In this document: positions 1 to 64,000 of the stretch, in pieces
Position numbering within the stretch: position 1 is the stretch's first letter
Layout of the letters: the number at the start of each line of letters is the position of its first letter
Notes under the pieces: generated by a model
The model's database searches: none
Told to the model about the DNA's origin: nothing
Seen by the model: only the letters and a program-made list of their open reading frames with translations
Made by a program: the position numbers and the translations under genes
Source: Candidatus Sumerlaeota bacterium
GTDB lineage: Bacteria > Sumerlaeota > Sumerlaeia > MWCT01 > JAUWMI01
Direction: 5' to 3'
DNA length: 64,000 nt
NCBI GenBank assembly: GCA_030613245.1
Contig: JAUWMI010000019.1
Span: 6,728-70,727 of the forward strand

Positions 1-515
1 TTACGAAGCTCACGGGCGAGTACTATTGCAAGGTCTACTACCATTGCTATGGTCTTGAGACGATCGTTCTGCGTTACTTTAACGTCTTTGGCCCCAACCA
101 GGATCCCACGTCGCAGTACAGCGCGGTAATTCCTCTCTTCATCACGGCAATCTTAAATGACCAGCAGCCCACGGTCTATGGCGACGGCCACCAGACGCGT
201 GATTTTACGTACGTCGAGAATAACGTGCGTGCCAACCTCCTGGCCGCTACAGCAAATAAAGGCCTTGGGCAGGTCATTAACATCGCCTGTGGTACATCTT
301 ATTCGCTTCATGATTTGCTTCGGATCATTAATAGCGTGACGGGTAAGCAAATTGCCCCGATCTATGCGGCTCCGCGTAAGGGTGATGTGCGCCACTCGCG
401 TGCTGACATTTCCCGTGCTCAGGAGCTTCTCGCCTACCGCGTTGAAGTACCATTTGAAGAAGGCCTGCGCCGCACCATCGAGTGGTATAAAACAAAAGGC
501 GCTAATACCGCGTGA
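1..515 (+). CDS. NAD-dependent epimerase/dehydratase (extended SDR, UDP-sugar 4-epimerase-like), C-terminal part; 5' end lies outside the window
   Basis: Frame 3 is open from base 3. Translation TKLTGEYYCKVY..LRYFNVFGPNQDP..VYGDGHQTRDFTYVENNV..INIACG..RKGDVRHSRADISRAQELL matches the YxxxK, RYFNVxGP and GDGxQxRDF blocks of sugar epimerases. Stop at 513-515. Confidence 0.85.
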   Translation, partial: TKLTGEYYCKVYYHCYGLETIVLRYFNVFGPNQDPTSQYSAVIPLFITAILNDQQPTVYGDGHQTRDFTYVENNVRANLLAATANKGLGQVINIACGTSYSLHDLLRIINSVTGKQIAPIYAAPRKGDVRHSRADISRAQELLAYRVEVPFEEGLRRTIEWYKTKGANTA

Positions 516-629
516 CGCTACAATCCCTCTGCGAAAACCGTGATTAATGCCGGCGATATCCTAATCGCACCGGGTCATCCCGATCAGCTCAAACAGATGG
601 TTTGTTAGCTTTTTCCGAATTGTTCAGCG

Positions 630-658
630 GTAGGGGGCGTATTGTAATACGCCCCTAC
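630..658. repeat. REP-type palindrome, family A (GTAGGGGCG..CGCCCCTAC)
   Basis: gtagggggcgtattgtaatacgcccctac. The same arms recur at 10+ other sites. A degenerate half copy follows at about 702-728. Confidence 0.85.
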
Positions 659-825
659 AGGAGATTTTCCATAGCCAGAAGCGGTGACGATTTGTCATAA
701 CGTAGGGGCACGCCTTGTGCTTGGCCTGGTTTTTTCTTCGTGTGCTTCATGGTGAGTAGTTTGAATTAGCATTTTACTACGAAGACCACGAAGGTGATCG
801 GGCAAGCGCGAGGGATTACTCTTAT

Positions 826-1533
826 TTAGCCGAGGAAGCTTATATCGTTGAGAAATTCGATGTGCTGATCGACGTGACTAATGACGCTGTCGTAGAACGA
901 CAGGAACTCGTGAGTGGTAAATGTGTAGGTCTGTTCAACGCGTGTATTGATATCCACCTCAACCATAAGGCCGGTGTCGCGCTGTTGGGGAGGAGCCGTG
1001 CGCACGGGATGGACTTTGATCCAGCGGTTAACGAGCAGGTTTGGTGCAAGGGAGACCTTGTGGAGCGTGCTCAGGTGAATTTCTTCCGCCTTATCGAAAA
1101 AGCTATGTTTGAGGAAATAGCTGCCAATTTTTTGATTAGCACTCTGGGTAAGGTGGACAAAGAGTTGGCAGACGCAGCCGAGGCGGATGATTTTAATCGC
1201 CACGTATTCAGTGAGGTAGGCGTGAGTCCTTTCGAGCAGCGGTTTAAAGTCAGCATACACGTCGCGCAGGGAGCGCTTCACGGGTGTATCGATTTTGCGT
1301 ACGTTTATCTTTGCGGGTGCGAATTCGACGACCAGGGTCTTTGTCTTGTTGAGGCAGACGATACGCGGGATTTCCGGCGGTGATTTTGGCGGAAGTGAGC
1401 GGATCATCGGCTCAGCGTCGAATACGGCATTATGAGCGCGGAAATCCTCGGCAAATGCTTTAGGATCTTCCAGCGGAAATGGCGCCACGAAGATGCCAGC
1501 AAAAACCGATAGCGCTTTGAACTTTTCTAGCAT
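826..1533 (-). CDS. hypothetical protein (235 aa)
   Basis: Longest ORF at this locus with non-repetitive, protein-like composition. No family recognised. Preferred over the antisense ORF 862..1383. Confidence 0.5.
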   Translation of the reverse strand: MLEKFKALSVFAGIFVAPFPLEDPKAFAEDFRAHNAVFDAEPMIRSLPPKSPPEIPRIVCLNKTKTLVVEFAPAKINVRKIDTPVKRSLRDVYADFKPLLERTHAYLTEYVAIKIIRLGCVCQLFVHLTQSANQKIGSYFLKHSFFDKAEEIHLSTLHKVSLAPNLLVNRWIKVHPVRTAPPQQRDTGLMVEVDINTRVEQTYTFTTHEFLSFYDSVISHVDQHIEFLNDISFLG

Positions 1534-1928
1534 TCCTCTCGCCTACCATTTAGCAGAGATTGAAAAACATCTTATAGCTACCGCCATTGGCACCAATAAT
1601 CAAGCAGAATGAGTGCGGGGTCAGACGGTATTATTTTTCGTAGCGTCCTGGCTCCTGTCAGAACGAGGTTTTTCTCATTCGATCGGCCCGCCCGCCTAAG
1701 GCGGACAATCCCGCTCGCTGAGGGAAGCACCTACTTTTAATAATGCCGGGTAGTCGCTTGGTCGGTTGAGCCGGTTGGTCGGTTGAACGGGCAAACTCTT
1801 GAAACGAGGTATGTTATATCTCTGCGGTTGATAAAAACGTCGCTTTTGGACAAGTTTCTGTTGAAACACAACGGAAGAAATGACAATGTTTTTATTGAGA
1901 GTTTTCAAAGTCCTTGGGAGAATGAAAT

Positions 1929-4900
1929 ATGAAAAGGATCCGCTCTCCTAAGTTAACCTTTCTTTCCAGCTTAAGGATTTTAGCCTTCTTTTTATTTTTT
2001 CTCATTACTCCCTTTTGCCTGCTATCTCAAGCTGCAGTGATAACCGTTCCGGGTGATTATTCCACAATTCAGGCGGCAATTGATGCGTCTCAAGATGGTG
2101 ATGGAATTATCGTCTCTAAAGGCACGTACTATGAAAATATCAAGTTCAATGGGAAAAATATTATTCTTCGTTCTACTGATCCCACGAGCTCAACCGTTGT
2201 AGCCAGCACCATCATTGATGGAAATCAATCCGGGTCTGTAGTTACCTTCTCCGGCACAGAGCTCACCACCTGCATCCTCTTCGGCTTCACCATCACCAAT
2301 GGTTATGCCTACATAGGGGGCGGTATCTGCGGTAAACGCAGTTTGGCATCTATAAAGAATAATTCAATATTGGGTAACTCAGCAAGTCATTTTGGTGGAG
2401 TCTCCGATTGCAATGGCACCATCCAAAACAATATCATTTCGGGCAACTCATCTCGTGAAGGCAACGGCGGCGGGCTGGCCTGTTGCTACGGCACTATTCA
2501 GAACAATATTATATCGGATAATTCAGCAAAGTACGACGGTGGTGGACTCTATTCGTGTGGTGACAGAATTGAGAACAATACCATTTCGGGCAACTCTTGT
2601 TATAGCGACGGCGGTGGGCTTTATTTATGTTACGGCAACATTGCGAATAATATAATTTCGAACAACACTTGTCGTTATGGTAATGGTGGTGCGCTCAGCG
2701 AGTGTAACGGCACAATTCATAACAATACTATCTATGGTAATGCTGCATATAATTACGGCGGAGGGCTTGTCCGTTGTAACGGCACAATACAGAACAACAC
2801 GATCTGCGGCAATTCGGCTGGGCTGGATGGAGGCGGGCTCGCCTATTGCACGGACTTTATTATTAATTGCATCGTCTGGGGAAACTCTGCTCGCACTGAC
2901 AGCCAACTTTTTGTGTGTAGTTTACCCTTTTACAGCTGCATACAGGATTGGACCGGTGGTGGCAGAGGCAATATCTCAGCAGATCCGAGATTCGTTGACC
3001 CGGATAATGGAGATTTTCATCTTCAGGCCGACTCCCCCTGTGTGGATGCCGGGAATACATATTATCTTTTTGGCAGATATCTTGTAGATATAGATGGGGA
3101 GTGCCGACTAGCAGGTAGCTCTGTGGATATGGGAAGTGATGAGTACGGTAGTTCTCTGGACACAGATGGAGACCTGTTAGCCGATATTGAGGAAGCTAAT
3201 CGCGGCAGCGACCCCAATAACCCGGATACTGATGGCGACGGTTTAAAAGATGGCACAGAAGCGCTTCGCGGTACCGATCCAACGTACTACAATATTCCAT
3301 CAGGAATTTTCATTCCCACGGACTTTCCATCAATCCAGCAAGGGCTCTTTCTGGCTTTTCCTTCGGAGATAATTACAGTTGATCCTGGCACTCATCATGA
3401 AAATCTTCGTTTCCTGGGGAAAAATGTAATTCTCCAAAGTAGGAACCCCCTTGATGATAATATCGTCGATGCGACGATAATAGATGGGGGAGGATTGTGT
3501 TCGGTTATTGTCTTTAAGGGCACGGAAGACGAAAGCTGTGTGGTGAGAGGTCTTACCATTCGCAATGGAGCTGCATTGCTAAATTATTTTTCTTATGATA
3601 ACAGAGGTGGAGGAATTCGTGGGAATGGTACACGCGCAGTTATTGAGCACAACAAAGTTTTGCGCAACCGCGCTAGGAGTGGCGGGGGTCTCTCCGGCTG
3701 CCATGGCATAATCCAGAACAATACCATTACTTTCAATTCGGCAGTGGTTTCCGGAGGTGGGCTCTGGGATTGCAAGGGCAAGATCCAGAACAATATTATC
3801 TGTGACAATTCTGCTGTGCAAGGCGGCGGGCTTGACTTCTGCAGGGGAATCATTCAGAACAACACCATTTCAAACAACTGGGCTGAATATGGCGGCGGGC
3901 TCTTGTATTGCAATGCCATCATCCAGAATAATACTATTTCATGCAACTCGGGGAGCCATTATGGCGGAGGCCTTGCAAGTTGTCATGCCACTATTCAGAA
4001 CAATGCCATCACGAGCAATTCTGCTACAGGCTCGTATGGTCGTGGTGGGGGGCTTTACCAGTGTGATGGTACTGTTCAGAACAACGTCATCTCCGGCAAC
4101 TTGGCTAATATAGGAGGTGGGCTCTATAAGTGCTACGGCACCATCTATAATAATATTATATCAGGTAACTCGGCCAATAACTCTGGGGGCGGGCTGTCCT
4201 ATTGCAGCGGCATCCGGAACAATACCATTTACGGCAACTCAGCCATTGATTATGGTGGCGGACTCGATTCTTGTTCTTTCGGCACCGCAAATTGTATTGT
4301 TTGGCAGAACACGGCCTCCAAGGACGCTCAAATCAGAGGTTCCATCACCCCTTCTTATTCTTGCATTCAGGATTGGACGGGTGGTGGTGAGGGTAATATC
4401 TCGTCTGATCCGCAATTTGTTGACCCGGAGAACCGGGACTTCCATCTGCTTCCCGCCTCACCCTGTATAGATGCAGGACGTCATATTGCTGATCTAACAG
4501 AGGATTTTGAAGGCGATGCCAGACCCTACAATGGTACGTCGGAGCCTCGTGGTGATGGGTCGGACTATGACATCGGTGCTGATGAATTTACGGGAGTGGT
4601 TACATTAAAGGATTTTAATTTCGACCTGACGGAAGACGGCTGGGGATTGGTCGAGATTTCTCATTTCACACCGCCACATTTTGACTACACGCCAGGCCAA
4701 CTTATACTCACTGCGCAGGATAATACCAACACCTACGGTTTCTGGACGAGCGAGCTGGACGCGGTGCCGGTGATTGCAGATTGTCTGTATCGCGCCAGCT
4801 GGACAGTAGCAACAGACGTTACAGATCCTCTGGCGGTGCCGAATATGCTCCTGCGGGTAAACAGCCAGAATTATCAGCAGGCAGATATGCTGGTGGTAAG

Positions 4901-5627
4901 TAGTGCGGGGGATGGCTCGTATGCGCCGACTCTGGAGGGTCGGACGTATGAGATGTATTTTGTTCCGCCAGAAAGCGCGCTGGGAAAACCAGAGGATCAG
5001 GACGATCTGATCCTGTCGTTTGATATCATGAATTTTGACGCAGGGGACGCCGCTGATGGCTCACTTATGCTGGACAGAGTAGTGGTGGAGGCAATTCCCC
5101 TGGATACGTTGAGCACACCGATGATGCTAAAGACCTGGAGTTTTGAAACGGCTTCGGAGGGCTGGGAGTTTGGTACTGTCCCGATATTTACCGCGCCGCT
5201 TAGTGGCATTGGTGCTGGTGCGCTCTGGTTGATTGCGCAGGATAATACGAAGACCTTTGGGTTCTGGAGTGGGCCTTCGGAAGAGGTGGAGGCAGAGGAA
5301 GGTAAGCTCTATCGGCTGCGCTTCACCGTGATGACGGATGTTATGGTCCAGGAGAATGTGCCACATCTTCGCATACGCGTATCAAGCGAAGATTTTCAGT
5401 CGAGCATTGTGAAGCTCATCAGTTCATTTACGGGAGCGGAGATGAGTCCGACTCCTGAGGGGCGTACCTACGATCTTTATTTCTATCCGCCACAATCTCT
5501 TGTGGGAACTCCGCAGAACGGTTTCCTAGCTGCTTTCGATATCCTCAATTTTGATCCTGGGGATAGTGCGTCTGGCTCATTGATGCTGGATGGGGTAGTT
5601 GTCGAATCTTTTGATCTTATCCCTTAA
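1929..5627 (+). CDS. secreted right-handed parallel beta-helix repeat protein with TSP3-like Ca-binding linker and duplicated C-terminal domains (1232 aa)
   Basis: Signal-like N-terminus MKRIRSPKLTFLSSLRILAFFLFFLITPFCLLSQA. Dozens of ~23-aa NNxIxGNxA..GGGL turns. Linker DTDGDLLAD..NPDTDGDGLKDG. Two copies of IQDWTGGG.GNIS.DP.FVDP.N.DFHL. Confidence 0.85.
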   Translation: MKRIRSPKLTFLSSLRILAFFLFFLITPFCLLSQAAVITVPGDYSTIQAAIDASQDGDGIIVSKGTYYENIKFNGKNIILRSTDPTSSTVVASTIIDGNQSGSVVTFSGTELTTCILFGFTITNGYAYIGGGICGKRSLASIKNNSILGNSASHFGGVSDCNGTIQNNIISGNSSREGNGGGLACCYGTIQNNIISDNSAKYDGGGLYSCGDRIENNTISGNSCYSDGGGLYLCYGNIANNIISNNTCRYGNGGALSECNGTIHNNTIYGNAAYNYGGGLVRCNGTIQNNTICGNSAGLDGGGLAYCTDFIINCIVWGNSARTDSQLFVCSLPFYSCIQDWTGGGRGNISADPRFVDPDNGDFHLQADSPCVDAGNTYYLFGRYLVDIDGECRLAGSSVDMGSDEYGSSLDTDGDLLADIEEANRGSDPNNPDTDGDGLKDGTEALRGTDPTYYNIPSGIFIPTDFPSIQQGLFLAFPSEIITVDPGTHHENLRFLGKNVILQSRNPLDDNIVDATIIDGGGLCSVIVFKGTEDESCVVRGLTIRNGAALLNYFSYDNRGGGIRGNGTRAVIEHNKVLRNRARSGGGLSGCHGIIQNNTITFNSAVVSGGGLWDCKGKIQNNIICDNSAVQGGGLDFCRGIIQNNTISNNWAEYGGGLLYCNAIIQNNTISCNSGSHYGGGLASCHATIQNNAITSNSATGSYGRGGGLYQCDGTVQNNVISGNLANIGGGLYKCYGTIYNNIISGNSANNSGGGLSYCSGIRNNTIYGNSAIDYGGGLDSCSFGTANCIVWQNTASKDAQIRGSITPSYSCIQDWTGGGEGNISSDPQFVDPENRDFHLLPASPCIDAGRHIADLTEDFEGDARPYNGTSEPRGDGSDYDIGADEFTGVVTLKDFNFDLTEDGWGLVEISHFTPPHFDYTPGQLILTAQDNTNTYGFWTSELDAVPVIADCLYRASWTVATDVTDPLAVPNMLLRVNSQNYQQADMLVVSSAGDGSYAPTLEGRTYEMYFVPPESALGKPEDQDDLILSFDIMNFDAGDAADGSLMLDRVVVEAIPLDTLSTPMMLKTWSFETASEGWEFGTVPIFTAPLSGIGAGALWLIAQDNTKTFGFWSGPSEEVEAEEGKLYRLRFTVMTDVMVQENVPHLRIRVSSEDFQSSIVKLISSFTGAEMSPTPEGRTYDLYFYPPQSLVGTPQNGFLAAFDILNFDPGDSASGSLMLDGVVVESFDLIP

Positions 5628-5750
5628 TTCATGTTGGAGATTCTGAGAAGAAGACTTGCGTCAAATTATTCGGCTTCACGGGCAGGTTGAAAATGCGCCT
5701 GTGGCGTGATGCCCGAGCCATTTTTTTACAGCTCTTTCTCAAATGAGACC

Positions 5751-5795
5751 CCCCTCACCCTAACCCTCTCCCCCCAGGGGAGAGGGAAGTAGGGT
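5751..5795. repeat. short hairpin repeat, family D (CCCCTCACC..CTCTCCCC-loop-GGGGAGAG)
   Basis: cccctcaccctaaccctctccccccaggggagagggaagtagggt. An inverted partner lies at 5897-5933. Confidence 0.8.
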
Positions 5796-5896
5796 CCTCT
5801 GTCTGCTGGACTGTCATCTCCGGACGAATGTAAGTAATTTTGTCTGTCATGATTTGGCTGCGCGAAAATGAACAGCAGTCTGCGCAGTGTTTTTAT

Positions 5897-5933
5897 CCTC
5901 TCCCCACTGGGGGAGAGGAGTAAGGTGAGGGGG
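5897..5933. repeat. family D repeat, inverted copy
   Basis: cctctccccactgggggagaggagtaaggtgaggggg. Its reverse complement matches 5751-5790. Confidence 0.8.
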
Positions 5934-6028
5934 CTATGAATGCATTAACAAGATCATAGAAAAAGAGGCTCTTTGTCAAATGAGTTAGCGTTTTTTCATC
6001 GTAACAATAGAGAAAGGTCGGCTGAATA

Positions 6029-6056
6029 GTACGGGCGTTTAATTAAACGCCCCTAC
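6029..6056. repeat. REP-type palindrome, family A
   Basis: gtacgggcgtttaattaaacgcccctac. Same inner stem and loop as the copy at 58634. Confidence 0.8.
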
Positions 6057-6265
6057 TCGTCCTGTTGGCTGGTGAAGAGGGAATACACAGCAGGCACATT
6101 ACGTAATGAGGCACAGATCCTAGCAACTGCCGTACACTTGCCGAGATATGAAGACACTGAAGTTATTCAATGCATCAGAGACTTTCTTGCTAACTTATCT
6201 GACAAAGAGCCTTTTTTATTTACAGAGTCTGGGTAGATTGAGGTTTCGAAGAGCGAGGCTTCTCG

Positions 6266-6520
6266 TCACTCTGTGGTTTGCTCTGTGGGTCCTTCGGCTT
6301 TGTGGCGCTCGAGGTCGACTTCGTAGAAGCCTTCTTTGCTGAGAAGCTGTAAGACGTCCATCTCCTTGCCTTTGGGAATCCAGATGTGGGCGTGGATTTT
6401 GCCACTTCCGCCGCTGATCTGTACGCCCAGATCGGCGAGTTTCGCCATGATCTCTGAGGAGAAAGTTGTAATCCGCTTTTCCACGATGTGGAAGTTATCG
6501 AGGTCGCGAAATGGTGGCAT
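6266..6520 (-). CDS. hypothetical small protein (84 aa)
   Basis: Strong Shine-Dalgarno GGAGGTGAGACAA precedes the ATG at Met11 of the 94-aa ORF. No family recognised. Confidence 0.5.
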   Translation of the reverse strand: MPPFRDLDNFHIVEKRITTFSSEIMAKLADLGVQISGGSGKIHAHIWIPKGKEMDVLQLLSKEGFYEVDLERHKAEGPTEQTTE

Positions 6521-6571
6521 TTGTCTCACCTCCCCGCCTGTTTCTAACACTACTTAACGAAGATAAACATT

Positions 6572-6610
6572 AAACCACGACGGCACAACGTGAATGCGCC
6601 TTAGGCGCAT
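6572..6610. repeat. short repeat family B (AAACCACGACGGCAC.ACG.GAATGCGCCTTAGGCGCAT)
   Basis: aaaccacgacggcacaacgtgaatgcgccttaggcgcat. Copies also at 21042 and 27608, plus an inverted partial copy near 27721-27745. Contains the hairpin ATGCGCC-TTA-GGCGCAT. Confidence 0.85.
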
Positions 6611-6625
6611 TAAAATATATCCATT

Positions 6626-6767
6626 GCGAGGGGGATTCGCCTAGGCGAATCTCCCCTCGCGCTCCCCTCCTAACCCTTTCATTACACGCGATTTCATCCG
6701 CCTTCGACAGGCGTCGGCGGTTGAAATCGCCACTGGCTCCTGACTCACCTTTCGGTGATCCAGGCAA
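6626..6767. repeat. ~142-bp structured repeat, family C (MITE-like, three nested hairpins)
   Basis: Aligns over its whole length with 42167-42309. Shared blocks: GCGAGGGG..CCCCTCGCGCTCCCCTCCTAA, GCGATTTCATCCGCC..GGCG..TGAAATCGCC, TCACCTTT.GGTGA.CCAGGCA. Confidence 0.85.
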
Positions 6768-6778
6768 TAGTACTTGCT

Positions 6779-8092
6779 TTAGCCTGCTTGTTTGAGTTGC
6801 TCTTCGATGTGGGTACGCACCTTCTCGATGGGCAGGCGAATTTGCTCCATGCTGTCGCGCTCGCGAATGGTGACCTGGTGGTCGTCAAGCGACTGAACGT
6901 CAACAGTGATGCAGAAGGGAGTGCCGATTTCGTCTTGCCGGCGGTACAGGCGGCCGATGCCAGCAGTTTCGTCGTACGTCGTATAAAAGTGGGTTCTCAG
7001 CTCAGCGGCGAGTTGCTTAGCCATAGCAACGATTTCCGGCCGATTGCGTAGCAAGGGTAGCACGGCGGCTTTAATCGGGGCGAGTAGGGGATGGAGGGCG
7101 AGGATCACGCGCTTCTGGCCGCGCACGGTTTCCTGGCGGTAGGAATCCACGAGGAATGCCAGTGCAGAGCGGTCAACGCCCGCAGAGGGCTCGATTACGT
7201 AAGGCACGTAGCGCGTTTGCTCCTTTTCGTCGAAGACCGAGAGATCTTTACCTGAAAATTTTATGTGCTGCTTGAGATCGTAGTCGGTACGATTAGCAAT
7301 GCCTTCGAGTTCTGACCAGCCCATGGGAAAGCGGTACTCAACGTCCACGCACGAGATGGCATAGTGGGCGAGTTCGTTGCCCTCGTGCGGGCGCAAGCGC
7401 AGGTTATCCTTACGAATGCCGAATTTCGCGTACCAGTTGAAGCGCTCCTTGACCCAGAAGTCGAACCACTCCTTATCAGTCCCGGGCTTAACGAAGTATT
7501 CGATTTCCATCTGCTCAAATTCGCGCGTACGAAAAATGAAGTTTCCTGGCGTGATTTCGTTTCTGAAGGACTTGCCGATCTGCGCGATGCCAAAAGGGAG
7601 CTTGCGGCGCATGGCGGTGAGCACGTTGTCGAAATTGACGAAAATGCCTTGCGCGGTTTCTGGGCGGAGGTAGACAACGGAGGCGCTGTCTTCCACCGGG
7701 CCGACATGGGTTTTGAACATCAGGTTGAATTGGCGCGGCGAGGTGAGTTCACCGCCACAGTCCGGGCAGGTGGTATTGTCGGAGAGGTCGTCGGCCTTGT
7801 AGCGTTTTTTACATGACTTGCAGTCAACGAGCGGATCGGTGAAGCTCTCTATATGGCCAGAGGCTTCCCACGTGCGCGGATGCATAAGGATAGCGGCGTC
7901 CAGGCCTTCCATGTCGTCGCGTTCGTAGACGACAGTTCTCCACCACATCAGCTTCACATTGTTTTTCAATTCCACGCCCAGGGGGCCATAGTCCCACGTG
8001 CTTCCAAGGCCGCCGTAGATTTCGCTGCTCTGAAAAATCAAGCCACGGCGTTTGCAGAGCGAGACGATCGTGTCCATCGAAACTTCAGTCAT
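6779..8092 (-). CDS. glyQS: glycine--tRNA ligase (dimeric class II form)
   Basis: 437 aa. MDTIVSLCKRRGLIFQSSEIYGGLGSTWDYGPLGVELKNNVK.. and FRNEITPGNFIFRTREFEQMEIEYF are typical GlyQS blocks. Confidence 0.95.
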   Translation of the reverse strand: MTEVSMDTIVSLCKRRGLIFQSSEIYGGLGSTWDYGPLGVELKNNVKLMWWRTVVYERDDMEGLDAAILMHPRTWEASGHIESFTDPLVDCKSCKKRYKADDLSDNTTCPDCGGELTSPRQFNLMFKTHVGPVEDSASVVYLRPETAQGIFVNFDNVLTAMRRKLPFGIAQIGKSFRNEITPGNFIFRTREFEQMEIEYFVKPGTDKEWFDFWVKERFNWYAKFGIRKDNLRLRPHEGNELAHYAISCVDVEYRFPMGWSELEGIANRTDYDLKQHIKFSGKDLSVFDEKEQTRYVPYVIEPSAGVDRSALAFLVDSYRQETVRGQKRVILALHPLLAPIKAAVLPLLRNRPEIVAMAKQLAAELRTHFYTTYDETAGIGRLYRRQDEIGTPFCITVDVQSLDDHQVTIRERDSMEQIRLPIEKVRTHIEEQLKQAG

Positions 8093-8145
8093 AGCTTACG
8101 TCCTTATAATGATCAGGGTATGTGTTGTCCATTGGCCCAGGCGGC

Positions 8146-9453
8146 TTAACGTGGCCTCAGCACCACTACCGTTGGTTTCGCAAAGTAGGTTCTCGCAACG
8201 CGCAGGACATCCTGCTTGGTTACCTGCCGGATGAGCTCGGGATAGCGCTTATCAAAACCGTAACCCACACCCATGAGTTGGTACCAGCCAAGATACCAGG
8301 CCTGGCGCAGATTAGTCTGATGGTCAATCAGAAATTTGCCGATCAGATAGTTTTTAGCGCGTTCCAGCTCATCGTCGCTCACCGGTTCCTTGGCGATGAG
8401 CTGAAACTCATTTATGAGACTATCTCGTGCGGTTTCTATGGTTTCAGGTTGAGTGCCGATCCATGCAAAGAAATGGCTGTGGCGACGGCGCGTTGGCATG
8501 GCGCAGCCGACGTTGTATGCCAGGCCCCGAGCATCGCGGAGCCGCAGAAAGAGGCGGGACGACATTCCCTCGCCCAGAATCGCGCTCGTTACCTTCAGAG
8601 CGGAATAGTCGGGTGAATCTATAGAAACCGTGACGTAGCCAGCAATAACGAAGCCCTGTTCGACTTTCTTCTTTAAAGTGGCTGATTTGTGGCGCGTGAC
8701 GTACTTCTTAGAGGTAAGAACTTTGTCCGGAGTGGGCGTGGGCTTTTTGCCAAGTGCGGCGTTCAGCTTCCTGAGGAGTTCCTGTTCGTCAACGTTACCC
8801 ACAACGGTTAGAATCATGTTCGATGGCACCCAATAACGCGTGTGAAATTCCTGGAGTGCATCGCGGGTGATGGCCTTCACGGTTTTTGGCGTGCCTTCGA
8901 CCGGGTAGGCGTATGGGTGTCCTTCATAGAGCACCGCCTTAAAGTTCTTATATGTGTAGGAAAACTTATCGTCCTCTTGAAGATTGATGTGTGCAAGGAT
9001 GATCTGGCGTTCCTTTTCAACTTCCTCGGGAGGGAATGTGGGATGGAGCAGGACGTCGCTCATTACATCGAGTGCGGTGTCCAGGTCGTCAGCCGTGGTC
9101 ACGGTAACGACTTCCGCGAAGTCATAGGCCGTATCAGTACCCAGCAGGCCGCCAATGGCCTCCATGTCGCGGGCAATTTCCACGGCAGAGCGGTTTTTGG
9201 TGCCCTTAAGAATGACTTCCTGGACGAAATTGGTGATGCCATTTTCCCGAGAAATCTCGTAGAGCGAGCCAATACTGATAAAGCAATCCATGGCAAGGAT
9301 ATTATTGGTAGTAACGTGCTTAAAGATGACGAGCATGCCATTATCAAGTCGGTGCATTTTGATTTCTCCTGTTGATGCTGCTGTGTAATATAGAAGCAGA
9401 AAAGCGCAAATAGCGCATCGCACGAGCCCATTAGGTGTGAAACGAATTTTCAT
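8146..9453 (-). CDS. M16 (pitrilysin/insulinase) family peptidase, apparently non-catalytic subunit
   Basis: 435 aa with signal-like N-terminus and M16 architecture. The HxxEH position reads ITNFVQEVILKGT (no His-x-x-Glu-His). Confidence 0.8.
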   Translation of the reverse strand: MKIRFTPNGLVRCAICAFLLLYYTAASTGEIKMHRLDNGMLVIFKHVTTNNILAMDCFISIGSLYEISRENGITNFVQEVILKGTKNRSAVEIARDMEAIGGLLGTDTAYDFAEVVTVTTADDLDTALDVMSDVLLHPTFPPEEVEKERQIILAHINLQEDDKFSYTYKNFKAVLYEGHPYAYPVEGTPKTVKAITRDALQEFHTRYWVPSNMILTVVGNVDEQELLRKLNAALGKKPTPTPDKVLTSKKYVTRHKSATLKKKVEQGFVIAGYVTVSIDSPDYSALKVTSAILGEGMSSRLFLRLRDARGLAYNVGCAMPTRRRHSHFFAWIGTQPETIETARDSLINEFQLIAKEPVSDDELERAKNYLIGKFLIDHQTNLRQAWYLGWYQLMGVGYGFDKRYPELIRQVTKQDVLRVARTYFAKPTVVVLRPR

Positions 9454-9590
9454 ACCTGAATTCCAACTCTCCTAGCGGGACATGTCAAGAAACCACAGAT
9501 GACCACAGGTAAACACAGTTCAAACCACTGATCTTCGCGTGAAGGCGAGACGTCTTCATGACAGCCCGCCTGAGGCGGGCGCTATGTACA

Positions 9591-10985
9591 TCATTGCGAA
9601 GTTGGTTCTGGTGTTTCGGTTATTGGTTCAATAATGACTTGATTGAGCGCCTCAGGGCGCAGGTATTTTTTTGCCACGCGCTGCAGATCACGGGCGCTTT
9701 GTTTTTGAATATTAGCAAGATAATTTCTTTCGAACGACGTATCGCCGGTCAGTGTGTAGTAGAAGCCAATTGAGCCAGACTGGCCTGCTGCGGTCTCGTT
9801 TGAGAAGTAGTAGACATTGCTCAGGAGCTTCTTGGCTTTGGCGAGCTCGTTGCCTTTAACACCTTTGGTTCTCAGCTTTTCGAGTTCAGCCAGAATGGCC
9901 TGTTTTGCCTCATCCAGGTTGTGGCGCTTCAGCGTGGCACTGACGACAAAGACCCCCTTGTGCTTGTGCGTTGGATATGTTGTTGCAATGCTTGAGACCA
10001 GGCGTTTTTTCTCCCTTATCTCCTGGTGAAGGCGCGAGGAGCGGCCTTCTCCAAGCACGTAGAGCAGCACATCCATGGCGTAGACGTCGTCAGGCTCCTG
10101 GATGCCAGGAGCGGGGAAAACAAGTGCAAGATAGCTTTCTTTGATCTCCTTGGAGATGCTCTCCATATTCCCGGTATTACGCTTTTCAGGCATGGGTGGT
10201 GTTGTGTAAGGGTCAAACTGGCGGTCGAACCCGTCAAACGTGGAGCGAATCTTCTTGAGCAGGGTCTGCATCTCCACGTCGCCGGCTGCAATAAGTACCA
10301 TATTGCGAGGGGCATAATAGCGATGATAGTAGTCAATCATCTTTTCGCGCGTAATCGCAGAAATCGAGTCAGGTACACCAAGGACCGTTTGCTTTAATGG
10401 CGAGCTCGCGTAGGCAATTTCATATACCTTTTCATAGAGGAGTGCGCCGGGATTGTCTTGCTTGCGATAGTACTCCTCCAGAATTACCTTGCGTTCCTTT
10501 TCAAGCTCCTCAGGGTCCAGGCTGGAATGCATCATAACGTCGGCAAGCACGTCCAGGCCGACGTCCACGTGCTGGCTGCTCACAGTGAGGTAGTAGTGAG
10601 TAAAATCCTTCGATGTGCCGGCATTCCACATTCCGCCCACGCCTTCAACAATGCGGTCAATCTCGCCCGGCCCGCGTGTCTCGGTCCCTTTGAAAAGCAT
10701 GTGTTCGAGGAAGTGAGAAACGCCATTAATTTCTCTGGGCTCATTGATCGAGCCGGTATTGACCCAGATGTCGAGCGTGACAACCGGCGATGCGTGGTTT
10801 TCGTGAATGACAACTGTTAAGCCATTGTCCAGAACGAACTTCTTCACGGGTTCCTCTCCTTTGACCGGGGGCCGCCCTTTTGTTCCGATCAGACCTGAGA
10901 GACCAGGCAGTGAGCATCCTGTAAGGCTGATCGTGCAGAGCAGCACAATGGTGATCATTCGATTTTGTATCTGATGCTTGATCAT
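9591..10985 (-). CDS. M16 family zinc peptidase, catalytic subunit, probable lipoprotein
   Basis: GVSHFLEHMLFKGT holds the HxxEH zinc motif. Lipobox-like LTGCS follows a hydrophobic N-terminus. Start is uncertain (ORF is open to 11039; Met19 chosen). Confidence 0.85.
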   Translation of the reverse strand: MIKHQIQNRMITIVLLCTISLTGCSLPGLSGLIGTKGRPPVKGEEPVKKFVLDNGLTVVIHENHASPVVTLDIWVNTGSINEPREINGVSHFLEHMLFKGTETRGPGEIDRIVEGVGGMWNAGTSKDFTHYYLTVSSQHVDVGLDVLADVMMHSSLDPEELEKERKVILEEYYRKQDNPGALLYEKVYEIAYASSPLKQTVLGVPDSISAITREKMIDYYHRYYAPRNMVLIAAGDVEMQTLLKKIRSTFDGFDRQFDPYTTPPMPEKRNTGNMESISKEIKESYLALVFPAPGIQEPDDVYAMDVLLYVLGEGRSSRLHQEIREKKRLVSSIATTYPTHKHKGVFVVSATLKRHNLDEAKQAILAELEKLRTKGVKGNELAKAKKLLSNVYYFSNETAAGQSGSIGFYYTLTGDTSFERNYLANIQKQSARDLQRVAKKYLRPEALNQVIIEPITETPEPTSQ

Positions 10986-11259
10986 AGAAATTCGATCCAG
11001 GTAAAGGCACCGGGGTGTTGCATCTGGATGTACCCTCATCCGAAAGAACCTCGGGTTTGTCCGCCTTGCTTGGCGGAGCAGAGTGTTTTCTTTAGCGCGG
11101 CATATATTACTCAGAGCACCATATTGGTGTCGCTGTATGCCTTATTAAAGTTTCACGCAAAGCCGCAAAGAAAACGGGAACTTTGCGTCCTAAGTGTCTT
11201 TGCGAGAGATTTAGAATCTGTAACTTGGTTACTGCTCTCATTAAATTATAGTAAATATT

Positions 11260-11820
11260 CTATCGCGTCTTGTTTTTGTCCAGCAGAAAGTGTTTCTGAC
11301 CGCGCTGTCTGGCCAAGCGATCCAATGCTGCAAGAACTTGTTCTACCACTTCACTCACTGTAAGGTATGAGGTATCAATATGGACATCTGCCTTGGCATA
11401 CTGAGCAGTGCGCTGGTCAAGGAGCTGCTTGATCATACGCAGCGGATTGGGGGTCCGAAGTAATGGCCGATATGTATTGCTATGGGTGCGTTGATAAATG
11501 ACATTGGGAATTGCTTCCAGGCAAACTAAGGGGCCAGCGCGTCGGAGATTGGCCAGATTTTTGTCGCGCATCACGATTCCACCGCCTGTTGCGATCACGT
11601 GGCGCCTGAGTTGCACAACGCACTCTGTTGCGCGGGTCTCAAGATCGCGGAAGTGCGGTTCTCCATCTTCTGCGAAAATGCGTGGGATGCTCTTGTTCGC
11701 CATTGTTACGATAATTGAGTCGGTGTCTATGTAGCGGTAGCGCAGGCATCGAGCCAGCTCCTTGCCCACAACGGTTTTGCCGGTTCCCATGAAGCCCAAG
11801 AGAACGATGTTTTGTCCCAT
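11260..11820 (-). CDS. aroK: shikimate kinase
   Basis: MGQNIVLLGFMGTGKTVVGKELA..YIDTDS (Walker A plus shikimate kinase signature). Confidence 0.9.
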   Translation of the reverse strand: MGQNIVLLGFMGTGKTVVGKELARCLRYRYIDTDSIIVTMANKSIPRIFAEDGEPHFRDLETRATECVVQLRRHVIATGGGIVMRDKNLANLRRAGPLVCLEAIPNVIYQRTHSNTYRPLLRTPNPLRMIKQLLDQRTAQYAKADVHIDTSYLTVSEVVEQVLAALDRLARQRGQKHFLLDKNKTR

Positions 11821-11822
11821 GG

Positions 11823-13019
11823 TCAGAGCTCCGAGAGGCGTTTTGTATAGGCGCTAAAGTTTGCCGTGATGTCGCCGATCGAGTCGCTGCCGAATTTTTC
11901 GAGCAATGCCTGTGCCAGCACGAAAGCAACGGCTGCCTCGCCTACCACACCAGCAGCAGGCGTAGCGCAAACGTCTGAGCGCTCTTTGCTGGCCAGGACA
12001 GATTGCTTGGTTGCAAGATTGACGGAGGGCAGCGGTTTTTTAAGCGTGGGGATCGGCTTGTGCACGGCGCGCAGCACCACGGGCTCACCTGTGGTCATTC
12101 CCCCTTCAATGCCGCCAGCATTATTGCTTGTATGGTAGAATCCGCCTGATGGGCCATGGCCTTGCGGCATTGCACGCCGCGAGGTGCTGAATCGAATTGG
12201 ATCGTGCACCTGGGAGCCGGTGCGTCGGGCAGAGTCGAATCCCAGGCCAATCTCAACCCCTTTCACTCCCTGAATGCTGTGCAGGGCCTGGGCCAGGCGA
12301 CCATCAAGCCGCTCGCTCCACGTCATCATGCTTCCCAGACCAGCAGGCACGCCCGTAGCAATCACTTCAAAGATGCCGCCAATGCTGTCGCCCTCCTGTT
12401 TCGTTTTATCAATGAGGCGCTTCATGTTGCGTTCGGCGTTCGGGTCGGCACAGCGTAAGGCAGATTTTTCCGCACGCTGATGAATCTGGCTAAGCGAATG
12501 CTTGGCAACGTTGGCTTGCACGGCGCCAATCTGTACTACGTGAGAAAAGATTTCGATCCTGAACTGCCGAAGCAGCACCTTGCACACGGCACCCACAGCG
12601 ACGCGCGCTGCGGTCTCGCGTGCACTGGCGCGCTCCAGCACGTTGCGCACATCGCGCTGGTTGAATTTCAGCGCGCCAGCCAGGTCTGCATGTCCCGGCC
12701 GCGGCGCGGTGACCGGCTGCGAGCGTTTTGGCCGTGGGCCGGTGAGAGCCATTTCAGCCTTCCAGTTCTCCCAGTCGCGATTCGCAATCACCAGGGTGAG
12801 CGGGCTGCCCAGGGTTTGGCCAAAGCGCAGACCCGAGCGCAGTTCAACGCGATCCTTTTCGATCTGCATTCGGGCACCTCGGCCATAGCCAATCTGGCGC
12901 CGGGCCAGCTCGCGATTTATGTTTGCCTCACGGAGCTCCAGGCCAGCAGGTAGGCCTTCTAAAATAGCGGTGAGGCAAGGCCCGTGCGATTCGCCGGCAG
13001 TCATATAGCGAAGCGGCAT
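11823..13019 (-). CDS. aroC: chorismate synthase
   Basis: MTAGESHGPCLTAILEGLPAGL.., GRSSARETAARVA-like block, 398 aa. Confidence 0.95.
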   Translation of the reverse strand: MPLRYMTAGESHGPCLTAILEGLPAGLELREANINRELARRQIGYGRGARMQIEKDRVELRSGLRFGQTLGSPLTLVIANRDWENWKAEMALTGPRPKRSQPVTAPRPGHADLAGALKFNQRDVRNVLERASARETAARVAVGAVCKVLLRQFRIEIFSHVVQIGAVQANVAKHSLSQIHQRAEKSALRCADPNAERNMKRLIDKTKQEGDSIGGIFEVIATGVPAGLGSMMTWSERLDGRLAQALHSIQGVKGVEIGLGFDSARRTGSQVHDPIRFSTSRRAMPQGHGPSGGFYHTSNNAGGIEGGMTTGEPVVLRAVHKPIPTLKKPLPSVNLATKQSVLASKERSDVCATPAAGVVGEAAVAFVLAQALLEKFGSDSIGDITANFSAYTKRLSEL

Positions 13020-13129
13020 CGTTTTCTCCTGTTAAGAATTTGGCTCAAATTATTGTGTAGATATGTGTTACGCGTATAAAATTAAAACACCAACCAATTT
13101 CCGACAGCGAACAACCTATCAATTTTTGC

Positions 13130-13158
13130 GTAGGGGCAGGTTTTAAACCTGCCACTAC
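13130..13158. repeat. REP-type palindrome, family A variant
   Basis: gtaggggcaggttttaaacctgccactac, in the aroC/aroE intergenic gap. Confidence 0.8.
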
Positions 13159-13180
13159 AATGTCTAACCGACCGTTCACC

Positions 13181-14047
13181 TTACTCCAGACCGAGCGCCT
13201 TGGTCACAACATCGCGCATCAGGACGATGTTGGGCTCAACGCCGGTCCATATTTTAAACGCAGCGGAACCCTGGTGGACCAGCATGCCAGTGCCATTGAG
13301 TGCGCGGCAGCCTTTTTCACGCGCAGCCTTGAGCAGCGGCGTTTCAGCGGGAATGTAGATGGAATCGAAGACAAAAGTCTTCTTCGAGAGATGTGCCGGA
13401 TCAAGCGGAAGCGGGTCATCAGATCGTAAGCCCAGTGCCGTGGCGTTTACCACAATGTCTGCGGCCTCAACAGATTTCGCGAACTGCTCGGAGGCAGGCT
13501 CGACTGCCACGGTCTTGACTTCAGGCCGGACAGCCTGAATGGCAGCCACCAGGCGTTTGGCCTTGTCCTTAACGACATCGATGAGGGTTATCTCGCGCAC
13601 GCGTGAAAAAGCTACTCCCACGCTAATTGCACGGCCAGCGCCTCCTGCTCCGATCACCACGATGCGTTTGCCTTCCAACTGAACCTTCGCTTCTTTCTCA
13701 AGGGAAATCAGGAAGCCCATGGCGTCTGTGTTGTAGCCAAGGAGCCGGTTTTCTTTAACGAGAATAGTGTTAACCGCGCCGATAGTCTGCGCCTCGGAGC
13801 TCGCCTCGTCCAGATAGTTGAGCACTTTCTCTTTGTGCGGTTGCGTGACGTTTGCGCCGATCATGCCAAGGGCGTGCAGCCCCAGGATTGCCTGTTTAAG
13901 TGCAGCAGGTTTGACCGGGAAAGCCACGTAGCAGAAGTCCAGCCCTTTATCAGCAAATGCGGCATTGTGCATTTGTGGCGACAGACTGTGATTCACAGGC
14001 CAGCCGATCAGGCCCACCAGTTTCGTTGTGCCTTTAATTTCTCCCAT
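13181..14047 (-). CDS. aroE: shikimate dehydrogenase
   Basis: GLIGWPVNHSLSPQMHNAAF.., NVTQPHK, GAGGAGRA Rossmann motif. Confidence 0.9.
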   Translation of the reverse strand: MGEIKGTTKLVGLIGWPVNHSLSPQMHNAAFADKGLDFCYVAFPVKPAALKQAILGLHALGMIGANVTQPHKEKVLNYLDEASSEAQTIGAVNTILVKENRLLGYNTDAMGFLISLEKEAKVQLEGKRIVVIGAGGAGRAISVGVAFSRVREITLIDVVKDKAKRLVAAIQAVRPEVKTVAVEPASEQFAKSVEAADIVVNATALGLRSDDPLPLDPAHLSKKTFVFDSIYIPAETPLLKAAREKGCRALNGTGMLVHQGSAAFKIWTGVEPNIVLMRDVVTKALGLE

Positions 14048-14081
14048 TGCTCTCTACTCCCCCATCGTGTGATTCCCTCTC

Positions 14082-15149
14082 CTAATAAGAGATGAAGAGG
14101 TAGGTATAGATAAAGCGAAGGATTTCGCGGTGCCAGAGAACGACAATCACCGAGGCCAGGGCAATATAAGGACCAAAAGGCATGGGATGTGGTTGCACAA
14201 CCGGTTTCTCTGACGACGCTTCAGATGCCGCCAAGTTCTGAAGCATCTGCTGTTCAAGCGCTGCCTCGTCTGATTGCAGTACATGAGAGGCGGTTGCCTG
14301 GGTGTTCGGGAGCTGTTCCTCGGGTGGGCTGCCCGGAGGCGCTGAGCCCGCATTGGGCAACGCTGGTTTTTGCGCTCCGGTCCCGTGAACAATGCGATGC
14401 GAGACCAGCAGCGACACACCGATGAATGCTCCGAGAAACGACGAGAGAGCCAGAATAAAAACCGCGTTGATCCAGCCCACCATCGCACCGATAAATGCGA
14501 ACAGCTTTATGTCTCCCCCACCCATTGCCTCCTGGCCAAAGACCAGTGATCCAACCACGGCGATACCTTTGAGCAAGAGGAATCCAAATCCTGCACCAAT
14601 CAGCGCGTTGAGCAGCGGGATGAACATGGATTGGCCGTTTACCGGGCCTGCAGTGCTTATGAGCAGACTCGATCCCAACCACGGTGCGAGCAGCGCCACC
14701 ACAAGTGCAAATCCAAGTCCTCCGAGGCTGATCGGGTTGGGAATGATCCAGTGGTCAAAGTCCGTAAAGGTAGCGATGATCAACATTGAGAAAAAAACCA
14801 GATAGACAGCCGTAGCCCACGTGTAACGGAATTTGAAAAATGTCAGCACAAAGAGGATACCTGTCAGCAGCTCGACCAGAAAATAGCGGGGACTGATGCG
14901 GCCGCCGCACGTGCGGCAGTGGCCCCACAGGAGCACGTAGCTCAGCAGCGGAATGTTATCGTACCATTTGATTGGTGTGCCGCACGCGAAACAGTGCGAG
15001 TTGGGAAATACGATAGATTTTTTTGCTGGAATACGATAGATACAGACATTGAGAAAACTTCCAACCACGAGCCCCAGGACGCCGAGAAAGATTGCGTGGG
15101 CAAGAAAATAATCAGGCGATAAAAGCTCAAGTACTTCCATAAGCGTCAC
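14082..15149 (-). CDS. pilD: prepilin peptidase (A24 family) with a long low-complexity insertion
   Basis: FLNVCIYRIP, zinc Cys pairs CFACG..CRTCGG, GGGDIKLFAFIGAMVGW and a C-terminal PFGPY motif. About 69 extra residues precede PFGPY. Confidence 0.85.
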   Translation of the reverse strand: MTLMEVLELLSPDYFLAHAIFLGVLGLVVGSFLNVCIYRIPAKKSIVFPNSHCFACGTPIKWYDNIPLLSYVLLWGHCRTCGGRISPRYFLVELLTGILFVLTFFKFRYTWATAVYLVFFSMLIIATFTDFDHWIIPNPISLGGLGFALVVALLAPWLGSSLLISTAGPVNGQSMFIPLLNALIGAGFGFLLLKGIAVVGSLVFGQEAMGGGDIKLFAFIGAMVGWINAVFILALSSFLGAFIGVSLLVSHRIVHGTGAQKPALPNAGSAPPGSPPEEQLPNTQATASHVLQSDEAALEQQMLQNLAASEASSEKPVVQPHPMPFGPYIALASVIVVLWHREILRFIYTYLFISY

Positions 15150-15340
15150 GTCTACCTTTCACGCTTAAGCTATAGCGTAGCAGCCAGAGTTTTGGCAAGT
15201 CAAAAACTCTGAACACATACGTAGATAGGGTGGCGAGAATAAACCTAGGCAGAACCGGAATATAGAGGTGAGGAAGATGCGAAGAGATCGGGTGTTTGTT
15301 GGTCGGTGTGCGTGCGGGCAGAAGCATTGACCTTGGCGGC

Positions 15341-16285
15341 TCACCGGTGCTTATTGCGTTGCGATGCGGCTCGTTGTCTGGATCCTGGCGGTGCGCGCCG
15401 AGTGCCTGGTGAAGGCAAAATGGTGCCGTGGGCTAGTTTGTCGAACTTACAGATCAGCTGTTTGCGAAGTCGCAGTGGCTCACGGATGCGCTTACGTGCA
15501 ATGTCAATGTAGTGCTGCTTGATTTCGTAACCCGTCCATAAGCGTCCGAGGCGCTTTGCCACTTTCAGGGTTGTACCAATTCCAGCGAAAGGATCGAGTA
15601 CGAGATCGCCCTTATAGGAATAGAGCTGAATGAGGCGATAGGGAATCTCCTCGGGAAAGGGGCAGGGATGATCATACTGGCCGGGAGGTACCGGGGCGAT
15701 GTGCCAGATGTTGTTAGCGATCTCGCGAGTGAAGATTGAATCTATTGGAATGCGGCTATCCTCTTTTTGCCCGACTGTGCGGCGGGCAGAAATTTTGTCT
15801 CTCTGGCCGCGCTTGCCCGACGTCCGCTCGCCCCGACGGAAAATCATAATATATTCGGTCATAATGTTCGGGTAATAGTTACCCGGGTATGGACTCCGTA
15901 TGACTGAGCCTGCACGTTTCACGCCTCCGGTGCATTTGTACCAGACGATATCCTGATGAAAGCGCCAGCCGATCTCTTCCATGAGAGAGGTGAAGTGAAA
16001 AGGAAGCGGGGTGTGGACACCGTCGAGGAGCACGGTGCCGATCACAACAGCACAGAATGAGCCGTCGCGATGGACGCGCAGGACTTCCCTGAAGCAGCGG
16101 CGAAGAAAATCAAGATAGGTCACATAGTTTTCTTCCTGGCGTGGCCGGTAATTCGCACCGCGCGCACCTGTGTGGACATTGTAGTCAATTGCATTCCAGT
16201 AAGGCGGGCTGGTCACCGTGAGGGCCACGCTTTTGTCAGCCAGTTCCGGCATGGATTCACAGGAATGAAGAAAAATACGGTTCAT
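15341..16285 (-). CDS. DNA methyltransferase, beta class (motif IV before motif I), N4-C or N6-A specific
   Basis: LTVTSPPYWNAIDY (motif IV) lies upstream of VLDPFAGIGTT (motif I). 314 aa. Confidence 0.8.
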   Translation of the reverse strand: MNRIFLHSCESMPELADKSVALTVTSPPYWNAIDYNVHTGARGANYRPRQEENYVTYLDFLRRCFREVLRVHRDGSFCAVVIGTVLLDGVHTPLPFHFTSLMEEIGWRFHQDIVWYKCTGGVKRAGSVIRSPYPGNYYPNIMTEYIMIFRRGERTSGKRGQRDKISARRTVGQKEDSRIPIDSIFTREIANNIWHIAPVPPGQYDHPCPFPEEIPYRLIQLYSYKGDLVLDPFAGIGTTLKVAKRLGRLWTGYEIKQHYIDIARKRIREPLRLRKQLICKFDKLAHGTILPSPGTRRAPPGSRQRAASQRNKHR

Positions 16286-16345
16286 CGTTGTGTTACCTAA
16301 ATAAAATATGGTCAGGCCTCTCCTATTGCCTGGTGTGTTGCAGCT

Positions 16346-16912
16346 CTACGGGATTTCCGCTTCTTTCTCCAGTCTTTCGAGCAGTTGCTGCACGCCAAGT
16401 TTTATTGCCCACGAGCGCAGGTAGTGCACGTCCAGCTTTTCATATTGTACCTCATAGACACGCAGTGCGTCTGTGAAGTGTTTTTCGCTACCTCCGGAGA
16501 GTTTTGCCCATCTCAGTTTTGCCAGGATGGTATCCTCTGGAGTTGAGACGGAGAGTCGAATTCCCATTACTTCTTCAACATACTTGCGTGAAAACCGTGA
16601 GCGGTCGAAGGGCTCATCTGTTAGCAGCCAGAAATCGACCTTATCTCCGCTATTTACGTCAATGAGGTTGAACATGCCTTTTTTGTTGATTGCTTCAATA
16701 ATAGTTTCTTGGTCGAGGTAAAAATCAGGGGGCGGAAACGTGTTGAGCAGCTCATTTATGGCCGCTGTTTCAATGTCAACCACGAGATCTATGTCGTGGG
16801 TTGTGCGTGGCTCACCCTGAAGGCTGGACGCAATAGAACCCGTCACCATGTATTCAATTCCAGCGCCGTCAAGTACCCGTACAACTTTTCTTAGTAATTC
16901 CTGTTGTGACAT
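16346..16912 (-). CDS. nucleotidyltransferase-fold protein (minimal NTase-like)
   Basis: TGSIASSLQGEPRTTHDIDLVV fits the G[SG]-x(9-13)-DxD NTase signature. 188 aa. Its start overlaps the upstream small gene by 22 nt. Confidence 0.55.
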   Translation of the reverse strand: MSQQELLRKVVRVLDGAGIEYMVTGSIASSLQGEPRTTHDIDLVVDIETAAINELLNTFPPPDFYLDQETIIEAINKKGMFNLIDVNSGDKVDFWLLTDEPFDRSRFSRKYVEEVMGIRLSVSTPEDTILAKLRWAKLSGGSEKHFTDALRVYEVQYEKLDVHYLRSWAIKLGVQQLLERLEKEAEIP

Positions 16913-17106
16913 TTATTCAGGCGTTCCAGATATATTTTTTTAATTGCATCCTCTGACAAATCAGGGAATCGCTTACGCAGCCCATGGAAGAAGAGATCTT
17001 TGGAGAACTGCGTTAATTCGAAGCACTTAAGCAGCCTCGCTTCAGGCGACATGCGACGGAGTGCTTGAATGTATAGTCTGTGATTCGGACGCTTTTTAAT
17101 GTTCAT
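16891..17106 (-). CDS. small helical protein (71 aa), probable partner of the NTase-fold protein
   Basis: Overlaps the downstream gene by 22 nt (translational coupling). No family recognised with certainty. Confidence 0.45.
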   Translation of the reverse strand: MNIKKRPNHRLYIQALRRMSPEARLLKCFELTQFSKDLFFHGLRKRFPDLSEDAIKKIYLERLNKCHNRNY

Positions 17107-17610
17107 GGTTTCTCAGAACCATTGTACCACATCGTCCCACATGGCAGATAACTGAGGGGGCAGGGAGTTTTACCTCTGACCCCTCATCCCGAGCGAAGCG
17201 AGGGATCTCCTTTCAAGCCATTATAGAGATCCATCCACAGTCATTATAGGAGTAAGATCCTTCGTCGCTTCGCTCCTCAGGATGAGCAGTCGGCGTTATA
17301 GAAAACTCCCCGACTGCTCAGATAACTATAAATAACCATTATTTTAGGAACAGACATTGTCTATCAAATCAGAGAGCGGGCTTTCAAGCGAAAAAGCCGT
17401 AAGCCCATGCTCATTAATCAAGATAGGGCACAGGGCCCGGGTTTCGAACTTTGGAATTACGTTACTGAAGCCTGAGCGAGAGTTTGATTTTTAGTTGACG
17501 AGAGCGTTTGAGGAATTAAGATGATGAATTCTGTAATTGCGGAGATTCAAGATAGTTCGGCGTCTGGTTAATTTAGGCCAGAGAAATAATTTCGTGCGAA
17601 GGAGATAGAT

Positions 17611-18840
17611 ATGCGGATTCTATTATACATACTTATTCCGGTCGTAATGCAGCTGGGAGTAGTGGGAATCGCGCAGGAGCAGGAGCAGCAGATGCCTCCC
17701 GATGAGGTTCGGCGTGGGATTCCCATGCGCGGCATTGGTGGAAAAACACGGGCTCAGATTTACAACGAGCGCTTTGCTGCGAGAATCGAGCCAAGTGGAA
17801 AAGGTGATCTGGCAAAAGCGCAGCACTACGTTGATCTCTTCAAAGCGCTTACCATTACGGATCCCCACCTTTTCCATTTTGACGTCCAAGCCACCACACA
17901 AACCCTGCCATTGCGTCTTACGGGCAGCGTGGAGTTTTCGGAAAATAAAGACTCGCTCATTCGACTCCTTGAGCAACTCGGGTTCCAGGACGTGAAGGAT
18001 GAGATTGAGGTGCTTCCTTCACAGAGGCTCAGGGGCAAGGAGTTCGGCCTGGTCAAGGTGCCTGCGGTCTTTGCCCGTGCTAGGCCTGATGAGAAATCTG
18101 AGCCTATGAATCAATGCTTGCTGGGCGATGCGCTCTACCTGCTCGATGAGCACCCAAACGGCTTTTTTCTCTGCCACGCGGCAACCGGCTACCTCGGCTA
18201 TGTGCCCAAAACTGCTGTTATGGCTGTGGATCGAGAGGCGTTCCGCAAATATACTAGTGGTTTCCGCGTTATATTCCAGAAACAATTTGACGAATTAGGC
18301 GTCACGATTCCCCTGGGCGCTAAGCTCAAGCTGCTGGGGCGGAAAGGCCGGATGCATGTGGTCCAGCTGCCCGAGGGACAAGAAGTTCGGGTCAAAGCAG
18401 AGTATGTTAAGGTGCGTGCGGATAAGCCCTCAGAGTTCGCGGAAAGAATATTTAAAACCGCACGTATGTTTCTCGGGAGGCCGTATCGCTGGAGCGGCCA
18501 GACTTTGGAGGGAAGCGACTGCTCGGGATTTGTGAACACGGTGTTTCGCGCCAACGGCATCAATCTGCCGCGCGACGCTTACCAGCAGCTCGTGTGCGGT
18601 GAACTTACTGGTACGCGCTGGTATCGCGACTCTATGCAGGCCGGTGATACGCTCTATTTTATAAGTGGTCGGTCAGGCAGAATCACCCACACTGGTATTT
18701 ATCTTGGCAAGGGGAAGTTCATCCACTCAAGCCGGTCAGGTGTGGTGATCGAGAGCCTGAACCCTGACGACGAGGATTACAACGAGAGGCGGGATAAGGG
18801 CCTGGCCTTTGCCAAGCGGCTGGTGGAATTCACTGAGTAG
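17611..18840 (+). CDS. NlpC/P60 (C40) family peptidoglycan peptidase with N-terminal accessory domains
   Basis: GRPYRWSGQTLEGSDCSGFVNTVF..HTGIYLGKGKFIHSS holds the catalytic Cys and His blocks. Signal-like N-terminus. Confidence 0.85.
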   Translation: MRILLYILIPVVMQLGVVGIAQEQEQQMPPDEVRRGIPMRGIGGKTRAQIYNERFAARIEPSGKGDLAKAQHYVDLFKALTITDPHLFHFDVQATTQTLPLRLTGSVEFSENKDSLIRLLEQLGFQDVKDEIEVLPSQRLRGKEFGLVKVPAVFARARPDEKSEPMNQCLLGDALYLLDEHPNGFFLCHAATGYLGYVPKTAVMAVDREAFRKYTSGFRVIFQKQFDELGVTIPLGAKLKLLGRKGRMHVVQLPEGQEVRVKAEYVKVRADKPSEFAERIFKTARMFLGRPYRWSGQTLEGSDCSGFVNTVFRANGINLPRDAYQQLVCGELTGTRWYRDSMQAGDTLYFISGRSGRITHTGIYLGKGKFIHSSRSGVVIESLNPDDEDYNERRDKGLAFAKRLVEFTE

Positions 18841-18884
18841 CATGCCCCACCACGGCCTGTGATAACTAACCAAGGAGAACGCTC

Positions 18885-20153
18885 ATGATTCAGCGCCTGC
18901 TGGTGACTCTTGGAATCGTATGTATTGTTGCTTCTTGCTGGGGTGCACAAGGGCAAGAGTCCATACAGGTATCTGAAGGCAAGACTACGCCTACGATTAT
19001 TGAATTCCGCGGCGTCTGGGCTGGCACCCGGAGCTTTAATACGCCCGAGAAGCTCAAGACCTTCCTCGACCGCCTTGAGCAGGCCAATATGAACGGGATC
19101 ATCGCCATCGCCTACCTGAATGGCTTTGCTTGCTATCCGTCTGATATTGCGCCCCGTCATGCTAATAGCGTCAATCCCGATGATCCCAACTTCGATCCGC
19201 TGGGCGAGCTGGTTGCCGCTGCTCATCAGCGTGGCATACAGGTGCATGTGTATCTTACCTCGGTCTTGAATAATCGCTACCGGAAGGTCAAGAATCACTC
19301 GCTCACGCTTCACCCCGAATGGGCCACTGCCGACCAGACCGGCCGCTCGCTTATGAAGTACTCGGAAAAGAAGTTGAAAAAACTTGGCGTAGAAGGCGTC
19401 TACCTTGATCCCGGGAATCTGGCAGCGCGAAAATACATCGTGGATATCCATATCGAGGTGATAAAAAAATACGATATAGATGGCATTCAGTTCGACTACA
19501 TCCGCTTTCCCAGCACCTACCAGATGAATGCCGGCTCGTACTTCCCGGGCATTCACTTTGGCTACAATCGCGAGAGCCGCAAGCGATTTCAGCAGGAGCA
19601 TGGGTACGACCCGCTTGACATGGTGCGTCACCGCGACCGGTATATTGAGAAGTTGGGGAGGCAGACCTACAGAGAGCGCTGCATGGCGTGGGATAAATGG
19701 CGTCGGGATCAGATTACTGCGATTGTGCGTGAGGTACGCGCCGAGCAGAAGATCATCAGGCCGCAGCTCTGGGTGACTGCAGCTGCCATTGCGTTTCCCG
19801 ATCGTGCGTACCTGGCGCTCTGTCAAGACTGGCGCGGCTGGATGGATGAGGGCTTGCTGGATGCCGTGGCACCCATGGCCTATTCGATGAATAGCCAGCT
19901 GGTAAAGTATATGACTCGGAGTGCAGCGGCAAACGTGAGGCCAGGCCAGGAGCTCTGGGCAGGCCTGGGTGCGTATATGCTCGACGGTAAGGAGCAGGAG
20001 CTGGTTCGCCAGGTGGAGCTGAGCCGTGCTGCCGGCGCCAATGGGATTGTCTTCTTTGCCTCGCGTTCAATTATCCGAAACGACGCACTTGTCAAGGCCC
20101 TGCGCACGAGCTGCTTTCGCATGCCCGCCTTGCCGCCCACACTGGGCCAGTAG
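18885..20153 (+). CDS. glycoside hydrolase-like GHL10 (DUF187) family protein, secreted
   Basis: EGVYLDPGN..YDIDGIQFDYIRFP block. Paralogous to 54164..55909. Signal-like N-terminus. Confidence 0.7.
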   Translation: MIQRLLVTLGIVCIVASCWGAQGQESIQVSEGKTTPTIIEFRGVWAGTRSFNTPEKLKTFLDRLEQANMNGIIAIAYLNGFACYPSDIAPRHANSVNPDDPNFDPLGELVAAAHQRGIQVHVYLTSVLNNRYRKVKNHSLTLHPEWATADQTGRSLMKYSEKKLKKLGVEGVYLDPGNLAARKYIVDIHIEVIKKYDIDGIQFDYIRFPSTYQMNAGSYFPGIHFGYNRESRKRFQQEHGYDPLDMVRHRDRYIEKLGRQTYRERCMAWDKWRRDQITAIVREVRAEQKIIRPQLWVTAAAIAFPDRAYLALCQDWRGWMDEGLLDAVAPMAYSMNSQLVKYMTRSAAANVRPGQELWAGLGAYMLDGKEQELVRQVELSRAAGANGIVFFASRSIIRNDALVKALRTSCFRMPALPPTLGQ

Positions 20154-20234
20154 GCCCCGCAATCACTTCCAATTTTAAGACAGCCTCGAGAGCGCATCGC
20201 CCTTCCGGTGGACAGATGTTCTGTAAATATTCCC

Positions 20235-20262
20235 TTGACAAATTCCTGCAATAGGATAATAT
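20235..20262 (+). promoter_or_regulatory. candidate sigma70-type promoter of the toxin-antitoxin pair
   Basis: TTGACA (20235-20240), 16-nt spacer, TAATAT (20257-20262); 66 nt upstream of the start codon. Confidence 0.35.
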
Positions 20263-20328
20263 GATATTCGAATTTATTCCTAAAGTGTACAAATTAATGG
20301 CCAAACCGAGAAATGTGAGGTTGGAAGA

Positions 20329-20628
20329 ATGCCAGTTACTAAAATAACTCGCCGACACCAAGTGACAATTCCTAAGGACATCTTCGATCAGCTAGCCTTA
20401 GAGGAAGGGGACTTTTTAGACGTCCGAAGTCATAATAACGCTATAGTGATGGTCCCCAAGAAATTGATTCCCAAAGACCAGGAGTGGTTCTGGACTCGTG
20501 AACACCAAGCAAGAGAACGGGAAGCCAACGCTGATCTGGCTGCTGGTCGCGTCCATGGGCCTTATGAAACAGCGGAGCAGGCAGTCGGCGCTCTCCGGGA
20601 TAAACGCAAGCGTGTGCGCAAGGCCTAA
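20329..20628 (+). CDS. AbrB/MazE/SpoVT-family antitoxin
   Basis: ITRRHQVTIPKDIFDQLALEEGDFLDV is a swapped-hairpin AbrB-type motif. Lies directly upstream of the toxin gene. Confidence 0.75.
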   Translation: MPVTKITRRHQVTIPKDIFDQLALEEGDFLDVRSHNNAIVMVPKKLIPKDQEWFWTREHQAREREANADLAAGRVHGPYETAEQAVGALRDKRKRVRKA

Positions 20629-20633
20629 CTTGT

Positions 20634-20891
20634 ATGCGAATCATCTACACCGAATCGTTCTGCCGGGATTATGACAAGCTGCCTCCGGGTCTCCAATCTC
20701 AAATTCAGAAGAAAATTCGTCTTCTGGCCCAAAACCCCCGTCATCCCTCATTACGAACCAAGAAACTAGAGGGCACCGCTGATATTTTTGAAGGACATTT
20801 TACCGCTGGCTACTGTTTTACTTTTCAGCGGAAAGCCCAGACTCTTTATCTGAGGCGTATAGGTCGTCACGATATTTATAAAAAGCCTTAA
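20634..20891 (+). CDS. RelE/ParE-family toxin
   Basis: 85 aa. F..DYDKLP..Q..I.KKI..L..NP.HPSL..KKL.G....F..........YLRRIG.HD.Y follows the RelE/ParE pattern. Confidence 0.7.
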   Translation: MRIIYTESFCRDYDKLPPGLQSQIQKKIRLLAQNPRHPSLRTKKLEGTADIFEGHFTAGYCFTFQRKAQTLYLRRIGRHDIYKKP

Positions 20892-21041
20892 GACTCACAA
20901 CCCATCTTCTAAAGCCATTGTCAATAAGCAAACCCCAATGAGGACCATTGCACTTCAATCTGCAAGTCTTAAAAGTTCAGTTACATGCATCATTGCCAAA
21001 CGCAGAAAAGGCATTTAGAGCAGATAACAAAAGGAAATATC

Positions 21042-21080
21042 AAACCACGACGGCCCGACGTGCATGCGCCTTAGGGACAT
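21042..21080. repeat. repeat family B copy
   Basis: aaaccacgacggcccgacgtgcatgcgccttagggacat. Confidence 0.8.
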
Positions 21081-21127
21081 TACTGTAAGGTTTGATTATC
21101 TTGTGCGAAAGCGGATATGTTAGAGAA

Positions 21128-24100
21128 ATGGCAAGATCGAAACTAAAACGGAGTATGGGCATGATTCTAGCCCTGTGTCTCCTGGTCTGCTATGCACATG
21201 GTGATCAGAAGAGCCATGCAGCGCAGTCTCCGGGCCGCATCTATGTGGTCTATTGCTCAGATACCGCAGTTTGGGGCGGCCTCAACGTTAACAACCTCTA
21301 CAACACCTTTAACATCACTGATGCCACCTACACCAGCCCATCAGGTAATGCTGCTCGCGTGATGCAGTCGAGTTTTCGCCTCAGTATTAGTGATAGCCTC
21401 GGGAATCCGGTTAAATTTACCTGGTTCATGATGGGCGGCTGCCTCTATAGCTTCTCGCTCAATTCATCGACCATTCTCGCCTTGGATCTTATGCTGGAAT
21501 ACCATGGAGACGAAATTGCGGCGTGGGGTGACGAGTTGAGCTATCACTACCACACGTGGGAATGGTCAGATCCTAATAGTGATACCGTCTTTCACTGGAA
21601 CCAAGCACCGACATTTTCGGGCTGTGAGGCCGACTTTGAATTCACCGTTGCCCACATGATCATTGACCACCTGGTCTTCTTTTCGACATTTCGCAGCGGC
21701 TGGAACACGATGGATAACTACTGGCAGAACTACCTGGACGATCTGCTTCCCTATCGGATGGAAAACTGGTCGCCCAATTTGCGGCTCTCTGATCCTGAAC
21801 CTGTGGATAATATCTACGATTGGTCGCGTGCACCGCTTGAGTGGGTGCCGTATCATCCTAGTAAGGAGGATTACCAGGTTCCTGGTACCATGCGGGGATG
21901 GGAAGCGCGCTGTATGTATAACAAGGCGCTGACACAGAGCGAATTGAACGGTGTGTTTGCCCAGGCTGCCGCTGGAATTGATCAGGTGATGGTGCTCTGG
22001 TCGCATCTCCCGGAAGCCGATTTCCCCGAGCAGATCACGGCGTTGCACAATATGTTCGTGCAGGGTCATGCGCTTTATCCCACCGTGGAGTTTGAATATT
22101 GCACGGGTATTGAGGCGATGCAGAAGTGGCGTAAGACAGCGGACACGGAGGCGCCGGAAGTCGGATTGTTCCTGGACCGCCAAGAGAGTCCCTGGGAATT
22201 TGTGATTCGAACTGATGAAGCAATTTACCAGAGGAAGCCTTTTGTTGCATACAGAGCTGCCTCAGGAATTGTTTCAACATGTGATGCCACATCGCTGAGC
22301 CAGACATCGTGGCAGTTTACGTACGATGATGTGGCTGATCCGCTCGAGAAGATCGGCATTGGCGTGTGCGATCTCGCGGGCAATCCTGCAGCCCTCTCGC
22401 GTGTGGTTGAACATTTCACCCTTGATACGGTTCCGAATATTGCCATTCTGCTTCCGAATGCTGAGGCGCATAGCGCCGATGCCTTCTTTCCGCTCGTATG
22501 GGAATGCTCTGCGCTTGCGGATGCTGCTACCGTGAGTCTTTACTACGATAGTGATGCTGTGGGGCTGGACGGCACGCTTATCGCTTCGATGTCTTCTGTG
22601 AGTTCTGGCGAGCAGATGTCTATCTGGGATACCAGTCTCATGCCGCCCGGCAGCTATTACGTCTATGGGATCATTGACGATGGCCGCAATCCAGGTATTT
22701 TTGACTATTCAGATGTCGCGCTTGTGATTACCCACGCAACAGGCGACATTCAGGCGCCCTTGCCTGTGACCGACCTGGCAGCAAATGATGCGATTGCAGG
22801 CGAAGTGCAGCTCACCTGGTCCCTGCCTGCCGCGGCACCGGATGACGACCTCCCGGAGATTTACCTGATATATCGCGCCCGCGATGTTCCAGTTGATGCG
22901 CCGCGCACCGAGCTTTTAATTGGTGCGGCTGACAGCATGGCAACACAGTGGACAGATCAAGAAGTGAGCACAGCGCTCTATTACTATGCAATCACCACTC
23001 TGGATGAGGCAAGCAACGAGAGCAGCCTGTCGAACCAGGCCGTTGCCATGCCCGTGGGCGTTGACCGCACTCCCCCATGCGCGGTTGTTGGCCTGAGTAT
23101 TGATTCAAACCTCGATCGCGCTCTTCGTCTCTCCTGGTCAACGCCACCTCCAGCGTCTGACAGTGAGTTCCCTGACCATTATGAAATATACCGTGCCACG
23201 AGCTCGCCGCTGGACTACACAGACCTTGCAAACCGAGTTCACGTAACCTCTGGTGCAGATACAGGCTGGACCGATACAAACCTCCTGATCGGCCAGCGCT
23301 ACTACTACGTGGTGCGAAGCGTTGATACCGCAGGTAATCGCTCAGCGCCATCAGGCGAGGTGAGCGCTGTGGCAGGCCTCAAACCCGTCACATTCCAGCC
23401 GCTCTGGGCTATCACTGCTGGCGGCTTCTCTCAAAATAGCATTCGCCGTATCATCTATAATCGCCACACCGGCCATGTCTTGCTGGGCGACGTTGATGAT
23501 GACGCGATCCATATGGCTGATGCCACGACTGGAGCACCGCTTGGCAACAGCCTGTCACAACCCGCTGGCGGGTGGAGCTGGCTCGGCCCCTACGGACTTA
23601 CGATTGACGACGCGGGCGTCATCTACGCGAATCAGTATGCTGGCAACGACGCTATATACCGCTGGCAGTCAGAAGATGACGAGCCAACCACTGCGATCAG
23701 CCCGATGCATACAGACACTGACACGCGCGGCGTATTTGCTATCGGCACAGGCTCGGGCACGGAAATATTTGCTGTCGCTGACGACAATGTCTGCCGCATC
23801 TATACGACCGACGATGGGCTGAACTTTACGCTGGATGAGAGCTTTGCCACCAGCCCGACCTCCGCGCAACATGGCATCTGGGTCAGCGGAGCAGGTGATG
23901 AGATCTACTGTACGAAAATAGGATCCGATCCTGCATACTTTCAGCGCTGGGTGAAGAGCAGCGGCAGCTGGGTACGCGACACCACTTTCGCACCTGCGGT
24001 TTCCACTGTTGACTCCGTTTTTAAGGCATCTGAGCGCTATCTCTTCGTTGCTAACTATGGAGCAAACAGAATTCAGGCGCTCGACCCTTACACCGGCTAC

Positions 24101-24277
24101 TTGATCAGTGGATACGCTCTGCCAGGCTCATCATCATATCCAAGCATGGGGTTGTATGTGGATGTGGCAACGCACCGAATTTTCTGGTCGCGACGTGGTA
24201 TTGGCTACGGGTGTGTAATGTACAACTCCGAGGAAGTCACAACGCCCGCAGGCCCGCTCTGGGTACTTTATGAATAG
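21128..24277 (+). CDS. large secreted protein with fibronectin type III repeats and C-terminal beta-propeller-like region (1049 aa)
   Basis: MARSKLKRSMGMILALCLLVCYAHG is signal-like. Two FN3-like units (..LTWSLPAA..YYYAITTLDEASNES.. and ..LSWSTPPP..YYYVVRSVDTAGNRS..). Start chosen at the first ATG, since the ORF track start is TTG 21092. Confidence 0.7.
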   Translation: MARSKLKRSMGMILALCLLVCYAHGDQKSHAAQSPGRIYVVYCSDTAVWGGLNVNNLYNTFNITDATYTSPSGNAARVMQSSFRLSISDSLGNPVKFTWFMMGGCLYSFSLNSSTILALDLMLEYHGDEIAAWGDELSYHYHTWEWSDPNSDTVFHWNQAPTFSGCEADFEFTVAHMIIDHLVFFSTFRSGWNTMDNYWQNYLDDLLPYRMENWSPNLRLSDPEPVDNIYDWSRAPLEWVPYHPSKEDYQVPGTMRGWEARCMYNKALTQSELNGVFAQAAAGIDQVMVLWSHLPEADFPEQITALHNMFVQGHALYPTVEFEYCTGIEAMQKWRKTADTEAPEVGLFLDRQESPWEFVIRTDEAIYQRKPFVAYRAASGIVSTCDATSLSQTSWQFTYDDVADPLEKIGIGVCDLAGNPAALSRVVEHFTLDTVPNIAILLPNAEAHSADAFFPLVWECSALADAATVSLYYDSDAVGLDGTLIASMSSVSSGEQMSIWDTSLMPPGSYYVYGIIDDGRNPGIFDYSDVALVITHATGDIQAPLPVTDLAANDAIAGEVQLTWSLPAAAPDDDLPEIYLIYRARDVPVDAPRTELLIGAADSMATQWTDQEVSTALYYYAITTLDEASNESSLSNQAVAMPVGVDRTPPCAVVGLSIDSNLDRALRLSWSTPPPASDSEFPDHYEIYRATSSPLDYTDLANRVHVTSGADTGWTDTNLLIGQRYYYVVRSVDTAGNRSAPSGEVSAVAGLKPVTFQPLWAITAGGFSQNSIRRIIYNRHTGHVLLGDVDDDAIHMADATTGAPLGNSLSQPAGGWSWLGPYGLTIDDAGVIYANQYAGNDAIYRWQSEDDEPTTAISPMHTDTDTRGVFAIGTGSGTEIFAVADDNVCRIYTTDDGLNFTLDESFATSPTSAQHGIWVSGAGDEIYCTKIGSDPAYFQRWVKSSGSWVRDTTFAPAVSTVDSVFKASERYLFVANYGANRIQALDPYTGYLISGYALPGSSSYPSMGLYVDVATHRIFWSRRGIGYGCVMYNSEEVTTPAGPLWVLYE

Positions 24278-24438
24278 CAGGGGAGCGGTTCGAGAAGCAG
24301 CGCCCTGGCAACGTAGGGCTATCTTGCGGTCTCTAGGGGTGCAGCTTCCTTCAACGTTCTGGCTTTGCTTGACTATATGCGATAAGGGGCATAACGTAGA
24401 GTTTGCTTATCTTGTGGGAAAGGGGAAAAGTCAAAGAA

Positions 24439-24915
24439 ATGGCCAGATCGAAGCGAAAACAGGGTAGCGGCATGGTGCGCATGGTTGACGTTTCCGGGAA
24501 GCGCATAACCCAGCGTACTGCAGCGGCTGAGGGTACCATAAGTATGAACAAGGAAGCATTTCAGGCGATTCTAAAAGGCACGGTGCCGAAGGGCGATGTT
24601 TTTGGTGCAGCCCGGGTGGCGGGAATTCTTGCGGCAAAACAGACAGCCATCCTTATTCCACTCTGCCACCCGCTTCAGATTCAGGCTGCGGATATTGAGC
24701 TTAAACCGGATGCGAAGACAAGGTCTGTTGAATGCAGGTCATCCGTCAAGATAAAAGACAGGACGGGTGCCGAGATGGAAGCCCTCACTGCAGTGGCGGT
24801 TGCACTCCTCACCATATACGATATGTGCAAGGCTATTGACCCGTGCATGACAATCTCTAACCTCAGACTTATCAAGAAAACAGGCGGCAAAAGCCGCACG
24901 TTTACCCGCCCTTAG
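24439..24915 (+). CDS. moaC: cyclic pyranopterin monophosphate synthase
   Basis: MVDVSGKRITQRTAAAEG.., IPLCHPL, DMCKA blocks. Start is either ATG 24439 (MARSKRKQGSG extension) or ATG 24472. Confidence 0.9.
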   Translation: MARSKRKQGSGMVRMVDVSGKRITQRTAAAEGTISMNKEAFQAILKGTVPKGDVFGAARVAGILAAKQTAILIPLCHPLQIQAADIELKPDAKTRSVECRSSVKIKDRTGAEMEALTAVAVALLTIYDMCKAIDPCMTISNLRLIKKTGGKSRTFTRP

Positions 24916-25046
24916 TTTCTGGCCAAGTCAGCACCTAAAACCTGTTATGTGTCACGGTAAGTTGCTTGACAACCAGAACCTCTTTTTTATTAAAAGTAGT
25001 CACAGGGGCGCAGAGACACAGAGTACATCAAAGAGAGAAAAATTGT

Positions 25047-25073
25047 AAAATGCAAATTTTAAATTTGCATTTT
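25047..25073. repeat. perfect AT-rich palindrome between convergent moaC and mutL (possible bidirectional terminator or protein site)
   Basis: aaaatgcaaattt-t-aaatttgcatttt has 13-nt arms. An imperfect extension spans 25041-25086. Confidence 0.6.
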
Positions 25074-25111
25074 GCAATTTACAATTCAACGCTTTGTGTC
25101 TCAGTGGCTCT

Positions 25112-26968
25112 TTACTTGCGTTTGAACTGCTTATCGAGCTGGTCTTTGGTAAGAAGCATCATGGTAGGTCGGCCGTGTGGACAGGTAAACGAGAGGCGTG
25201 CAGAATAGATTTCTTCAACTAATCGGCGCATCTCTTCTGGCTGGAGTGCTTGACCGCTTTTAATTGCTGCATGGCAAGCCATGCGCGTTAGTATACGATC
25301 GCGAAGCACCTCGATTTCGCATTCCTTGCCCAGGTGCTCGAGATCATCCAGCAGGTCGTGAACAAGTGCCACTGCGTCAATGCTGTCGAAATCCGCAGGT
25401 AGCGAGCGCACCACGAATGTCTGGCCGCCAAAATGTTCAACCTCAATTCCGAGCCCTTGAAGATGAGGGACCAGCGTTTCCATGTAGACCAGATCTGAGA
25501 GCGAGACCTCAACGGTCAGCGGAATCAGGAGTGCCTGGGCTGCCGCCCGGGCTCGCCGCTGCTGGAGGCGGAGGTAGATAATACGCTCGTGTGCAGCGTG
25601 CTGATCTATGAGCAGAAGGTCTTCGCCAAGCTCTGCCACAATGTAGGTGTTCGCAATCTGGCCGATCGGGTGCGGTGCATAACCATGGCCGAAGATTGAC
25701 TCTTCTGTGGTCGGTACGGCTGGCGGCACAGTAGGCTCAGATGGGTGTGGTTGGAGCGGCGGTTCTTCCGTGGGGGGCTGCGGTGGCGCGGTCGTGGCCG
25801 CAGGCTGGGATGTCACCGGCTCCAGAGGCAATGCGGTCTGGTTCTTCGGGGCTTCAGGAGAAGGCTTTGCAAGTTGCTGCCTCAGCATTTCATCGGGCGA
25901 TACGAACACGCCAGCTACCCCCGCTGGTGGCTGAGCCGGTTTTGAAGGCTCTTGCGCAAGCCGTACCTGCGCCATCAGATTAGCTCCTCGTAAGGCTTCA
26001 ACCACTGCGCGGTTCAGGAGTCCCATTACCATTCGATCGTCGCGAAAGCGCACCTCCTCCTTGGTTGGGTGTACATTCACGTCAACGTCAGCCGGATTCA
26101 CCCGCAGGAAAAGCACTGCGATGGGAAAGTGTTGTGTAGTGAGCAGCCCTTTGTAAGCCCCTTCCAAGACGTAGGAAAGCCCGCGATGAGTGATCGGTCG
26201 GGAATTGACGAAAAAGTACTGGTGGCGGCGGTCGCGGCGTGTCCGCTCGGGCTTCACAATGTAGCCGAACACGCGCACGGGAAGCCCCTCGAGCCGCACT
26301 TCGATCAGGTGATCTTCAGCCATGCTTCCCAGCAGCTGAACAACGCGCGCACTGAGTTGCTGCTTGTCAGGGAGCTCGATCAGGCGTTTTCCATTTAATG
26401 AGAAGGTAAATCCAATCTCGGTATGAGCCAGGGCCTGGCGAGTGATGGCCTGGACAATGTGGTTCTGTTCGCTGGCCGGACTTTTCAGGAACTTCAGCCG
26501 GGCGGGCGTATTGAAGAAGAGCGAACGGATACAGACGGTTGTGCCAACCGGCGCACCGACATTGCTTTGCTCGGGGTCCTTGCCGCCCTCGGCGCGCAAC
26601 CGCACGCCATGAAGAGAGTCGCCACTGCGCGAAATCAACTCCAGATGGCACACCGCAGCGATACTCGCCAGTGCCTCGCCGCGAAACCCACGGGTCTCCA
26701 GTGTCTGAATATCCTCGTAGCGCGAAATCTTGCTGGTTGAATGCCGCTGGATCACGAGTGAGATATCCCCCGCTGCAATGCCCTCGCCGTTGTCTGTAAC
26801 CGTAATGTCGCGGCCTTGATTCTCTACCGTGATGGCAATCTGCGTGGCTCGGGCGTCTATGGAATTCTCGATCAATTCCTTCACCACTGACGCCGGCCGC
26901 ACAATTACCTCACCGGCGGCGATCTTATTAACGAGTACCTGTGGCAGAAGCTGGATACGATTGGCCAT
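25112..26968 (-). CDS. mutL: DNA mismatch repair protein MutL
   Basis: LVNKIAAGEVIVRPASVVKELIENSIDA GHKL N-terminus, Pro-rich linker, and a C-terminal dimerisation/endonuclease region. Confidence 0.95.
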   Translation of the reverse strand: MANRIQLLPQVLVNKIAAGEVIVRPASVVKELIENSIDARATQIAITVENQGRDITVTDNGEGIAAGDISLVIQRHSTSKISRYEDIQTLETRGFRGEALASIAAVCHLELISRSGDSLHGVRLRAEGGKDPEQSNVGAPVGTTVCIRSLFFNTPARLKFLKSPASEQNHIVQAITRQALAHTEIGFTFSLNGKRLIELPDKQQLSARVVQLLGSMAEDHLIEVRLEGLPVRVFGYIVKPERTRRDRRHQYFFVNSRPITHRGLSYVLEGAYKGLLTTQHFPIAVLFLRVNPADVDVNVHPTKEEVRFRDDRMVMGLLNRAVVEALRGANLMAQVRLAQEPSKPAQPPAGVAGVFVSPDEMLRQQLAKPSPEAPKNQTALPLEPVTSQPAATTAPPQPPTEEPPLQPHPSEPTVPPAVPTTEESIFGHGYAPHPIGQIANTYIVAELGEDLLLIDQHAAHERIIYLRLQQRRARAAAQALLIPLTVEVSLSDLVYMETLVPHLQGLGIEVEHFGGQTFVVRSLPADFDSIDAVALVHDLLDDLEHLGKECEIEVLRDRILTRMACHAAIKSGQALQPEEMRRLVEEIYSARLSFTCPHGRPTMMLLTKDQLDKQFKRK

Positions 26969-27372
26969 AAGCTCACGTAATCCTCGCTGCGTATGCGAAG
27001 CAGGGGGCTTCCTCCCAGCGAACGAGTTCTAGGTTAATTATGGATTATCTCCCCTGAAGAGAGTCTCTCTCGGTAAATTTCAGTCGCCCCAATACTCGAC
27101 TTGCACTTTTCTTTAATTATCTTTTCTGCAGCTGTAATGTCAAGCAGAGAACGGATCTCGCAGCAAGTATGTGTCTACAATGTCGGGTGGTGATTGTGTG
27201 TCGGGAGCGGGAATTCGTCCACCAGGTGGGATCAATAGTGTTGATCCGCGTAACCTTTCAGCCAATGGAGAGGTGCGTAAAAAATTCTTGTCAAGCTTCG
27301 GAAAACCTGCTAAGTGCAGTGGGAGTATTATTTGGAGAGGAAGTTAATTTTTTCCAGGAGCGAGACAGAGAG

Positions 27373-27564
27373 ATGCCGATAAAGATTACGATTGACGAAG
27401 AGGCGTGTATCGCGTGTGGAGCCTGTGAAGCCATCTGCCCCGATATCTTCTACATGGACGGCGATAAAGCGAAGGTGAAAAACGACGCCAATTTTAAGGA
27501 CCTAAAGGCAGAAATTGAAGATGCTCGAACCGGTTGCCCGGTTGAGTGTATAGCCGTGGAATAA
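27373..27564 (+). CDS. small [4Fe-4S]/[3Fe-4S] ferredoxin (63 aa)
   Basis: MPIKITIDEEACIACGACEAICPDIF..GCPVECIAVE. Start set at the internal ATG of ORF 27169..27564. Confidence 0.8.
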   Translation: MPIKITIDEEACIACGACEAICPDIFYMDGDKAKVKNDANFKDLKAEIEDARTGCPVECIAVE

Positions 27565-27607
27565 ATCCCCCCACGGTTTCTTAGAGCACCTAACAAAAAT
27601 AACTGTC

Positions 27608-27646
27608 AAACCACGACGGCACGACGCGAATGCGCCTCAGGCGCAT
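27608..27646. repeat. repeat family B copy
   Basis: aaaccacgacggcacgacgcgaatgcgcctcaggcgcat. Confidence 0.8.
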
Positions 27647-27669
27647 AAGCCGAATTAAAGATTCAAAAT

Positions 27670-27717
27670 GTAGGGGCGGGGTTAGCCCGCCCTGGGGCGA
27701 GGAGACCTCGCCCCTAC
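27670..27717. repeat. REP-type element, family A, double inner hairpin
   Basis: gtaggggcggggttagcccgccctggggcgaggagacctcgcccctac. Confidence 0.8.
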
Positions 27718-28575
27718 AAGGCATGTACGTTGTGTCGTAGTGGTTAATGCGCCTTAGGTGCACTTAGGCGAATAAAAACTTCATTTTGATAGTGTTTCTT
27801 AGTTTTTAATCATCACAACAGTTACTCGCCCAGAGAATCCGGCAAGAGCAGGACGCTCCTAGCGTGGCCTACGTGCAGTTGTATTGTTCGTAAGATCCCC
27901 CCGATCCCCGTCGTGATGGTTTATGTCCACTATCGGTGCTGCGTGCCGGTCGTCGCACGGCTTCGCCGGCATAGAAGCCATAATTGATATTAATGGTGCA
28001 GCCAACATCGCATAGGTCTGGTTCTTAATCAGAAAAGAGAGAATACAGAGAATTGGGTAATTTGAGGTTCTCTATTCGAAAGGAGCCGCTTTGCACAATC
28101 CCTTTCTTGTGGGCTTGTGTAAAAATTTTATACACAAACACTCCCAGATACCATAGACTATTGCTGGGTAAGAGATAAGCCTCTTTTATTGAAAGTTGGA
28201 GATTGAGAAAAGCTCTTGACAACATGCCGAAGGGGAGTAATAAAAAGTGTATATAAGAAGGAAAGAAAAGCCGCTGCTGGTTTTGTGCGCGCTATTTTGT
28301 GATAATTTTCTCAAGTTGCTGTGCCCAGGAATAATACGGATTTAACAATGTAAGCCATTTTGGCCGGAAAGATACAGGGAGCCAAGTCGTTTAGGTTTCC
28401 TAAATTTAAGGAATGATTTTGTGAAAATTAGAACATGGCCGAGCAGCGTTATCAATTCTAATCTCTTGGGTTTTCCTGGCTTATCTCGTTCTTTTACATG
28501 AATTACTGCTCTAAGATGCGCTCAATGCGCGTGAATTTGCCTTATTTCAAATTCTGTTAGAAGGAGAGTATCGGT

Positions 28576-29406
28576 ATGGCACCGCGAATTGGAGTCTATA
28601 TTTGCCATTGTGGGTCGAATATCGCTGGCAAAGTGCGCACTGACGATGTTGTGGAGTACATGAAATCCCTGCCACAGGTTGTCATTGCAAAAGATTATAA
28701 GTTTATGTGCTCGGATCCCGGACAGGAACTCATTCAAAAAGATATTAAAGAACACAGGCTTGAGCGTGTGGTGGTGGCATCGTGCTCGCCGCTAATGCAC
28801 GAGCCAACGTTTCGTCGCGCCTGCGAGGACGCGGGGTTGAACCGCTATTTGCTTCAGATGACCAACATCCGGGAGCAGTGCTCCTGGGTAACCGAGGACG
28901 CTAATGCAGCCACGAATAAGGCCATGGCTTTGATCCGTGGAGCTGTGCATCGTGCAATGTACCAGGAGCCGCTGGAAACCAAGGAAGTTGACATTCATCC
29001 CGACACGCTTGTTGTCGGCGCTGGCATTGCCGGAATTCAGGCAGCGCTTGACCTGGCAGACGCGGGCAAGAAGGTCTATCTGGTCGAGAAAGAGCCAAGC
29101 ATCGGTGGCCATATGTCGCAATTCGATAAGACCTTTCCAACGCTCGATTGCGCAGCATGCATTCTGACCCCGAAAATGGTGTCAGTAGGAAAGCATCCAA
29201 ATATAGAGTTGATGACCTACAGTGAAGTGAAAGAAATTTCGGGGTATATAGGTAATTTTAAGGTAAAGATAACGCAGAAGGCGCGGTATGTTGATGTGGA
29301 TAAGTGCAACGGGTGTGGCCTGTGCTGGGAGAATTGCCCTTCGTTCACTCTTCCAAGGCGAAGAAGGATACGGATAGGGGATAAGGTGATAAAAGAGGTG
29401 AAGTAG
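28576..29406 (+). CDS. hdrA: HdrA-like flavoprotein, N-terminal ~255-residue fragment followed by 21 unrelated residues
   Basis: RIGVYICHCGSNIAG, CSPLMHEPTFR, NIREQCSWV, VVGAGIAGIQAALDLA, PSIGGHMSQFDKTFPTLDCAACILTPKM, CNGCGLCWENCP, then SFTLPRRRRIRIGDKVIKEVK-TAG. Strong SD AAGGAGAG. Confidence 0.75.
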   Translation: MAPRIGVYICHCGSNIAGKVRTDDVVEYMKSLPQVVIAKDYKFMCSDPGQELIQKDIKEHRLERVVVASCSPLMHEPTFRRACEDAGLNRYLLQMTNIREQCSWVTEDANAATNKAMALIRGAVHRAMYQEPLETKEVDIHPDTLVVGAGIAGIQAALDLADAGKKVYLVEKEPSIGGHMSQFDKTFPTLDCAACILTPKMVSVGKHPNIELMTYSEVKEISGYIGNFKVKITQKARYVDVDKCNGCGLCWENCPSFTLPRRRRIRIGDKVIKEVK

Positions 29407-29492
29407 AACGGTTAGTTCGGTTAAGCCGTTAGTCGGTTAAAAGGGGGAGATACCTTCCTTGCGGAGGGTAGTTGAGAAGCAGGGTTGAAGCA

Positions 29493-29843
29493 ATGAGACT
29501 GCGAGAGATATGCGATACATTGAAATGTGAGGTTATGGGGGGCGAAGATCAGCTTGATATGGAGATAGACGTTGGCTGTGGGGCTGATTTGATGAGCGAT
29601 GTTCTCGCGTTTATCAAGCCGAATGCGCTGATGCTTACAGGATTGGTAAATGCGCAAGTAGTGCGAACGGCGGATATAGCGGATGTAAAGGCGATAGTAT
29701 TTGTACGAGGGAAGAAACCGGATAAGGATACGATAGCGTTGGCAAAGGAGAAGGGTATACCGCTGCTCTCTACGAAGCTCTTAATGTATGAATCTTGCGG
29801 ACGGTTATACGCAGGAGGGCTTCGAGGGGGAAGTGAAGTTTAA
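29493..29843 (+). CDS. DRTGG domain-like protein
   Basis: ~116 aa. DLMSDVLAFIKPNALMLTGLVNAQVVRTA..AIVFVRGKKP..AKEKGIPLLST resembles DRTGG proteins found in hydrogenase-regulator clusters. Confidence 0.6.
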   Translation: MRLREICDTLKCEVMGGEDQLDMEIDVGCGADLMSDVLAFIKPNALMLTGLVNAQVVRTADIADVKAIVFVRGKKPDKDTIALAKEKGIPLLSTKLLMYESCGRLYAGGLRGGSEV

Positions 29844-29891
29844 CGTGTTGACAATGCGCCTTGTGCGTGAGGGTGGCGGATACAGGAAAAA

Positions 29892-30332
29892 GTGGAGACC
29901 TTGTTTTCGCAGCAATTCTTAGTTGAGGGTGGGGATTTCAGGAATGCAGGTAATGCTTCGACACAGATAAAGACCATACTCAAGCAGATAGGGATACCAG
30001 GAGAGGTAATAAGGAGAGTGGCGATAGCGGCGTATGAAGCAGAGATGAACATGGTGATGTATGCGAAGCGAGGGGTGATGACGCTGCGTATAGAGCCGAT
30101 GAAAGTTGAGATATCTGTGGAGGATGAGGGACCCGGGATAGAAGACATAGAGTTAGCGATGCAGGAGGGGTATTCGACGGCATCGCCGGAGATACGAGAG
30201 ATGGGATTTGGAGCGGGGATGGGTTTGCCGAACATAAAGAAGAATTCAGATGAGTTTTCAATTGCTTCCACGGTTGGAAAAGGAACGCAGTTGAGTATAC
30301 GGATAAGGAATAGGGTGGTGCAAAGCGAATGA
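29892..30332 (+). CDS. GHKL ATPase, anti-sigma-factor-type Ser/Thr protein kinase-like (RsbW/SpoIIAB-like)
   Basis: AAYEAEMNMV (N-box-like), EDEGPGIEDIELAMQEGYST, GFGAGMGLPNIKK. GTG start. Its stop overlaps the next start in ATGA. Confidence 0.7.
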   Translation: METLFSQQFLVEGGDFRNAGNASTQIKTILKQIGIPGEVIRRVAIAAYEAEMNMVMYAKRGVMTLRIEPMKVEISVEDEGPGIEDIELAMQEGYSTASPEIREMGFGAGMGLPNIKKNSDEFSIASTVGKGTQLSIRIRNRVVQSE

Positions 30333-31654
30333 AGACCTATTCTAGTTCAGTTTATGTGAACGTGGAGAAATGTAACGGGCGAATGATGTGTATGAGGATA
30401 TGCCCAACGGAAGCAATTCGGGTTCGTAATGGCAAAGCCGAATTGATAGTGGAGCAATGCATAGACTGCGGTGAGTGTATCAAGGTATGTCCAAATCGAG
30501 CGATAATACCAGCGACAGATTCTTTTTCCGACCTGTCGCATTTCAAGCATACGGTGGCAATACCGTCACCGGTACTCTATGGACAGTTTGGCCGAGACGT
30601 TACGCCGGAGATGATACAGGGTGCGTTACTGAAGCTGGGGTTTAATGAGGTTGCGGACATAACGGGAGCGTGCGAGGCCGTATCGCTGGCAATACGAGAG
30701 CATCTGGAGAATTATACACTTCGTAAGCCGCTGATATCGTCGTTTTGCCCGACGATAGTGCGCTTGATACAGGTGAAGTATCCGGATCTGGCGGAGCTGG
30801 TGGTGCCGTTTGAGTCGCCCAAGGAGATCGTGGCGAGGGAGGTAAAAGCGCAGAGGTCAAAGGAATTGGGTTTTAAGGAAGACGAGATAGGGGCGATATA
30901 TCTGACGCCGTGTCCTTCAAAGATGATAGACATAAAGCTTCATCCGCGTAAGGAGAAGTCTTTTATTGATGGAGCGATTTCAATAGCGGAGATATACAGC
31001 AGTGTAGTGGCACTTATGGCAGAGATGAGGAACGTGACACCGCCGGAGGTATCGATGAATAACGTCTCCGGAATAGGACTAGAGTGGACGATGCTCGGGG
31101 GACAAACGGCGTCGCTGCAGATGGAAAACAGTCTGGCAGTGGATGGACTGAAGAACGTGATCAGGGCTTTTGAGGATATAGAAAATGGTAGGCTACGGGA
31201 TATTGACTATATCGAGTGTCATTCGTGTCCGGAGGGGTGCATAGGAGGCTCGCTGACAGTTGAGAATCCATATGTATCGAGGAGTAATTTAATCGGGTTG
31301 ATGAAGCGATACGGAGATGAACCGAAGCGGAGCCGGGAGGAGATACAGGGGCTGTACAACAAGAAGTTTTTTTTCACGGAGAGGCGTTTGCCAGTAACTC
31401 CGCGTCAGCGGCTGGATGAGAATATCACGAAAGCAATAGAGAAGATGAGGAAGAAGGACGCGATATATCGAAATTTGCCGCAGATAAATTGTGGATGTTG
31501 TGGTGCCCCGAACTGTGGAGCTTTTGCCGAGGATGTGGTGCAAGGTGTGGCACAGATAACGGATTGCATATTTATTTATCAGGAGCGCCTGAAAGCAACG
31601 GGCCAGGAGATGCTGCGCTTGCTCAATAAGAAGCCAGGCTACATCAAAGATTAA
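30329..31654 (+). CDS. [FeFe]-hydrogenase-like protein, putative sensory (HydS/group C-like), with C-terminal Cys cluster
   Basis: N-terminal ferredoxin motifs (CIDCGECIKVCP). H-domain motif variants SSFCP, TPCPSK, ECHSCPEGCIGGS. C-terminal CGCCGAPNCGAF. Confidence 0.75.
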   Translation: MKTYSSSVYVNVEKCNGRMMCMRICPTEAIRVRNGKAELIVEQCIDCGECIKVCPNRAIIPATDSFSDLSHFKHTVAIPSPVLYGQFGRDVTPEMIQGALLKLGFNEVADITGACEAVSLAIREHLENYTLRKPLISSFCPTIVRLIQVKYPDLAELVVPFESPKEIVAREVKAQRSKELGFKEDEIGAIYLTPCPSKMIDIKLHPRKEKSFIDGAISIAEIYSSVVALMAEMRNVTPPEVSMNNVSGIGLEWTMLGGQTASLQMENSLAVDGLKNVIRAFEDIENGRLRDIDYIECHSCPEGCIGGSLTVENPYVSRSNLIGLMKRYGDEPKRSREEIQGLYNKKFFFTERRLPVTPRQRLDENITKAIEKMRKKDAIYRNLPQINCGCCGAPNCGAFAEDVVQGVAQITDCIFIYQERLKATGQEMLRLLNKKPGYIKD

Positions 31655-31688
31655 TGCGCCTACCCTGGCGCATAAAGGATGAAGGGCG

Positions 31689-32027
31689 ATGAAATTAGAC
31701 CAGATCGTTCGCCAATTGGGAGTGAGGGTTCGCACCACAGAGGATAAGGTGAAGGAGGTAGAGGTTAAGGGCGGATATGCGAGTGATTTGTTGAGCGACG
31801 TCATAGGAAATGCGAAGGAAGGGTATTTGTGGGTGACGTTGCAGACGCATGCGAATATATTGGCGGTAGCGAAGTTGAAGGATATCGCGGCGATCTTGTT
31901 GGTGAATAGCCGTAAGCCGGACGCCGATACGCTCGAAAAGGCAGAGAAGGAAGGGATTGTGTTGCTAGAGAGTGATCTTTCGACGTTCGAGCTGGTCGGA
32001 AGATTGTATGAAATGGGGATACGGTGA
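31689..32027 (+). CDS. DRTGG domain-like protein (second copy)
   Basis: 112 aa. ASDLLSDVIGNAKEGYLWVTLQTHANILAVA..AILLVNSRKP..AEKEGIVLLES is a paralogue of 29493..29843. Confidence 0.6.
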   Translation: MKLDQIVRQLGVRVRTTEDKVKEVEVKGGYASDLLSDVIGNAKEGYLWVTLQTHANILAVAKLKDIAAILLVNSRKPDADTLEKAEKEGIVLLESDLSTFELVGRLYEMGIR

Positions 32028-32100
32028 TCGCCGAGGCGATGAGGGGCATTCTTCAGAGTGCCCACGCTTTGGCGTTAAGCTGATTGAAAGATGAAGGGAG

Positions 32101-32823
32101 ATGGCGAAAGGAATTGCCGCAGATTTGCATATACATACGTGTCTGTCGCCATGCGGCGAGTTGGAGATGTCGCCCAAAGGAATCGTTGAGGAGGCTTTGC
32201 GAAAGGGAATTGATATAATCGCCGTCTGCGATCACAACAGTGCGGAAAATGCACCCGCGGTGATCGAGGCTGCAAGGGGCAGCGGACTGCTGGTGCTGCC
32301 AGGTATAGAGATTACAACACGGGAAGAAGTTCATATAGCCGGGCTCTTTGATAGATGCGCCGATGCTCTGAAGGTTCAGGAGTTTGTGTATCAGCATTTG
32401 TATGGAGAAAATGACGAAGAGGCGTTCGGCGTGCAGCCGGTGGTGAACGCAGAGGGTGAAGTTTTGGAACTTAACCAGCGGCTACTGATCGGCTCAGCCG
32501 ATATTTCGGTCGAGGAGACGGTGGAGCAGATTCACAGGGCAGGGGGTTTGGCGATAGCGGCACACATAGACCGGGAGGCTTTTGGGATAATAGGGCAGCT
32601 GGGATTTATTCCGGATGACCTGGAGCTGGATGCGCTGGAGATTTCGAGCCGGACGACGGTAGAGGAAGCGAGGAGGAAATTCCAGGGGTGTGAAAGGTAT
32701 TTCATTTTCAGGTCTTCGGATGCGCATCGTTTGAAAGAGATAGGGCAGGCGGTAACGGAGATGGAGCTCGGTGAGGTCTCTTTCAAAGCGATTCGAGAGA
32801 TGTTAAGGACGATTCACCCATAA
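32101..32823 (+). CDS. PHP-domain phosphoesterase
   Basis: ADLHIHTCLSPCG..IIAVCDHNS..AAHIDRE..SSDAHRL are the His/Asp metal-ligand blocks of the PHP superfamily. Confidence 0.8.
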   Translation: MAKGIAADLHIHTCLSPCGELEMSPKGIVEEALRKGIDIIAVCDHNSAENAPAVIEAARGSGLLVLPGIEITTREEVHIAGLFDRCADALKVQEFVYQHLYGENDEEAFGVQPVVNAEGEVLELNQRLLIGSADISVEETVEQIHRAGGLAIAAHIDREAFGIIGQLGFIPDDLELDALEISSRTTVEEARRKFQGCERYFIFRSSDAHRLKEIGQAVTEMELGEVSFKAIREMLRTIHP

Positions 32824-32871
32824 AATTGGTGACTGATTTTGAGCAATTTTGGAAACGCTCGCCTACGGTAA

Positions 32872-33396
32872 TTGACTGTGCAGGATTTATCGCTTCACAT
32901 ATTGGATATAGTAGAGAATTCAATAACGGCTGGAGCGAAGAATGTTGAGATAAGGCTGATAGAGGATACAGAGGTGGATGTTCTGATTCTGGAGATAGAC
33001 GATGATGGCGTGGGGATGGATGAGGAGATGGTGCGCAAGGCGGCAGACCCGTTTGTGACGAGTCGAACTGAGAGAGACGTGGGTCTCGGTTTGGCGCTTC
33101 TTGCGCAGGCCGCAGAGATGGCGAACGGGAAGATAACCATAGAATCGAAGCGGGGCAAGGGGACACACGTAAAGGCGACGTTTCAATACAGTCATATAGA
33201 CAGAAAACCGTTGGGGAATGTAGGGGATACGCTGATAACTTTGATATGCGGGAATGCAGAGATAGATTTCACATTCTATCACAAGTGGCCGCTACGGGAA
33301 GTAAGGATCTCGACAAAGGAGATGAAGGAACGCCTTGGACGGGCGAACCTTGACTATATAGACACTGCTCGAGAGGTGCGAAGAAGACTCCAATAG
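32872..33396 (+). CDS. histidine-kinase-like (GHKL) ATPase, second copy
   Basis: LDIVENSITAGA (N box), IDDDGVGMD (G1), DVGLGLALL (G2). TTG start as given by the ORF track. Confidence 0.7.
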   Translation: MTVQDLSLHILDIVENSITAGAKNVEIRLIEDTEVDVLILEIDDDGVGMDEEMVRKAADPFVTSRTERDVGLGLALLAQAAEMANGKITIESKRGKGTHVKATFQYSHIDRKPLGNVGDTLITLICGNAEIDFTFYHKWPLREVRISTKEMKERLGRANLDYIDTAREVRRRLQ

Positions 33397-33435
33397 GTAA
33401 GCCAGACGGCTCGCGTCTGGGACAGGAGGCAGGAG

Positions 33436-33903
33436 ATGAAGGATAGCGTGCTGGAGCTCGAAAAGGTCCAGGAAATTATTCAGCGGTGGAACGGGAAGCA
33501 AGAGTTTCTTATTGAAATGCTTCAGGACGTTCAGGCGGAATATCGTTATTTGCCCAGGGAGGTGCTTGAGGAGATTGCCCGAACCATAGAGGTTCCACTT
33601 GGTAGGGTATATCATTTGGCGACGTTTTTTAAGGGGTTCAGTCTAACCCCGAGAGGAGAGTATGAAGTAAGCGTTTGTATGGGTACGGCATGCCATGTAA
33701 AAGGGGGGAAGCGGATACTGGATGCATTTTCGCGGCAGTTGAAGATCGAGGAGGGTGGGACTACAGGGGATCAGAAATTCAGTCTGGACTCGGTTCGATG
33801 TCTTGGATGTTGCGGTCTGGCACCAGTCGTGACGATAAATGAAGATCTTTACGGGAATATAAATTCGACAAGGGTAGCTGCGATATTGAAAAAATATAAA
33901 TAA
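33436..33903 (+). CDS. NuoE/HndA/HydC-like [2Fe-2S] subunit
   Basis: VCMGTACHVKGG..VRCLGCCGLAPVVTIN holds the four Cys of the NuoE-type cluster. Confidence 0.9.
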   Translation: MKDSVLELEKVQEIIQRWNGKQEFLIEMLQDVQAEYRYLPREVLEEIARTIEVPLGRVYHLATFFKGFSLTPRGEYEVSVCMGTACHVKGGKRILDAFSRQLKIEEGGTTGDQKFSLDSVRCLGCCGLAPVVTINEDLYGNINSTRVAAILKKYK

Positions 33904-33943
33904 GCCGGACGGCTCCGGTCTGGCAGAAGGTGGTGCATAGAAG

Positions 33944-34327
33944 ATGAAAAAGCTCACGATTACAGACCTTGAGAAGCTGCGCCAAAAGATTCAGGAAGAC
34001 CATACTGTGCGAGAGGGAAAGGCACTTGCTACGATAAACCTGCATATGGGAACTTGCGGGATTGCTGCTGGGATGAGGAAGGTCATGACGGCCTTGTTGC
34101 AGGAGATTGAAGCAAAGGACATTAAGAATGTGCGCGTGAGCACGTCTGGGTGCGCGGGTTTATGTAGCCGAGAGCCCATGGCAACGGTTCTGATTGCAGG
34201 GCAACCACCGGTAAAATATGCTGACCTTACGGATGAAAAGATTCGGAGAATACTGAATGAGCATGTGCTTGGTGGCAACCTTGTTAAGGAATATGTGCTC
34301 GCAGTAGGAAGCGAGCGCGTGGGATAG
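33944..34327 (+). CDS. HndB-like thioredoxin-fold [2Fe-2S] ferredoxin
   Basis: NLHMGTCGIAAG..STSGCAGLCSREPMATV. Confidence 0.8.
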   Translation: MKKLTITDLEKLRQKIQEDHTVREGKALATINLHMGTCGIAAGMRKVMTALLQEIEAKDIKNVRVSTSGCAGLCSREPMATVLIAGQPPVKYADLTDEKIRRILNEHVLGGNLVKEYVLAVGSERVG

Positions 34328-34411
34328 CAAGGGACGGGGAGGAAAAGTAAAAGGAAATGGCGGTATTGAAAGACCAGAAATTAGCATGTTTATACCCAGG
34401 AGGTTGAAGAA

Positions 34412-36226
34412 ATGCCATACCGACTGCATATGTTGCTATGCGCGGGTACGGGCTGTGTGAGTAATCGCTCGTTGGAGGTAAAAGAGGCTTTGGAGAAGGA
34501 GATTCAGCAACGCGGTCTTGAGAGCGAGATTCAGGTGATTGCGACAGGTTGCAATGGGTTTTGCGGTGTAGGACCAATAGTACTTGTGCAACCAGACGGA
34601 ATTTTTTACCAGCAGGTAAAGGTAAGGGATATTCCTGCACTGGTAGAGGAGCACCTGGTAAAGGGGAGACCGTATAAGAAGCTGATGTTTACGCCGAGCA
34701 AAGAGGCCGAGCCAATACCGAAGATGAATGATATACCTTTCTTCGGTAAGCAGATGTTGATAGCATTAAGGAACCGTGGGCTTATTGATCCAGAGAACAT
34801 TGAGGAGTATATTGCTCGAGATGGATACAAGGCCCTGGCGAAAGTCCTCTCTTCTATGACACCGGAACAGGTGATCGAAGAGGTAAAGGTATCAGGCCTG
34901 CGCGGGCGAGGTGGTGGTGGATTCCCAACAGGATTAAAGTGGGAAGTGTGCCGCAATGCGATCGGGGATGAGAAATACTTAATTTGCAATTGCGATGAGG
35001 GCGACCCGGGAGCATTTATGGATCGAAGCATTGTTGAGAGCGATCCGCATTCTGTCATTGAGGGAATGGCGATAGGCGCATACGCAGTTGGGATACTGCA
35101 AGCATATATTTACGTTCGAATGGAATATCCGTTAGCATTGAAGCGTTTTATTCTGGCGCTTGACCAGGCGCGGGAATACGGGCTTATCGGAGAGAATATT
35201 CTGGGGACTAGCTTCAGTTTTGACATAGAGGTTCATCGTGGTGCGGGTGCGTTTGTCTGCGGGGAGGAGACGGCTCTGATAGCTTCAATAGAGGGTAAGC
35301 CAGGCGAGCCGCGAGCGAAGTATGTCTACCCTGCGCAACAGGGTCTGCGAGATATGCCTACGTTGATAAACAATGTCGAGACATGGGCCAACATACCCGT
35401 AATAATTCAACGTGGTGCGAAATGGTTCTCCAGTATAGGCACGCGTGATGTCAGCGAATCGGAACAGGGGGGAAGCACTGGCACGAAGGTCTTCTCGCTT
35501 GTCGGGAAGGTAAACAATACTGGGCTGGTTGAGGTCCCGATGGGGATAAAGTTGCGTGAGATAATTTACGATATAGGCGGGGGAATAGCTGGAGGAAAAC
35601 GATTCAAAGCAGTTCAGACAGGCGGCCCTTCAGGCGGTTGCCTTCCAGAGGAGTTACTGGATTTGCCAGTAGATTTTGATCGTTTGCTGAGTGTGGGCTC
35701 GATGATGGGTTCTGGCGGGATGATAGTGATGGATGAAGAAGATTGTATGGTAGACGTTGCGCGATACTTTATAGATTTTCTGAACGGTGAATCGTGCGGG
35801 AAGTGCACGCCTTGTCGAGAAGGTCTGCGGCAGATGAGAGAGATTCTGAACCGAATTTGCGACGGAAAAGGTGAGGATGCGGATATACAGAAGTTAGAAG
35901 ATTTGTCAGAGCTGATGGTGGAAGGGTCGCTGTGTGCGCTGGGCGGTACTGCACCGAATCCGGTGTTAAACACGCTGCGATATTTCAAGGATGAATACGT
36001 TGCGCATATAAAGGATAGGCGGTGCCCGGCGGGCACTTGTCAAGCGCTCATAACCTACCGGATTGACGCTGAAAAATGCACGGGCTGCGCGCTTTGTGCG
36101 AAGCATTGTCCGGTAAATTGTATAAGCGGTGAGCCGAAAAAGCTGCATACGATTGAAATATCAGCGTGCATCAAGTGCGGCACTTGCTATGATGCGTGCA
36201 GGTTTGATGCAGTAATACGGAAATGA
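34412..36226 (+). CDS. NuoF/HndC/HydB-like NAD(H)-binding FMN subunit with extra Fe-S domains
   Basis: N-terminal CAGTGC..GCNGFC thioredoxin-like 2Fe-2S. GRGGGGFPTGLKW FMN site. ESCGKCTPCREG N3 cluster. C-terminal 2x CxxCxxCxxxC. Confidence 0.9.
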   Translation: MPYRLHMLLCAGTGCVSNRSLEVKEALEKEIQQRGLESEIQVIATGCNGFCGVGPIVLVQPDGIFYQQVKVRDIPALVEEHLVKGRPYKKLMFTPSKEAEPIPKMNDIPFFGKQMLIALRNRGLIDPENIEEYIARDGYKALAKVLSSMTPEQVIEEVKVSGLRGRGGGGFPTGLKWEVCRNAIGDEKYLICNCDEGDPGAFMDRSIVESDPHSVIEGMAIGAYAVGILQAYIYVRMEYPLALKRFILALDQAREYGLIGENILGTSFSFDIEVHRGAGAFVCGEETALIASIEGKPGEPRAKYVYPAQQGLRDMPTLINNVETWANIPVIIQRGAKWFSSIGTRDVSESEQGGSTGTKVFSLVGKVNNTGLVEVPMGIKLREIIYDIGGGIAGGKRFKAVQTGGPSGGCLPEELLDLPVDFDRLLSVGSMMGSGGMIVMDEEDCMVDVARYFIDFLNGESCGKCTPCREGLRQMREILNRICDGKGEDADIQKLEDLSELMVEGSLCALGGTAPNPVLNTLRYFKDEYVAHIKDRRCPAGTCQALITYRIDAEKCTGCALCAKHCPVNCISGEPKKLHTIEISACIKCGTCYDACRFDAVIRK

Positions 36227-36321
36227 TGTTACCTGGCGTTTCGCCGGCTGTCTGGCATGGCGAAGCGCGTCTCAGATAACAACGGTACAGCAGGGGATAG
36301 TAAACTAAAAAGGAGTAGACC

Positions 36322-38079
36322 ATGGCAACAGTAACTATTGATGACCAGAAGCTGGAGATAGAAGACGAGAAGACGATACTTGATGTGGCGAAAAAGCTGG
36401 GGATAAGAATTCCAACGCTCTGCCATAACGAGATGATTGAGCCGTATGCAGCGTGCAGAATATGTTCGGTTGAGATAGTGAGAGGGAAGCGGCGCAGAAT
36501 AGTAACGGCGTGTAATTATCCAGTTTCGGACGGGCTGGTGGTTTATTCGAATAATGAGCGGGTGCGGAAGATACGCAAGATAATACTGGAGTTGTTGCTG
36601 GCGCGATGTAGTGCGGAGGTGCCGATCCTAAAGGAATTGGCTGAGGAATATGGGCTTGAGGAATGGCGGTTCGGTCGCGGGAAAGAAGAATGCATACTGT
36701 GCGGTCTGTGCGTAAGGGTATGCGATGAGATAGTCGGTGTGCAAGCGATAGCGTTTGCGAATAGAGGAGCGGATAGGGAGGTGACCACGCCATTTGGAAC
36801 AGAGTCGGAGGCGTGTATCGCGTGTGGGGCGTGTGCGTTTGTGTGTCCGACAGGTGCAATAAAACTAGAGGAACTAGAGGGCCTCCAGATAGTTCACCAG
36901 GATTTGTGCTTAGGTCCGGCAAGGGCGATAGCGGTTCCGTTCTTGCAAGCCGTGCCGAATGTTCCAGTGATTGATAAAGATGCCTGTATTCATTTCCGAA
37001 CCGGTGAGTGCCACATCTGTGAAAAAGTTTGTGAGCCAGAGGCGATTAACTTTGAAATGGAGGAGAAGGAGATCGAGGTTGAGGTCGGAGCAGCCATTCT
37101 CGCCACCGGTTTTGAACCGTTCGATCCTAGTGTAATAACGCAATATGGATATGGCAGAATGAAGAACGTCATAACCTCGCTGGAATTTGAACGAATGAAT
37201 TGTGCAGCCGGCCCCACAGCTGGCAAGATTTTAATGGTTGATGGTAAGGAGCCAAAGAGTGTGGGGATTATCCATTGCGTAGGGAGTCGCGATAAGGAGT
37301 ATCACGAGTACTGCTCTGCTGTGTGTTGTATGTATGCGCTGAAATACGGCCACCTGCTGAAGGAAAAGATTAATGCTGAAGTGTATAACTTCTATATAGA
37401 TTTGCGCTGCTATAAAAAGGGCTATGAGGAGTTTTATCACCGATTGCTGGAAGAAGACATCCGCTTTGTGCGTGGTAAGGTAGCAGAGGTCTCCGACTTT
37501 GCCATTTATGAGAAAGAAAGAGGCAAACTGATCATCCGTTGTGAAGACACTCTGATCGGTATTATCCGCAGAATCCCCGTGGATATGATAGTTCTCTGTA
37601 CCGCAATCCAGGCACGATCTGATGCTCTGGAGACCGCCCGCACATTTACGATCGGACAAGGTAAGGACGGCTTCTTTATTGAAAAGCATCCAAAGCTTGC
37701 ACCGGTGGCAACGATGAACGACGCCATTTATATTGCCGGTGTATGCCAGGGGCCAAAGGATATTCCAGAGTCTGTAGCACAGGGGTCTGCGGCGGCGTCT
37801 GCTGCGCTCTCTGCTCTGGTTAAAGGGAAAGCGGAAATCGAATCAATTGTTGCAGTGATTGACGAGGATAAATGCGCAGGATGCCGCATTTGCAACGGGT
37901 TGTGCCCCTCAACGGCAATTAGCTTTGATGAGGAGAAAAAGATCTCAGTAGTCAACGAGGCGTTGTGTAAGGGGTGCGGAACATGCGGGGCAGGCTGTCC
38001 AAGTGGTGCTATTACCAGTCGCCACTTCACTGACCGCCAGATAGTTGCGGAAATTGAGGGGATTATGCAGGGGCCCTGA
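36322..38079 (+). CDS. chimeric Fe-S flavoprotein: N-terminal 2Fe-2S plus 4Fe-4S module (~200 aa) fused to the C-terminal ~385 aa of HdrA
   Basis: TLCHNEMIEPYAACRICSVEI..ACNYPV (2Fe-2S), CILCGLCVRVC, CIACGACAFVCP. Then HdrA blocks ARAIAVPFLQAVP, CIHFRTGECHICEKVCEP, ATGFEPFD, YGYGRMKNVITSLEFER, CVGSRD..YCSAVCCMYALK. C-terminal CAGCRICNGLCP and CKGCGTCGAGCP. Confidence 0.8.
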   Translation: MATVTIDDQKLEIEDEKTILDVAKKLGIRIPTLCHNEMIEPYAACRICSVEIVRGKRRRIVTACNYPVSDGLVVYSNNERVRKIRKIILELLLARCSAEVPILKELAEEYGLEEWRFGRGKEECILCGLCVRVCDEIVGVQAIAFANRGADREVTTPFGTESEACIACGACAFVCPTGAIKLEELEGLQIVHQDLCLGPARAIAVPFLQAVPNVPVIDKDACIHFRTGECHICEKVCEPEAINFEMEEKEIEVEVGAAILATGFEPFDPSVITQYGYGRMKNVITSLEFERMNCAAGPTAGKILMVDGKEPKSVGIIHCVGSRDKEYHEYCSAVCCMYALKYGHLLKEKINAEVYNFYIDLRCYKKGYEEFYHRLLEEDIRFVRGKVAEVSDFAIYEKERGKLIIRCEDTLIGIIRRIPVDMIVLCTAIQARSDALETARTFTIGQGKDGFFIEKHPKLAPVATMNDAIYIAGVCQGPKDIPESVAQGSAAASAALSALVKGKAEIESIVAVIDEDKCAGCRICNGLCPSTAISFDEEKKISVVNEALCKGCGTCGAGCPSGAITSRHFTDRQIVAEIEGIMQGP

Positions 38080-38281
38080 CGTGCAATTGACTTGAGTCTA
38101 CCGATGTAAAGTAGGAATAAGCAGGTTTTCATGATTGAGCGACATGCAGGAGAGCCATGTCGCTTAATTTTCCTATATGCCTCTTTTTTACACACCCTCT
38201 TTACATGCCTTGCCCAATGCCCCTTGCTCTTATCGTTCAAATAGGTGCTTGGGCCAGCCTTGGTGCGCGGCGTGGAAATAG

Positions 38282-38309
38282 GGAGGGCAGGTTTGAAACC
38301 TGCCCCTCC
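38282..38309. repeat. REP-type palindrome, family A variant
   Basis: ggagggcaggtttgaaacctgcccctcc. Inner stem as in the copy at 13130. Confidence 0.7.
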
Positions 38310-38464
38310 ACTTGGAAACGATATAAATATACAACAGATGTTGCAGCGTATACTATTGTTGTCTCAAGGGTTACATTTCTAATTAAACATTAATGGACAG
38401 TTTTTTGCCTCGAAGGAATGGATTCCTGAGAGCCATTTTTCTTGAATATACCAGCCATTTTTTC

Positions 38465-38493
38465 TTGACAGAGAGAAGCAAGATGACATATAT
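38465..38493 (+). promoter_or_regulatory. candidate promoter of the rrf2-cysH-sat operon
   Basis: TTGACA at 38465-38470, then a weak AT-rich -10 (atatat/tatatg) after 17-18 nt; ~37 nt upstream of the ATG. The -35 overlaps the second copy of a direct repeat AGCCATTTTTCTTGA. Confidence 0.3.
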
Positions 38494-38529
38494 GACTTAC
38501 ATTACCAACATAATTAACATGGGGCTATC

Positions 38530-38976
38530 ATGAAAATTTCGGCAAGATGTGACTATGCATGTCGCGCAGTGCTTGAACTGACACTCGCTTACCCGAGCGG
38601 GGAATTGCTCAGGATTTCTGACATTGCGGCGAGTCAGAATATTCCTCCCAAATATCTTGTTCAGATATTGATCCAGCTCAAGCGAGCAGGACTGTTAGCA
38701 AGTACGCGGGGGAAAAGCGGCGGATATCGCCTGGCAAAGCGTCCGGACCAGATCTGTGTGGGTGATGTTGCAAGGGCAATAGACGGACCGCTAATGCTGA
38801 TTGGGTGCATTGACCCTGGGGCCAAAAAGGCGTGTCCACAGTTTGAGAGCTGTGCTTTCAGGCAGATGTGGAAAGAACTTGAGAAGAAGATAACCGGGTT
38901 ACTGGATAGTGTGACCTTTGAAGATATCGGCAATAGATTGAAGGATTCGGTGGAAATAGCGATGTACGAAATATAA
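38530..38976 (+). CDS. Rrf2-family transcriptional regulator (IscR/CymR-like) with three clustered Cys
   Basis: MKISARCDYACRAVLELT..ISDIAASQNIPPKYLVQILIQLKRAGLLASTRGKSGGYRLA. Cys ligand candidates in GCIDPGAKKACPQFESC. Confidence 0.9.
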   Translation: MKISARCDYACRAVLELTLAYPSGELLRISDIAASQNIPPKYLVQILIQLKRAGLLASTRGKSGGYRLAKRPDQICVGDVARAIDGPLMLIGCIDPGAKKACPQFESCAFRQMWKELEKKITGLLDSVTFEDIGNRLKDSVEIAMYEI

Positions 38977-39032
38977 TTTTTTGAGACAAATGTTTACCAA
39001 GTTAATCATATTAGTTTTAATGGGAGGCGTAT

Positions 39033-39785
39033 ATGGCTCAAGAACAGAACACTCAGAAACTAGAAAGGGAGATCCAGCCGCTCCAGGACAGTGACGCGGA
39101 ACAGGTGGTGCGCTGGGCGCTCGAGCGTTTTGATGATCAGGTTGCTCTGGCCTCTAGCTTTGGCGTTGAGGATATGGTTCTGACTGATATGATGCTGCGT
39201 ATATCTCCACGTGCCCGCATCTTTACCCTCGATACTGGGCGGCTTCCGAAGGAGACGTATGACCTGATGGAGCGGGTGCGCGAGCGCTATGGAGTGAGAA
39301 TTGAGGTCTTTGCTCCCCAGAGTTCTCAGCTCGAGAAGATGATTTCAGAGAGCGGGCCGAATGCGTTTTATCGTTCGATTGAGTTGCGCAGGCTATGCTG
39401 CAACGTGCGTAAGGTGGAGCCACTTGGCCGCGCATTACAGAGTCTGTCGGCGTGGATTTGTGGCCTGAGACGCGCACAGGCTGTAACACGCCAGGAGCTA
39501 AAAAAGCTGGAAATTGATGAGGCGCACGGCGGAATGCTGAAGATTAACCCCCTTCTTGAGTGGAGTGACAAGGAGGCCTGGAACTACGTCATGGAGCGCG
39601 ATGTTCCGTACAATGTGCTTCACGATCGGAGCTACCCAAGTATTGGGTGCGCACCATGCACGCGAGCAGTGCAGCCAGGGGAAGACATCCGGGCGGGCCG
39701 CTGGTGGTGGGAGACTCCAGAACAAAAGGAATGTGGCCTTCATCGGACGGGTTCTTCAAAGACTGATACTACAGGAGGGCAATAA
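39033..39785 (+). CDS. cysH: adenylylsulfate/phosphoadenylylsulfate reductase, Fe-S type (assimilatory)
   Basis: PP-loop-like ALASSFGVEDMVL, RLCCNVRKVEPL plus IGCAPCT (CC..CxxC cluster ligands), C-terminal KECGLH. Confidence 0.9.
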   Translation: MAQEQNTQKLEREIQPLQDSDAEQVVRWALERFDDQVALASSFGVEDMVLTDMMLRISPRARIFTLDTGRLPKETYDLMERVRERYGVRIEVFAPQSSQLEKMISESGPNAFYRSIELRRLCCNVRKVEPLGRALQSLSAWICGLRRAQAVTRQELKKLEIDEAHGGMLKINPLLEWSDKEAWNYVMERDVPYNVLHDRSYPSIGCAPCTRAVQPGEDIRAGRWWWETPEQKECGLHRTGSSKTDTTGGQ

Positions 39786-41008
39786 TGGCTGGTGGTGGAA
39801 TAGCACCCCATGGAGGGCGGCTGGTCAATCGAATGGCCTCGCCGGATGAGCACGAGAGCTTGCTGAGCGAAGCGCAGGGCCTGAAACGTGTGCAGTGCAA
39901 GGCACGTGAACTGGGTGACCTCACAAAGATCGCGATCGGGGCCTACAGTCCCCTGGAAGGATTCATGACGCAGGCTGATTACGAGCGCGTGGTTGAAGAA
40001 AAGCGCTTGAATAGCGGGTTGGTGTGGACAATACCGATCACGCTGGCCGCAGGTCGTGAGGATGTGCGGGGTATCGGGCCGGGCGAGCGAGTGGCGCTTG
40101 TTGATGCAGAGCAGAACTTGCGTGGAGTGATGGATATCCATGACATCTATGCTTACGATAAGGAGCGTGAGGCGAGTTGTGTTTACCTGACCACGGATCA
40201 GGAACATCCGGGGGTGCGAGCGCTGTTTGAACGTGGTGAGTTGCTGCTTGGCGGATCGGTGACCGTATTTAACCAGAGTGGGCCGCATCCTTATGCTCCG
40301 TATTATCTGAAACCAGAGCAGACGAGAGCTACGTTTCAAAAGCGAGGGTGGCGACGGATCGTTGGATTTCAGACGCGCAATCCGCTCCACCGGGCGCATG
40401 AGTACATACTTAAGTGTGCAATGGAAATTACGGACGGGCTGTTTTTAAGCCCGCTGGTGGGTGAGACGAAACCAGGGGACATCCCAGCATCAGTGCGTAT
40501 GCAATGCTATGAGGCGATGCTTCGCTCCTACTTTCCAGCGCAGCGCGTCGTATTGGGTGTAATTGACGTGACAATGCGCTATGCAGGGCCGCGGGAGGCG
40601 GTTTTTCATGCACTGATCCGGCAGAATTTCGGATGTACGCATTTCATTGTCGGGCGCGACCATGCGGGCGTGGGCCAGTTCTACGGGCCATTTGATGCCC
40701 ACAGGCTATTTGAGGAGATAGGGGAAAGAGAGATTGGGATCCAACCGCTCTTCTTCGACGGTTCATTTTACTGCCGACGATGCCTGGCAATAGTGACCGC
40801 GCGAACCTGTCCGCACAAGGAAACAGAGCACCGGCGGCTGAGCGGGACCGAGGTGCGCGAGCTGCTGGCGCGCGGCGAGCAGCCGCCAGAGGAGCTCATG
40901 CGGCCCGAGGTCGCAGAAATTCTGCTTGAGGCGTATCGTGACGGCACATGGCAGACGCCGCAGGGCGGCCGTCCCGCCAAGGATCAAACAACCACAAAAC
41001 AGAGATGA
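39785..41008 (+). CDS. sat: sulfate adenylyltransferase (ATP sulfurylase)
   Basis: GFQTRNPLHRAHEYI and IVGRDHAGVG motifs. Start overlaps the cysH stop (TAATG). Confidence 0.95.
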   Translation: MAGGGIAPHGGRLVNRMASPDEHESLLSEAQGLKRVQCKARELGDLTKIAIGAYSPLEGFMTQADYERVVEEKRLNSGLVWTIPITLAAGREDVRGIGPGERVALVDAEQNLRGVMDIHDIYAYDKEREASCVYLTTDQEHPGVRALFERGELLLGGSVTVFNQSGPHPYAPYYLKPEQTRATFQKRGWRRIVGFQTRNPLHRAHEYILKCAMEITDGLFLSPLVGETKPGDIPASVRMQCYEAMLRSYFPAQRVVLGVIDVTMRYAGPREAVFHALIRQNFGCTHFIVGRDHAGVGQFYGPFDAHRLFEEIGEREIGIQPLFFDGSFYCRRCLAIVTARTCPHKETEHRRLSGTEVRELLARGEQPPEELMRPEVAEILLEAYRDGTWQTPQGGRPAKDQTTTKQR

Positions 41009-41121
41009 TTGATCTTCAGATATCACTGGTTGGGTTTGTGATTGGCATCCTTGTCGGGCTGACAGGTGTTGGTGGGGGTGTGCTCATGACTCCCCTGCTA
41101 ATAGCTTCAGACTTTTCATAA
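41005..41121 (+). pseudogene. 38-codon remnant of a TauE/SafE-type sulfite/anion exporter gene
   Basis: ATG overlaps the sat stop (ATGA). MIDLQISLVGFVIGILVGLTGVGGGVLMTPLLIASDFS-stop. LTGVGGGxLMxP is the first-TM signature of the ~250-aa TauE/SafE family. Not in the ORF track (<60 aa). Confidence 0.55.
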
Positions 41122-41142
41122 ACAAAGGTGGAGGGGTTAGAG

Positions 41143-42135
41143 ATGGCGGATAAGTTTATAGAGGATAAAGACAATAAAATAAACGTAGATACACAAATTG
41201 AAGGGAAGACAGGGACGATAGATTTTAACCTCCTCAAATCCGGTGGTTTGATTAAGCAGAGACAAATAAATATGTTTACCGTGAGGTTGCGGTGCCCTGG
41301 AGGTAGGGTTCCACTTTCCAAATTAGAGAAGATTGTGGAAGTGGCAAAGAAATATGCCGGCGATTATGTGCACCTGTCTTTTCGGCAGTCTATTGAATTG
41401 CCTTATGTGGATTACCGCAACTTTAAAGTCATATACGAGGAACTAGGCGAAGCAGATCAAAAAGTAGCCTCCTGTGGCCCACGAGTCAGGGTGCCCACGG
41501 CTTGTTCGGGGTGCGAATATAATCCCAATGGACTCACGGACACACAGAAGATGGTAAGGTTGGTAGACGAGAAATTTTTCGGGCATAGGCTTCCTCACAA
41601 GTTTAAGATATCGTTCTCGGGTTGTCCCATAGATTGTGCCAGAACAAGCGAGAATGATCTGGGCTTTCAAGGTGCGGTAAAGCCAGAATGGGATGAAGAG
41701 ACTTGCATTGGTTGCCGTATTTGCTCGAAGGCATGTAGCGAGGGAGCTATTGAGAGCGATGCAGAGACGGGCAAACCGATATATTATCCTGAGAAGTGCC
41801 TGTATTGCGGAGACTGTATCCGTTCCTGCCCTACGGATAGCTGGAAGGAGAAAGTTAAGGGATGGATGGTACGAGTTGGTGGCAGGCACGGAAGGCATCC
41901 TATTGTTGGGCATAGAATTGCTGAATTTATTTCAGATGAGGATGTGCCGAAGTTTATCGAAGCTATCATAAAATGGTATGAAGAAAATGGGAAAGAATAT
42001 GGGAGGACAAGAATAGGGGTTATCTTGCAGATTCTCGAAAAATGGAAAGACTTTCTCAGCACCATGAGAGAAGTATTCAAGGATAGAATATTAGCAAACC
42101 CGATGTCCCCAACGAAGAATGAGATACATTTTTAA
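41143..42135 (+). CDS. small siroheme-type sulfite/nitrite reductase-like protein with inserted 2x[4Fe-4S] ferredoxin domain
   Basis: RLRCPGGRV..HLSFRQSIELP, CGPRVRVPTACSGCEYNP, SGCPIDCARTSENDLGF, CIGCRICSKAC..CLYCGDCIRSCP. SD AAGGTGGAGGGG precedes ATG 41143. Confidence 0.75.
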   Translation: MADKFIEDKDNKINVDTQIEGKTGTIDFNLLKSGGLIKQRQINMFTVRLRCPGGRVPLSKLEKIVEVAKKYAGDYVHLSFRQSIELPYVDYRNFKVIYEELGEADQKVASCGPRVRVPTACSGCEYNPNGLTDTQKMVRLVDEKFFGHRLPHKFKISFSGCPIDCARTSENDLGFQGAVKPEWDEETCIGCRICSKACSEGAIESDAETGKPIYYPEKCLYCGDCIRSCPTDSWKEKVKGWMVRVGGRHGRHPIVGHRIAEFISDEDVPKFIEAIIKWYEENGKEYGRTRIGVILQILEKWKDFLSTMREVFKDRILANPMSPTKNEIHF

Positions 42136-42166
42136 ATATTTAAACCCGGATTTTGCATTAAGAAAG

Positions 42167-42309
42167 GCGAGGGGAACCCTTTGGAAAAAGGGTTGCCCCT
42201 CGCGCTCCCCTCCTAAACCTTTAGCTGCGGGCGATTTCATCCGCCTCCACCAGGCTTCGGCGAATGAAATCGCCATTAGCCGCTGGTTCACCTTTTGGTG
42301 AACCAGGCA
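42167..42309. repeat. family C structured repeat, second copy
   Basis: Aligns with 6626-6767. Lies 32 nt downstream of the sulfite reductase stop. Confidence 0.85.
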
Positions 42310-42458
42310 GTTATGCCGACAGGAGTCCTGAATGACAGACTTTCGTCTGGTTGTGGCAGTTTATTTGCCTTATCCTTAAGGGCAACTGCAAGATTTGGGT
42401 TAAATAGAAGACATGTATGCTGGTAGTGAGTCAGGTAGGGAGAATATGGGATATTGAA

Positions 42459-42487
42459 GTAGGGGCGACCCGGCGGGTCGCCCCTAC
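42459..42487. repeat. REP-type palindrome, family A
   Basis: gtaggggcgacccggcgggtcgcccctac. Confidence 0.85.
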
Positions 42488-42513
42488 AATCTTGCTACCG
42501 AGTAATCTGGAGC

Positions 42514-44148
42514 CTATTCGCGGAAGATGATATCGCCGGGGCTCTGGGTGCCGTTTGTAGGGTTGTATTTTAGTGCGGCGAAATCATCACGCATGTCCGG
42601 GCCTGCGCTATAAAGCCTGTATGCGTCGCCGACTTTCTCGTATCTGAAATTCTTTTCGGTAAAGGGGTCAAGAGGAATTGGGTTTAAAATATCCGCAAGT
42701 TCATCAACCCCGTCGGGATAAGTGTTGTTTCGGCGCTTGAAAAGCTCTAAAGCAGCCATGATTCTTGCCCCCACGGCGTAAGCTTTTTTGGTGGTATCTC
42801 TTACGAGTGGCCTAGAGAAATTTGGTATGCTTATTTTAGTAACTGGGTCCATTTTTTTGAGCCACGAATCCATATCGAACGTAATGGCTTCAGGATAAGG
42901 CTTCTTCGCATACTTAATTGCCTCGGTCCAGAACTTCGTATTGTTCTTTATCATTTTATTCTTCATGAAGGGGAAGACTATGGAACGGAGCAGAATCTTG
43001 CCCAGAGTGTTGGGCTTTCCTAATGTGTCTGACTGTTCAATTGAGTGAACAAAGCCGAGATGCTTGTGCCAGAACGCAGTGGCCAATGGCGGGCTGGTCT
43101 GCTCAAGCTCTTCCAGCTCTTCGAGTAATCCTTCAAGATGGGTAGGATCGAGCTGGGTATTGATGAGAAATCCCCCCAGTGCCTTATAGGCTCCTGTTTC
43201 GCAGTACATACTAATTAGCTTTTCGATAAGCATACCGTTGCCGACTGACTGGCCAAATTTAATGGCGTCAATGTAGTTACGTATAGCCTTTTCAGGTTTT
43301 CCCTCTGCTTCGAACTTCTTTCCCTGGGCGATCATTAATCGGGTCAACGTTTGCATTAAGAGGAAATTGGGAAAGGCGCTTTCAAAATGAAGCTCTTTCT
43401 CAACCACTACCAATTTTGCAAAAGGCCTTTTTGCACCTTGATGTATGAGGGTAAATGCTTGCTCATTCCTCTCTAGCAAAGCCTGCAAATCGTCGAGTTC
43501 GCCCTGCCAGCCTTCTAGCGTTACGGTTGTTGCCATCTCCATTGCCGCGGAATCTTTAGGATCGTTCAAATCATATCGAAACTTTTTCAATGCCAGCATA
43601 AACTCCTTTATGCCGTTATCATCCGCAGCGCGTGCGAGTTGCTGGTTCTCATACACATACCAGCGACCTGGGACTCCCATCAATGCATCATCAGCAGGAG
43701 CGGAGATATGCCTGACAATATCGCCATCACTGATTGTGCCATACTGCGGGTTGTAAAAGACGCTTGCAGCGTCGTCGTCAGTATCCGGGCCGTAGCTGTA
43801 GAGAGTAGCCGCTGCTTTTTCACCTTCGCCTCGCTTTATGTATTTGTACGGATTTTCTCCCCTACCTACTGGCCGACGATCCAGATTGAACGGATCAGTG
43901 GGGTCCTTCCACCCAAGGAAGTCTATAGGCTCAGAAAGGGAGGCCAATGAATCAGGAAATGTGTTGTGGGTAGAGAAATAATCTCCGAGTGTTAGCTTGA
44001 GGGTTTTCAGGTCAACCTCAACAGCAGCGATTTTTTCTTCTATGGTGAGCTTAGGCTTACGCGGCGGAGGGTTGGAAATATAACTTATCACAACTGCTAA
44101 AAACACGCCGATTGCTATGGTTGCCAAAATCAGCCAGTATTTCTTCAT
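42514..44148 (-). CDS. membrane-anchored protein with two GspG/pseudopilin-like domains flanking a helical domain (paralogue 1)
   Basis: MKKYWLILATIAIGVFLAVVISY anchor. YSYGPDTDDD..DGDIVRHI and YRLYSAGPDMRDD..PGDIIFRE resemble T2SS GspG C-terminal strands. No G/FTLIE prepilin motif. Confidence 0.65.
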   Translation of the reverse strand: MKKYWLILATIAIGVFLAVVISYISNPPPRKPKLTIEEKIAAVEVDLKTLKLTLGDYFSTHNTFPDSLASLSEPIDFLGWKDPTDPFNLDRRPVGRGENPYKYIKRGEGEKAAATLYSYGPDTDDDAASVFYNPQYGTISDGDIVRHISAPADDALMGVPGRWYVYENQQLARAADDNGIKEFMLALKKFRYDLNDPKDSAAMEMATTVTLEGWQGELDDLQALLERNEQAFTLIHQGAKRPFAKLVVVEKELHFESAFPNFLLMQTLTRLMIAQGKKFEAEGKPEKAIRNYIDAIKFGQSVGNGMLIEKLISMYCETGAYKALGGFLINTQLDPTHLEGLLEELEELEQTSPPLATAFWHKHLGFVHSIEQSDTLGKPNTLGKILLRSIVFPFMKNKMIKNNTKFWTEAIKYAKKPYPEAITFDMDSWLKKMDPVTKISIPNFSRPLVRDTTKKAYAVGARIMAALELFKRRNNTYPDGVDELADILNPIPLDPFTEKNFRYEKVGDAYRLYSAGPDMRDDFAALKYNPTNGTQSPGDIIFRE

Positions 44149-44207
44149 AGCCGCGCGCCCCCTGTTAATATAGAGCACTGTCGGATTAAGGACGATTACT
44201 CCACAGG

Positions 44208-45857
44208 CTATTCGCGGAAGATAATATCACCGGCGCTCTGGGCACCGTTTTTGCGGTCATATTTTAATGCGGCAAAATCATCGCGCATATCCGGGCCTGC
44301 GCTGTAGAGCCTGTATGCGTCGCCGACTTTCTCGTATCTGAAATTCTTCTCCGTAAAAGGGTCAAGGGGGATTGGATAGAGAATTGGGCCAAGCTCATCA
44401 ATTGTTGAGGGATAGGCTTTGTTCCGCACCTTGAAAAGCTCTAAGGCGGCCATGATTCTCACTCCTCGCACGCGCGCCTTTCTAATCGTATCTTGCATAA
44501 GCCCATTTACGATCGACCCGAAGTGTATGGTCGTTTCATTAACCGGATCCATTTTTTGAAGCCTAGCCACCAGATCAAACATAATGGCTTTGGGGTAAGG
44601 CTTCTTCGAGTTGTCAATTACCTCGGTCCAAAATTCTTCGCTATTCTTTATTATTCTGTTCTTCCGAAGCGCGAGAAATAGGAACGCTGGTATTCGCTTG
44701 CTCGGGTGATAACCCTTGCTATGTTTAACAAATTCCATCGCGCTGCCTGTCTGTTGAATTGTGTGGATAAAGGCAAGATGGTCATGCCAGAAAGCAGTAG
44801 ATAATGGCGGACTGCTTTTCTCAAGTTTTCCCAGCTCCTTAAGCAATGCTTCCAGAACGGCGGTATCGAGTTGAGCGCTGCGAAGGGTTTTTTGCAATGC
44901 CTTATAAGCCATTGACTCAATAGCAATATCAATGAGATTTCCGATAAGAGTGTCGTTACCGACTGACTGGCCGAATTTGGCGACCTCCACGTAGTTTAGT
45001 ATCGCCTTTTCTGGCCTGCCTTCAGCTTCGAATTTCTTCCCCCGGCAAATCATTAACCTGGTTAAGGTATGGATTGAGAGGAAATTCGGAACAGGGGCTT
45101 CATAATCAAGCTCTTCCTCAGCTACTATTGATCTTGCGAAAGGCTTTTTTGCCCCTTCATGGATAAGTGTAAATGCTGATTCATTCTTTTCTAGCAAAGC
45201 CCCCAAGCCGTTTAGTTGACCCTGCCAGCCGCCTATGATTACGGATGTTGCCGTGTCCATAGCTGAGGAATCTGTGGGATTGTCAGGATCGTAGCGAGTT
45301 TGTTTGATTGCCCACATGAACTCTATTATTCCATTATCATCCGAAGCCTTTGAAATTTGCTGGTTTTCAAATAGAAACGTGCGATCTGCTGATACTTTCA
45401 CTCCGCTCTCTATGGGTGGATTAACGTGCCTTACAATATCGCCGTTGGTAACTTTACCATTCCGAGCCGCATAGATCACGCCACCATTGTCATCATCAGT
45501 ATCTGGCCCGTAGCTGTAAATGATGGCCCCCGCTGCTGCCTCTTTGCCTCGCTTTATGTATGTATATGGATATTTTGTCTTACCCAAAAGGGTCCGGTGC
45601 ATATTGAAGGGATCGTTAGGAATTGTTTCAATAAAGGTTAATGGTGTGGTGAGGGAATTTAAAGAATCGGGGAAAGTGTTGTGGGTAGAAAAATAATCTC
45701 CCAACGTCAGCTCGAGGGTTTTCAGATCAACCTCTACCGCAGCGAGCTGTTCTTTTATGGTGGGCTTGGGCGCCGTGGGTTTTCTGCTGTAGCTTATTAC
45801 AATTACCAAGCCCACGGCCAGGGCGATGATTGCCAAAATCAGCCAGTATTTCTTCAT
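44208..45857 (-). CDS. membrane-anchored protein with two GspG/pseudopilin-like domains (paralogue 2)
   Basis: Same architecture as 42514..44148 and collinear similarity throughout. SD GGGGGAAG precedes ATG 45857. Confidence 0.65.
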   Translation of the reverse strand: MKKYWLILAIIALAVGLVIVISYSRKPTAPKPTIKEQLAAVEVDLKTLELTLGDYFSTHNTFPDSLNSLTTPLTFIETIPNDPFNMHRTLLGKTKYPYTYIKRGKEAAAGAIIYSYGPDTDDDNGGVIYAARNGKVTNGDIVRHVNPPIESGVKVSADRTFLFENQQISKASDDNGIIEFMWAIKQTRYDPDNPTDSSAMDTATSVIIGGWQGQLNGLGALLEKNESAFTLIHEGAKKPFARSIVAEEELDYEAPVPNFLSIHTLTRLMICRGKKFEAEGRPEKAILNYVEVAKFGQSVGNDTLIGNLIDIAIESMAYKALQKTLRSAQLDTAVLEALLKELGKLEKSSPPLSTAFWHDHLAFIHTIQQTGSAMEFVKHSKGYHPSKRIPAFLFLALRKNRIIKNSEEFWTEVIDNSKKPYPKAIMFDLVARLQKMDPVNETTIHFGSIVNGLMQDTIRKARVRGVRIMAALELFKVRNKAYPSTIDELGPILYPIPLDPFTEKNFRYEKVGDAYRLYSAGPDMRDDFAALKYDRKNGAQSAGDIIFRE

Positions 45858-45928
45858 CGTCTTCCCCCTTGCCAACCCTGGCCGTCTAAGAAGGCAAATG
45901 CTAAGGCACGATGTACGCAATTTGGCGT

Positions 45929-46516
45929 TCAGGGTGTAAGGGCGACCTGTCCGCCACGGCGGATCGCCCGTTTTATATTTTCAGGATTTTCATCATCTAA
46001 TTCCCATGTTATGGGATTGTTTATAATGTATTCGCGGATTTTGTTTAGATCCTTTTCGTCACGGATGATGTGTTCGTAATAATTGCGTTGCCAGACCAGT
46101 CTCCCCAAGGTATGGCGAGTCTTGTTGATTTGCTTTGTGGTTGCAGACTTAAATCCTCGCATAATCGCCCCGATCGTTTTGGTTGGTGATCGGAGTTCTT
46201 TTGTAGGGGCGTATTGCAATACGCCCTTAAGATCGTGCGTAATTATAATAATGCCATGGAGATGGTTTGGCATAATAACATATTGATCTAGCGTTAGATT
46301 TTCGCGTAACGCGCCAGTCTTAATCCACTCATTTCGAACAATTGTACCATATTTGTTCAATTTCATTTCGCTATTGACTATGTTTCCGAACATACATTTC
46401 CCTCTGTGCGTACATACTGTTATAAAATACGCGCCTGCTGTTGAATAGTCATAGTGCTTTAATCTTATTGACCTGCGATGGTGTTCTTCTGGATCGTATT
46501 TCATTTTGCCTGCCAT
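45929..46516 (-). CDS. REP-associated tyrosine transposase (RAYT; IS200/IS605-like Y1 HUH enzyme), copy 1
   Basis: RRSIRLKHYDYSTAGAYFITVCT, HUH motif MPNHLHGII, catalytic Tyr block WQRNYYEHIIRDE. Start set at MAGKMKYD, because the longer ORF runs through the upstream REP. Confidence 0.8.
   Translation of the reverse strand: MAGKMKYDPEEHHRRSIRLKHYDYSTAGAYFITVCTHRGKCMFGNIVNSEMKLNKYGTIVRNEWIKTGALRENLTLDQYVIMPNHLHGIIIITHDLKGVLQYAPTKELRSPTKTIGAIMRGFKSATTKQINKTRHTLGRLVWQRNYYEHIIRDEKDLNKIREYIINNPITWELDDENPENIKRAIRRGGQVALTP
46203..46229. repeat. REP-like palindrome embedded in RAYT copy 1 coding sequence
   Basis: gtaggggcgtattgcaatacgccctta, encoding KGVLQYAPT just after the HUH motif. Confidence 0.8.
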
Positions 46517-46551
46517 TTTGTATGATCTATGAATGCGTTGTACAGAATTAT

Positions 46552-46575
46552 GGGCGTATTGCAATACGCCCCTAC
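46552..46575. repeat. REP-type palindrome directly upstream of RAYT copy 1
   Basis: gggcgtattgcaatacgcccctac, 36 nt upstream of the start codon. Confidence 0.85.
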
Positions 46576-46759
46576 ACATATTATGTGGTCTTTTGGGCTT
46601 CAGGATGCATTCCTTCATATTCTTGCTATGATGTGGTGCCCGAGTTCAAATTGAAATCGCCGCAATTGGTTAAATTCAATTTCCATGGAATTGACGAGCG
46701 TGCACAAGCCAATTTACATTCTTAAGGCGGTTATTGAAAATGAACTCGCTGGTTTGGCT

Positions 46760-47218
<459 letters not shown>

Positions 47219-47253
47219 TTTGTATGATACATGAATGCGTTGTACAGATTTAT

Positions 47254-47277
47254 GGGCGTATTGCAATACGCCCCTAC
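47254..47277. repeat. REP-type palindrome directly upstream of RAYT copy 2
   Basis: gggcgtattgcaatacgcccctac, identical to 46552-46575. Confidence 0.85.
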
Positions 47278-47508
47278 ATGTTAGGGGTTGGCGATATTCA
47301 CCGTCGAATTTCCATTCTATGGTGACATGTACGACCTAGTTGCGGCAGCAAATCGGTTGCGTAGCGGATGCTATGTGATTGCCATTTGAAATTCGGCAAT
47401 TATGTTTCCCGGATTTCTTTTGCTATGGTTGAAATTTATGCTGCAATTATGGAGGGATGTAAATTTTATAGCAACCTAATTGCGAAGGGGGCTTGGGGTC
47501 GCCCTATT

Positions 47509-49548
47509 CTATCTAAAAAACGGGGCGAGGACGAGGGAAATTACACAGACGAGCTTGATGAGGATATTGATGGAGGGGCCGACAGTGTCTTTCATGGGGT
47601 CGCCGACGGTGTCGCCTACCACGGCTGCCTTGTGGGTTTCTGAGCCTTTACCGCCAAAATGGCCTTCTTCGATGTATTTCTTTGCGTTGTCCATTGCGCC
47701 GCCACTGTTGGCAAACTGAATGCCGAGCATCAAACCTGACACTACCGATCCGATGAGTACTCCTGCCAATCCGTACTTGCCAAGCGGCGAGAAGCCGATA
47801 ATGACCGGAACCAGGATGACCATTGTCCCGGGCACGAGCATACCCTGAATAGCACCTTTGGTGCTGATGTCAACGCACTGTGCGTAGTCGGGCTTGGCCG
47901 TGCCCTCCATGATGCCGGGAATTTCGCGAAACTGCCTGCGTACTTCTTCGATCATCCTGAACGCCGAGTTGCTCACTGCGCGAAACAGCATGGATGAGAA
48001 GAAGTAGGGCAACATGCCGCCGAGCAGAAGTCCGCCCAGTACGCGCGGGTCTTTGATGTCTGCAACCCCGATGTCAGCCGCCTTCATAAATGCAACCAGA
48101 AGTCCCATTGCAGCAAATGAAGCTGAGCCGATGGCAAATCCCTTGCCTATTGCCGCAGTGGTGTTACCCACGGCATCGAGGTTGTTTGTAATGTTGCGCA
48201 CCGAGGGGTCCAGATTCGCCATCTCGGCGATGCCGCCTGCGTTGTCGGCAATTGGGCCGTAGGAATCAACTGACACGATCATGCCGGTGGTGGTAAGCAT
48301 GCCAACGGCTGCCATGGCGATACCGTAGAATCCCGCAAACTTGTACGATACGATCACGGCGCAGGCCAGGACAATGGCCGGAATGGCTGTGCTCTTCATG
48401 CCGACTGAGATACCTTCGGTCACGGTGATTGCGGGGCCGGTTTGCGAGCTTTCGGCCAGTCGGCGAACCGGTTTGTACTTTGTCGAGGTGAAGTACTCGC
48501 TGATATAACCGATCACGATCCCTGAAATGATGCCCGCAATTACGGCTACGAAGATTCCCATTCGAGTGTAATGCACTCCGTCTTCTTCGAAATCCACACC
48601 CAGATACTTTACAGCGAAGTAAGCGCCAATGGTGGCCAGGATTGCACTGGTATACGTGCCACCCATGAGCGAGCCTTGCGGATCGCGTTGTCCCGTGAGT
48701 TTCACAAACATAACGCCGATGATCGAGGCCACGATGCCGATAGAGGCGAGGTAGAGAGGGAGCATTCGCAGGGCTTCGGCAATCTCAGCGCTTGCCAGGG
48801 TGAGCCCGACTGTGGCGATAGCGATGCTGGCAATAATGCTCTCGACGTACGATTCAAGAAGGTCGGAGCCGAGCCCTGCCACATCGCCCACATTGTCGCC
48901 AACGTTATCGGCAATGGTAGCGGGATTGCGCGGATCGTCTTCAGGGATGCCGGCCTCGCCCTTGCCGACGAGATCTGCGCCCATGTCTGCGCCTTTTGTA
49001 TAAATTCCACCGCCCGAGCGGGCAAACAGGGCTACCAGACTGGCGCCCATGGCGTAGCCGTTAATTATCTGTGGCTCTCCGCGAAACAATATGTACATCG
49101 CGCATAAGCCAAGCAGCGAAATCCCCACTACGCTCATGCCCATGACCGCACCGCCGGTAATCGCTACACTCAGGGCGCCTTTCAACCCCTGCTGCTGAGC
49201 AGCATAGGTTGTGCGGCAGTTTGCGCGGGTGGCAATACTCATACCGATATAGCCTGCCAGGCCAGAGGCTACTGCGCCGCAGATGAACGCGAGTGAGGTT
49301 GGAAGTCCCAATGGCAAATCCTTGCGCAACTCACCCCCGATGGCGATCAGAGTTGCAATCACCAGGACAAACATAGCTATGTAGCCATATTCGCGCTTTA
49401 AAAACGCATTTGCGCCGGTCTGGATCGCCTGGGAGATTTCAATCATGCGTTCGCTGCCGCGCTCCTTGCTCAGCACGTCAGCAACGAGATATGCTACAAA
49501 GAGCAGAGCAAGGATGCTGGCGCCAAATGGAATGAGAATTCCGGGCAT
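47509..49548 (-). CDS. hppA: membrane-bound H+/Na+-translocating pyrophosphatase
   Basis: 679 aa, polytopic. [46 protein letters not shown] and [19 protein letters not shown] blocks. Confidence 0.95.
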
Positions 49549-49745
49549 TTCGTCTTCGCTCCTCTTCGATACAGTGTTTGATTAACTACCGCCACAGAGG
49601 TACAGAGATAAAAAGCGAGTTCCTCAAGTAACAAGTCCGGGAAGGTTTGTAAAGGAGAAAAAGGCAGCGGTCTTCAGGCGATTGGCTTTGCAAATATGAG
49701 TGAGAAAAGCGGACAAGCCCACCAGAGGCGGGCAGGCCCGCGTCT

Positions 49746-50306
49746 TCACCTTTTATAAAGCCCTTTGCGATGAATATAGTCAATCACCGAGCGCGAGAGG
49801 TGCTGATCCACATGTTCTCCGCGCTTGAGTTTCTCGCGCACCATGGAGCTGCTGATGTCGGGAAGAAAGAACTTTTCGGGATTTGCCAGGTCTGGGACGG
49901 TCTCTTCACACAGCCGGGGCAAGATGCGCAGCGACACCAGTGTTTTCAGCAGCTCGAACTCTTTCCACTTTGCGGTTTCTTTCAGGACATCGGAACCGAT
50001 AATGAGTTCGAAAGAGGCATCTGGATGTCGGCGCCTTAGCTCGCGCACGGTATCAATGGTGTAACTTACCTTTCCCATCTCGGCTTCAACCGGTGAAATC
50101 TCCACGCGTGGGTGCAGCTGCCGCATGGCAAGGCGGCACATCTCAATACGATCTTCAAATGGAGCGGCAGGTTTCTCAAAAGGATGCTGATAGCATGGGA
50201 TCACCAGAATCTTGTCGAGACCGCTGGTTTCCAGGACGTAGTGGCAGGCCAGCATATGACTGAGGTGAGGGGGATCGAACGTTCCGCCAAAGATGCCAAT
50301 TTTCAT
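49746..50306 (-). CDS. nadD: nicotinate-nucleotide adenylyltransferase
   Basis: MKIGIFGGTFDPPHLSHM (GxFxPxHxxH) and ISSSMVR-like C-terminal motif. Confidence 0.9.
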   Translation of the reverse strand: MKIGIFGGTFDPPHLSHMLACHYVLETSGLDKILVIPCYQHPFEKPAAPFEDRIEMCRLAMRQLHPRVEISPVEAEMGKVSYTIDTVRELRRRHPDASFELIIGSDVLKETAKWKEFELLKTLVSLRILPRLCEETVPDLANPEKFFLPDISSSMVREKLKRGEHVDQHLSRSVIDYIHRKGLYKR

Positions 50307-50420
50307 TGCGAGCTCCCGCTGAGTTAAGATCGCGACAGCGAAGATTATTCACTTATCGTTGGTTTTCTGAGCTTCGGTCAAGGGAAAAACGCGCCGCGCT
50401 CGCTGTGCCGTTTGGCTATA

Positions 50421-51596
50421 CTATCGCTCGTACGTAAGACTCAGTTGCACGTGCTCGCGGCGGCCCGTTGCTTTCACCCAGAGCATCAACGAGATGGTGC
50501 CAGAGGCATTGCGGATCACCACCTCGCTACGCCGCCCTGCATGTTCCAACTGATGAGGAAACTGCTGGCATAGAATCTTAAGAGCCAGAATGAGCTTGAG
50601 CTGAAGATTTTCCGGGGGAACCGGCAGATTAATCCGCTCTTTCTCGTGCAGAGCATATATCCGAAACACGAGCTGGGTGCTTTCTATAAGCAGAGTGTGA
50701 ATGCCTTGCGCTCGGCATAGATGCAGGAGGCTATTCAGCGCATAAAGAGAGTCCGGGCACTCGGGAAGCTGATACGGAGATGCCGCGACGATTTGCTCCC
50801 GCACGAGGCGGGCCAGCTCCTGTTTCATCGCAGCTGTGTATTCGGAATAGAAGTAGTAGTAATCGTCGCGGCCGAGCACATAAAGCTCCTGAATGGCTTT
50901 CCCCACCCGCTCCTCTTCACACTCGAGCCATTCAAGGGGACAGGATAGAAGTTCGCGGATATGGTTTTTTACTACCGGGTCTCCTGGCTGGCTGATAATA
51001 CAGGTGAGTCCACCCTCTTCGAGCCAAAAAGGGCAGACACTATAGTGCAGGGCAACCAGCTGCGGGATGTGTTTCGTGGCTTTCAGGTATCGGTATTTCG
51101 TTTCAGGGAGCATATGGCCAGCTACCACTTGATCGAAAACGACTCCCATCTCTTCGGCTGTCTGCTCAACATCAGGCGAAGGCAACACAGGGGGTTTCGA
51201 AGCGTGAAAACGGATCAGCTCTTCAATGGCGATGCGCGCTTCGTTTCTGACGCGGCGGTCAGGATCATCCCGAGCTACCTTCTGGAGTTCCGGCAAGGCA
51301 TCCATATTCCGCAACCAGCCCAACGCAATACAGGCCTGCGCACGGAACTTCTTGTCCTTGCGCTCAAGGAACTCTTCAAGGATAGGTGCCGCATTTTCCA
51401 CGCCTAGCTTGCCCAGGAGATCTATGATGCGCAGGCGCAAGCGCCGCGGGGTGCCTTTTGCCTTGAGTTTTTGCGCCAGCGGCTCTAACGCATTGCTGCC
51501 ATACAATAGCAAGTCGCGAAACGCACGCATTGCCTTCAGCATATCCTGATCCCCAAGGCGCTCTATGAGAAAAGCTATGTGTTCCCGTTCACCCAT
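50421..51596 (-). CDS. HEAT-repeat protein with uncharacterised C-terminal domain
   Basis: LRLRIIDLLGKLGVENAAPILEEFLE..KFRAQACIALGWLRNMDALPELQKVARDDPDRRVRNEARIAIE are PBS-lyase/HEAT-type repeats. Confidence 0.6.
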   Translation of the reverse strand: MGEREHIAFLIERLGDQDMLKAMRAFRDLLLYGSNALEPLAQKLKAKGTPRRLRLRIIDLLGKLGVENAAPILEEFLERKDKKFRAQACIALGWLRNMDALPELQKVARDDPDRRVRNEARIAIEELIRFHASKPPVLPSPDVEQTAEEMGVVFDQVVAGHMLPETKYRYLKATKHIPQLVALHYSVCPFWLEEGGLTCIISQPGDPVVKNHIRELLSCPLEWLECEEERVGKAIQELYVLGRDDYYYFYSEYTAAMKQELARLVREQIVAASPYQLPECPDSLYALNSLLHLCRAQGIHTLLIESTQLVFRIYALHEKERINLPVPPENLQLKLILALKILCQQFPHQLEHAGRRSEVVIRNASGTISLMLWVKATGRREHVQLSLTYER

Positions 51597-52107
51597 GCCT
51601 CATACCTATAGCTCAATGTTCATAAGTCAGCCGGGTACGGCGCAGTTCTCTCGTCATCTCCCACAACTCTGCTCACATTATCTTCAGCGTGTGGCAGATT
51701 GCAAGCACTTCTTAGCTTGTTGCTGATGCAGGGAAGCTCCGCACCAAGGGAAGGAATCTTTTTTCGCTGTAGCTCACGCAAAGGCGCAGAGACGCAAAGA
51801 AAAGCAGGATGTGTGATTGCATCATTCACCGTAATCTCTTGGCGGCTTTACGTGAGATTCTTACATTCCAATTCTCCGGCCAAAATGTAGGGGTTTGATT
51901 AACCAAGCTCCTAGTCTACGAACTAAACTGACGTGCACGCGTTCTGGACTGGTCGGGAAAAAATTGTTGCGCTTACTAGAGCGACGCGGTATTAATAATG
52001 AGACCGGACAACTGCATTATAAAGAGAAATTTGGACGTGCGAGTGAGCATTTAAGAAAAGTCTTTCTACAGCAAATTATAATAGTCGATCTAGAGGAGGG
52101 GTGGATT

Positions 52108-53988
52108 ATGGCTCTTGTAAAATGTAAAGAGTGCGGCAATAAGGTCAGCACTAAAGCTGATAAGTGCCCCAATTGTGGTGCGGCAATTAAAAAGTCCATA
52201 GGTTGCGTCGGTTGCATGGGATGGCTAGGTATACTAGTTCTTGGGCTCATCTTCTTGGGGGTGATAGGGAATTTCCTTGAACCAGACCCCACTAAAGAGA
52301 AGGCCGGTCGGCCCTCTTCTCCTCAGACGAAGGTAGCAACAAAGAAAGAGCCGCAAACGAAAACCGTCTACGATATGAGCCTTATTGTTCCTCTGACTGA
52401 ACAAGAGAAGGAGAAGCCGGTAGTAACTCCTTCACCGACTAAACAAGAGACGCAGAAACCGACAGTAGCTTCTATGCCAACAGTTGAGCGAGAGAAGGTT
52501 GTTACGCCGAGGTATAGCGTTTTGAATGAAGAGGTACATGACGTCCCAATCAAAACGCAAGTAGTTTTAAATATATTGGTTTCAGGAGAGATCTCAGAAG
52601 CGGGCCTTAAGGCTTTGCTTAATCAGCTCTATTCTTCTATCAAGGTGAGGAGAGGGTTCAAATATCATGATTGTCCAACAAATATTTACATTTACGTGTT
52701 TACCTCAAAGGAGAGAGCTGAGTCAGGTATGGGACAATGGGTAGCGATGTTGCAAAAAAGCTACGACGATATAAAGCCTACTATCAGCATCAATGAGCGT
52801 CAAATTGTGCAACTCCGTGCGAAACCAGAGGAGCGATTTGACTTGTCTGAGGAGAAACGAAAGGAAATCTGGGAAGAGCTTTTATTGTCGGAGGATCGTG
52901 CACGGAAAGAGGCTGAACAGCAATATCCACTTGACCCAACGCAATCTCTTCGTGTGGGACAGGTATTCGAACTTTCAAAAGAGACGCCTCTAATGCCAGA
53001 ACTGGAACCTGCAGATCCGATGGCTGCTATGCAAAGGGTCCTAAGGCTCCCCCCACGAACTAGTATCAAGATACTAGGGGTTGGCATGAAGCAGCAAACG
53101 CTCTGGTATTCTGTAGAAGCAACGAGTCCATCAAAAAGCTCCAGCGCCGGTGGGTGGATCAATAGTATTACTTTGATGGGACAAGGACCAGTTGATACTA
53201 ACCAACAGTTGGAAAAACAAGTCGAGCTTGAGAAGCACGCAAGAGAGAAGCACGAAAAAGATATAGCAAAAAAGTATGGATTAACGCTCGAGCAGTTGCA
53301 TGAGATTTATCTGGAGGGCATAGTAAAAGATTGGGCCTTTCCAAAGGCGGCTAGTAAATCTACGCTTATTATTGAAAGGTCCGTCTCTAGGGCTGTATCG
53401 AGTTATGATGATGACACTAAAGAATATAAGAAGCTGCAAAACCATACTGACGACCAAGTCCCATCAAGAGTTCTAAAACAAATCAAACAGAGGGTAGCAA
53501 GTCGTCACCCAGATAGCTATGGGATACAAAAAATGCTTATCAGAGCTGAGATTGAAGCATATAAGGAGCTTCAAAGATATAGTGAAAATCGTGTTCCATC
53601 GCGAGTTCTCGAACAAATCAAAAGAACGGTAGCGAGTCGTCACCCGGATAGCTATTCCGTACAAAAAACACTGATCGATTCCGAAGTTCAAGCATATAAG
53701 GAACTCCAAAGCTACCGTGAAAGCCATATTCCTTCGCGGGTTCTTGAACAAATCAAAGGAAGATTAGCAAGGCGTCATCCCGATAGTTATTCGGTGCAAA
53801 AAACCCTAATAGATGCTGAGGTTGAAGCATATAAGGAGCTCCAAAGCTATAGCGATAATCGTATCCCATCCCGGGTTCTGGACCGAATTAAAAGAAATGT
53901 GGCGAGACGACATCCAGGTAGCTATTCTGTGCAAAAGACGCTCATTGATGCTGAGGTGGAAAGCTATGTAGAGCGGGCGCGATGGTGA
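52108..53988 (+). CDS. zinc-ribbon membrane protein with C-terminal 45-aa tandem repeats
   Basis: SD GAGGAGGGG 7 nt before ATG 52108. MALVKCKECGNKVSTKADKCPNCG zinc ribbon. TM segment GWLGILVLGLIFLGVIG. Four C-terminal repeats. Confidence 0.7.
   Translation: MALVKCKECGNKVSTKADKCPNCGAAIKKSIGCVGCMGWLGILVLGLIFLGVIGNFLEPDPTKEKAGRPSSPQTKVATKKEPQTKTVYDMSLIVPLTEQEKEKPVVTPSPTKQETQKPTVASMPTVEREKVVTPRYSVLNEEVHDVPIKTQVVLNILVSGEISEAGLKALLNQLYSSIKVRRGFKYHDCPTNIYIYVFTSKERAESGMGQWVAMLQKSYDDIKPTISINERQIVQLRAKPEERFDLSEEKRKEIWEELLLSEDRARKEAEQQYPLDPTQSLRVGQVFELSKETPLMPELEPADPMAAMQRVLRLPPRTSIKILGVGMKQQTLWYSVEATSPSKSSSAGGWINSITLMGQGPVDTNQQLEKQVELEKHAREKHEKDIAKKYGLTLEQLHEIYLEGIVKDWAFPKAASKSTLIIERSVSRAVSSYDDDTKEYKKLQNHTDDQVPSRVLKQIKQRVASRHPDSYGIQKMLIRAEIEAYKELQRYSENRVPSRVLEQIKRTVASRHPDSYSVQKTLIDSEVQAYKELQSYRESHIPSRVLEQIKGRLARRHPDSYSVQKTLIDAEVEAYKELQSYSDNRIPSRVLDRIKRNVARRHPGSYSVQKTLIDAEVESYVERARW
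53458..53985 (+). repeat. in-frame tandem repeat, 135-bp period, ~3.9 copies
   Basis: Units start at 53458, 53593, 53728 and 53863. Consensus (V/I)PSRVL.QIK..(V/L)A(S/R)RHP(D/G)SY(S/G)(V/I)QK(T/M)LI.(A/S)E(V/I)(E/Q)(A/S)Y(K/V)E(L/R). Confidence 0.9.
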
Positions 53989-54163
53989 TGAGAGCTCTGA
54001 GCGAAGCCCATGGCAACGGTTTTCCTAATATTTTGGTTTTGCTCAAAAGCAATATTGTAAAGCGTGCGTTGGGTTAATATCCAATGGGGAGGTATTAAAG
54101 CAGATCGCGAAGCTAATCTTGTATAATCGAAATAAAGTGAAAAGACATTAAAAAGGAAAAACT

Positions 54164-55909
54164 ATGCATAACATGAAAGCCGTACTTTGTTCGAGTGTTT
54201 TTATTCTCACATTGATCATGCTTTCTGGGGCTTGCTCACTGATCGGCCTCTCCGGGGAAGGTCTGCCCAAGTTTAAAGAGACTGCTACTTTCATCGCTAT
54301 TGACAAGACCAATCCATCCGATCGTACATTTCCGGGCGGAAGAGGACCGGACGAAATGGTGCTCTATACACCAGATTTCGGAGAGCGTACGGGGACGAAT
54401 CAGTGGGGAAGCGAAGCGGTCGTCGAAAATGGTATCGTTGTGAAAGTGGGGCAAAACAACTCGGTGATTCCCTCTAACGGGTTTGTGCTATCAGGGCACG
54501 GTAAAGCAAATTACTGGATCACGGAACATTTGCTTCTGGGAACGGAGATTGAGATTGTCGGCCAGCAAGCTATAGCGCTAACCACGGCGAAATCTCTAAT
54601 TTATCAGACGCGCGCACGGCTCAAGCTGGTGAAGGAGACACTGGAAAAAGCGCATGCAACTGCTGCGGCGTATCCAGCAGCTGAGGCGCAAGATCGCTAT
54701 GCTGCATCGGAGGCTGATCTTGAGATGGCCGTGGCGCAGCTGGAGCGCGGCCGAACACAGCGCGCTGGAGGGCTTGCTATGCGTGCAAGGCAGAAGGCGC
54801 TGGAAGCCTTTGCGCTGACCAAGCCATCGCGCTCACGTGAAGGACGTGGAGTCTGGTATCGTCTCACTGAAAAGAATCCTCGACAACTTAAAAAGACAAT
54901 CGCTCGCCTCCAGCGCAACGGTTTCAACCTCATCTTTCCCGAAACGATTTACTGGGGCTACTCGATCTATCCCCCGGCGACTTCGGGTTTCGTGCCACAG
55001 GGGGATTCCCGGGCCGCCTCGCTCTTTCAGCAAAATCCGGCATTCCGTGGATGGGACCCGTTGAAGACATTGATTGACGTTGCACACGAAGGGGGCATTC
55101 AGGTGCATGTCTGGGTGCATGTGTTTTTTCTTGGCTTCAAAGACTCGCCATTTATTGAAAGCAATCCGCTCTGGCTTGCACGCAATAAGCAGGGCGCGTG
55201 TGCGTCCACGCGAGAAGAGGGCTACTTTTATCTCTGCATGTCGAACGAAGAGGCACGGACGTTCCTTCTTGAAAACTTCAAAGCCCTGGTAATGAACTAT
55301 GATATTGATGGGTTTCAACTCGATTATATTCGCTATCCGGTCAGCGAGCCGTTCGAAGAGGGGTATTGCTATTGCCAGAGCTGTCGGGGAAAATTCTTTG
55401 CCCAGTACGGACACGATCCAGTTGACATCAGCCCCAGCGAAACGCCAGAGCTCTGGAAGAAATGGAACGCCTTTCGTGAGGAGCAGATCAGCTCGTTTGT
55501 CCGCACAGTTTCAATAACATTGCGGTCAATGAAGCCGGATCTAAAAATCTCTGCAGACGTTTTCTCTGAACTTGCAGATGCGCGGCGCAGTAAATTTCAA
55601 AACTGGGCCGAGTGGGCGCAAAAAGAGTGGGTTGATTTTCTCTGTCCCATGGCGTATAGCACGGATGTTGGGGCAGTGCGCAGGGACGTAGCCAGGATGC
55701 GCGAGATAGTACCTCCAGCTTTGCCTATATTCGTAGGTTTGGCTCCGTACCTTGGTTTATCCGGAGATGCGCTGCTCGACCAGATCGAAGCAACACAGCA
55801 GGAAGGAGCCGATGGCGTGGTGCTCTTTTCGCTGAGTCAGATCAGCGACGATATGATGCACCTGCTCAACCTGGGGCCGTTTCGTACGGATGCAGCGGTA
55901 CCAGAGTAG
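54164..55909 (+). CDS. GHL10 (DUF187) glycoside hydrolase-like lipoprotein
   Basis: LIMLSGACS lipobox-like. YDIDGFQLDYIRYP block. Paralogue of 18885..20153. Confidence 0.7.
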   Translation: MHNMKAVLCSSVFILTLIMLSGACSLIGLSGEGLPKFKETATFIAIDKTNPSDRTFPGGRGPDEMVLYTPDFGERTGTNQWGSEAVVENGIVVKVGQNNSVIPSNGFVLSGHGKANYWITEHLLLGTEIEIVGQQAIALTTAKSLIYQTRARLKLVKETLEKAHATAAAYPAAEAQDRYAASEADLEMAVAQLERGRTQRAGGLAMRARQKALEAFALTKPSRSREGRGVWYRLTEKNPRQLKKTIARLQRNGFNLIFPETIYWGYSIYPPATSGFVPQGDSRAASLFQQNPAFRGWDPLKTLIDVAHEGGIQVHVWVHVFFLGFKDSPFIESNPLWLARNKQGACASTREEGYFYLCMSNEEARTFLLENFKALVMNYDIDGFQLDYIRYPVSEPFEEGYCYCQSCRGKFFAQYGHDPVDISPSETPELWKKWNAFREEQISSFVRTVSITLRSMKPDLKISADVFSELADARRSKFQNWAEWAQKEWVDFLCPMAYSTDVGAVRRDVARMREIVPPALPIFVGLAPYLGLSGDALLDQIEATQQEGADGVVLFSLSQISDDMMHLLNLGPFRTDAAVPE

Positions 55910-55957
55910 ACAGTAGGCAGCAAACAGTAGAAAGTAGACAGTAGACAGTAGATAGGT
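55905..55957. repeat. heptamer array (CAGTAGA-like units), left arm
   Basis: agtagacagtaggcagcaaacagtagaaagtagacagtagacagtagataggta. Starts within the stop codon of the upstream gene. Confidence 0.85.
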
Positions 55958-56026
55958 AAACGCAAGTTTTGGTGAAGGTTGTTGATATATCGGTAACGGG
56001 ATCAATAATTTATTGGAAGTAATGAT

Positions 56027-56398
56027 ATGATGAGTAAACCACTGAAAGCAAAGGCGAAAAAGTTCGAGGATCTTGAGGTTTGGAAAAAGGCTCACCAACT
56101 TGTTTTGCATGTTTATAAGATCACCAAAGATTTTCCAGCGGAGGAAAAATTTGGGCTGGTTTCCCAGATGCGGAGGGCAGCTGTTTCTGTTCCAGCAAAT
56201 ATTGCAGAAGGGTTCAAGAAGCGGACATTAAGGGACAAGTCGAACTTTTATAATATTGCTCAAGGGTCGCTTGAGGAGTTACGTTACTACATCATTTTAT
56301 CTAAAGACCTAGAGTATCTTACTGACAATCGGGATTTGCTGGATATGATTGAAGAAATAGGAAAGATGCTTTATGGGCTTATTAGGAGCATACAGTAA
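56027..56398 (+). CDS. four-helix-bundle protein (23S rRNA intervening-sequence protein / Avd family)
   Basis: FEDLEVWKKAHQLVLHVYKITKDFPAEEKFGLVSQMRRAAVSVPANIAEGF..YNIAQGSLEEL is the family signature. Confidence 0.85.
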   Translation: MMSKPLKAKAKKFEDLEVWKKAHQLVLHVYKITKDFPAEEKFGLVSQMRRAAVSVPANIAEGFKKRTLRDKSNFYNIAQGSLEELRYYIILSKDLEYLTDNRDLLDMIEEIGKMLYGLIRSIQ

Positions 56399-56460
56399 AC
56401 AGCGAACAGTGGAGAGGAAAAAATTCAGTTGCGGTTCTGAAAATGCTTCTAATGCTATCC

Positions 56461-56504
56461 CTGTTTGCTGTCTACTGTCTACCGTCTACTGTCTACTACC
56501 TACT
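56461..56504. repeat. heptamer array, right arm (inverted)
   Basis: ctgtttgctgtctactgtctaccgtctactgtctactacctact is the reverse complement of the left-arm units. Confidence 0.85.
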
Positions 56505-56601
56505 TGCGCGTTCTTGTACAACAGCAAGTCAAAAGTGCTGGTTCGGAACTCAAAAGCGCATCTTCATACATTAACCGCTTTACTCGTGAGTGAGCAATCA
56601 T

Positions 56602-58566
56602 ATGCAACCACTCATTATCGGCACAGCTGGGCACATTGATCACGGCAAGACCCTCCTTATTAAGGCCCTTACCGGTATTGATACAGATCGCCTTGAGGAA
56701 GAAAAGAGACGTGGCATCACCATTGATCTTGGGTTTGCGTACCTGGATCTCCCGTCGGGCCAGCGCGTGGGAATCGTGGACGTGCCGGGCCACGAGCGTT
56801 TTGTGCGCACCATGGTGGCTGGCGCAACGGGCATTGATTACGTTCTCTTAACCGTGGCTGCGGACGAAGGCGTCAAGCCCCAGACCATCGAACACCTTGA
56901 TATTCTTCAGCTCTTGCAGCTCAAGCACGGGTGCGTGGTAATTACCAAAAAAGATTTGATAGAGGAGGAGCTGCTAGCTGTAGTGGGCGAAGAAGTCCGC
57001 CAGCTCGTTGCCGCGACGTTCTTAGAGTCTGCGCCAATTGTTGCTGTATCTGCGCTGACTGGCGAAGGGCTGGAGGAACTCAAGACGACACTTAGCCGTG
57101 AGCTCCAGCAGATTTCTCACGAGCTGCGTGGCCCTTTTTTTCGCCTTCCTATAGATCGCGTGTTCACTGTTCACGGCTTCGGGTGTGTCGTCACAGGCTC
57201 GGTGATGAGCGGTCAGGCATCTGTTGGTGACGACATGGAGATTTTTCCTACTGGTCGGCGAACAAAAATTCGCGGATTGCAGAGCCATAACCAGACGCTC
57301 GAAAGAGTCATTGCCGGGCAACGCACTGCTGTTAATCTAGCTGGCGTCAAGATTCACGAGGTTGAGCGCGGGTATGAACTCGCACCTCCCGGGGCTCTCA
57401 CCCCAGCACCTTTTCTTGACGTTACGTTTTCCTACATGAAGAGCAATAGCAAGCCACTGCGTCTCCCTATTACTCTCCATTTTCATAGAGGAACCATGGA
57501 AACCACGGCACGGCTGGTTCCGCTGGAACGGGACGTCGTTGAGCCCGGGGAGCAGGCCCTGGCGCAGCTACGCTTCGCCCACCCGGTAGTAGCGATGCGC
57601 GGTGACCGCTATATTGTGCGCTTGCCTGCGCCGGTGCGAACAATTGGCGGCGGCGAAATCCTGCGCATCTCGCAAAAGAAAATCAGCCGCTTTAAAACAA
57701 AAAGCGTAGACGAATTGCGAGCTCTGCAGCGTGGTCCTTCTCAGGAGCTCACGCTCGCCCTGCTTGGCAAGCAGCCATGGACGGCCGTTACGCCAGAGCT
57801 TCTTCAGCGCCTCCTGACTATTGATGCGTCACAAGCTGCGTGTGTCCATAAGCAGCTGAGTGATATCAGGATGCTCACCCCGCTCCAGGTGGAAAGCCAG
57901 ATAGCACTTTTTCTCACCGATGCGGTTGACGAATGTGCCGTGCGTATTCTTGCTCACCTGCGTGAGTTTCACGAGTCGCACCTCCTGGAGCCGGGGATTG
58001 ACAGGCTGGCGCTAAAATCCGCGCTCCTTATGGATATCCCTTTGCCCGTGTTCAATGCACTCTTAAACAAACTCAAGAGGGAGTCGAAAATACGAATAGA
58101 CCACACGCGCGTGGCGTTAGCCGATTTTTCTGTTCGCCTTACACCCGCGCAGCAGAAGATGAAGCAGCATATTATCAATCTCTACCGCAGGGGCCAGATC
58201 GCTCCCCCAACTATTACGGAAGTGAGACAGCAGGTACGGAGAGATTTCCCGGGTGAACATGGTCAGACAGTGGATCACATCCTTATGCTCCTGAAAGATG
58301 ACGGGATGCTCGTGGAAATTTCAAAGGAGCTCTGGTATCTCACTGATGTGTTGACGAGCATCCTGGGGCAACTGCGCGATCAATTCACCCCGCAACAACG
58401 CTTCTCTGTGGCTTCTTTTAAAGAGATGTTTCAGCTCTCGCGCAAGTTCGCTATTCCCTTGCTAGAGTATCTGGATGCGGAAGGGGTGACAGCGCGGCGA
58501 AATGGAGAGCGCATCTTTATTGGGAGCGAGGCGCTCCTGCGCAAGCTCGTGCCTGCAACACGCTGA
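56602..58566 (+). CDS. selB: selenocysteine-specific translation elongation factor
   Basis: [46 protein letters not shown], and a long C-terminal winged-helix extension. ATG 56602 chosen. Confidence 0.9.
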
Positions 58567-58633
58567 GCCGCTCGCCGGCGCACGTTAGTTCGTATCCTGA
58601 GCACACTCCGGCTAGTATACCATCACAGGAGAT

Positions 58634-58660
58634 GTAGGGGCGTTTAATTAAACGCCCTAC
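58634..58660. repeat. REP-type palindrome, family A
   Basis: gtaggggcgtttaattaaacgccctac. Confidence 0.85.
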
Positions 58661-58906
58661 GTAGTAGCTGACTGTACTGAATCTGACAGCTGGAATTACT
58701 TGCTTCACTCTGAGATTGTCGGAGGGCATATCATTTTCTGCTACCTCATGCTGTGCCGCCATGCCAGTGGCATTGTTGGCTTCGCCAAACGGCGCATCTC
58801 GACTGTGCGGATTTAGTTCTTAAAGAACCTAATAGCGCTCACCTGCCTGTGGCAGACACGTCAAGTAGCTAGCCTTTGGGATTCGCAATTCTCACTACTT
58901 GCAGCA

Positions 58907-58978
58907 CAAGATATTTTCAAGTCCATGTGCGCCCCGGGCGTATATGACCTGGAATACTAACTTGTTTGACAAGAGGCC
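58907..58978 (+). repeat. 72-bp direct repeat (copy 1) containing a TTGACA box
   Basis: caagatattttcaagtccatgtgcgccccgggcgtatatgacctggaatactaacttgtttgacaagaggcc. About 82 percent identical to 61380-61450 by hand alignment. Confidence 0.85.
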
Positions 58979-59046
58979 AAGAAATTATTAATAAGATTAC
59001 TAGTCAGAGGGTCATTTTCTCAGGAACTCTATAAAAGCATAATCTT

Positions 59047-61284
59047 ATGAGACGCGTACTCGTCGTCATCCAGTATTTTCATGAAGACAAGTTGGGGGCT
59101 TATCGGCGCTTAGCCAATTTTCTCAAAGAAAATGCCTCATTGCGGTTCCTCGTGCCGAGCCATCGAACTGATGGGAAGTGGAGCAGAGGCCTTCCTTCAT
59201 TAGCTTCGGTCGAGCCAGTGAGGATATCGCCACGCTGGCCGGAACGTGGCCAGTTCTGGGGCTGGCTCCGCTATGGGCTGGAGTATTGGCGTTGTCTCAG
59301 TCGGGCCGAGCCGCCGCTAAGCGAGTTTTTTTGCGTGGCTCCTCCGGCGTGGTTCAGCCTCCCGGCTGCTCTGCTAGCATACTGGCATGGAATCCCCTGC
59401 GTATTGGACTTGGGGGATTCAGCCATCTCTCAAGCCAGGGGGATCTCGCGCCTGTGGCATCTGGTGGCAGAGCGGCTCTTGCGCCGCCTATCCTGCGCCG
59501 TCGTGGTTGCTTCCCCTGACCTGGCTAAAAATCAGGATCAAACCGTTATAACCGGAATTGGAGAGGAGTTCTTTCGAATCGGAGAACGTCGTTTGACCGA
59601 TGGAAATTGGGAGGGCAACCCATCCCCCCAGGTGGTCTATTGCGGAACGTTCGGCGAACTGCAAACCCTTGATCATCTGCTCGAAGTCCTGGCCGACTTG
59701 ATTGGCAAACTGCCTGGCATAAGGCTGACTCTGATCGGTCGAGGCTGTCATGGGGAAGAAAACAAGTTGCGCGCCCTTGTGGCTCGGCTGGGACTGCAGG
59801 CCAATGTGACGGTGGAGGAGCAACTAGCTCCTAATGAGATTCCACAAAGGCTTGCCCGCGCGGACTGGGGTTTGGTGACGCTCAGCGACCGCCCCGAACT
59901 TCATTACGCGATACCGACAAAAATTCTTGAATACTTGGCGGCAGCCCTTCCGGTACTGGCTATAGGAGGCGAGCGGATGCGCAAGATCCTGGCGACTTCG
60001 GAGGGAGGGGTATGGCTTGCGCCCCGCGAGGTTTATTCCAGCCATGGAGGCGAGCTGCTAGCGTCTGTGCTCGCAGGCCCCCGCCGCCAGTTTGCCGAGC
60101 GCGGATTTGCTTACGCCCGCAGCCATCTGACAAAGGCTGCTTATCAGGCCGAGATGAACACTATTCTCTTGCGCCATGCCCGTCGCTGGTCGCCGACGGT
60201 TGAACGGGCGCTGGTGTGGCTGGAAAAGAAGTGCCTGGTCGGTCGTCCGTATCTACCCGCCGGGAGGTTGGCTGTCCGCCATTCGATTCCCCCTTCTCGT
60301 ATTCCCCAGGCAGATCGCTGGGCCTATCCCGAAGCCTCGGCCTATGCGGCCATGCTTTATCTCGAGCTTTACCGGCTTGATCCAAAACCGATCTTCCTTG
60401 AGCGGGCGAAGGCGCTGGCTACCTGGGTGGCTAACTCGCAGACTCCGAGCGGGGGCGTGCCCTTTGTCTATGACCTGCTTGAGCGTAAATTCAAAGGTCC
60501 TTGCTACGCCTTCGACACGGGGATGGCTGTGCGGGCCTGGCTGATGCTGGCAAGGACGATGTGCGACACCACGTTGAAGGACGCAGCTGGCCGGGCAGGT
60601 CGCTGGCTTATCGGGCGGATGCAGGCCGAGGACGGTTTCTTCCGCGCTGCCGAAAGGATAGATAACGGCGGCGACCTGGCACTGCCGGTACCTTCGTGTC
60701 ATTACGGCGACGGAGGCGCACTACACCTGAAGCTTGCATTGCCGCTGGCGGACCTTATCAGGGCTTTTCCAGAGGAAGAAGCCTATGCGACAGCCCGGCG
60801 CCGCCTGCTCGATTGGGGGCTTCGGTTGCCCCTACCTGAAGGAGCCTACCCTATCGGCCAGGGAACTCGTGAAGTCTTTATTCACACACATTGCTATGCC
60901 CTAGAGGGATTAATCGGCGTTGTTGAGGCATTGGATGTCTGGCATCGAGGGCTGCTTTGGAGCGCAAGATACGTCCGCGAAGATGGTTTGATGCCCCAGA
61001 CAGTGTCCTACAGGCACTGCGGTCCCCCCGCCATTGATGCCAGCGCGCAGACACTGCGGCTTCTGGCTCTGATGGTACGCGAGCGTACGGAAAACGAAAT
61101 AATATTACACACAGCCGAGCGCATGGCACGCGCCTTACGCCGTGCCCAGCGACGCGACGGCTCCTGGCCCGAATTCGTGAAAAAGCAAGAACGCCGTGGC
61201 CCACCTGTTTGGCCTGCGCTCCTGGCCATCTCTGCCCTGCTCTTCTGGGAGCGCGAAGAACTCGAAGCCGACTGGATTTTCTAA
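59047..61284 (+). CDS. fusion protein: GT-B (GT4-like) glycosyltransferase plus C-terminal alpha/alpha-toroid (terpenoid cyclase/prenyltransferase-like) domain
   Basis: N-terminal half carries a GT4-like EX7E region (PTKILEYLAAALPVLA). C-terminal half carries QW-like repeats (SQTPSGGVPF, QAEDGFF, AQRRDGSWPEF). Confidence 0.6.
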   Translation: MRRVLVVIQYFHEDKLGAYRRLANFLKENASLRFLVPSHRTDGKWSRGLPSLASVEPVRISPRWPERGQFWGWLRYGLEYWRCLSRAEPPLSEFFCVAPPAWFSLPAALLAYWHGIPCVLDLGDSAISQARGISRLWHLVAERLLRRLSCAVVVASPDLAKNQDQTVITGIGEEFFRIGERRLTDGNWEGNPSPQVVYCGTFGELQTLDHLLEVLADLIGKLPGIRLTLIGRGCHGEENKLRALVARLGLQANVTVEEQLAPNEIPQRLARADWGLVTLSDRPELHYAIPTKILEYLAAALPVLAIGGERMRKILATSEGGVWLAPREVYSSHGGELLASVLAGPRRQFAERGFAYARSHLTKAAYQAEMNTILLRHARRWSPTVERALVWLEKKCLVGRPYLPAGRLAVRHSIPPSRIPQADRWAYPEASAYAAMLYLELYRLDPKPIFLERAKALATWVANSQTPSGGVPFVYDLLERKFKGPCYAFDTGMAVRAWLMLARTMCDTTLKDAAGRAGRWLIGRMQAEDGFFRAAERIDNGGDLALPVPSCHYGDGGALHLKLALPLADLIRAFPEEEAYATARRRLLDWGLRLPLPEGAYPIGQGTREVFIHTHCYALEGLIGVVEALDVWHRGLLWSARYVREDGLMPQTVSYRHCGPPAIDASAQTLRLLALMVRERTENEIILHTAERMARALRRAQRRDGSWPEFVKKQERRGPPVWPALLAISALLFWEREELEADWIF

Positions 61285-61379
61285 AAAATCTCCGCATTTA
61301 TCCAGTGCCCCCTGATCATGCTACCTTCCTGTTACCCGGGAGCTATGCCAATATCTGGCAACCCCCCCAACTTCTGACT

Positions 61380-61450
61380 CAAGATTTTTCAAGCCCATGT
61401 GCACCTTGGGCGTATACGACCTGGAATGCTAGCTCATTTGACAAAGGGCC
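61380..61450 (+). repeat. 72-bp direct repeat (copy 2)
   Basis: caagatttttcaagcccatgtgcaccttgggcgtatacgacctggaatgctagctcatttgacaaagggcc. Confidence 0.85.
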
Positions 61451-61894
61451 GCTCGTATTAGCTCAGCGCAGGATGCTGCTGGGCGATGAGCGGATTGCCA
61501 GATTCTTACTGCCTTGACGTGGCGTGATCGTGATAACCTCAAAAGATACAATCCTCTATCCTGGGAGACGCTTCGATAATTTCTCCCCGTTGCTTTTGTT
61601 ATTTGCGAAATAATTATTGAAATTCAATGCAGGAACGTGGTTGAATTCTTGCGTTTTTCTGAAGAGCAAAGCACCAATTTTTTTCGCTTGTGTAGAACCA
61701 TGGGGGCAAAGAGCGTTGAATTACAAATTGCAAGGGGCTCATTAAACAAAATAGGCCACAGAGGAACTCCCGGAAGAGAGAAAGCAAAACGGTCTTTGCG
61801 CGCCAAGCGATTGCGCGCTGCGGATTGCATCGTCTGAGGCGTAAGGCGCCCCATGTGAACCTCCTGTAATCAGATAGTATGAGGGTATCCTGAC

Positions 61895-63400
61895 GTGACT
61901 TCGCGAACATCAAATACACCAAAGACAATACAGACCCCTACAGGGAAGCAGCTCCGTGGGTTTCTCAGCCAGATTCAGGTGATCAATAGTATCAATGCCG
62001 CCCTGAGTGGCACGACCGACATGGAAGAGATTCACCGGATTATCCTCTCAGCGCTCACGTCGAAAGTAGGGCTGGGCTTCTCGCGTGCTTTTCTTTTTCT
62101 CTGCGATCCAGCACGAAAGAGCCTTGCGGGGAAATACGCTGTAGGGCCGTCAACCAAGCAGGAGGCTGAAGCCTGCATGCAGGAACAGGCTCAGCAGTAT
62201 GATCTCATAGACCAGCTCCAGCACAGCCTGTATCCCGGCACCTTGGAGGCTGTAACACCTTTTCGGGGCAACGGAACCGAGCGCTTGAAATCTGGCCGCC
62301 TCTGGATTGAGCTCTTTGAAAGGCATCCGCCCAATCGCGCACTCACGCATAAGATCGAGCAGATAAGTTTTGATATGCCTTCCGGTACAGCCCAGAAAAG
62401 AGGCCTGCGCAGTGCCTGCCATGAGAATCGCATCTGCCTCTGCGAAAAATCACACGCGCGCTCCCTGTTTCCCGCTGAATTGCTCAACTGCCTGGATGCC
62501 AAATTCCTCATCCTGCCTCTCAATACGAAAAAGGGCCTTCACGGAGTTGTCATTGTTGATCGCAAGTTCGACCGCAAGACAATTACGAAAGCCGACGTAC
62601 GTTATCTCGAATGGTTCAAGACGCCATTCGCCCTGGCCATCGAGAACACCGAGCTATTCACGGACCTCGAATTTGCATACAGCGAGCTGCAGCAACTCGA
62701 CGCGCTTAAGAGCAACTTCCTGGCTGTGATTTCTCACGAGCTGCGGACGCCGCTAACTGCGATCCAGGGCTTCATAGACCTCCTTATGAACGGCAAGGCA
62801 GGACGTCTCTCGGCCAGTCAACAGGATCTGCTTGCTCGCGTTGTCCGCAATGCCACGCATCTGATCAGCATGGTTAATGATCTCATTGAGGTCGCTGAAA
62901 TTGAAGCTCAGGGCCCGAGCCAGCGACACCTCGAATCTGTTGATCCCCTGGACGCTCTCATGACTACGCTGCCCCGCTTGGAACAGCGCAGGGAGACGAA
63001 GCACGTGAGTATAGAACCAGTACTTACCCAGCAGATTCCCAGGGTCCTGACCGAGCAAAAGGCACTCGAGCGCATCCTCTATCACCTGCTGGATAATGCC
63101 GTGAAGTTCTCGCCCAACAACAGTACTGTCACGGTGGAATTCGAGCCCGTCGAAGCTAAACTCAACATCCATGTCCGTGACCAGGGTATTGGCATACATA
63201 GCCTGCACCTAAAAAGAATCTTTGACTATTTTTACCAGGTTGACAATAAACTCACTCGATCATATGAAGGATTGGGTCTCGGACTGGCAACCACGCGCGT
63301 GTTGCTTCTCGCCACAGGTGGCGAGATTACGGTGAAAAGTACACGTGAAAGCGGAAGCGTCTTTACCATTACGTATCCGATCGTTGAGAAGACCGGTTAA
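61895..63400 (+). CDS. sensor histidine kinase with GAF-like input domain (cytoplasmic)
   Basis: H box SHELRTPLTAIQGF, N box LLDNAVKFSP, DQGIGI, GLGLGLA. GTG start with GAGGG 9 nt upstream. Confidence 0.85.
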   Translation: MTSRTSNTPKTIQTPTGKQLRGFLSQIQVINSINAALSGTTDMEEIHRIILSALTSKVGLGFSRAFLFLCDPARKSLAGKYAVGPSTKQEAEACMQEQAQQYDLIDQLQHSLYPGTLEAVTPFRGNGTERLKSGRLWIELFERHPPNRALTHKIEQISFDMPSGTAQKRGLRSACHENRICLCEKSHARSLFPAELLNCLDAKFLILPLNTKKGLHGVVIVDRKFDRKTITKADVRYLEWFKTPFALAIENTELFTDLEFAYSELQQLDALKSNFLAVISHELRTPLTAIQGFIDLLMNGKAGRLSASQQDLLARVVRNATHLISMVNDLIEVAEIEAQGPSQRHLESVDPLDALMTTLPRLEQRRETKHVSIEPVLTQQIPRVLTEQKALERILYHLLDNAVKFSPNNSTVTVEFEPVEAKLNIHVRDQGIGIHSLHLKRIFDYFYQVDNKLTRSYEGLGLGLATTRVLLLATGGEITVKSTRESGSVFTITYPIVEKTG

Positions 63401-63418
63401 CATTCCCCGCTGGAGCTG

Positions 63419-64000
63419 ATGCTGATGGACCCGCGACAACTCGAGCAGACCATTCAAACGCTTGAGACAGCCCTGCAACAGCAGCCCGAGAACCTGGAGG
63501 CCATGCGCGCCCTGGCTAAGGCGTATTTGCAGCATGGAGACTTCCACCCTCGCGCAGTTCAACTGTACGAACGCATCTCTGATGAAATTCCCGAAGACAT
63601 CACCATTCAACAGGCTCTGAGCATCGGCTACTTGATTCAGCAATCTTCTGAGCTGGCCATCGATGCTCAAGACCCAGCTCGCGTGGATCAGACGGCTGTT
63701 CAGCGCAACATCGCGAAACTGCGGAAGTTTCACAAGCAGTTCCCCGCGTCACCCCAACTTTGCAAAGCCCTGGCTGACCTGCTCCTGTTTGCCGGCCAGA
63801 TTTCTGATTCTATCGAGATGTACAAGGCCGCGCTGGAACGCAGCTACCCGGTCCCGGGCGAGCTGGTCCAGGTTTTCCAATGCGTGGCCACGCACTTTTC
63901 CTTCTCCGCTCAGGAGCTCCTCTTCTTTGCCGAGCTCTACTATAGCTCTGGTCTCTATCCCAGGGCCAAGAAGCTTCTGCGCGCCCTTATTAATAAAGGC
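63419..64000 (+). CDS. TPR-like repeat protein, N-terminal part (3' end outside the window)
   Basis: Frame open from ATG 63419 to the window end (194 codons read by hand, no stop). LEAMRALAKAYLQHGDF..AVQLYERI and IEMYKAALERS are TPR-like. Not in the ORF track because it has no stop. Confidence 0.6.
   Translation, partial: MLMDPRQLEQTIQTLETALQQQPENLEAMRALAKAYLQHGDFHPRAVQLYERISDEIPEDITIQQALSIGYLIQQSSELAIDAQDPARVDQTAVQRNIAKLRKFHKQFPASPQLCKALADLLLFAGQISDSIEMYKAALERSYPVPGELVQVFQCVATHFSFSAQELLFFAELYYSSGLYPRAKKLLRALINKG

Follow-up and report, generated by a model that had tools for sequence, protein, structure and literature searches.

The locus considered here raises the question of why the sequence of HdrA is found in two separate open reading frames, and whether this arrangement is an accident of one genome or an established form of the operon. 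The first-pass annotation took it for the result of a recent, genome-specific illegitimate insertion. The window, that is, the whole stretch of DNA analysed, comprises 64,000 nucleotides from a Candidatus Sumerlaeota bacterium, and all genes discussed lie on its + strand. The upstream ORF, the HdrA-N subunit (28576..29406), encodes 276 aa and ends at TAG. Its residues 3-256 match HdrA 12-266 of PDB 8rvu_a (phmmer against the PDB, E 2.4e-104), and HdrA chain 5odc_A is matched as well. It contains the N-terminal Cys-cluster domain, the first half of the FAD (thioredoxin-reductase-like) fold with GAGIAG, and a DCAAC motif, and it ends with the first CxxCxxCxxxCP of the inserted ferredoxin domain (motif n, CNGCGLCWENCP, nt 29305-29340) and a family-specific C-terminal tail (SFTLPRRRRIRIGDKVIKEVK), the two together occupying 29305..29403.

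The downstream ORF (36322-38079, 585 aa) is a fusion. Residues 4-182 match BfuA/NuoG-like N-terminal modules (PDB 9mqx_A, E 5e-37; also 7t2r_A and 8a6t_A), and residues 160-584 match HdrA 249-655 (E 9e-113). The BfuA-like module (36322..36918) has a [2Fe-2S] cluster at C34, C45, C48 and C64 and a 2x[4Fe-4S] ferredoxin domain with C124-C134 and C165-C175, the latter being motif b (nt 36814-36849). From the inserted ferredoxin domain, the HdrA-C part (36919..38079) contains the loop and the second Cys motif (C222, C230, C233, C237); it also contains the remainder of the FAD fold, the CCMY cluster and, at the C-terminus, a 2x[4Fe-4S] ferredoxin domain. The HdrA matches of the two ORFs overlap at the CxxCxxCxxxCP motif only, so that coverage of HdrA is contiguous; the two motif sequences are identical today at 19 of 36 nt. 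HdrA continues in no other frame or place of the 64 kb. The first-pass annotation had thus described the two ORFs correctly: an HdrA N-part, the rest of HdrA behind an unrelated Fe-S module, and break and rejoin both at a CxxCxxCxxxCP motif.

It had also called the last 21 residues of the N fragment unrelated, and here the family argues otherwise. In an alignment of 17 N-fragments of distant taxa, C244, C247, C250, W251, C254, P260 and R263 are invariant and P255 and I265 nearly so, and P260, R263 and I265 belong to the tail. The Fe-S Cys residues of the fusion are all invariant in the corresponding fusion alignment. The HdrA-N family has more than 115 clusters (275-302 aa, 66-97% identity) and the fusion family more than 120 (582-603 aa, coverage 99-100%); over both, identity is 57-97% and length is kept. 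Since the best 120 matches of the N fragment are all short forms (203-377 aa, nearly all 275-302 aa) and none is a full-length HdrA, the HdrA parts of the window sit among split-type sequences. Every gene of the operon has a dN/dS of 0.05-0.33 (against the related loci L006, L004 and L007), and with values of 0.05-0.19 for hdrA_N and 0.14-0.20 for the HdrA-C part, both hdrA pieces are under purifying selection. Invariant Fe-S ligands, a conserved tail and purifying selection on both genes are not the marks of a one-off chimera.

The arrangement is widespread. Among species-representative genomes, 56 loci with the fusion carry at least 15 phylum- or class-level labels, among them Acidobacteriota, Eubacteriales, Aminicenantes, Zixibacteria, Ignavibacteria, Planctomycetota, Calditrichota, Armatimonadota, Dehalococcoidia, Desulfobacterales, Myxococcales, Verrucomicrobiota and Sumerlaeota. 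In all 47 checkable loci hdrA_N lies upstream of the fusion, with nuoE (46 loci) and nuoF (45) between them and regulators in 25; hdrB/C are found upstream in 34 of 39 split loci and mvhD downstream in 40 of 50. The commonest order is hdrC-hdrB-hdrA_N-(regulators)-nuoE-nuoF-fusion-mvhDGA. The nearest unsplit relatives have hdrC-hdrB-hdrA-mvhDGA, as against hdrC-hdrB-hdrA_N-[nuoE-nuoF-nuoG']::hdrA_C-mvhDGA in split loci. A bfuCBA-type operon that was inserted long ago into hdrA at the position of the ferredoxin motif would have left this difference, and such an insertion is a sensible way to model how the family arose. The foreign insertion first proposed for this genome may therefore stand as a model of that ancient event, but not as an event in this genome.

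Between the two hdrA pieces lies, in the window, a six-gene regulatory block. It consists of a DRTGG-domain protein (DRTGG1, 29472..29843; Pfam E 6e-9), found at the corresponding position in 25 of 47 split loci; a histidine-kinase-like, anti-sigma-factor-like ATPase (29892..30332; HATPase_c_2, E 7.7e-11), with a spIIAB-like NCBIfam match under the curated cut-off; a HydS-like [FeFe]-hydrogenase homologue and putative H2 sensor (30329..31654; Fe_hyd_lg_C E 8.6e-30, FeS E 9e-13); a second DRTGG-domain protein (31689..32027; E 1.3e-4), 37% identical to the first; a PHP-domain phosphoesterase (32101..32823; Pfam PHP, PHP_C); and another histidine-kinase-like ATPase (32872..33396; HATPase_c, E 8.7e-17). 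The last two are one fused protein in the Acidobacteriota locus L001. The HydS-like protein has 2x[4Fe-4S], Fe_hyd_lg_C and C-terminal FeS domains, with SSFCP, TPCPSK and ECHSCPEGCIGG in place of the L1-L3 motifs; its role is presumably sensory. HydS-type sensory [FeFe]-hydrogenase regulatory genes adjoin HydABC operons in Thermotogae and Firmicutes. The block resembles these in having an Fe_hyd_lg_C protein with altered H-cluster motifs beside PHP and kinase-like ATPase genes, directly upstream of bfuC. However, a C-terminal PF04060 FeS domain stands in place of PAS, no PAS domain being detected in 30329..31654, and the operon ends in the HdrA fusion, not in a hydrogenase catalytic subunit. 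The block as a whole probably serves H2 sensing and regulation.

Downstream of it are a NuoE-like [2Fe-2S] subunit (33436..33903; Pfam 2Fe-2S_thioredx, E 1.6e-49), a small thioredoxin-like [2Fe-2S] ferredoxin of 127 aa (33944..34327; weak Pfam and NCBIfam matches) that is kept at the same position in many split loci, and a NuoF-like flavoprotein (34412..36226). The best six PDB matches of the first are all C subunits of the Bfu family (7t2r_C, 8a6t_C, 9mqx_C, 7p5h_C, 9n5u_C, 7q4v_C). Residues 3-601 of the flavoprotein match 4-594 of bifurcating NiFe-HydB (7t2r_B, E 2.9e-249), FeFe-HydB (7q4v_B) is also matched, and its domains are an N-terminal [2Fe-2S], the FMN/NADH site, the NuoF [4Fe-4S] and a C-terminal 2x[4Fe-4S]. 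The B2-B5 cluster set is stated to occur in bifurcating enzymes alone (PMC8880783), and the BfuBC core defines the Bfu family (PMC9304861). Full-length best matches to structurally characterised bifurcating HydC and HydB thus identify the two genes as probable bfuC and bfuB. As the upstream neighbour of hdrA_N, a small single-cluster-type ferredoxin gene (27373..27564; Fer4_13, E 6.5e-14) encodes a possible redox partner; the order mutL-ferredoxin-hdrA_N is also found in L006 and L007. By Pfam domains there is no integrase or transposase within the cassette, as the first-pass annotation had stated, no repeats were found to flank it, and hdrB, hdrC and mvhD/G/A are absent from the 64-kb window.

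The interior of the operon, about 7.6 kb, differs clearly from the HdrA parts at silent sites. At four-fold sites, purines reach a fraction of 0.694 in the interior, against one of 0.532 in the HdrA-coding parts (Fisher p = 8e-7) and one of 0.462 in 31 genes elsewhere in the window (p = 2e-46), and ATA makes up 123 of 199 Ile codons in the interior versus 7 of 53 in the HdrA parts (p = 1e-10). Since the break is seen at four-fold sites and in ATA versus ATT/ATC, amino-acid content is not its cause. The GC skew is about 0.3 over 29-37.5 kb. The ATA/ATT/ATC counts are 14/3/2 in residues 1-200 of the fusion and 6/20/13 in residues 201-585, 6/0/1 in DRTGG1 and 25/20/4 in the NuoF-like gene; in hdrA_N, residues 1-210 have 14 Ile codons, of which 1 is ATA, and residues 211-276 have 6, of which 5 are ATA. 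The Ile codons counted by hand in the first-pass annotation are close to these figures. One patch within nuoF, at 35.24-35.68 kb, has background-like composition.

The 5' boundary of the distinct interior lies approximately at 29200..29350, within the 3' end of hdrA_N, where the sliding four-fold purine fraction climbs from about 0.5 to more than 0.7 (29.1-29.35 kb) and third-position identity to the related locus L005 from 28-50% to 55-60%. Composition and pairwise identity thus suggest an approximate crossover here; the triplet test for a formal breakpoint in hdrA_N is not significant (p ~0.3) because L007 shares the 5' junction. At the 3' end, composition switches at 36.87-37.0 kb, and maximum chi-square analysis of the triplet window/L005/L089 places a recombination crossover at 36915..36919, the junction of the BfuA and HdrA domains. 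To its left the window equals L005 at 118 of 157 informative sites, to its right at 59 of 304 (chi-square 136, reached by 0 of 1000 permutations). The N- and C-parts of the fusion are 84 and 72.5% identical to the window in L005, and 68 and 87% in P0003. The window and L005 agree at 49-62% of synonymous third positions over the stretch that runs from the regulators to the BfuA domain, but at 41.8% in the HdrA-C part, saturation being at about 35-42%. L005 is itself purine-rich throughout (hdrA_N 0.75, HdrA-C part 0.64, and one flanking gene too). The interior (about 29.2-36.9 kb) therefore appears to derive from an L005-type operon, while the HdrA parts look native; composition suggests that the interior was imported rather than the HdrA parts replaced. 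The foreign character first claimed for the interior holds for composition and ancestry, with a crossover near 36917, but the contrast with the flanks is most readily taken as the outcome of homologous exchange between operons in which hdrA had been split before.

Several other histories have been weighed against this reading. Illegitimate recombination between Fe-S motifs, putting a foreign operon into an intact hdrA of this genome or a very recent ancestor, would leave a truncated, pseudogene-like N-terminal ORF and a novel chimeric gene. The host-like HdrA parts around an unlike interior, the same motif at both junctions and the lack of mobile-element genes (Pfam) fit such an event, but the same split, fusion point and tail in at least 56 species-level genomes of many phyla, dN/dS of 0.05-0.2 for both HdrA pieces, nearest relatives of the N fragment that are short forms and motif sequences matching at 19/36 nt only leave it a very slim chance. 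That a 276-aa and a 585-aa family recur in this order in many unrelated phyla is the finding that the first-pass annotation had itself named as contrary to its proposal. A chimeric metagenomic contig joining an hdrA fragment to an unrelated operon has hardly any chance at all: the window apparently comes from a metagenome-assembled contig, but both junctions recur, contiguously, in the independent assemblies L006 (GCA_964454265.1), L004 (GCA_976011075.1) and L007/L089/L090 (Logan), which excludes an assembly chimera, and in dozens of distant genomes.

A gene-specific constraint (expression, amino acids, mRNA) in a vertically inherited operon would explain why the rank order of genes by raw third-position purine is similar in the window and L005. 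Yet the break holds at sites independent of amino-acid content, falls inside one gene, is absent from L005 and coincides with a switch in ancestry, and we regard such a constraint as quite improbable. More serious, though still unlikely, is a homologous knock-in, in which a double crossover in the HdrA flanks carried a split-type donor cassette into an intact hdrA; the split would then be secondary in this lineage, and the cassette would use this route for its horizontal spread. Native-looking flanks around a donor-like interior, a crossover within or beside conserved HdrA sequence and the absence here of hdrCB and mvhDGA, unlike an L005-type donor, agree with it. So does a neighbour-joining tree of the HdrA-C part, without support values, in which split and unsplit forms are interleaved, unsplit Krumholzibacteriota adjoining the window/L005 clade and split and unsplit Dehalococcoidia grouping together; by this tree the split may have had one origin or several. 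However, hdrA_N residues 1-210 and the HdrA-C part are 66-76% and 63-72% identical to split-type homologues, whereas the unsplit homologues recovered are less similar (58-63%).

An intact, widespread split-hdrA operon with a Bfu module, whose interior was later exchanged, is thus the probable reading, and we hold it with good confidence. The exchange would have occurred in the ancestor of the window and L007 lineages, by homologous recombination with an L005-type operon from a source genome uniformly purine- and ATA-rich at silent sites, and would have reached from about 70 codons before the end of hdrA_N to the end of the BfuA domain. The compositional island would then be a separate event, later than the hdrA split. 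The L007 lineage would have undergone a second, later swap, from nuoE through the BfuA domain. Both exchanges end where BfuA meets HdrA, which suggests that the halves from Bfu and Hdr behave as modules that can be exchanged separately.

The closest known systems each share part of this design. As in MvhADG-HdrABC of methanogens (5ODC, 8RVU), the two ORFs together hold every HdrA domain and Cys motif, and hdrC-hdrB and mvhD-mvhG-mvhA flank the operon canonically in most split-hdrA relatives. Unlike there, HdrA is cut inside the inserted ferredoxin domain, and hence through the FAD fold. At this point a BfuA-like Fe-S module is joined to it, bfuC and bfuB lie between the halves, and the window has no hdrBC or mvhADG. 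To our knowledge, the bacterial hosts of the split operon have no CoM-S-S-CoB. The Bfu family includes FeFe-HydABC, NiFe-HydABCSL (7T2R), NfnABC and WOR-Bfu (9MQX) (Schut et al. 2022, PMC9304861). Its BfuB domain set, BfuC, BfuA-like input module and typical bfuC-bfuB-bfuA order are found here, the best matches being structurally characterised members. The BfuA module here, however, has no catalytic domain of its own; its fusion partner is the C-terminal two-thirds of HdrA, and the "third substrate" branch would therefore end in a second bifurcating flavin. Unlike the family, it also appears to lack the His-ligated [4Fe-4S] cluster, since no HxxxCxxCxxxxxC is conserved in the fusion alignment. 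A BfuA-HdrA fusion was not found in the text or supplement of PMC9304861. Bam-Bfu (BamBCDEFGHI, class II benzoyl-CoA reductase) combines the HdrA-type BamE, an MvhD-like subunit and the BfuABC module BamGHI, with two bifurcation modules proposed in series (PMC9304861). It is a precedent for these three components in one complex, but BamE and BamI are separate subunits with no split or fusion reported (PMC9304861), and its tungsten AOR-type catalytic subunit, BamB, is absent here (Pfam, all ORFs). The tandem or fused, domain-complementary HdrA paralogues of ANME and the Moorella MetFV-HdrABC-MvhD complex (Chadwick et al. 2022, PMC9012536) also spread function over non-identical polypeptides that must pair. 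Whole units there keep or lose entire domains (N-terminal domain, Cys197, C-terminal ferredoxin), whereas here one HdrA unit is severed within the FAD fold and fused to a non-Hdr module.

The most likely function of the operon is a two-flavin Hdr-Bfu electron-bifurcating complex; no complex under such a name was found in the searchable literature, and an earlier description may exist. The analysis shows homology, conservation, gene order, purifying selection, the break in composition and the crossover at the 3' end; how the subunits assemble, how the motifs pair, which path the electrons take, what the substrates are and in which direction DNA was transferred are inferred. HdrA is encoded as two polypeptides, HdrA-N stopping just past the first of the two Cys motifs in the inserted ferredoxin domain and the remainder being joined in frame behind the BfuA/NuoG-like [2Fe-2S]/2x[4Fe-4S] module, with bfuC, the small [2Fe-2S] ferredoxin and bfuB encoded between them; about half of the family, the window included, adds the six-gene, probably regulatory block. 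In most relatives, where hdrCB and mvhDGA flank the operon, an H2/disulfide/NAD(H)/ferredoxin super-complex is probable. Since no hdrB/C or mvhD/G/A lie in the 64 kb, the complex here may differ or use partners encoded elsewhere. Because the split crosses the FAD fold, both HdrA pieces must join into one FAD domain. In the simplest pairing, motifs a and b of the fusion would form the BfuA ferredoxin domain, while motif n of HdrA-N and motif c of the fusion would rebuild the inserted ferredoxin domain of HdrA across the subunit interface. In canonical HdrA the inserted domain is the outlet of the low-potential branch, so that the fusion would hard-wire it, on the side of the HdrA flavin, to the chain of Fe-S clusters that leads to BfuBC, the core with FMN, NAD(H) and ferredoxin. 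The result would be a coupling in series of two different bifurcation centres.

The region 28576-38079 on the plus strand holds eleven tightly spaced ORFs, of which the first and the last each encode part of HdrA. Although soluble HdrA is one polypeptide of about 650 aa, its counterpart here is divided between two ORFs 6.9 kb apart. The first, hdrA_N (28576-29406, +), encodes 276 aa and ends at a TAG stop; in a PDB search its residues 3-256 correspond to residues 12-266 of methanogen HdrA (8rvu_a, E 2.4e-104; 5odc_A, E 4.4e-104). The last, the fusion gene (36322-38079, +), encodes a two-part protein of 585 aa. Its residues 4-182 match the N-terminal modules of BfuA/NuoG/HydA-type proteins (9mqx_A, E 5e-37; 7t2r_A; 8a6t_A), and its residues 160-584 cover HdrA 249-655 (E 9e-113). 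The two HdrA matches overlap in a single CxxCxxCxxxCP motif (nt 29305-29340 in hdrA_N, nt 36814-36849 in the fusion gene), and no further HdrA continuation is found anywhere else in the 64-kb window. The PDB alignments thus bear out the first-pass annotation, which had placed the start of HdrA in 28576-29406 and the remainder in 36322-38079, meeting at this motif. hdrA_N carries the N-terminal Cys-cluster domain of HdrA and a thioredoxin-reductase-like FAD fold with its GxGxxG; G148, G150, G153, the N-terminal Cys residues and C192/C195 are invariant among aligned N fragments. The inserted ferredoxin domain of HdrA has its first motif in hdrA_N (C244-C254) and its second in the fusion protein (C222-C237), which also holds the CCMY-type cluster (C331/C335/C336) and the C-terminal 2x[4Fe-4S] ferredoxin domain (C518-C559). 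The inserted-ferredoxin motifs and the Cys residues of the latter two sites are invariant throughout the alignments of both proteins. The split-and-fused architecture has no NCBIfam name, and the HdrA models there score far under their cut-offs, with 397 bits against 1100 on the N fragment.

Both proteins belong to conserved families. The fusion family comprises more than 120 database clusters (57-91% identity, 99-100% coverage) of 582-603 aa, with one of 624 aa, and the N-fragment family more than 115 (66-97% identity), 275-302 aa long. No Fe-S ligand varies across 16 distant fusion proteins. The 21-residue tail of hdrA_N had been regarded as unrelated sequence, but it is conserved in the family: in 17 aligned N fragments the Cys motif is kept, P260 and R263 of the tail are invariant, and I265 is nearly so. 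For all operon genes, dN/dS against three relatives is 0.05-0.33, and for both HdrA pieces it is 0.05-0.2. With such low ratios, invariant ligands, and a truncation point and tail common to many phyla, the pieces do not have the character of pseudogenes. Judged from these alignments, the split is no lesion; it is an old, functional and widespread architecture. The recent gene-breaking insertion in this genome that the first-pass annotation had proposed has to be given up, since the 276-aa and 585-aa proteins recur as conserved families, in the same gene order, in many unrelated genomes.

A species-level scan, with one genome per species, returned 80 loci, and the fusion is present in 56. Their record titles name Acidobacteriota, Eubacteriales, Aminicenantes, Zixibacteria, Ignavibacteria, Planctomycetota/Phycisphaerae, Calditrichota, Armatimonadota, Dehalococcoidia, Desulfobacterales, Myxococcales, Verrucomicrobiota, Sumerlaeota, Fischerbacteria, Bacteroidota and one MAG labelled archaeon; the best fusion match among the species representatives is a Sumerlaeota locus (L058, 69%). 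hdrA_N lies upstream on the same strand in all 47 loci with enough upstream sequence, and between it and the fusion gene are nuoE (46 of 47), nuoF (45 of 47) and the regulator block (25 of 47). Of 39 loci that could be checked, 34 have hdrC/hdrB directly upstream; downstream of the fusion gene, mvhD is found in 40 and mvhG/A in 37 of 50. In three Planctomycetota loci (L048, L051, L056) the DRTGG/HATPase/DRTGG/PHP/HATPase regulators are located between nuoF and the fusion gene, not before nuoE, and no HydS-like gene was detected in these three. In some Dehalococcoidia, NuoF is extended by an NfnB-like domain (the long NuoF in locus L002). The nearest unsplit relatives (L064, L066-L078) have the order hdrC-hdrB-hdrA-mvhD-mvhG-mvhA, so the split form looks like bfuC-bfuB-bfuA' put into hdrA and fused on the 3' side. 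The suggestion of an insertion between Fe-S motifs therefore fits the origin of the family, as a comparison of unsplit and split gene orders indicates, but not an event in this genome. In a neighbour-joining tree of the HdrA-C part, which carries no support values, the split and unsplit forms are interleaved.

Some loci combine several units. Several in Dehalococcoidia/Chloroflexi and Desulfobacterales/Myxococcales have two or three HdrA-type units: L042, L046, L049 and L079 have a split-type unit plus additional hdrA copies, L066, L069, L075 and L078 have two unsplit hdrA-mvhD units, and in L033 and L039 the split unit is followed by a second BfuA-nuoE-nuoF set. Recombination between the forms would find substrates in such loci. 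The MAG labelled 'archaeon' (L053, DATKXY010000041.1) has a complete bacterial-type hdrCB-hdrA_N-nuoE-fdx-nuoF-fusion-mvhDGA operon, explained either by transfer to archaea or by an error in binning or labelling.

The nine genes between the HdrA pieces, all on the plus strand, were identified by Pfam, NCBIfam and PDB searches. They encode a DRTGG protein (29472-29843), a kinase-like ATPase (29892-30332), a HydS-like Fe_hyd_lg_C protein (30329-31654), a second DRTGG protein (31689-32027), a PHP phosphoesterase (32101-32823), a second kinase-like ATPase (32872-33396), a NuoE-like protein (33436-33903), a small [2Fe-2S] ferredoxin (33944-34327) and a NuoF-like protein of 604 aa (34412-36226). The HydS-like protein (Fe_hyd_lg_C, E 8.6e-30) has the motifs SSFCP, TPCPSK and ECHSCPEGCIGG, and no PAS domain was detected in it. 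It is so named for what we take to be a likeness to the characterised sensory [FeFe]-hydrogenase HydS. Sensory HydS proteins keep the Cys ligands of the H-cluster, have an altered proton-transfer Cys and are associated with signalling domains. By analogy with such systems, the HydS-like/PHP/kinase-like block probably provides a putative H2-responsive regulation of the operon. The NuoF-like protein aligns end to end with HydB of the bifurcating NiFe hydrogenase (7t2r_B, E 2.9e-249). In Pfam and NCBIfam it has an N-terminal [2Fe-2S] domain, the FMN/NADH site, the NuoF [4Fe-4S] domain and a C-terminal 2x[4Fe-4S] domain. A NuoF-like protein with both the N-terminal [2Fe-2S] and the C-terminal 2x[4Fe-4S] clusters is described as unique to bifurcating members (Feng et al., PMC8880783), and by its predicted cluster set this one would be a BfuB. 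BfuC, the NuoE-like [2Fe-2S] protein, whose best PDB matches are all C subunits of the Bfu family, is encoded beside it, as in the Bfu core.

The cassette does not resemble a mobile element or a genomic island. Pfam gives no integrase, transposase or recombinase domain in the cassette region, in agreement with the first reading; no repeats bound 29.3-36.9 kb, where the repeat search gave short chance matches only, and Rfam has no match in the whole window. A promoter and terminator scan gave sites no commoner than in shuffled sequences.

The composition of the interior is distinctive. GC skew is about 0.3 across 29-37.5 kb, as against 0.0-0.2 around it. Since raw purine content depends on amino-acid content, four-fold third positions and the use of ATA against ATT/ATC were compared. 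In hdrA_N, the four-fold purine fraction is 0.539 in residues 1-210, with ATA in 1 of 14 Ile codons, and 0.708 in residues 211-276 (ATA 5/6). The nine cassette genes have 0.687 (ATA 104/174), residues 1-200 of the fusion protein 0.769 (14/19) and residues 201-585 0.527 (6/39); the background of 31 other window genes has 0.462 (162/933). The interior differs from the HdrA parts (p = 8e-7 at four-fold sites, p = 1e-10 for ATA) and from the background (p = 2e-46 and p = 1e-34), while the HdrA parts and the background do not differ in ATA use (p = 0.57). The compositional break noted earlier thus holds by both measures, and in a sliding profile the switches fall at about 29.1-29.35 kb and at 36.87-37.0 kb. 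Within the nuoF-like gene, four-fold purine dips to a background-like 0.50 at 35240-35680, with 0.62-0.73 on both flanks; this patch may be a small piece of different ancestry or a strongly constrained stretch.

L005, the nearest lineage outside the window group (76% identity), has a full hdrCB...mvhDGA operon and is uniformly rich in purine and ATA (0.75 in hdrA_N, 0.64 in the HdrA-C part, 0.60 in a flanking gene). As L005 has no break, the one seen in the window is no inherent property of these genes. Compared with L005, the fusion gene of the window has 84% identity over its BfuA part and 72.5% over its HdrA part. Against P0003, the fusion gene of the close L007 lineage, the values are 68% and 87%. 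The maximum chi-square breakpoint falls at nt 36915-36919, with none of 1000 permutations reaching its value; the window shares the L005 state at 118 of 157 informative sites to the left and 59 of 304 to the right. At synonymous third positions, where saturation lies at about 35-42% identity, the window and L005 share 49-62% from the regulators through the BfuA domain and 41.8% in the HdrA-C part. The L007 lineage shares 49-58% with L005 in the regulators; from nuoE to the BfuA domain its identity to L005 and to the window alike is at saturation (34-42%).

Ancestry therefore switches at the same places as composition, which is clean evidence of modular homologous exchange, and two such exchanges are the simplest reading of the mosaic. 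In one, the interior of the operon in the common ancestor would have come from an L005-type donor; in the other, the L007 lineage would have exchanged the stretch from nuoE to the BfuA domain once more, acquiring a tandem long NuoF as well. The junction of BfuA and HdrA would be the end of both. The 5' boundary is placed at about 29.2-29.35 kb by composition and pairwise identity only; a triplet test is uninformative there because L007 has the same junction. Less probable is that the cassette was knocked into an hdrA still intact at the time, since split-type homologues resemble the native HdrA parts more closely than unsplit ones do. Gene conversion by a full-length hdrA paralogue was also considered for the HdrA parts and dropped, as no full-length HdrA occurs among the best 120 matches of the N fragment, the genome being in view here as far as the window extends.

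The order mutL-ferredoxin-hdrA_N...fusion is common to the window, L006 (GCA_964454265.1; 95% identity in hdrA_N), L004 (GCA_976011075.1; 91% in the fusion) and the Logan assemblies L007 with L089/L090 (about 89%). This shared synteny excludes an assembly chimera. By tblastn with L005 proteins, HdrB (CCG domains), HdrC, MvhD and the small and large [NiFe]-hydrogenase subunits are absent from the 64-kb window, and no hdrBC or mvhADG genes are seen near the operon in L006, L004 or L007/L089/L090. Their absence nearby is derived relative to most of the family. By tblastn, L007 ends in a second nuoF, and the fusion gene of this lineage is P0003, on L089/L090. At 14971-20831, L007 has nuoE', fdx' and a NuoF of 1022 aa that carries a fused NfnB/GltD-like domain, with the second, ordinary nuoF behind it; the second module swap is the apparent source of this tandem NuoF.

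The surroundings of the operon vary. A sulfate-assimilation block, rrf2-cysH-sat-sir (38530-42135), stands directly 3' of the fusion gene in the window and is also present in L004, with an extra TauE gene between sat and sir, and in L089/L090. L006 has no such block, and its fusion gene is followed by a 95-aa ORF and a T2SS-pseudopilin-like gene. On the 5' side of hdrA_N is a 1-kb non-coding stretch (27565-28575) with no Rfam match, containing a GC-rich hairpin (about 27671-27718) flanked by the imperfect direct repeat aatgcgcctcaggcgcataagccgaat / aatgcgccttaggtgcacttaggcgaat. Two adjacent minus-strand ORFs at 45929-47266 have a G+C of 0.42 and 0.38, compared with 0.47-0.56 in their neighbours, and the membrane pyrophosphatase (47509-49548) has its nearest named relatives in KSB1 and Calditrichota, at about 70% identity.

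The inserted ferredoxin domain, within which the cut falls, interrupts the FAD fold, so HdrA-N and the fusion protein must assemble to give one FAD site. Two of the Cys motifs in the fusion protein belong by homology to the BfuA ferredoxin domain (9mqx_A, 7t2r_A), which leaves the motif in hdrA_N and the third motif in the fusion for the inserted domain of HdrA; these two would rebuild that domain across the subunit interface. In methanogen HdrA, the low-potential branch has its outlet to ferredoxin in the inserted ferredoxin domain (PMC9012536), and the BfuBC core binds NAD(H) and ferredoxin (PMC9304861). BfuA, fused at the HdrA outlet, may therefore connect the low-potential branch with BfuBC. 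Where HdrBC and MvhADG are also encoded, as they are in most relatives, H2, disulfide, NAD(H) and ferredoxin could be coupled through two bifurcation centres; in the window lineage, the conserved upstream ferredoxin is a candidate partner. In the known MvhADG-HdrABC system, HdrB, HdrC, MvhD and the [NiFe]-hydrogenase subunits are encoded with HdrA, as in most relatives but not in the 64 kb of the window. Bam-Bfu, the class II benzoyl-CoA reductase, is a precedent for the combination of HdrA-type and Bfu modules (PMC9304861). However, it has a tungsten AOR-type BamB and an HdrD-like BamD, and no ORF with an AOR or CCG domain occurs at 27-42 kb. A bolder proposal, to which we give rather little weight, is that the operon represents an undescribed class of two-flavin bifurcating super-complex, with the HdrA FAD outlet hard-wired through a cross-subunit ferredoxin domain and the fused BfuA Fe-S chain to the FMN/Fe-S centre of BfuBC, and that its Bfu half is a recombination-exchangeable cassette, possibly inserted into or excised from hdrA by crossovers in the HdrA flanks. 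If true, an exchangeable Bfu cassette would account for its uneven distribution among at least 15 phyla.

Of the four known families of electron-bifurcating enzymes, two are the HdrA type and the Bfu type; the gating of their low-potential branches is an open question in anaerobic bioenergetics. The components described here are known, but their split-and-fused wiring of two bifurcating modules is widespread and apparently undescribed. The literature searched, including the Bfu family survey, neither describes nor names a split HdrA joined to BfuA/NuoG, which is absence of evidence only; a supplement to Schut et al. 2022 contains no Hdr entries. For genome scanning, the locus is a warning that a split gene with a foreign-looking interior may prove to be a long-standing, functional architecture on which homologous exchange of modules was superimposed later. 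The family covalently links the input module of one bifurcating family to the bifurcating flavoprotein of the other, with HdrA cut through its FAD fold at the ferredoxin outlet. Since the family occurs commonly among uncultured Acidobacteriota, Aminicenantes, Ignavibacteria, Planctomycetota, Dehalococcoidia and others, it makes available a natural construct in which serial bifurcation can be studied, for example with H2 or NADH plus ferredoxin coupled to a disulfide. It would also change the reading of "group 3c hydrogenase/Hdr" genes in metagenomes, because the pieces are now annotated as "FAD-dependent oxidoreductase" or "4Fe-4S dicluster protein".

Follow-up and report, generated by a model that had tools for sequence, protein, structure and literature searches.

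Layout of the locus

The window analyzed here is a 64,000-nt stretch of DNA from a Candidatus Sumerlaeota bacterium (GCA_030613245.1, JAUWMI010000019.1, positions 6,728-70,727). A first-pass annotation described six genes in a set order at 29493-33396, and a check of open reading frames and Pfam domains found all six where they had been placed, all on the plus strand (Table 1), with the GHKL1 stop overlapping the HydS start in ATGA as described. It also presented this module as an orphan, which did not hold. The cassette is embedded in an 11-gene same-strand operon (28576-38079) that opens with the N-terminal third of hdrA and continues after the cassette with nuoE-hndB-nuoF and a gene that joins a BfuA-type FeS domain to the remaining, C-terminal two-thirds of hdrA; the full form of this operon in relatives includes HdrCB and an Mvh-type [NiFe] hydrogenase.

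Table 1. Genes of the operon and the ferredoxin gene upstream of it (coordinates within the window).
Feature	Coordinates	Strand	Basis
[4Fe-4S] ferredoxin, small, single-cluster	27376..27564	+	Pfam Fer4_13 E 1.5e-14; dN/dS 0.05
HdrA N-terminal third	28576..29406	+	NCBIfam HdrA2 model positions 1-256, E 1e-118
DRTGG1	29493..29843	+	PF07085 E 5e-9
GHKL1, SpoIIAB/RsbW-type serine-kinase-like ATPase	29892..30332	+	HATPase_c_2 E 8e-11
HydS, 441 aa	30329..31654	+	Fe_hyd_lg_C E 9e-30; PF04060 FeS E 9e-13
DRTGG2, paralogue of DRTGG1	31689..32027	+	PF07085 22 bits, just below cut-off; 70-sequence family alignment
PHP-family metal-dependent phosphoesterase	32101..32823	+	Pfam PHP plus PHP_C
GHKL2	32872..33396	+	HATPase_c E 9e-17
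NuoE/HydC/BfuC-like [2Fe-2S] subunit	33436..33903	+	PF01257 E 1.6e-49; HoxE/NuoE models
HndB/HydD/BfuD-like small thioredoxin-like subunit	33944..34327	+	weak PF01257 match; position between NuoE and NuoF conserved
NuoF/HydB/BfuB-like FMN/NAD(H) subunit	34412..36226	+	Complex1_51K, NADH_4Fe-4S; nuoF_fam E 6e-144
BfuA-type FeS domain-HdrA fusion	36322..38079	+	NCBIfam HdrA2 positions 262-641 E 1.6e-128; FeFe_hydrog_A6/HoxU N-terminal match

HdrA is split in two around the cassette. Its N-terminal third covers the N-terminal cluster domain and the beginning of the FAD domain; of the inserted ferredoxin domain it has the first Cys motif. A separate gene of ~280 aa for this part is kept in all HdrA-type loci. 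The fusion protein joins a BfuA/HydA/NuoG-type N-terminal FeS domain (residues 1-190) to the C-terminal two-thirds of HdrA (residues 194-582), the HdrA part replacing the H-cluster domain that HydABC enzymes have there. The same fusion of ~585 aa occurs at L007-L012, L024, L029, L030, L087-L090, L095, L149, and L163. NuoF has a bifurcating-type architecture, with an N-terminal 2Fe-2S_thioredx domain and two C-terminal Fer4 domains (2x[4Fe-4S]). Five phyla show the split-HdrA layout bounded by hdrCB and mvhDGA, and the order of the genes gives the appearance of a HydABC-type operon plus the cassette having been inserted into the hdrA of an hdrCBA-mvhDGA operon.

A relative whose HydS is 85% identical keeps hdrCB and mvhDGA ([NiFe] hydrogenase) on the flanks of the operon. 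By tblastn, no MvhA/G/D or HdrB/C genes or remnants were found in the 64-kb window, and this lineage has lost the [NiFe] hydrogenase recently and specifically. Together, these tblastn searches, Pfam scans of the large ORFs, and a radical-SAM/HydF motif scan found no catalytic [FeFe] or [NiFe] hydrogenase, no HydE, HydF, or HydG, and no STAS or sigma gene in the window. The earlier claim that HydA, HydEFG, and STAS or sigma partners are missing thus stands for the window.

It is extremely unlikely that the retained genes are what is left of a decaying, no longer functional Mvh-Hdr-NuoEF operon. The loss of four to five flanking structural genes, and in L087 an ISL3 transposase at the junction of the deletion, would suit such decay, but at least nine independent assemblies carry every one of the 12 retained genes in intact form. 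Between two Mvh-less lineages separated by a dS of about 1, their dN/dS is 0.05-0.16 (MutL control, 0.09), with HydS (0.056) one of the best-conserved operon genes and the fusion protein at 0.06. These substitution patterns indicate that the retained genes are functional and under purifying selection.

HydS and the group D cassette

HydS consists of an N-terminal FeS domain, an H-domain, and a C-terminal Cx2Cx4Cx16C cluster, without PAS. Its motifs SSFCP, TPCPSK, ECHSCPEGCIGGS, and CGCCGAPNC match the sequence as they were first quoted, and the family alignment shows invariant cysteines at C140, C195, C300, and C304 (H-cluster) and at C388/391/396/413 (C-terminal). In the N-terminal FeS domain the first motif, Cx5Cx3C, departs from the canonical form, which gives seven Cys for two clusters. 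In the motif table, Phe replaces the proton-relay Cys and Thr occupies the M353 position. HydS scored far under the cut-off of every catalytic family in NCBIfam, the best 50 PDB matches of its AF2 model were all [FeFe]-hydrogenases, which confirms an H-domain fold, and the tree places it apart from catalytic HydA. HydS is a sensor-type group D (M2e, TamHydS-type) [FeFe]-hydrogenase and not a catalytic HydA. The first-pass annotation was therefore right to call it sensory rather than catalytic, but the group C/HydS-PAS identity was rejected because of the missing PAS and the M2e, TamHydS-like features.

Published features of group D are the loss of C299, the change of M353 to Ser/Thr, the Cx2Cx4Cx16C cluster, and the absence of PAS (PMC8163306), and HydS matches them. 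TamHydS interconverts H+ and H2 at low rates (PMC8163306), its C-terminal cluster shows no response to H2, and the partners of group D enzymes were stated as unknown as of 2026 (PMC13104023).

About 70 of 81 non-redundant loci, spread over many phyla, show the gene order of the cassette, which is beyond chance, so that the linkage of DRTGG, GHKL, and PHP genes to HydS-like genes, proposed earlier as a check, proved tight and wide. Among 48 loci with full flanks, again from many phyla, DRTGG1, GHKL1, and DRTGG2 were each present at 46 and PHP at 43, and DRTGG1-GHKL1-HydS-DRTGG2-PHP is the near-invariant five-gene core of a group D accessory cassette. The sixth gene, GHKL2, is confined to cassettes that lie next to a NuoE/NuoF (Bfu-type) flavin-FeS enzyme. 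Similar gene sets had been said to lie beside bifurcating hydrogenase operons, and the cassette indeed adjoins complete HydABC enzymes in 29 loci (Bacillota). It stands alone in 15 of the 48 full-flank loci, and L149 and L163 carry a split HdrA-NuoEF-Mvh operon without it. Because each occurs without the other, the cassette is an accessory and not a structural part of the enzyme operon.

These distributions also bear on whether HydS could be a working hydrogenase after the loss of Mvh, with its N-terminal clusters exchanging H2-derived electrons with the split HdrA/NuoEF, in which case the operon would encode a new [FeFe]-HdrA-NuoEF H2:NAD+/ferredoxin oxidoreductase. Such a role would suit the disappearance of Mvh and HdrBC without remnants, the high conservation of HydS, its N-terminal FeS relay, and the slow H+/H2 interconversion by TamHydS. 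We nevertheless consider it distinctly unlikely, given the Phe at the proton-relay position, the loci in which the cassette stands alone or beside a complete HydABC, and the two operons that lack it. The HydS active-site motifs are, moreover, identical in L089, which retains Mvh, and so give no sign of a functional shift.

Putative signaling proteins of the cassette

DRTGG1 carries a D-x-M-S-D-V motif whose Ser35 is invariant in 75 sequences, and DRTGG2 carries D-L-L-S-x-V, with Ser36 invariant in the 70-sequence alignment. Family alignments place the invariant Ser of both paralogues in a common D-x-x-S-D/x-V motif, and it is a candidate phospho-acceptor judged from these alignments. DRTGG1 is a candidate substrate or partner of GHKL1; the two are naturally fused in L017/L019/L037, and a DRTGG-GHKL fusion family of ~265 aa accounts for all of the best 120 matches listed. 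The sequence of GHKL1 retains the N, G1, and G2 boxes of the Ser-kinase subfamily, and its sequence relatives in the PDB are SpoIIAB anti-sigma F kinases only. The kinase half of a fusion homologue is 57% identical to GHKL1, and its modeled kinase domain matches SpoIIAB and RsbW at a target-normalised TM of 0.8-0.88; the AF2 model of the fusion has a pTM of 0.54, at which the domain interface is not readable. In 11 loci, GHKL1 and HydS share 4 nt; elsewhere the gap between them is mostly <40 nt.

The DRTGG domain could instead be a ligand-binding domain. Structure comparison showed that it is not a STAS fold, and its structural neighbors are AF1212, the CBS-PPase regulatory region, and the HPr kinase N-domain. 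The closest solved relatives of PHP are nucleotide phosphoesterases/RNase AM (3',5'-bisphosphate nucleotidases) and not known protein phosphatases, and its role as a "reset phosphatase" is one that we infer. GHKL2 is a stand-alone histidine-kinase-type CA domain without a DHp/His domain, and its PDB relatives are histidine-kinase CA domains. All of this would agree with nucleotide or metabolite sensing, in which DRTGG binds a ligand, as in the Pta and CBS-pyrophosphatase regulatory regions, PHP hydrolyses a nucleotide signal, and the GHKL proteins act as ATP-driven clamps on the enzyme, GHKL2 having no phospho-acceptor domain. Such sensing seems rather unlikely to us, however, as the DRTGG1-GHKL1 fusions and the invariant Ser fit a kinase-substrate pair at least equally well and GHKL1 keeps its Ser-kinase boxes.

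The first-pass annotation had envisaged two parallel DRTGG plus GHKL couples. The natural fusions bear out the DRTGG1/GHKL1 pair, but GHKL2 does not appear to belong with DRTGG2. PHP and GHKL2 are fused in two MAGs (L029/L030), and across loci that are not phylogenetically independent, GHKL2 tracks both NuoF (32 both, 14 neither, and 1+1 discordant in the 48 full-flank loci) and a separate HndB-like gene (47 both, 9 neither, 2 discordant). Because of this fusion and this tracking, GHKL2 is likely the coupler of the cassette to the NuoEF enzyme and not the partner of DRTGG2. In Bacillota loci it sits between nuoE and hndB.

Target and output of the cassette

The claim that no DNA-binding output lies nearby was the one absence that failed, since an Rrf2 DNA-binding regulator (38530-38976) lies 450 bp downstream of the operon. 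One could imagine control of transcription, in which GHKL1, as an anti-sigma-type partner-switching kinase, targets either the neighboring Rrf2 or a sigma factor or regulator encoded at an unlinked site, with the DRTGG proteins as antagonists. Among solved structures, GHKL1 has only the anti-sigma kinases SpoIIAB and RsbW as relatives, and the TamHydS gene was reported beside an AraC-type regulator (PMC8163306). However, Rrf2 is the first gene of a CysH-Sat-Sir cluster and shows no conserved association with the cassette, being missing at the same place in L003 and close relatives; around 78 cassette loci, no family of transcription factors, sigma factors, or STAS proteins is recurrent; and GHKL2 is tied to the structural genes for NuoF and HndB. 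We assign this explanation a low probability.

We favor, with moderate confidence, the explanation that the cassette is a group D accessory set exerting post-translational H2/redox control of the NuoEF-HdrA enzyme, and not control of transcription. The adjacent flavin/HdrA-type complex, earlier named in passing as a possible target, is the likely one; its genes form one same-strand cluster with the cassette. In the proposed scheme, HydS would bind an H-cluster and report H2, or the redox poise that H2 stands for, turning over slowly because of the Phe in place of the proton-relay Cys. Its state would pass to the co-translated GHKL1, which may phosphorylate or sequester DRTGG1 at or near the invariant Ser, and PHP together with DRTGG2 would reverse the signal. 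GHKL2 would relay it to the enzyme, probably via the HndB-like subunit, and the output would for that reason be post-translational, a control of NADH/ferredoxin electron flow through the NuoEF-HdrA complex.

The ferredoxin gene upstream of the operon, separated from it by ~1 kb of ORF-free DNA, is kept in the lineage at the same position (L003-L006, L087/L088), and its product is a possible low-potential partner.

Fold, active site and class of HydS

The six genes that the first-pass annotation read as a hydrogen-sensing module do lie consecutively on the + strand with Pfam assignments that agree with it, and the stop codon of GHKL1 shares an ATGA with the start codon of HydS, as described there. 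The motifs quoted for HydS, the 441-aa [FeFe]-hydrogenase-like protein, are likewise all present (SSFCP, TPCPSK, ECHSCPEGCIGGS, and CGCCGAPNC). Its H-cluster ligands C140, C195, C300, and C304 do not vary in 20 aligned sequences or in any of the 81 loci, and the family is equally constant in its four C-terminal cysteines. A PDB sequence search related HydS to solved [FeFe]-hydrogenases only. Because the top fold matches of its AlphaFold2 model (pLDDT 69 overall, 80-90 in the H-domain core) are also exclusively [FeFe]-hydrogenases (probability 1.0, TM ~0.55), the possibility that HydS lacks an H-domain fold can be set aside.

Features of the window and of homologous loci in other genomes
Source	Feature	Coordinates	Strand	Content
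Window	ORF-less stretch	27565-28575		~1 kb between a ferredoxin gene and hdrA(N)
Window	skewed region	28000-42000		GC skew +0.15 to +0.33 with positive AT skew
Window	hdrA(N)	28576-29406		HdrA model positions 1-256
Window	DRTGG1	29493-29843	+	Pfam DRTGG
Window	GHKL1	29892-30332	+	Pfam HATPase_c_2
Window	HydS	30329-31654	+	Pfam Fe_hyd_lg_C (E 9e-30), 4Fe-4S motifs, PF04060 'FeS' (E 9e-13)
Window	first FeS motif of HydS	30371-30403		Cx5Cx3C, residues 15-25
Window	DRTGG2	31689-32027	+	weaker Pfam DRTGG match
Window	PHP	32101-32823	+	Pfam PHP/PHP_C
Window	GHKL2	32872-33396	+	Pfam HATPase_c
Window	place of mvhDGA	38530-42135		Rrf2 regulator, PAPS reductase, ATP sulfurylase, AsrC-like small sulfite reductase
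Window	tandem paralogues	42514-45920	-	two ~560-aa proteins
Window	transposase gene	45929-46618		IS200-like, Y1
Window	selB	56590-58566		selenocysteine elongation factor
L015	BfuA variant	4063-6334		BfuA N-domain fused to a glycine-cleavage H-protein (GCV_H) domain
L017	BfuA variant	13626-16142		838-aa BfuA with molybdopterin (Fdh-like) module
L018	fusion proteins	7866-14721		1185-aa NuoF-GltD-like fusion, 1087-aa BfuA::complete-HdrA, MvhD
L087	place of mvhDGA	18471-21323		ISL3 transposase at this junction
L114	HydS-like fusion	7932-9908	-	658-aa HydS-like H-domain protein with C-terminal HATPase

The non-catalytic nature proposed for HydS was supported by its scores against NCBIfam catalytic models, which fall far under the cut-offs (FeFe_hydrog_A, 76 bits versus 406; FeFe_hydrog_B1, 139 versus 450), and by alterations to the catalytic motifs TSCCP, MPCxxK, and ExMxCxxGC. 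The proton-relay cysteine (C299 of CpI) is replaced by Phe in SSFCP, the M353 position is Thr in TPCPSK, and the third H-cluster region reads ECHSCPEGCIGGS. The group C label given earlier, however, was not borne out. HydS has no Pfam match to a PAS domain, its chain stops 28 residues past the last cysteine, and its C-terminal cysteines follow the pattern Cx2Cx4Cx16C (CGCCGAPNC + x16 + C, residues 388-413). The features described for group D/M2e are an N-terminal FeS domain, this same cysteine pattern, the absence of a PAS domain, loss of C299, and replacement of M353 by Ser or Thr (PMC8163306). Since HydS shows these features, the N-terminal FeS domain in a non-canonical form, and lacks the PAS domain by which group C is defined, it is best placed, judged by its sequence, as a putative sensor of group D (M2e, TamHydS-type) rather than group C.

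The HydS family is large, with more than 6,000 matches at E <= 1e-10. In a neighbor-joining tree, a long branch separates all group D proteins from catalytic HydA, and the window's HydS falls in one family with its counterpart from a HydABC locus of Thermoanaerobacteraceae (L035), which carries the published TamHydS residues (Ser, Leu). Within the family, the window's protein clusters with HydS proteins from HdrA contexts, a subclade with the signature S-[SP]-F-C-P, T-P-C-P-[AS]-K, and E-C-[HN]-x-C; the proteins associated with HydABC instead show SSACP and E-[LA]-x-A-C. TamHydS of Thermoanaerobacter mathranii (group D/M2e; PMC8163306, PMC13104023) has the same domain plan as the window's HydS, which is ~40% identical to TamHydS-like proteins (L035), and in both the proton-relay cysteine is lost and M353 has become a hydroxyl residue. 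The two differ at the C299 position (Phe in the window's HydS versus Ala), in the third motif, where the window's E-C-H-x-C, with its extra Cys and a His at M497, marks the HdrA-associated subclade, and in the neighboring enzyme, which is a split-HdrA/NuoEF complex here and an [FeFe] HydABC for TamHydS. Group C sensors (TmHydS, RaHydS, HfsB) embody the same idea, an H-cluster enzyme that is slow, bears a C-terminal cluster, and is genetically tied to kinases or phosphatases and to bifurcating hydrogenases, but they carry a fused PAS and in some cases also a kinase or PP2C domain, whereas in the window there is no PAS and the signaling genes are separate.

At the N terminus, the second FeS motif is canonical (CxxCxxCxxxCP), but the first is Cx5Cx3C rather than CxxCxxCxxxC, and the HydS family alignment shows this form kept in group D proteins throughout. 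Only seven cysteines therefore serve the two presumed N-terminal clusters, and the conservation of the first motif suggests that one cluster in group D proteins may be of the 3Fe type or use a ligand other than Cys. Pfam scans and a radical-SAM/HydF motif scan found no HydEFG genes within the 64-kb window.

Conservation and pairings of the signaling genes

To place the cassette in context, 80 loci with HydS relatives from many phyla were retrieved and annotated using the window's proteins, and a full-flank set of 48 loci was defined by at least 5 kb of upstream and at least 8 kb of downstream sequence. DRTGG1, GHKL1, and DRTGG2 each occur in 46 of the 48 loci and PHP in 43, so that the linkage to HydS genes on which the first-pass reading depended holds across many phyla. 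GHKL2, NuoE, and NuoF are each found in 33. GHKL2 and NuoF are both present in 32 loci, both absent in 14, and discordant in 2, and the five-gene core occurs without NuoE/NuoF neighbors in 15/48. These counts make the five-gene core the invariant unit, with GHKL2 appearing only beside NuoE/NuoF. GHKL2 also tracks a separate HndB-like gene (47 loci with both, 9 with neither, 2 with GHKL2 only, and 0 with HndB only), and in most Bacillota loci it sits between nuoE and hndB. The window derives from a Candidatus Sumerlaeota bacterium; its cassette locus recurs at 96-97% protein identity in two metagenome-assembled genomes (MAGs), and an identical 12-gene layout was recovered in at least 8 independent assemblies.

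Natural fusions give two pairings. DRTGG1 and GHKL1 are fused in three loci (L017, L019, L037), and a family of ~265-aa DRTGG1-GHKL1 fusions accounts for all of the best 120 matches listed; two Vicinamibacterales MAGs encode a PHP-GHKL2 fusion. The GHKL1 and HydS genes share 4 nt in 11 loci, and elsewhere the gap between them is mostly below 40 nt. By sequence, GHKL1 is a kinase of the SpoIIAB/RsbW type (HATPase_c_2) with visible N, G1, and G2 boxes and shares with those proteins a small Ser-kinase branch of the GHKL ATPases; the modeled fold of a fusion homologue with 57% identity to GHKL1 in its kinase half agrees with SpoIIAB/RsbW. As in the SpoIIAB-SpoIIAA and RsbW-RsbV partner-switching modules, GHKL1 comes with a small alpha/beta protein bearing an invariant Ser, here in a D-x-x-S motif common to both DRTGG paralogues, and with a phosphoesterase. 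The likeness ends there, since the partner is DRTGG rather than STAS (its structural neighbor is 2ioj; a PDB sequence search with DRTGG1 gave no match), the phosphoesterase is PHP rather than PP2C, and no sigma factor is linked. Pfam scans found no STAS antagonist, PP2C phosphatase, or sigma-factor target in the window, in agreement, for STAS and the sigma factor, with the first-pass annotation, and when flanking ORFs from 78 loci were clustered, neither these nor a transcription factor recurred beside the cassette. GHKL2 is a bare histidine-kinase CA domain of 174 aa (HATPase_c only) in which Pfam detects no DHp/HisKA phospho-acceptor domain; its best 120 relatives all stand alone at 150-214 aa and provided no informative fusions. 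An anti-phage defense system was also considered for these genes and rejected because PADLOC gave only marginal domain-level matches (Ppl, 18.6 bits; MzaB, 16.7 bits).

Variants of the third module were seen in several relatives, the cassette being accompanied by a BfuA N-domain fused to GCV_H in L015, by a BfuA with an Fdh-like module in L017, and by a NuoF-GltD-like fusion, BfuA::complete-HdrA, and MvhD in L018. In a Dehalococcoidia MAG (L114), a HydS-like H-domain protein with a C-terminal HATPase lies beside an Mvh/HdrA locus, an independent fusion of sensor hydrogenase and GHKL adjoining a [NiFe] Mvh system.

A split HdrA/NuoEF enzyme and its missing hydrogenase

The flavin genes proposed earlier as a possible target do adjoin the cassette, but this understates the arrangement, as they surround it: hdrA(N) stands before, and NuoE-like, HndB-like, and NuoF-like genes (Pfam) directly after, followed by bfuA::hdrA(C). 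In the 585-aa product of the last gene, residues 1-190 match the N-terminal FeS domain of HydA/HoxU/NuoG (residues 3-97 against HydA-A6/HoxU/NuoG N termini, E 6e-41, then two 4Fe-4S motifs), and residues 194-582 correspond to HdrA model positions 262-641. Together with hdrA(N), HdrA is thus complete across two genes, with a clean break within the inserted ferredoxin domain. The hdrA(N) polypeptide ends in the first CxxCxxCxxxC motif (C244-C254) and the second lies in the fusion protein (C222-C237), and by inference both clusters of the inserted domain would have to be built across two HdrA subunits.

Domain layout and cysteine positions give NuoF an N-terminal [2Fe-2S] and C-terminal 2x[4Fe-4S] extras, which the available part of the Bfu survey (PMC9304861) describes as a feature of bifurcating-type BfuB. 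With its NuoE-like BfuC and a BfuA FeS domain ahead of the HdrA module, the window thus resembles the Bfu family (HydABC, Nfn-Bfu, Fdh-Bfu, Bam-Bfu) as set out there, including the 'Type 1' logic of a BfuA FeS domain with a swapped catalytic module; Bam-Bfu too joins a Bfu core with an HdrA-type module. It differs from the types described in that part of the survey by BfuA::HdrA(C) with a separate HdrA(N) and by the embedded sensor cassette, and the BfuA::HdrA split type is not listed in the same portion of its catalogue (PMC9304861). In type-A (Bacillota) loci, a canonical HydA (MPCxAK, ExMxC) holds the position after NuoF, so the HdrA part stands where the H-cluster domain of HydABC stands. 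The order cassette, NuoE, HndB, NuoF, and BfuA N-domain is that of a HydABC operon with cassette, and the simplest history would be insertion of an operon of this kind into hdrA. Scans for promoter and terminator consensus gave counts at chance level and yielded no operon boundaries.

Compared with MvhADG-HdrABC, the window also has a complete HdrA, and its relatives hold hdrC, hdrB, mvhD, mvhG, and mvhA in the operon; unlike that system, HdrA here is split and joined to the BfuA FeS domain and NuoE/HndB/NuoF, and the window lacks HdrB, HdrC, and MvhADG. Outside the window's lineage, all HdrA-type loci begin with hdrC-hdrB and end with mvhD-mvhG-mvhA, an Mvh-type [NiFe] hydrogenase (Pfam FlpD, Oxidored_q6, NiFeSe_Hases). 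These loci come from Ignavibacteria (L007, L024, L095), Acidobacteriota (L008, L010, L011, L029, L030), Clostridiales (L012), and Sumerlaeota (L090), together with L089, which has hypA upstream and encodes a HydS with 85% identity to that of the window. HdrB, HdrC, MvhD, MvhG, and MvhA were confirmed in L007, L008, L010, L012, L024, L029, L030, and L089. All five genes are absent from the window, L001-L006, and L087/L088, and tblastn with the L089 proteins found no remnants of them in the 64-kb window at E values up to 10. A comparison of L089 MvhA with the genome collection placed no Sumerlaeota contig in the best 80 of at least 600 matches. The ~1-kb stretch before hdrA(N), which has neither a credible ORF nor an Rfam match, occupies the exact place of hdrC-hdrB in L089/L090 and contains no pseudogene remnants. 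Where relatives have mvhDGA, the window has the Rrf2-CysH-Sat-Sir cluster listed in the table, L087 has an ISL3 transposase, and L003 runs straight into pseudopilin-like genes.

The retained operon genes show no decay. In a comparison of the window with L087, which also lacks Mvh (dS ~1), their dN/dS is 0.05-0.16 (MutL, 0.09), and the active-site motifs of HydS do not differ between loci with Mvh and loci without it. What sets the window apart is that its operon recently lost the hydrogenase yet retained the hydrogen sensor, and the lineage offers a natural experiment in which sensor and enzyme core stay under selection after that loss. Two loci, L149 (a Planctomycetales MAG) and L163 (MAG AUK046), show the order hdrCB-hdrA(N)-nuoE-nuoF-bfuA::hdrA(C)-mvhDGA and carry neither the cassette nor GHKL2 or HndB. 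Because the split-HdrA/NuoEF/Mvh enzyme occurs by itself in these two, the cassette is an accessory to it rather than a structural part. Alongside these observations, we consider it improbable that the operon is a new hydrogen-linked bifurcating enzyme in which, after loss of Mvh and HdrBC, the group D [FeFe]-hydrogenase became the sole H2-reactive site, working with a two-polypeptide HdrA (its inserted ferredoxin clusters shared between subunits) and the NuoEF core, with two potential bifurcation centers (the HdrA FAD and the Bfu FMN/FeS site) and its own kinase/phosphoesterase control.

A candidate signaling chain and neighboring features

Most likely, the cassette would form an H2 or redox signaling chain running from HydS through GHKL1, DRTGG1, PHP/DRTGG2, and GHKL2 to NuoEF. 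HydS would report H2 or redox poise, GHKL1 would act on DRTGG1, PHP with DRTGG2 would reset the signal, and GHKL2 would pass the state to the NuoEF enzyme via HndB, giving a post-translational output. This chain is weakened because the nearest solved relatives of PHP are nucleotide phosphoesterases, because DRTGG is not a STAS fold, and because the AF2 model of a natural DRTGG1-GHKL1 fusion has confident domains (pLDDT 84) but an unreadable domain interface (pTM 0.54). It is weakened also by the C-terminal cluster of TamHydS, which does not respond to H2 (PMC13104023). A hydrogenase that senses H2 and acts through a kinase has a precedent in the regulatory [NiFe]-hydrogenase HoxBC-HoxJ, although its metal site is different, its partner is a PAS/His-kinase, and its output is transcriptional, through HoxA.

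What group D [FeFe]-hydrogenases do, and with which partners, is a standing question, and the 2026 TamHydS study closes by stating that interaction partners must be identified (PMC13104023). Our comparisons offer testable candidates, namely GHKL1, which is translated together with HydS and joined to DRTGG1 in the ~265-aa family; the invariant Ser of both DRTGG proteins; PHP; and GHKL2, which would connect to the HndB-like subunit in NuoEF enzymes. Group D sensors upstream of HydABC were already known, and a histidine-kinase-like neighbor had been noted (PMC8163306). In the literature searched, we found no description of the cassette's DRTGG/PHP composition, the separate status of GHKL2, or a link to NuoEF cores rather than hydrogenases as such, and full-text searches combining DRTGG with hydrogenase, or aimed at HdrA/NuoEF fusions, returned no account of the cassette or operon. 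One genome paper labels an Ignavibacteria locus 'MvhADG/HdrABC' and '[FeFe] group A hydrogenase'. Rather than being confined to [FeFe] HydABC, the cassette goes with NuoEF-type cores whatever their third module, and the split-HdrA/NuoEF/Mvh [NiFe] operon, present in Sumerlaeota, Ignavibacteria, Acidobacteriota, and Clostridia, was previously undescribed in the literature searched.

Several further features of the window were recorded. An Rfam scan at gathering thresholds gave 0 matches, leaving the ~1-kb leader with no known RNA, and ARAGORN found no tRNAs. The selB gene indicates that the organism makes selenoproteins; an in-frame selenocysteine in the HdrA fusion was ruled out, as the fusion has no internal stop and neither HdrA gene contains an in-frame TGA. 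The purine-rich coding strand of the skewed region is confined to the operon and the Rrf2-CysH-Sat-Sir cluster, with other + strand genes of the window at a skew of 0.1 or less, and foreign origin or high expression is a possible cause. Beyond that cluster, the two tandem paralogues each have an N-terminal transmembrane or prepilin-like segment and a C-terminal end like type II secretion G, and the IS200-like transposase gene follows the pair.

Follow-up and report, generated by a model that had tools for sequence, protein, structure and literature searches.

We analysed a 64-kb stretch of DNA (the window) that carries, at 28576-38079 on the + strand, what is probably an 11-gene operon, the structural core of which is predicted to encode one multi-subunit redox complex (Table 1). 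All 11 reading frames are intact, and the last four genes, all on the + strand, have the coordinates given in the original prediction. Upstream lies a leader that shares ~91-94% DNA identity with the related loci L087-L089 (blastn) and matched no Rfam family; indeed, a scan of the whole 64-kb window at Rfam gathering thresholds gave zero matches. Between 27.5 and 38.6 kb, promoter-like sites were found at chance level (13, with 12.9 expected), and terminator-like sites were in slight excess (12, against 7.6±3.0 in shuffles), none of them convincingly placed. As originally described, no hdrB, hdrC or mvhD follows the last gene, and rrf2 begins 450 bp past it. Small ORFs downstream (38157-38393 in the window; a 74-aa ORF in L087) showed no protein-level conservation. 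A functional tie of the operon to rrf2 and the sulfate-assimilation genes downstream was considered and rejected, since other genes occupy this position in L087-L089.

Table 1. Predicted features of the operon and its leader.
Feature	Position	Strand	Basis
Non-coding leader/promoter region, ~0.8 kb	27794..28575	+	blastn
HdrA N-half, 276 aa (ORF276)	28576..29406	+	phmmer, NCBIfam, AF2
DRTGG-domain protein, regulatory set	29472..29843	+	Pfam; kept in long-form clusters
HATPase_c_2, SpoIIAB-like Ser-kinase/anti-sigma type	29892..30332	+	Pfam; NCBIfam spIIAB E 5e-14, under cut-off
HydS-like [FeFe]-hydrogenase-like protein, putative H2 sensor	30329..31654	+	Pfam
Second DRTGG-domain protein	31689..32027	+	Pfam
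PHP-domain phosphoesterase	32101..32823	+	Pfam
HATPase_c histidine-kinase-like ATPase	32872..33396	+	Pfam, NCBIfam
NuoE/HydC/BfuC-type [2Fe-2S] subunit	33436..33903	+	Pfam, PDB search
HndB-like Trx-type [2Fe-2S] protein	33944..34327	+	weak Pfam, PDB search
NuoF/HydB/BfuB-type FMN/NAD(H) subunit	34412..36226	+	Pfam, PDB search
ORF585 BfuA-like domain, residues 1-186	36322..36879	+	Foldseek, phmmer
ORF585 variable linker, residues 187-196	36880..36909	+	alignment, AF2
ORF585 HdrA C-half, residues 197-585	36910..38079	+	phmmer, NCBIfam HdrA2, Foldseek

The HydBC-type module that had been proposed for this locus proved to be real, with full-length HydB- and HydC-type proteins accompanied by an HndB-like one. 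The NuoE-like protein matched Pfam 2Fe-2S_thioredx (E 1.6e-49) and had HydC of the NiFe-Bfu hydrogenase as its top PDB match (7t2r_C, E 6e-44); its ligand cysteines are C81, C86, C122 and C126. The HndB-like protein, matched weakly by Pfam, carries the motif H34-x3-C38 ... C70-x3-C74; its PDB matches were StnB and NfnB, in their N-terminal domains (E 7e-14). The NuoF-like protein contains Complex1_51K, SLBB and NADH_4Fe-4S domains and aligned end to end with 7t2r_B (E 3e-249) and 7q4v_B (E 2e-246). It has the N-terminal Trx-like 2Fe-2S region (residues 5-80) and the C-terminal 2x[4Fe-4S] (two Fer4 motifs, 550-600) that had been assigned to it, and the motifs C10/C15/C47/C51, GRGGGGFPTG and CTGCALCAKHCP / CIKCGTCYDAC. 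The Bfu family is defined by the BfuBC core (Schut et al. 2022), which by itself is able to bifurcate (PMC9304861). The components of this family are found here as a BfuB-type FMN/NAD(H) 51-kDa domain with both Fe-S ends (NuoF-like protein), a BfuC-type [2Fe-2S] gene beside it (NuoE-like) and a BfuA-type Fe-S conduit to a third-substrate module (ORF585 residues 1-186). NAD(H)- and ferredoxin-dependent bifurcation is the predicted activity of the Bfu module, and HdrA would be its 'third substrate' module.

ORF585 begins with a BfuA-like [2Fe-2S]+2x[4Fe-4S] domain, and its C-terminal two thirds correspond to the last 60% of HdrA; this bears out the original reading of the gene as an N-terminal HydA/NuoG-like Fe-S domain followed by an HdrA C-half. 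In phmmer searches of PDB sequences, residues 4-182 matched BfuA of WOR-Bfu (9mqx_A, E 5e-37) and residues 160-584 matched residues 249-655 of HdrA (8rvu_a, E 9e-113); a Foldseek search with the AF2 model agreed. Pfam identified Fer2_4 (3-78), Fer4 (122-180) and Fer4_21 (511-565) in ORF585, and neither the H-cluster domain Fe_hyd_lg_C nor a GltD/NADPH domain. The BfuA-like domain superimposed on 9mqx_A with an rmsd of 1.7 Å over 186 columns (40% identity), and the cysteines that would bind its [2Fe-2S] (C34/C45/C48/C64) and 2x[4Fe-4S] clusters (C124-C134 and C165-C175) are invariant in the alignment. Its sequence contains no His-ligated cluster and no H-cluster and, in lacking the former, resembles BfuA of WOR-Bfu. 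When ORF585 was modelled alone, as had been suggested, residues 1-180 were predicted with confidence (pLDDT 79-95 per 10-residue block), but residues 187-215 were not (pLDDT below 50; pTM 0.45). The linker between the BfuA-like and HdrA parts is thus predicted to be flexible, and the covalent junction alone is no proof of an electron path. The gene has a good ribosome-binding site, AGGAG 8 nt 5' of the ATG.

The HdrA C-half of ORF585 matches positions 262-641 of the NCBIfam HdrA2 profile and is 46% identical to 5odc_A and 8rvy_A (Foldseek). In it lie Cys motif 2 of the inserted ferredoxin domain (C222, C230, C233, C237), what remains of the TrxR-like FAD domain, including K341 and the HA4 ligands (C319/C331/C335/C336), and the C-terminal 2x[4Fe-4S] domain. 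The lysine at the FAD N5 position is a hallmark residue; in ORF585 it is K341, the equivalent of K409 in 5ODC. Homologues show no variation at this lysine, at the HA4 ligands or in any of the Fe-S Cys motifs examined.

By sequence, ORF276 is the missing N-terminal 40% of HdrA and the complement to ORF585, as had been supposed. Residues 3-256 matched residues 12-266 of 8rvu_a (phmmer, E 2e-104) and cover positions 1-256 of the HdrA2 profile. The N-terminal 4-Cys domain is present, as are the opening part of the FAD Rossmann fold (GAGIAG), a DCAAC motif and Cys motif 1 of the inserted ferredoxin domain (CxxCxxCxxxCP, 29305-29340, C244-C254); a conserved 21-aa tail follows. The AF2 model of ORF276 is confident for the N-terminal domain and falls below 50 in the loop 174-195. 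The break in HdrA falls on Cys motif 1, in the ferredoxin insert (HA5/HA6) that serves as its low-potential electron exit. Jointly the two proteins span positions 12-655 of 8rvu_a and retain the checked cofactor ligands, and the HdrA hallmark set (4-Cys, GxGxxG, DCxxC, inserted 2x[4Fe-4S], HA4, N5 Lys and C-terminal 2x[4Fe-4S]) is complete across them. HdrA here is two polypeptides instead of one, and the halves score 398 and 430 bits against HdrA2, under the family cut-off of 1100. A complex of these proteins with the Bfu module would, as originally proposed, hold two flavin sites, FMN and FAD. The halves are presently annotated as 'FAD-dependent oxidoreductase' and '4Fe-4S dicluster protein'.

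Both ORF585 (57-91% identity) and ORF276 have more than 100 full-length homologues. Among the 120 closest matches to ORF276, almost every one is a separate protein of 275-310 aa; the three outliers are of 203 aa and 377 aa (at 74% coverage) and of 276 aa (89-97% identity class). A search of public genomes, proposed with the original prediction, examined 80 genome loci and found the fusion in ~43 of them; the MAGs, of uncultured anaerobes, are labelled as more than 10 phyla, among them Acidobacteriota, Aminicenantes, Zixibacteria, Ignavibacteria, Chloroflexota, Planctomycetota and Desulfobacterota. In 39 loci, and in the window as well, the fusion is preceded by a gene of its own for HdrA_N, almost always with nuoE and nuoF in between. 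HdrA_N is translationally fused to NuoE in seven loci (three of them confirmed by Pfam), and P0133 is a single-chain variant in which the BfuA-like domain is inserted into an HdrA-like protein. On the question of one or several origins, quick neighbour-joining distance trees of limited reliability interleaved split and unsplit forms of the HdrA C-half and placed the fusions, by their BfuA-like domain, in several blocks among stand-alone or fragmentary BfuA proteins. L087 shows a swap of the nuoE-hndB-nuoF cassette. Anaerolineae N-halves have a Sec-encoding TGA with a hairpin downstream, which argues that these genes are translated. Within the lineage lacking hdrCB and mvhDGA, dN/dS was 0.17 for the fusion, 0.08 for NuoF (against L005), 0.07 for HdrA_N and 0.08 for the HydS-like gene (both against L087), and 0.07-0.33 over all structural genes. 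The neighbouring rrf2, PAPS reductase and ATP sulfurylase genes gave 0.15-0.23, and neither the HdrA halves nor NuoF were above them. Purifying selection thus acts on the split-HdrA/Bfu arrangement, which is conserved.

In most relatives this cluster is preceded by hdrC-hdrB and followed by mvhD-mvhG-mvhA, which encode a group 3c-type [NiFe] hydrogenase. The window lacks this HdrABC-MvhADG adjacency. A 76%-identical relative, L006, has both flanks. We found no homologues of HdrB, HdrC, MvhD, MvhG or MvhA, and no remnants of them, in the 64-kb window (tblastn, E 0.1). The reported absence of hdrBC and mvhD was thus correct for the window, but it is a peculiarity of the window's lineage, which is probably related to Sumerlaeota. 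With hdrBC, mvhD and a hydrogenase large subunit all missing from the locus, the partner that gives electrons to HdrA or takes them from it may lie elsewhere in the genome or may not exist in this lineage.

The only H-cluster-like domain of the window is that of the HydS-like protein, which combines 2x[4Fe-4S], the H-cluster-type domain and a C-terminal PF04060 Fe-S motif; downstream of the hydB-like gene there is no HydA with Fe_hyd_lg_C of the kind that marks group A3 HydABC. Its H-cluster-type motifs are altered (SSFCP, TPCPSK, ECHSCPEGC) and deviate from the catalytic consensus. The DRTGG, kinase, PHP and HydS-like genes correspond to the regulatory genes, putatively for H2 sensing, that usually accompany HydABC in its operons, and group C3 genes mostly cluster with group A3 HydABC genes (PMC11406978).

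Among known systems, class II benzoyl-CoA reductase, Bam[(BC)2DEFGHI]2, comes closest; it is the only characterised enzyme we found that joins a Bfu-type module to an HdrA-type FAD module. In this Bam-Bfu, HydBC/Bfu-type BamGHI is combined with HdrA-type FAD protein BamE, HdrBC-like BamD and MvhD-like BamF, and the modules work in series, confurcation then bifurcation (BCRII preprint). There the Bfu chain enters on the input side, via the C-terminal ferredoxin domain of BamE and BamF, and the inserted ferredoxin domain leads to the tungsten BamBC, whereas in the window Bfu is encoded within, and covalently tethered to, the inserted ferredoxin domain, on the low-potential output side. Moreover, HdrA is split here and duplicated in the reductase, the usual partner is a [NiFe] hydrogenase instead of a tungsten AOR subunit, and Pfam found no AOR or MvhD (FlpD) domain among the operon genes scanned. 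The joined halves match HdrA of methanogen MvhADG-HdrABC at 46% identity with the checked cofactor ligands present, and the hdrCB and mvhDGA gene order is retained in the window's relatives. In Mvh/Fdh-Hdr-Fmd supercomplexes HA5/HA6 is likewise hard-wired to an Fe-S protein, MvhB or FmdF (PMC13580544). In contrast to methanogen HdrA, however, the protein is made of two polypeptides and its partner is an NADH/ferredoxin Bfu module, not a polyferredoxin that connects to Fmd; the host bacteria do not carry out methanogenesis, and HdrBC and Mvh are missing in the window. With HydABC [FeFe] and HydABCSL [NiFe] hydrogenases the locus shares full-length HydB and HydC homologues, the HndB-like subunit and the upstream regulatory genes, but its BfuA-like subunit has no H-cluster domain and no direct contact to a NiFe module, and continues into HdrA. 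NfnABC and StnABC also fuse a BfuA-like Fe-S domain to a second flavoprotein in an FMN and FAD complex; theirs is a GltD-like NADPH-binding domain, in place of which ORF585 has the C-half of the divided HdrA.

We consider it probable that the locus encodes two known bifurcation modules, Bfu with FMN and HdrA with FAD, nested in one complex. The predicted BfuC-(HndB)-BfuB-BfuA genes sit between those of the HdrA halves, with the BfuA-like domain fused to the C-half. ORF276 and ORF585 would reassemble into one FAD domain, and the inserted ferredoxin domain would be completed in trans, with motif 1 from ORF276 and motif 2 from ORF585, keeping the Bfu Fe-S chain beside HA5/HA6. In methanogen HdrA, HA5/HA6 passes low-potential electrons to polyferredoxins or ferredoxin, and a polyferredoxin is docked there (PMC13580544; BCRII preprint). 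A Bfu chain at this position would let electrons pass between the NAD(H)/ferredoxin sites (FMN) of the Bfu core and the low-potential branch of the HdrA FAD; their direction we infer only from thermodynamic reasoning by analogy. In most relatives HdrBC, with a high-potential disulfide-type acceptor, and MvhADG would complete the complex to give an H2-linked double-bifurcation or double-confurcation machine. More tentatively, the locus may represent a widespread, undescribed class of 'nested double-bifurcation' enzyme, which we consider less likely than not. In such an enzyme the BfuA chain tethered to HdrA would carry the low-potential electron from the HdrA FAD directly to the FMN/Fe-S core of Bfu, where bifurcation would occur a second time, and H2 (via Mvh) with a high-potential disulfide-type acceptor would drive simultaneous reduction of NAD+ and very low-potential ferredoxin, or the reverse in fermentation; in its minimal form in the window, the Bfu-HdrA core would be self-contained and would work with a partner or substrate that is new and not linked to the locus.

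Alternatively, HdrA may be a non-bifurcating electron-transfer adaptor. Full clusters would then be a [NiFe] analogue of HydABC, interconverting NADH plus reduced ferredoxin and H2 via Bfu, the HdrA Fe-S clusters, MvhD and MvhAG, and the window would hold a leftover NADH:ferredoxin-type oxidoreductase. The capacity of the Bfu core to bifurcate alone (PMC9304861) is consistent with this, as are the existence of a NiFe-Bfu hydrogenase whose HydB (7t2r_B) is the top PDB match of the NuoF-like protein, the second, non-bifurcating FAD held by BamE (BCRII preprint) and the HydS-type regulatory set, which normally accompanies H2-evolving HydABC (PMC11406978). However, the N5 lysine and the HA4 ligands are invariant, and hdrCB, pointless for a plain wire, is kept in most clusters; we regard an adaptor as unlikely. 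It is decidedly improbable that two independent systems lie side by side, the HydS-like, NuoE, HndB, NuoF and BfuA-like proteins forming a split HydABC-type hydrogenase and the HdrA halves being separate or idle. The gene order (DRTGG, kinase, [FeFe]-like, DRTGG, PHP, kinase, nuoE, hndB, nuoF) is indeed that of classical hydABC operons, and the 64-kb window contains no other hydrogenase. Yet short-form clusters (L008, L009, L012, L016, L045 and L047) keep split HdrA and nuoEF without the HydS-like gene, HdrA_N::NuoE fusions bind HdrA to the Bfu module, and the HydS-like motifs are off the catalytic consensus.

The original prediction had allowed that the fusion gene might be a dead recombination product. 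Such an origin, or decay after loss of hdrCB and mvhDGA, could be read into the absence from the window of both flanking sets of L006, but wide conservation, the Rosetta-stone fusions and purifying selection refute it: the frames are intact, dN/dS is 0.07-0.17 for the HdrA halves and NuoF, the ribosome-binding site of ORF585 is good and the minimal cluster recurs in four more contigs from other samples, which makes a dead remnant highly implausible. Assembly chimeras are conceivable, as the junctions fall within conserved Fe-S motifs where mis-joins could occur, but over 40 independent contigs, produced by different projects with different assemblers and including multi-hundred-kb and chromosome-scale ones, have the same junctions, which leaves this with a negligible chance.

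The original prediction would have been refuted by a common, well-described subunit of a known enzyme; the fusion gene is common, but full-text literature searches (including Schut 2022, the 2026 BCRII preprint and Greening 2024) gave no account of nuoEF/Bfu genes enclosed by the halves of HdrA, though a mention in the HdrA review by Appel et al. 2021 is possible, and the arrangement is apparently undescribed. If our favoured reading of two nested modules is true, this family would join class II benzoyl-CoA reductase as a second case of bifurcation modules in series, with a different wiring and a far wider distribution, and 'Mvh-Hdr' and 'NuoEF' genes would have to be read anew in MAGs from uncultured anaerobes. 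The locus would also offer a natural split-protein system for probing the gating of the low-potential branch of HdrA, and the window's minimal variant, without HdrBC or a hydrogenase, would isolate the Bfu-HdrA core as a convenient target for expression and structure determination.

ORF calling placed 11 ORFs in close succession on the + strand at 28576-38079, and together with Pfam and NCBIfam it bore out the coordinates and domain calls of the original prediction (see the table). The operon is flanked upstream by mutL (- strand) and a ferredoxin gene, and downstream by rrf2, PAPS reductase, ATP sulfurylase and sulfite reductase. The nearest named homologues of MutL (25112-26968) are all from Candidatus Sumerlaeota / BRC1 (44-51% identity) and suggest that the host is deeply related to this phylum. 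GC skew is strongly positive (0.16-0.33) at 28000-42000, which covers the operon and the following sulfate-assimilation genes, and roughly -0.09 to +0.12 in the remainder of the window; it probably reflects the purine-rich coding strands of a long co-directional gene block. The ~0.8 kb 5' of hdrA_N (27794-28575) is apparently non-coding, ~91-94% conserved in relatives and without an Rfam match, possibly acting as a long leader or in regulation.

Genes of the 28576-38079 operon, in order; identities from Pfam and NCBIfam
Gene	Product	Position	Strand	Basis
1	ORF276, HdrA-like N-terminal region	28576-29406	+	Pfam/NCBIfam
2	DRTGG protein	after ORF276	+	Pfam/NCBIfam
3	SpoIIAB-like HATPase_c_2 protein	after first DRTGG	+	Pfam/NCBIfam
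4	[FeFe]-hydrogenase-like (HydS-like), 441 aa	after gene 3	+	Fe_hyd_lg_C, PF04060
5	second DRTGG protein	after HydS-like	+	Pfam/NCBIfam
6	PHP protein	after second DRTGG	+	Pfam/NCBIfam
7	HATPase_c protein	after PHP	+	Pfam/NCBIfam
8	NuoE-like	33436-33903	+	Pfam/NCBIfam
9	HndB-like	33944-34327	+	Pfam/NCBIfam
10	NuoF-like	34412-36226	+	Pfam/NCBIfam
11	ORF585	36322-38079	+	Pfam/NCBIfam

The last gene, ORF585, had been described as an N-terminal 2Fe-2S/Fe-S part that continues as the FAD/ferredoxin portion of HdrA. Indeed, its residues 4-182 match 9mqx_A, BfuA of a tungsten aldehyde oxidoreductase Bfu complex (E 5e-37; rmsd 1.7 Å over 186 columns against the AF2 model), and residues 160-584 match HdrA residues 249-655 (8rvu_a; E 9e-113), the HdrA part being 46% identical to HdrA by Foldseek. 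Both an H-cluster domain and a His-ligated cluster are absent from ORF585. ORF276, at the other end of the operon, matches HdrA residues 12-266 with its residues 3-256 (E 2e-104). Neither ORF passed any NCBIfam model; on the HdrA2 profile ORF276 covers positions 1-256 and ORF585 positions 262-641. The break, therefore, falls in the inserted ferredoxin domain of HdrA, directly 3' of the first CxxCxxCxxxCP. This motif is retained in ORF276 (C244-P255) and the second one in ORF585 (C222/C230/C233/C237); the CxxCxxCxxxCP of ORF585 at C165-P176 is part of a complete BfuA-like fold. The ligands of cluster HA4 (C319, C331, C335, C336) and K341, which corresponds to K409 of the HdrA structure 5ODC (the lysine at FAD N5), do not vary among 43 homologues of ORF585, nor do GxGxxG, DCxxC and the N-domain cysteines among 36 homologues of ORF276. 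Judged from sequence, ORF585 is a fusion of a BfuA-like domain with the C-half of HdrA, and ORF276 is its missing half. In the AF2 models, pLDDT of ORF585 is below 50 in a linker at 187-215 that is predicted to be flexible (pTM 0.45), and ORF276 alone has a confident N-terminal domain and a disordered FAD/cluster loop (174-195); both features are compatible with obligate assembly, and neither is proof of the electron path.

The genes immediately 5' of the fusion encode, on the alignments, a genuine HydBC/Bfu module. End-to-end alignments of the NuoF-like protein were obtained with HydB of a NiFe-Bfu hydrogenase (7t2r_B; E 3e-249) and of Acetobacterium woodii HydABC (7q4v_B; E 2e-246), and both take in the N-terminal thioredoxin (Trx)-like [2Fe-2S] and C-terminal 2x[4Fe-4S] extensions already ascribed to it. 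Complex I NuoF is without these extensions. NuoE matches HydC/BfuC (7t2r_C; E 6e-44), and StnB and NfnB match the HndB-like protein through their N-terminal Trx domains. The HndB-like protein has only three Cys and one His (H34-x3-C38 ... C70-x3-C74) in place of the four Cys of Trx-like [2Fe-2S] proteins.

We found more than 100 full-length homologues of ORF585 (582-624 aa, 57-91% identity), and of the best 120 homologues of ORF276 nearly all are stand-alone proteins (275-310 aa), the exceptions being proteins of 203 and 377 aa, each with 74% query coverage. A genome scan with one genome per species gave 80 loci, ~43 of them with the full fusion, in MAGs labelled Acidobacteriota, Zixibacteria, Armatimonadetes, Eubacteriales, Ignavibacteria, Aminicenantes, Calditrichaeota, Dehalococcoidia, Anaerolineae, Chloroflexia, Planctomycetaceae, Verrucomicrobiota, Desulfobacterales, Myxococcales and two 'archaeon' bins. 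HdrA_N is encoded separately, 5' of the fusion, in 39 of these loci and in the window, and nuoE and nuoF almost always stand between the two. The short form of the cluster is hdrC-hdrB-hdrA_N-nuoE-nuoF-fusion-mvhD-mvhG-mvhA; the long form adds an inserted set (DRTGG, kinase, HydS-like, DRTGG, PHP, kinase, hndB), also present in the window; and a Desulfobacterota form has mvhD, further HdrA copies and hdrCB without a [NiFe] hydrogenase. Unsplit classical hdrCBA-mvhDGA operons also occur among the loci (L048, L049, L052, L068), and split and unsplit HdrA are intermixed in NJ trees. Clustering at 50% yields only ~15-20 clusters spanning the junction: the family, though spread over many taxa, is thus compact in sequence. 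The split-HdrA/Bfu arrangement is thus a conserved family and no accident. In two Dehalococcoidia loci (L022:8858-12000, L025:11848-15000) a second BfuA-like, NuoE and NuoF set directly 3' of the fusion occupies the place of mvhDGA.

Seven loci (L030, L031, L033, L034, L036, L038, L056; for example L031:3388-4668) encode HdrA_N::NuoE translational fusions of 424-450 aa, three of which were confirmed by Pfam. With the BfuA::HdrA_C fusion, the Bfu module is therefore, in one or another lineage, covalently tied at both ends to the halves of the inserted ferredoxin domain. In L056 the HdrA_N::NuoE gene is directly 5' of the BfuA::HdrA_C gene, and no nuoF was detected near it. In the 660-aa representative protein P0133, a BfuA-like domain is inserted into a single-chain HdrA-like protein (TrxR-like N part, first Fe-S motif, acidic linker, BfuA-like domain, HdrA C part; the N-terminal domain of HdrA and the C-terminal ferredoxin domain are missing). 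It may have arisen as an evolutionary intermediate or by parallel invention. In Anaerolineae HdrA_N genes (L039, L041, L044) the position of the second DCxxC Cys is taken by an in-frame TGA, and a conserved hairpin, GGATGCCGGTCGGCATCC, follows after ~20 nt; the TGA probably encodes selenocysteine, hence a translated gene.

Neither hdrCB nor mvhDGA occurs anywhere in the 64-kb window, which extends the earlier remark that no HdrB/HdrC or MvhD gene follows. A 76% identical relative (L006) has both sets; in the 91% identical L005 mvhDGA is missing, and the contig stops before the upstream region where hdrCB would lie. The original prediction allowed for a dead recombination product, and an assembly chimera was another candidate reading. 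L087-L089, loci from other metagenomes that share the upstream mutL and ferredoxin synteny, have the same minimal cluster, with neither hdrCB nor mvhDGA adjoining. Between the window and L005, dN/dS is 0.17 for the fusion, 0.08 for NuoF and 0.33 for NuoE (neighbouring genes, 0.15-0.23); between the window and L087 it is 0.07 for HdrA_N, 0.08 for HydS-like and 0.14 for the fusion. Since, in addition, AGGAG lies 8 nt 5' of the ORF585 ATG, we reject both the remnant and the chimera: the window lineage is a minimal variant, and alive.

L087-L089 carry a divergent nuoE-hndB-nuoF set between flanks that are 92-97% identical. Comparing window 33390-36300 with L087:7130-9910, amino acid identity is 46% for NuoE, 57% for HndB and 72% for NuoF, against 96% for HdrA_N, 97% for HydS-like and 92% for the fusion. 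By these identities the segment is swapped for a divergent allele within the same minimal lineage; the Bfu genes, therefore, behave like a cassette that can be exchanged.

Repeats occur elsewhere in the window. A short intergenic family (27568-27793, 6532-6766, 21002-21080, 42196-42309; 65-82% identity) seems REP/MITE-like, and mobile or recently gained, since its copy at ~27585-27793 is inserted in comparison with L087-L089. At 2391-4174 a large gene holds a coding repeat of 69-75 nt (GGGL..C.G.I.NN.I..N-type, similar to a beta-helix repeat) in ~13 imperfect copies. Tandem paralogous genes (period ~1.7 kb, 71-82% identity), and a 135-nt tandem repeat in three copies, occupy 42500-45860 and 53420-53957.

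The Bfu and HdrA modules each belong to known families, and Bam-Bfu of class II benzoyl-CoA reductase (BCRII) is the one characterised precedent found for their coupling, with wiring and catalytic partners that differ from those of the split-HdrA family. Schut et al. 2022 (PMC9304861) list no other Bfu type that has an HdrA module, and make no mention in their text of an Hdr-Mvh-linked Bfu or a split HdrA. ORF585 might have been a common, well-described subunit; common it is, but a full-text literature search, with the HdrA-module review of Appel et al. 2021 outside it, found no description of HdrA split around Bfu genes. In source annotations the halves appear as 'FAD-dependent oxidoreductase', '4Fe-4S dicluster domain-containing protein' or 'heterodisulfide reductase subunit A'.

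In methanogen Hdr, the high-potential electron of FAD exits via HA4 to HdrBC, and the low-potential electron passes from HA3 to HA5/HA6, the clusters of the inserted ferredoxin domain; HA6 passes it to ferredoxin or a docked polyferredoxin (MvhB cluster MB1 is 9.8 Å from HA6) (PMC13580544). According to the BCRII preprint, the inserted ferredoxin domain is the low-potential exit there too, and BamGHI (Bfu) feeds BamE from the opposite side, via the C-terminal ferredoxin domain and BamF. In the split-HdrA family, the Bfu genes lie within the coding region of the HA5/HA6 domain, and the module is tethered to that domain. In BCRII the N-terminal bundle of BamG (BfuC) engages BamI (BfuA), so that tethering BfuC by its N-terminus and BfuA by its C-terminus is geometrically compatible. 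We infer that HA5/HA6 would exchange electrons with the BfuA chain, and that the Bfu core, with its FMN, NAD(H) site and ferredoxin-binding C-terminal clusters, would replace free ferredoxin or polyferredoxin as the low-potential partner of HdrA. In full clusters, electrons from H2 would pass via Mvh and MvhD to FAD, from which the high-potential electron would go to HdrBC and the low-potential one to Bfu, NAD+ and ferredoxin; in fermentative H2 production the flow through the full-cluster complex would be reversed.
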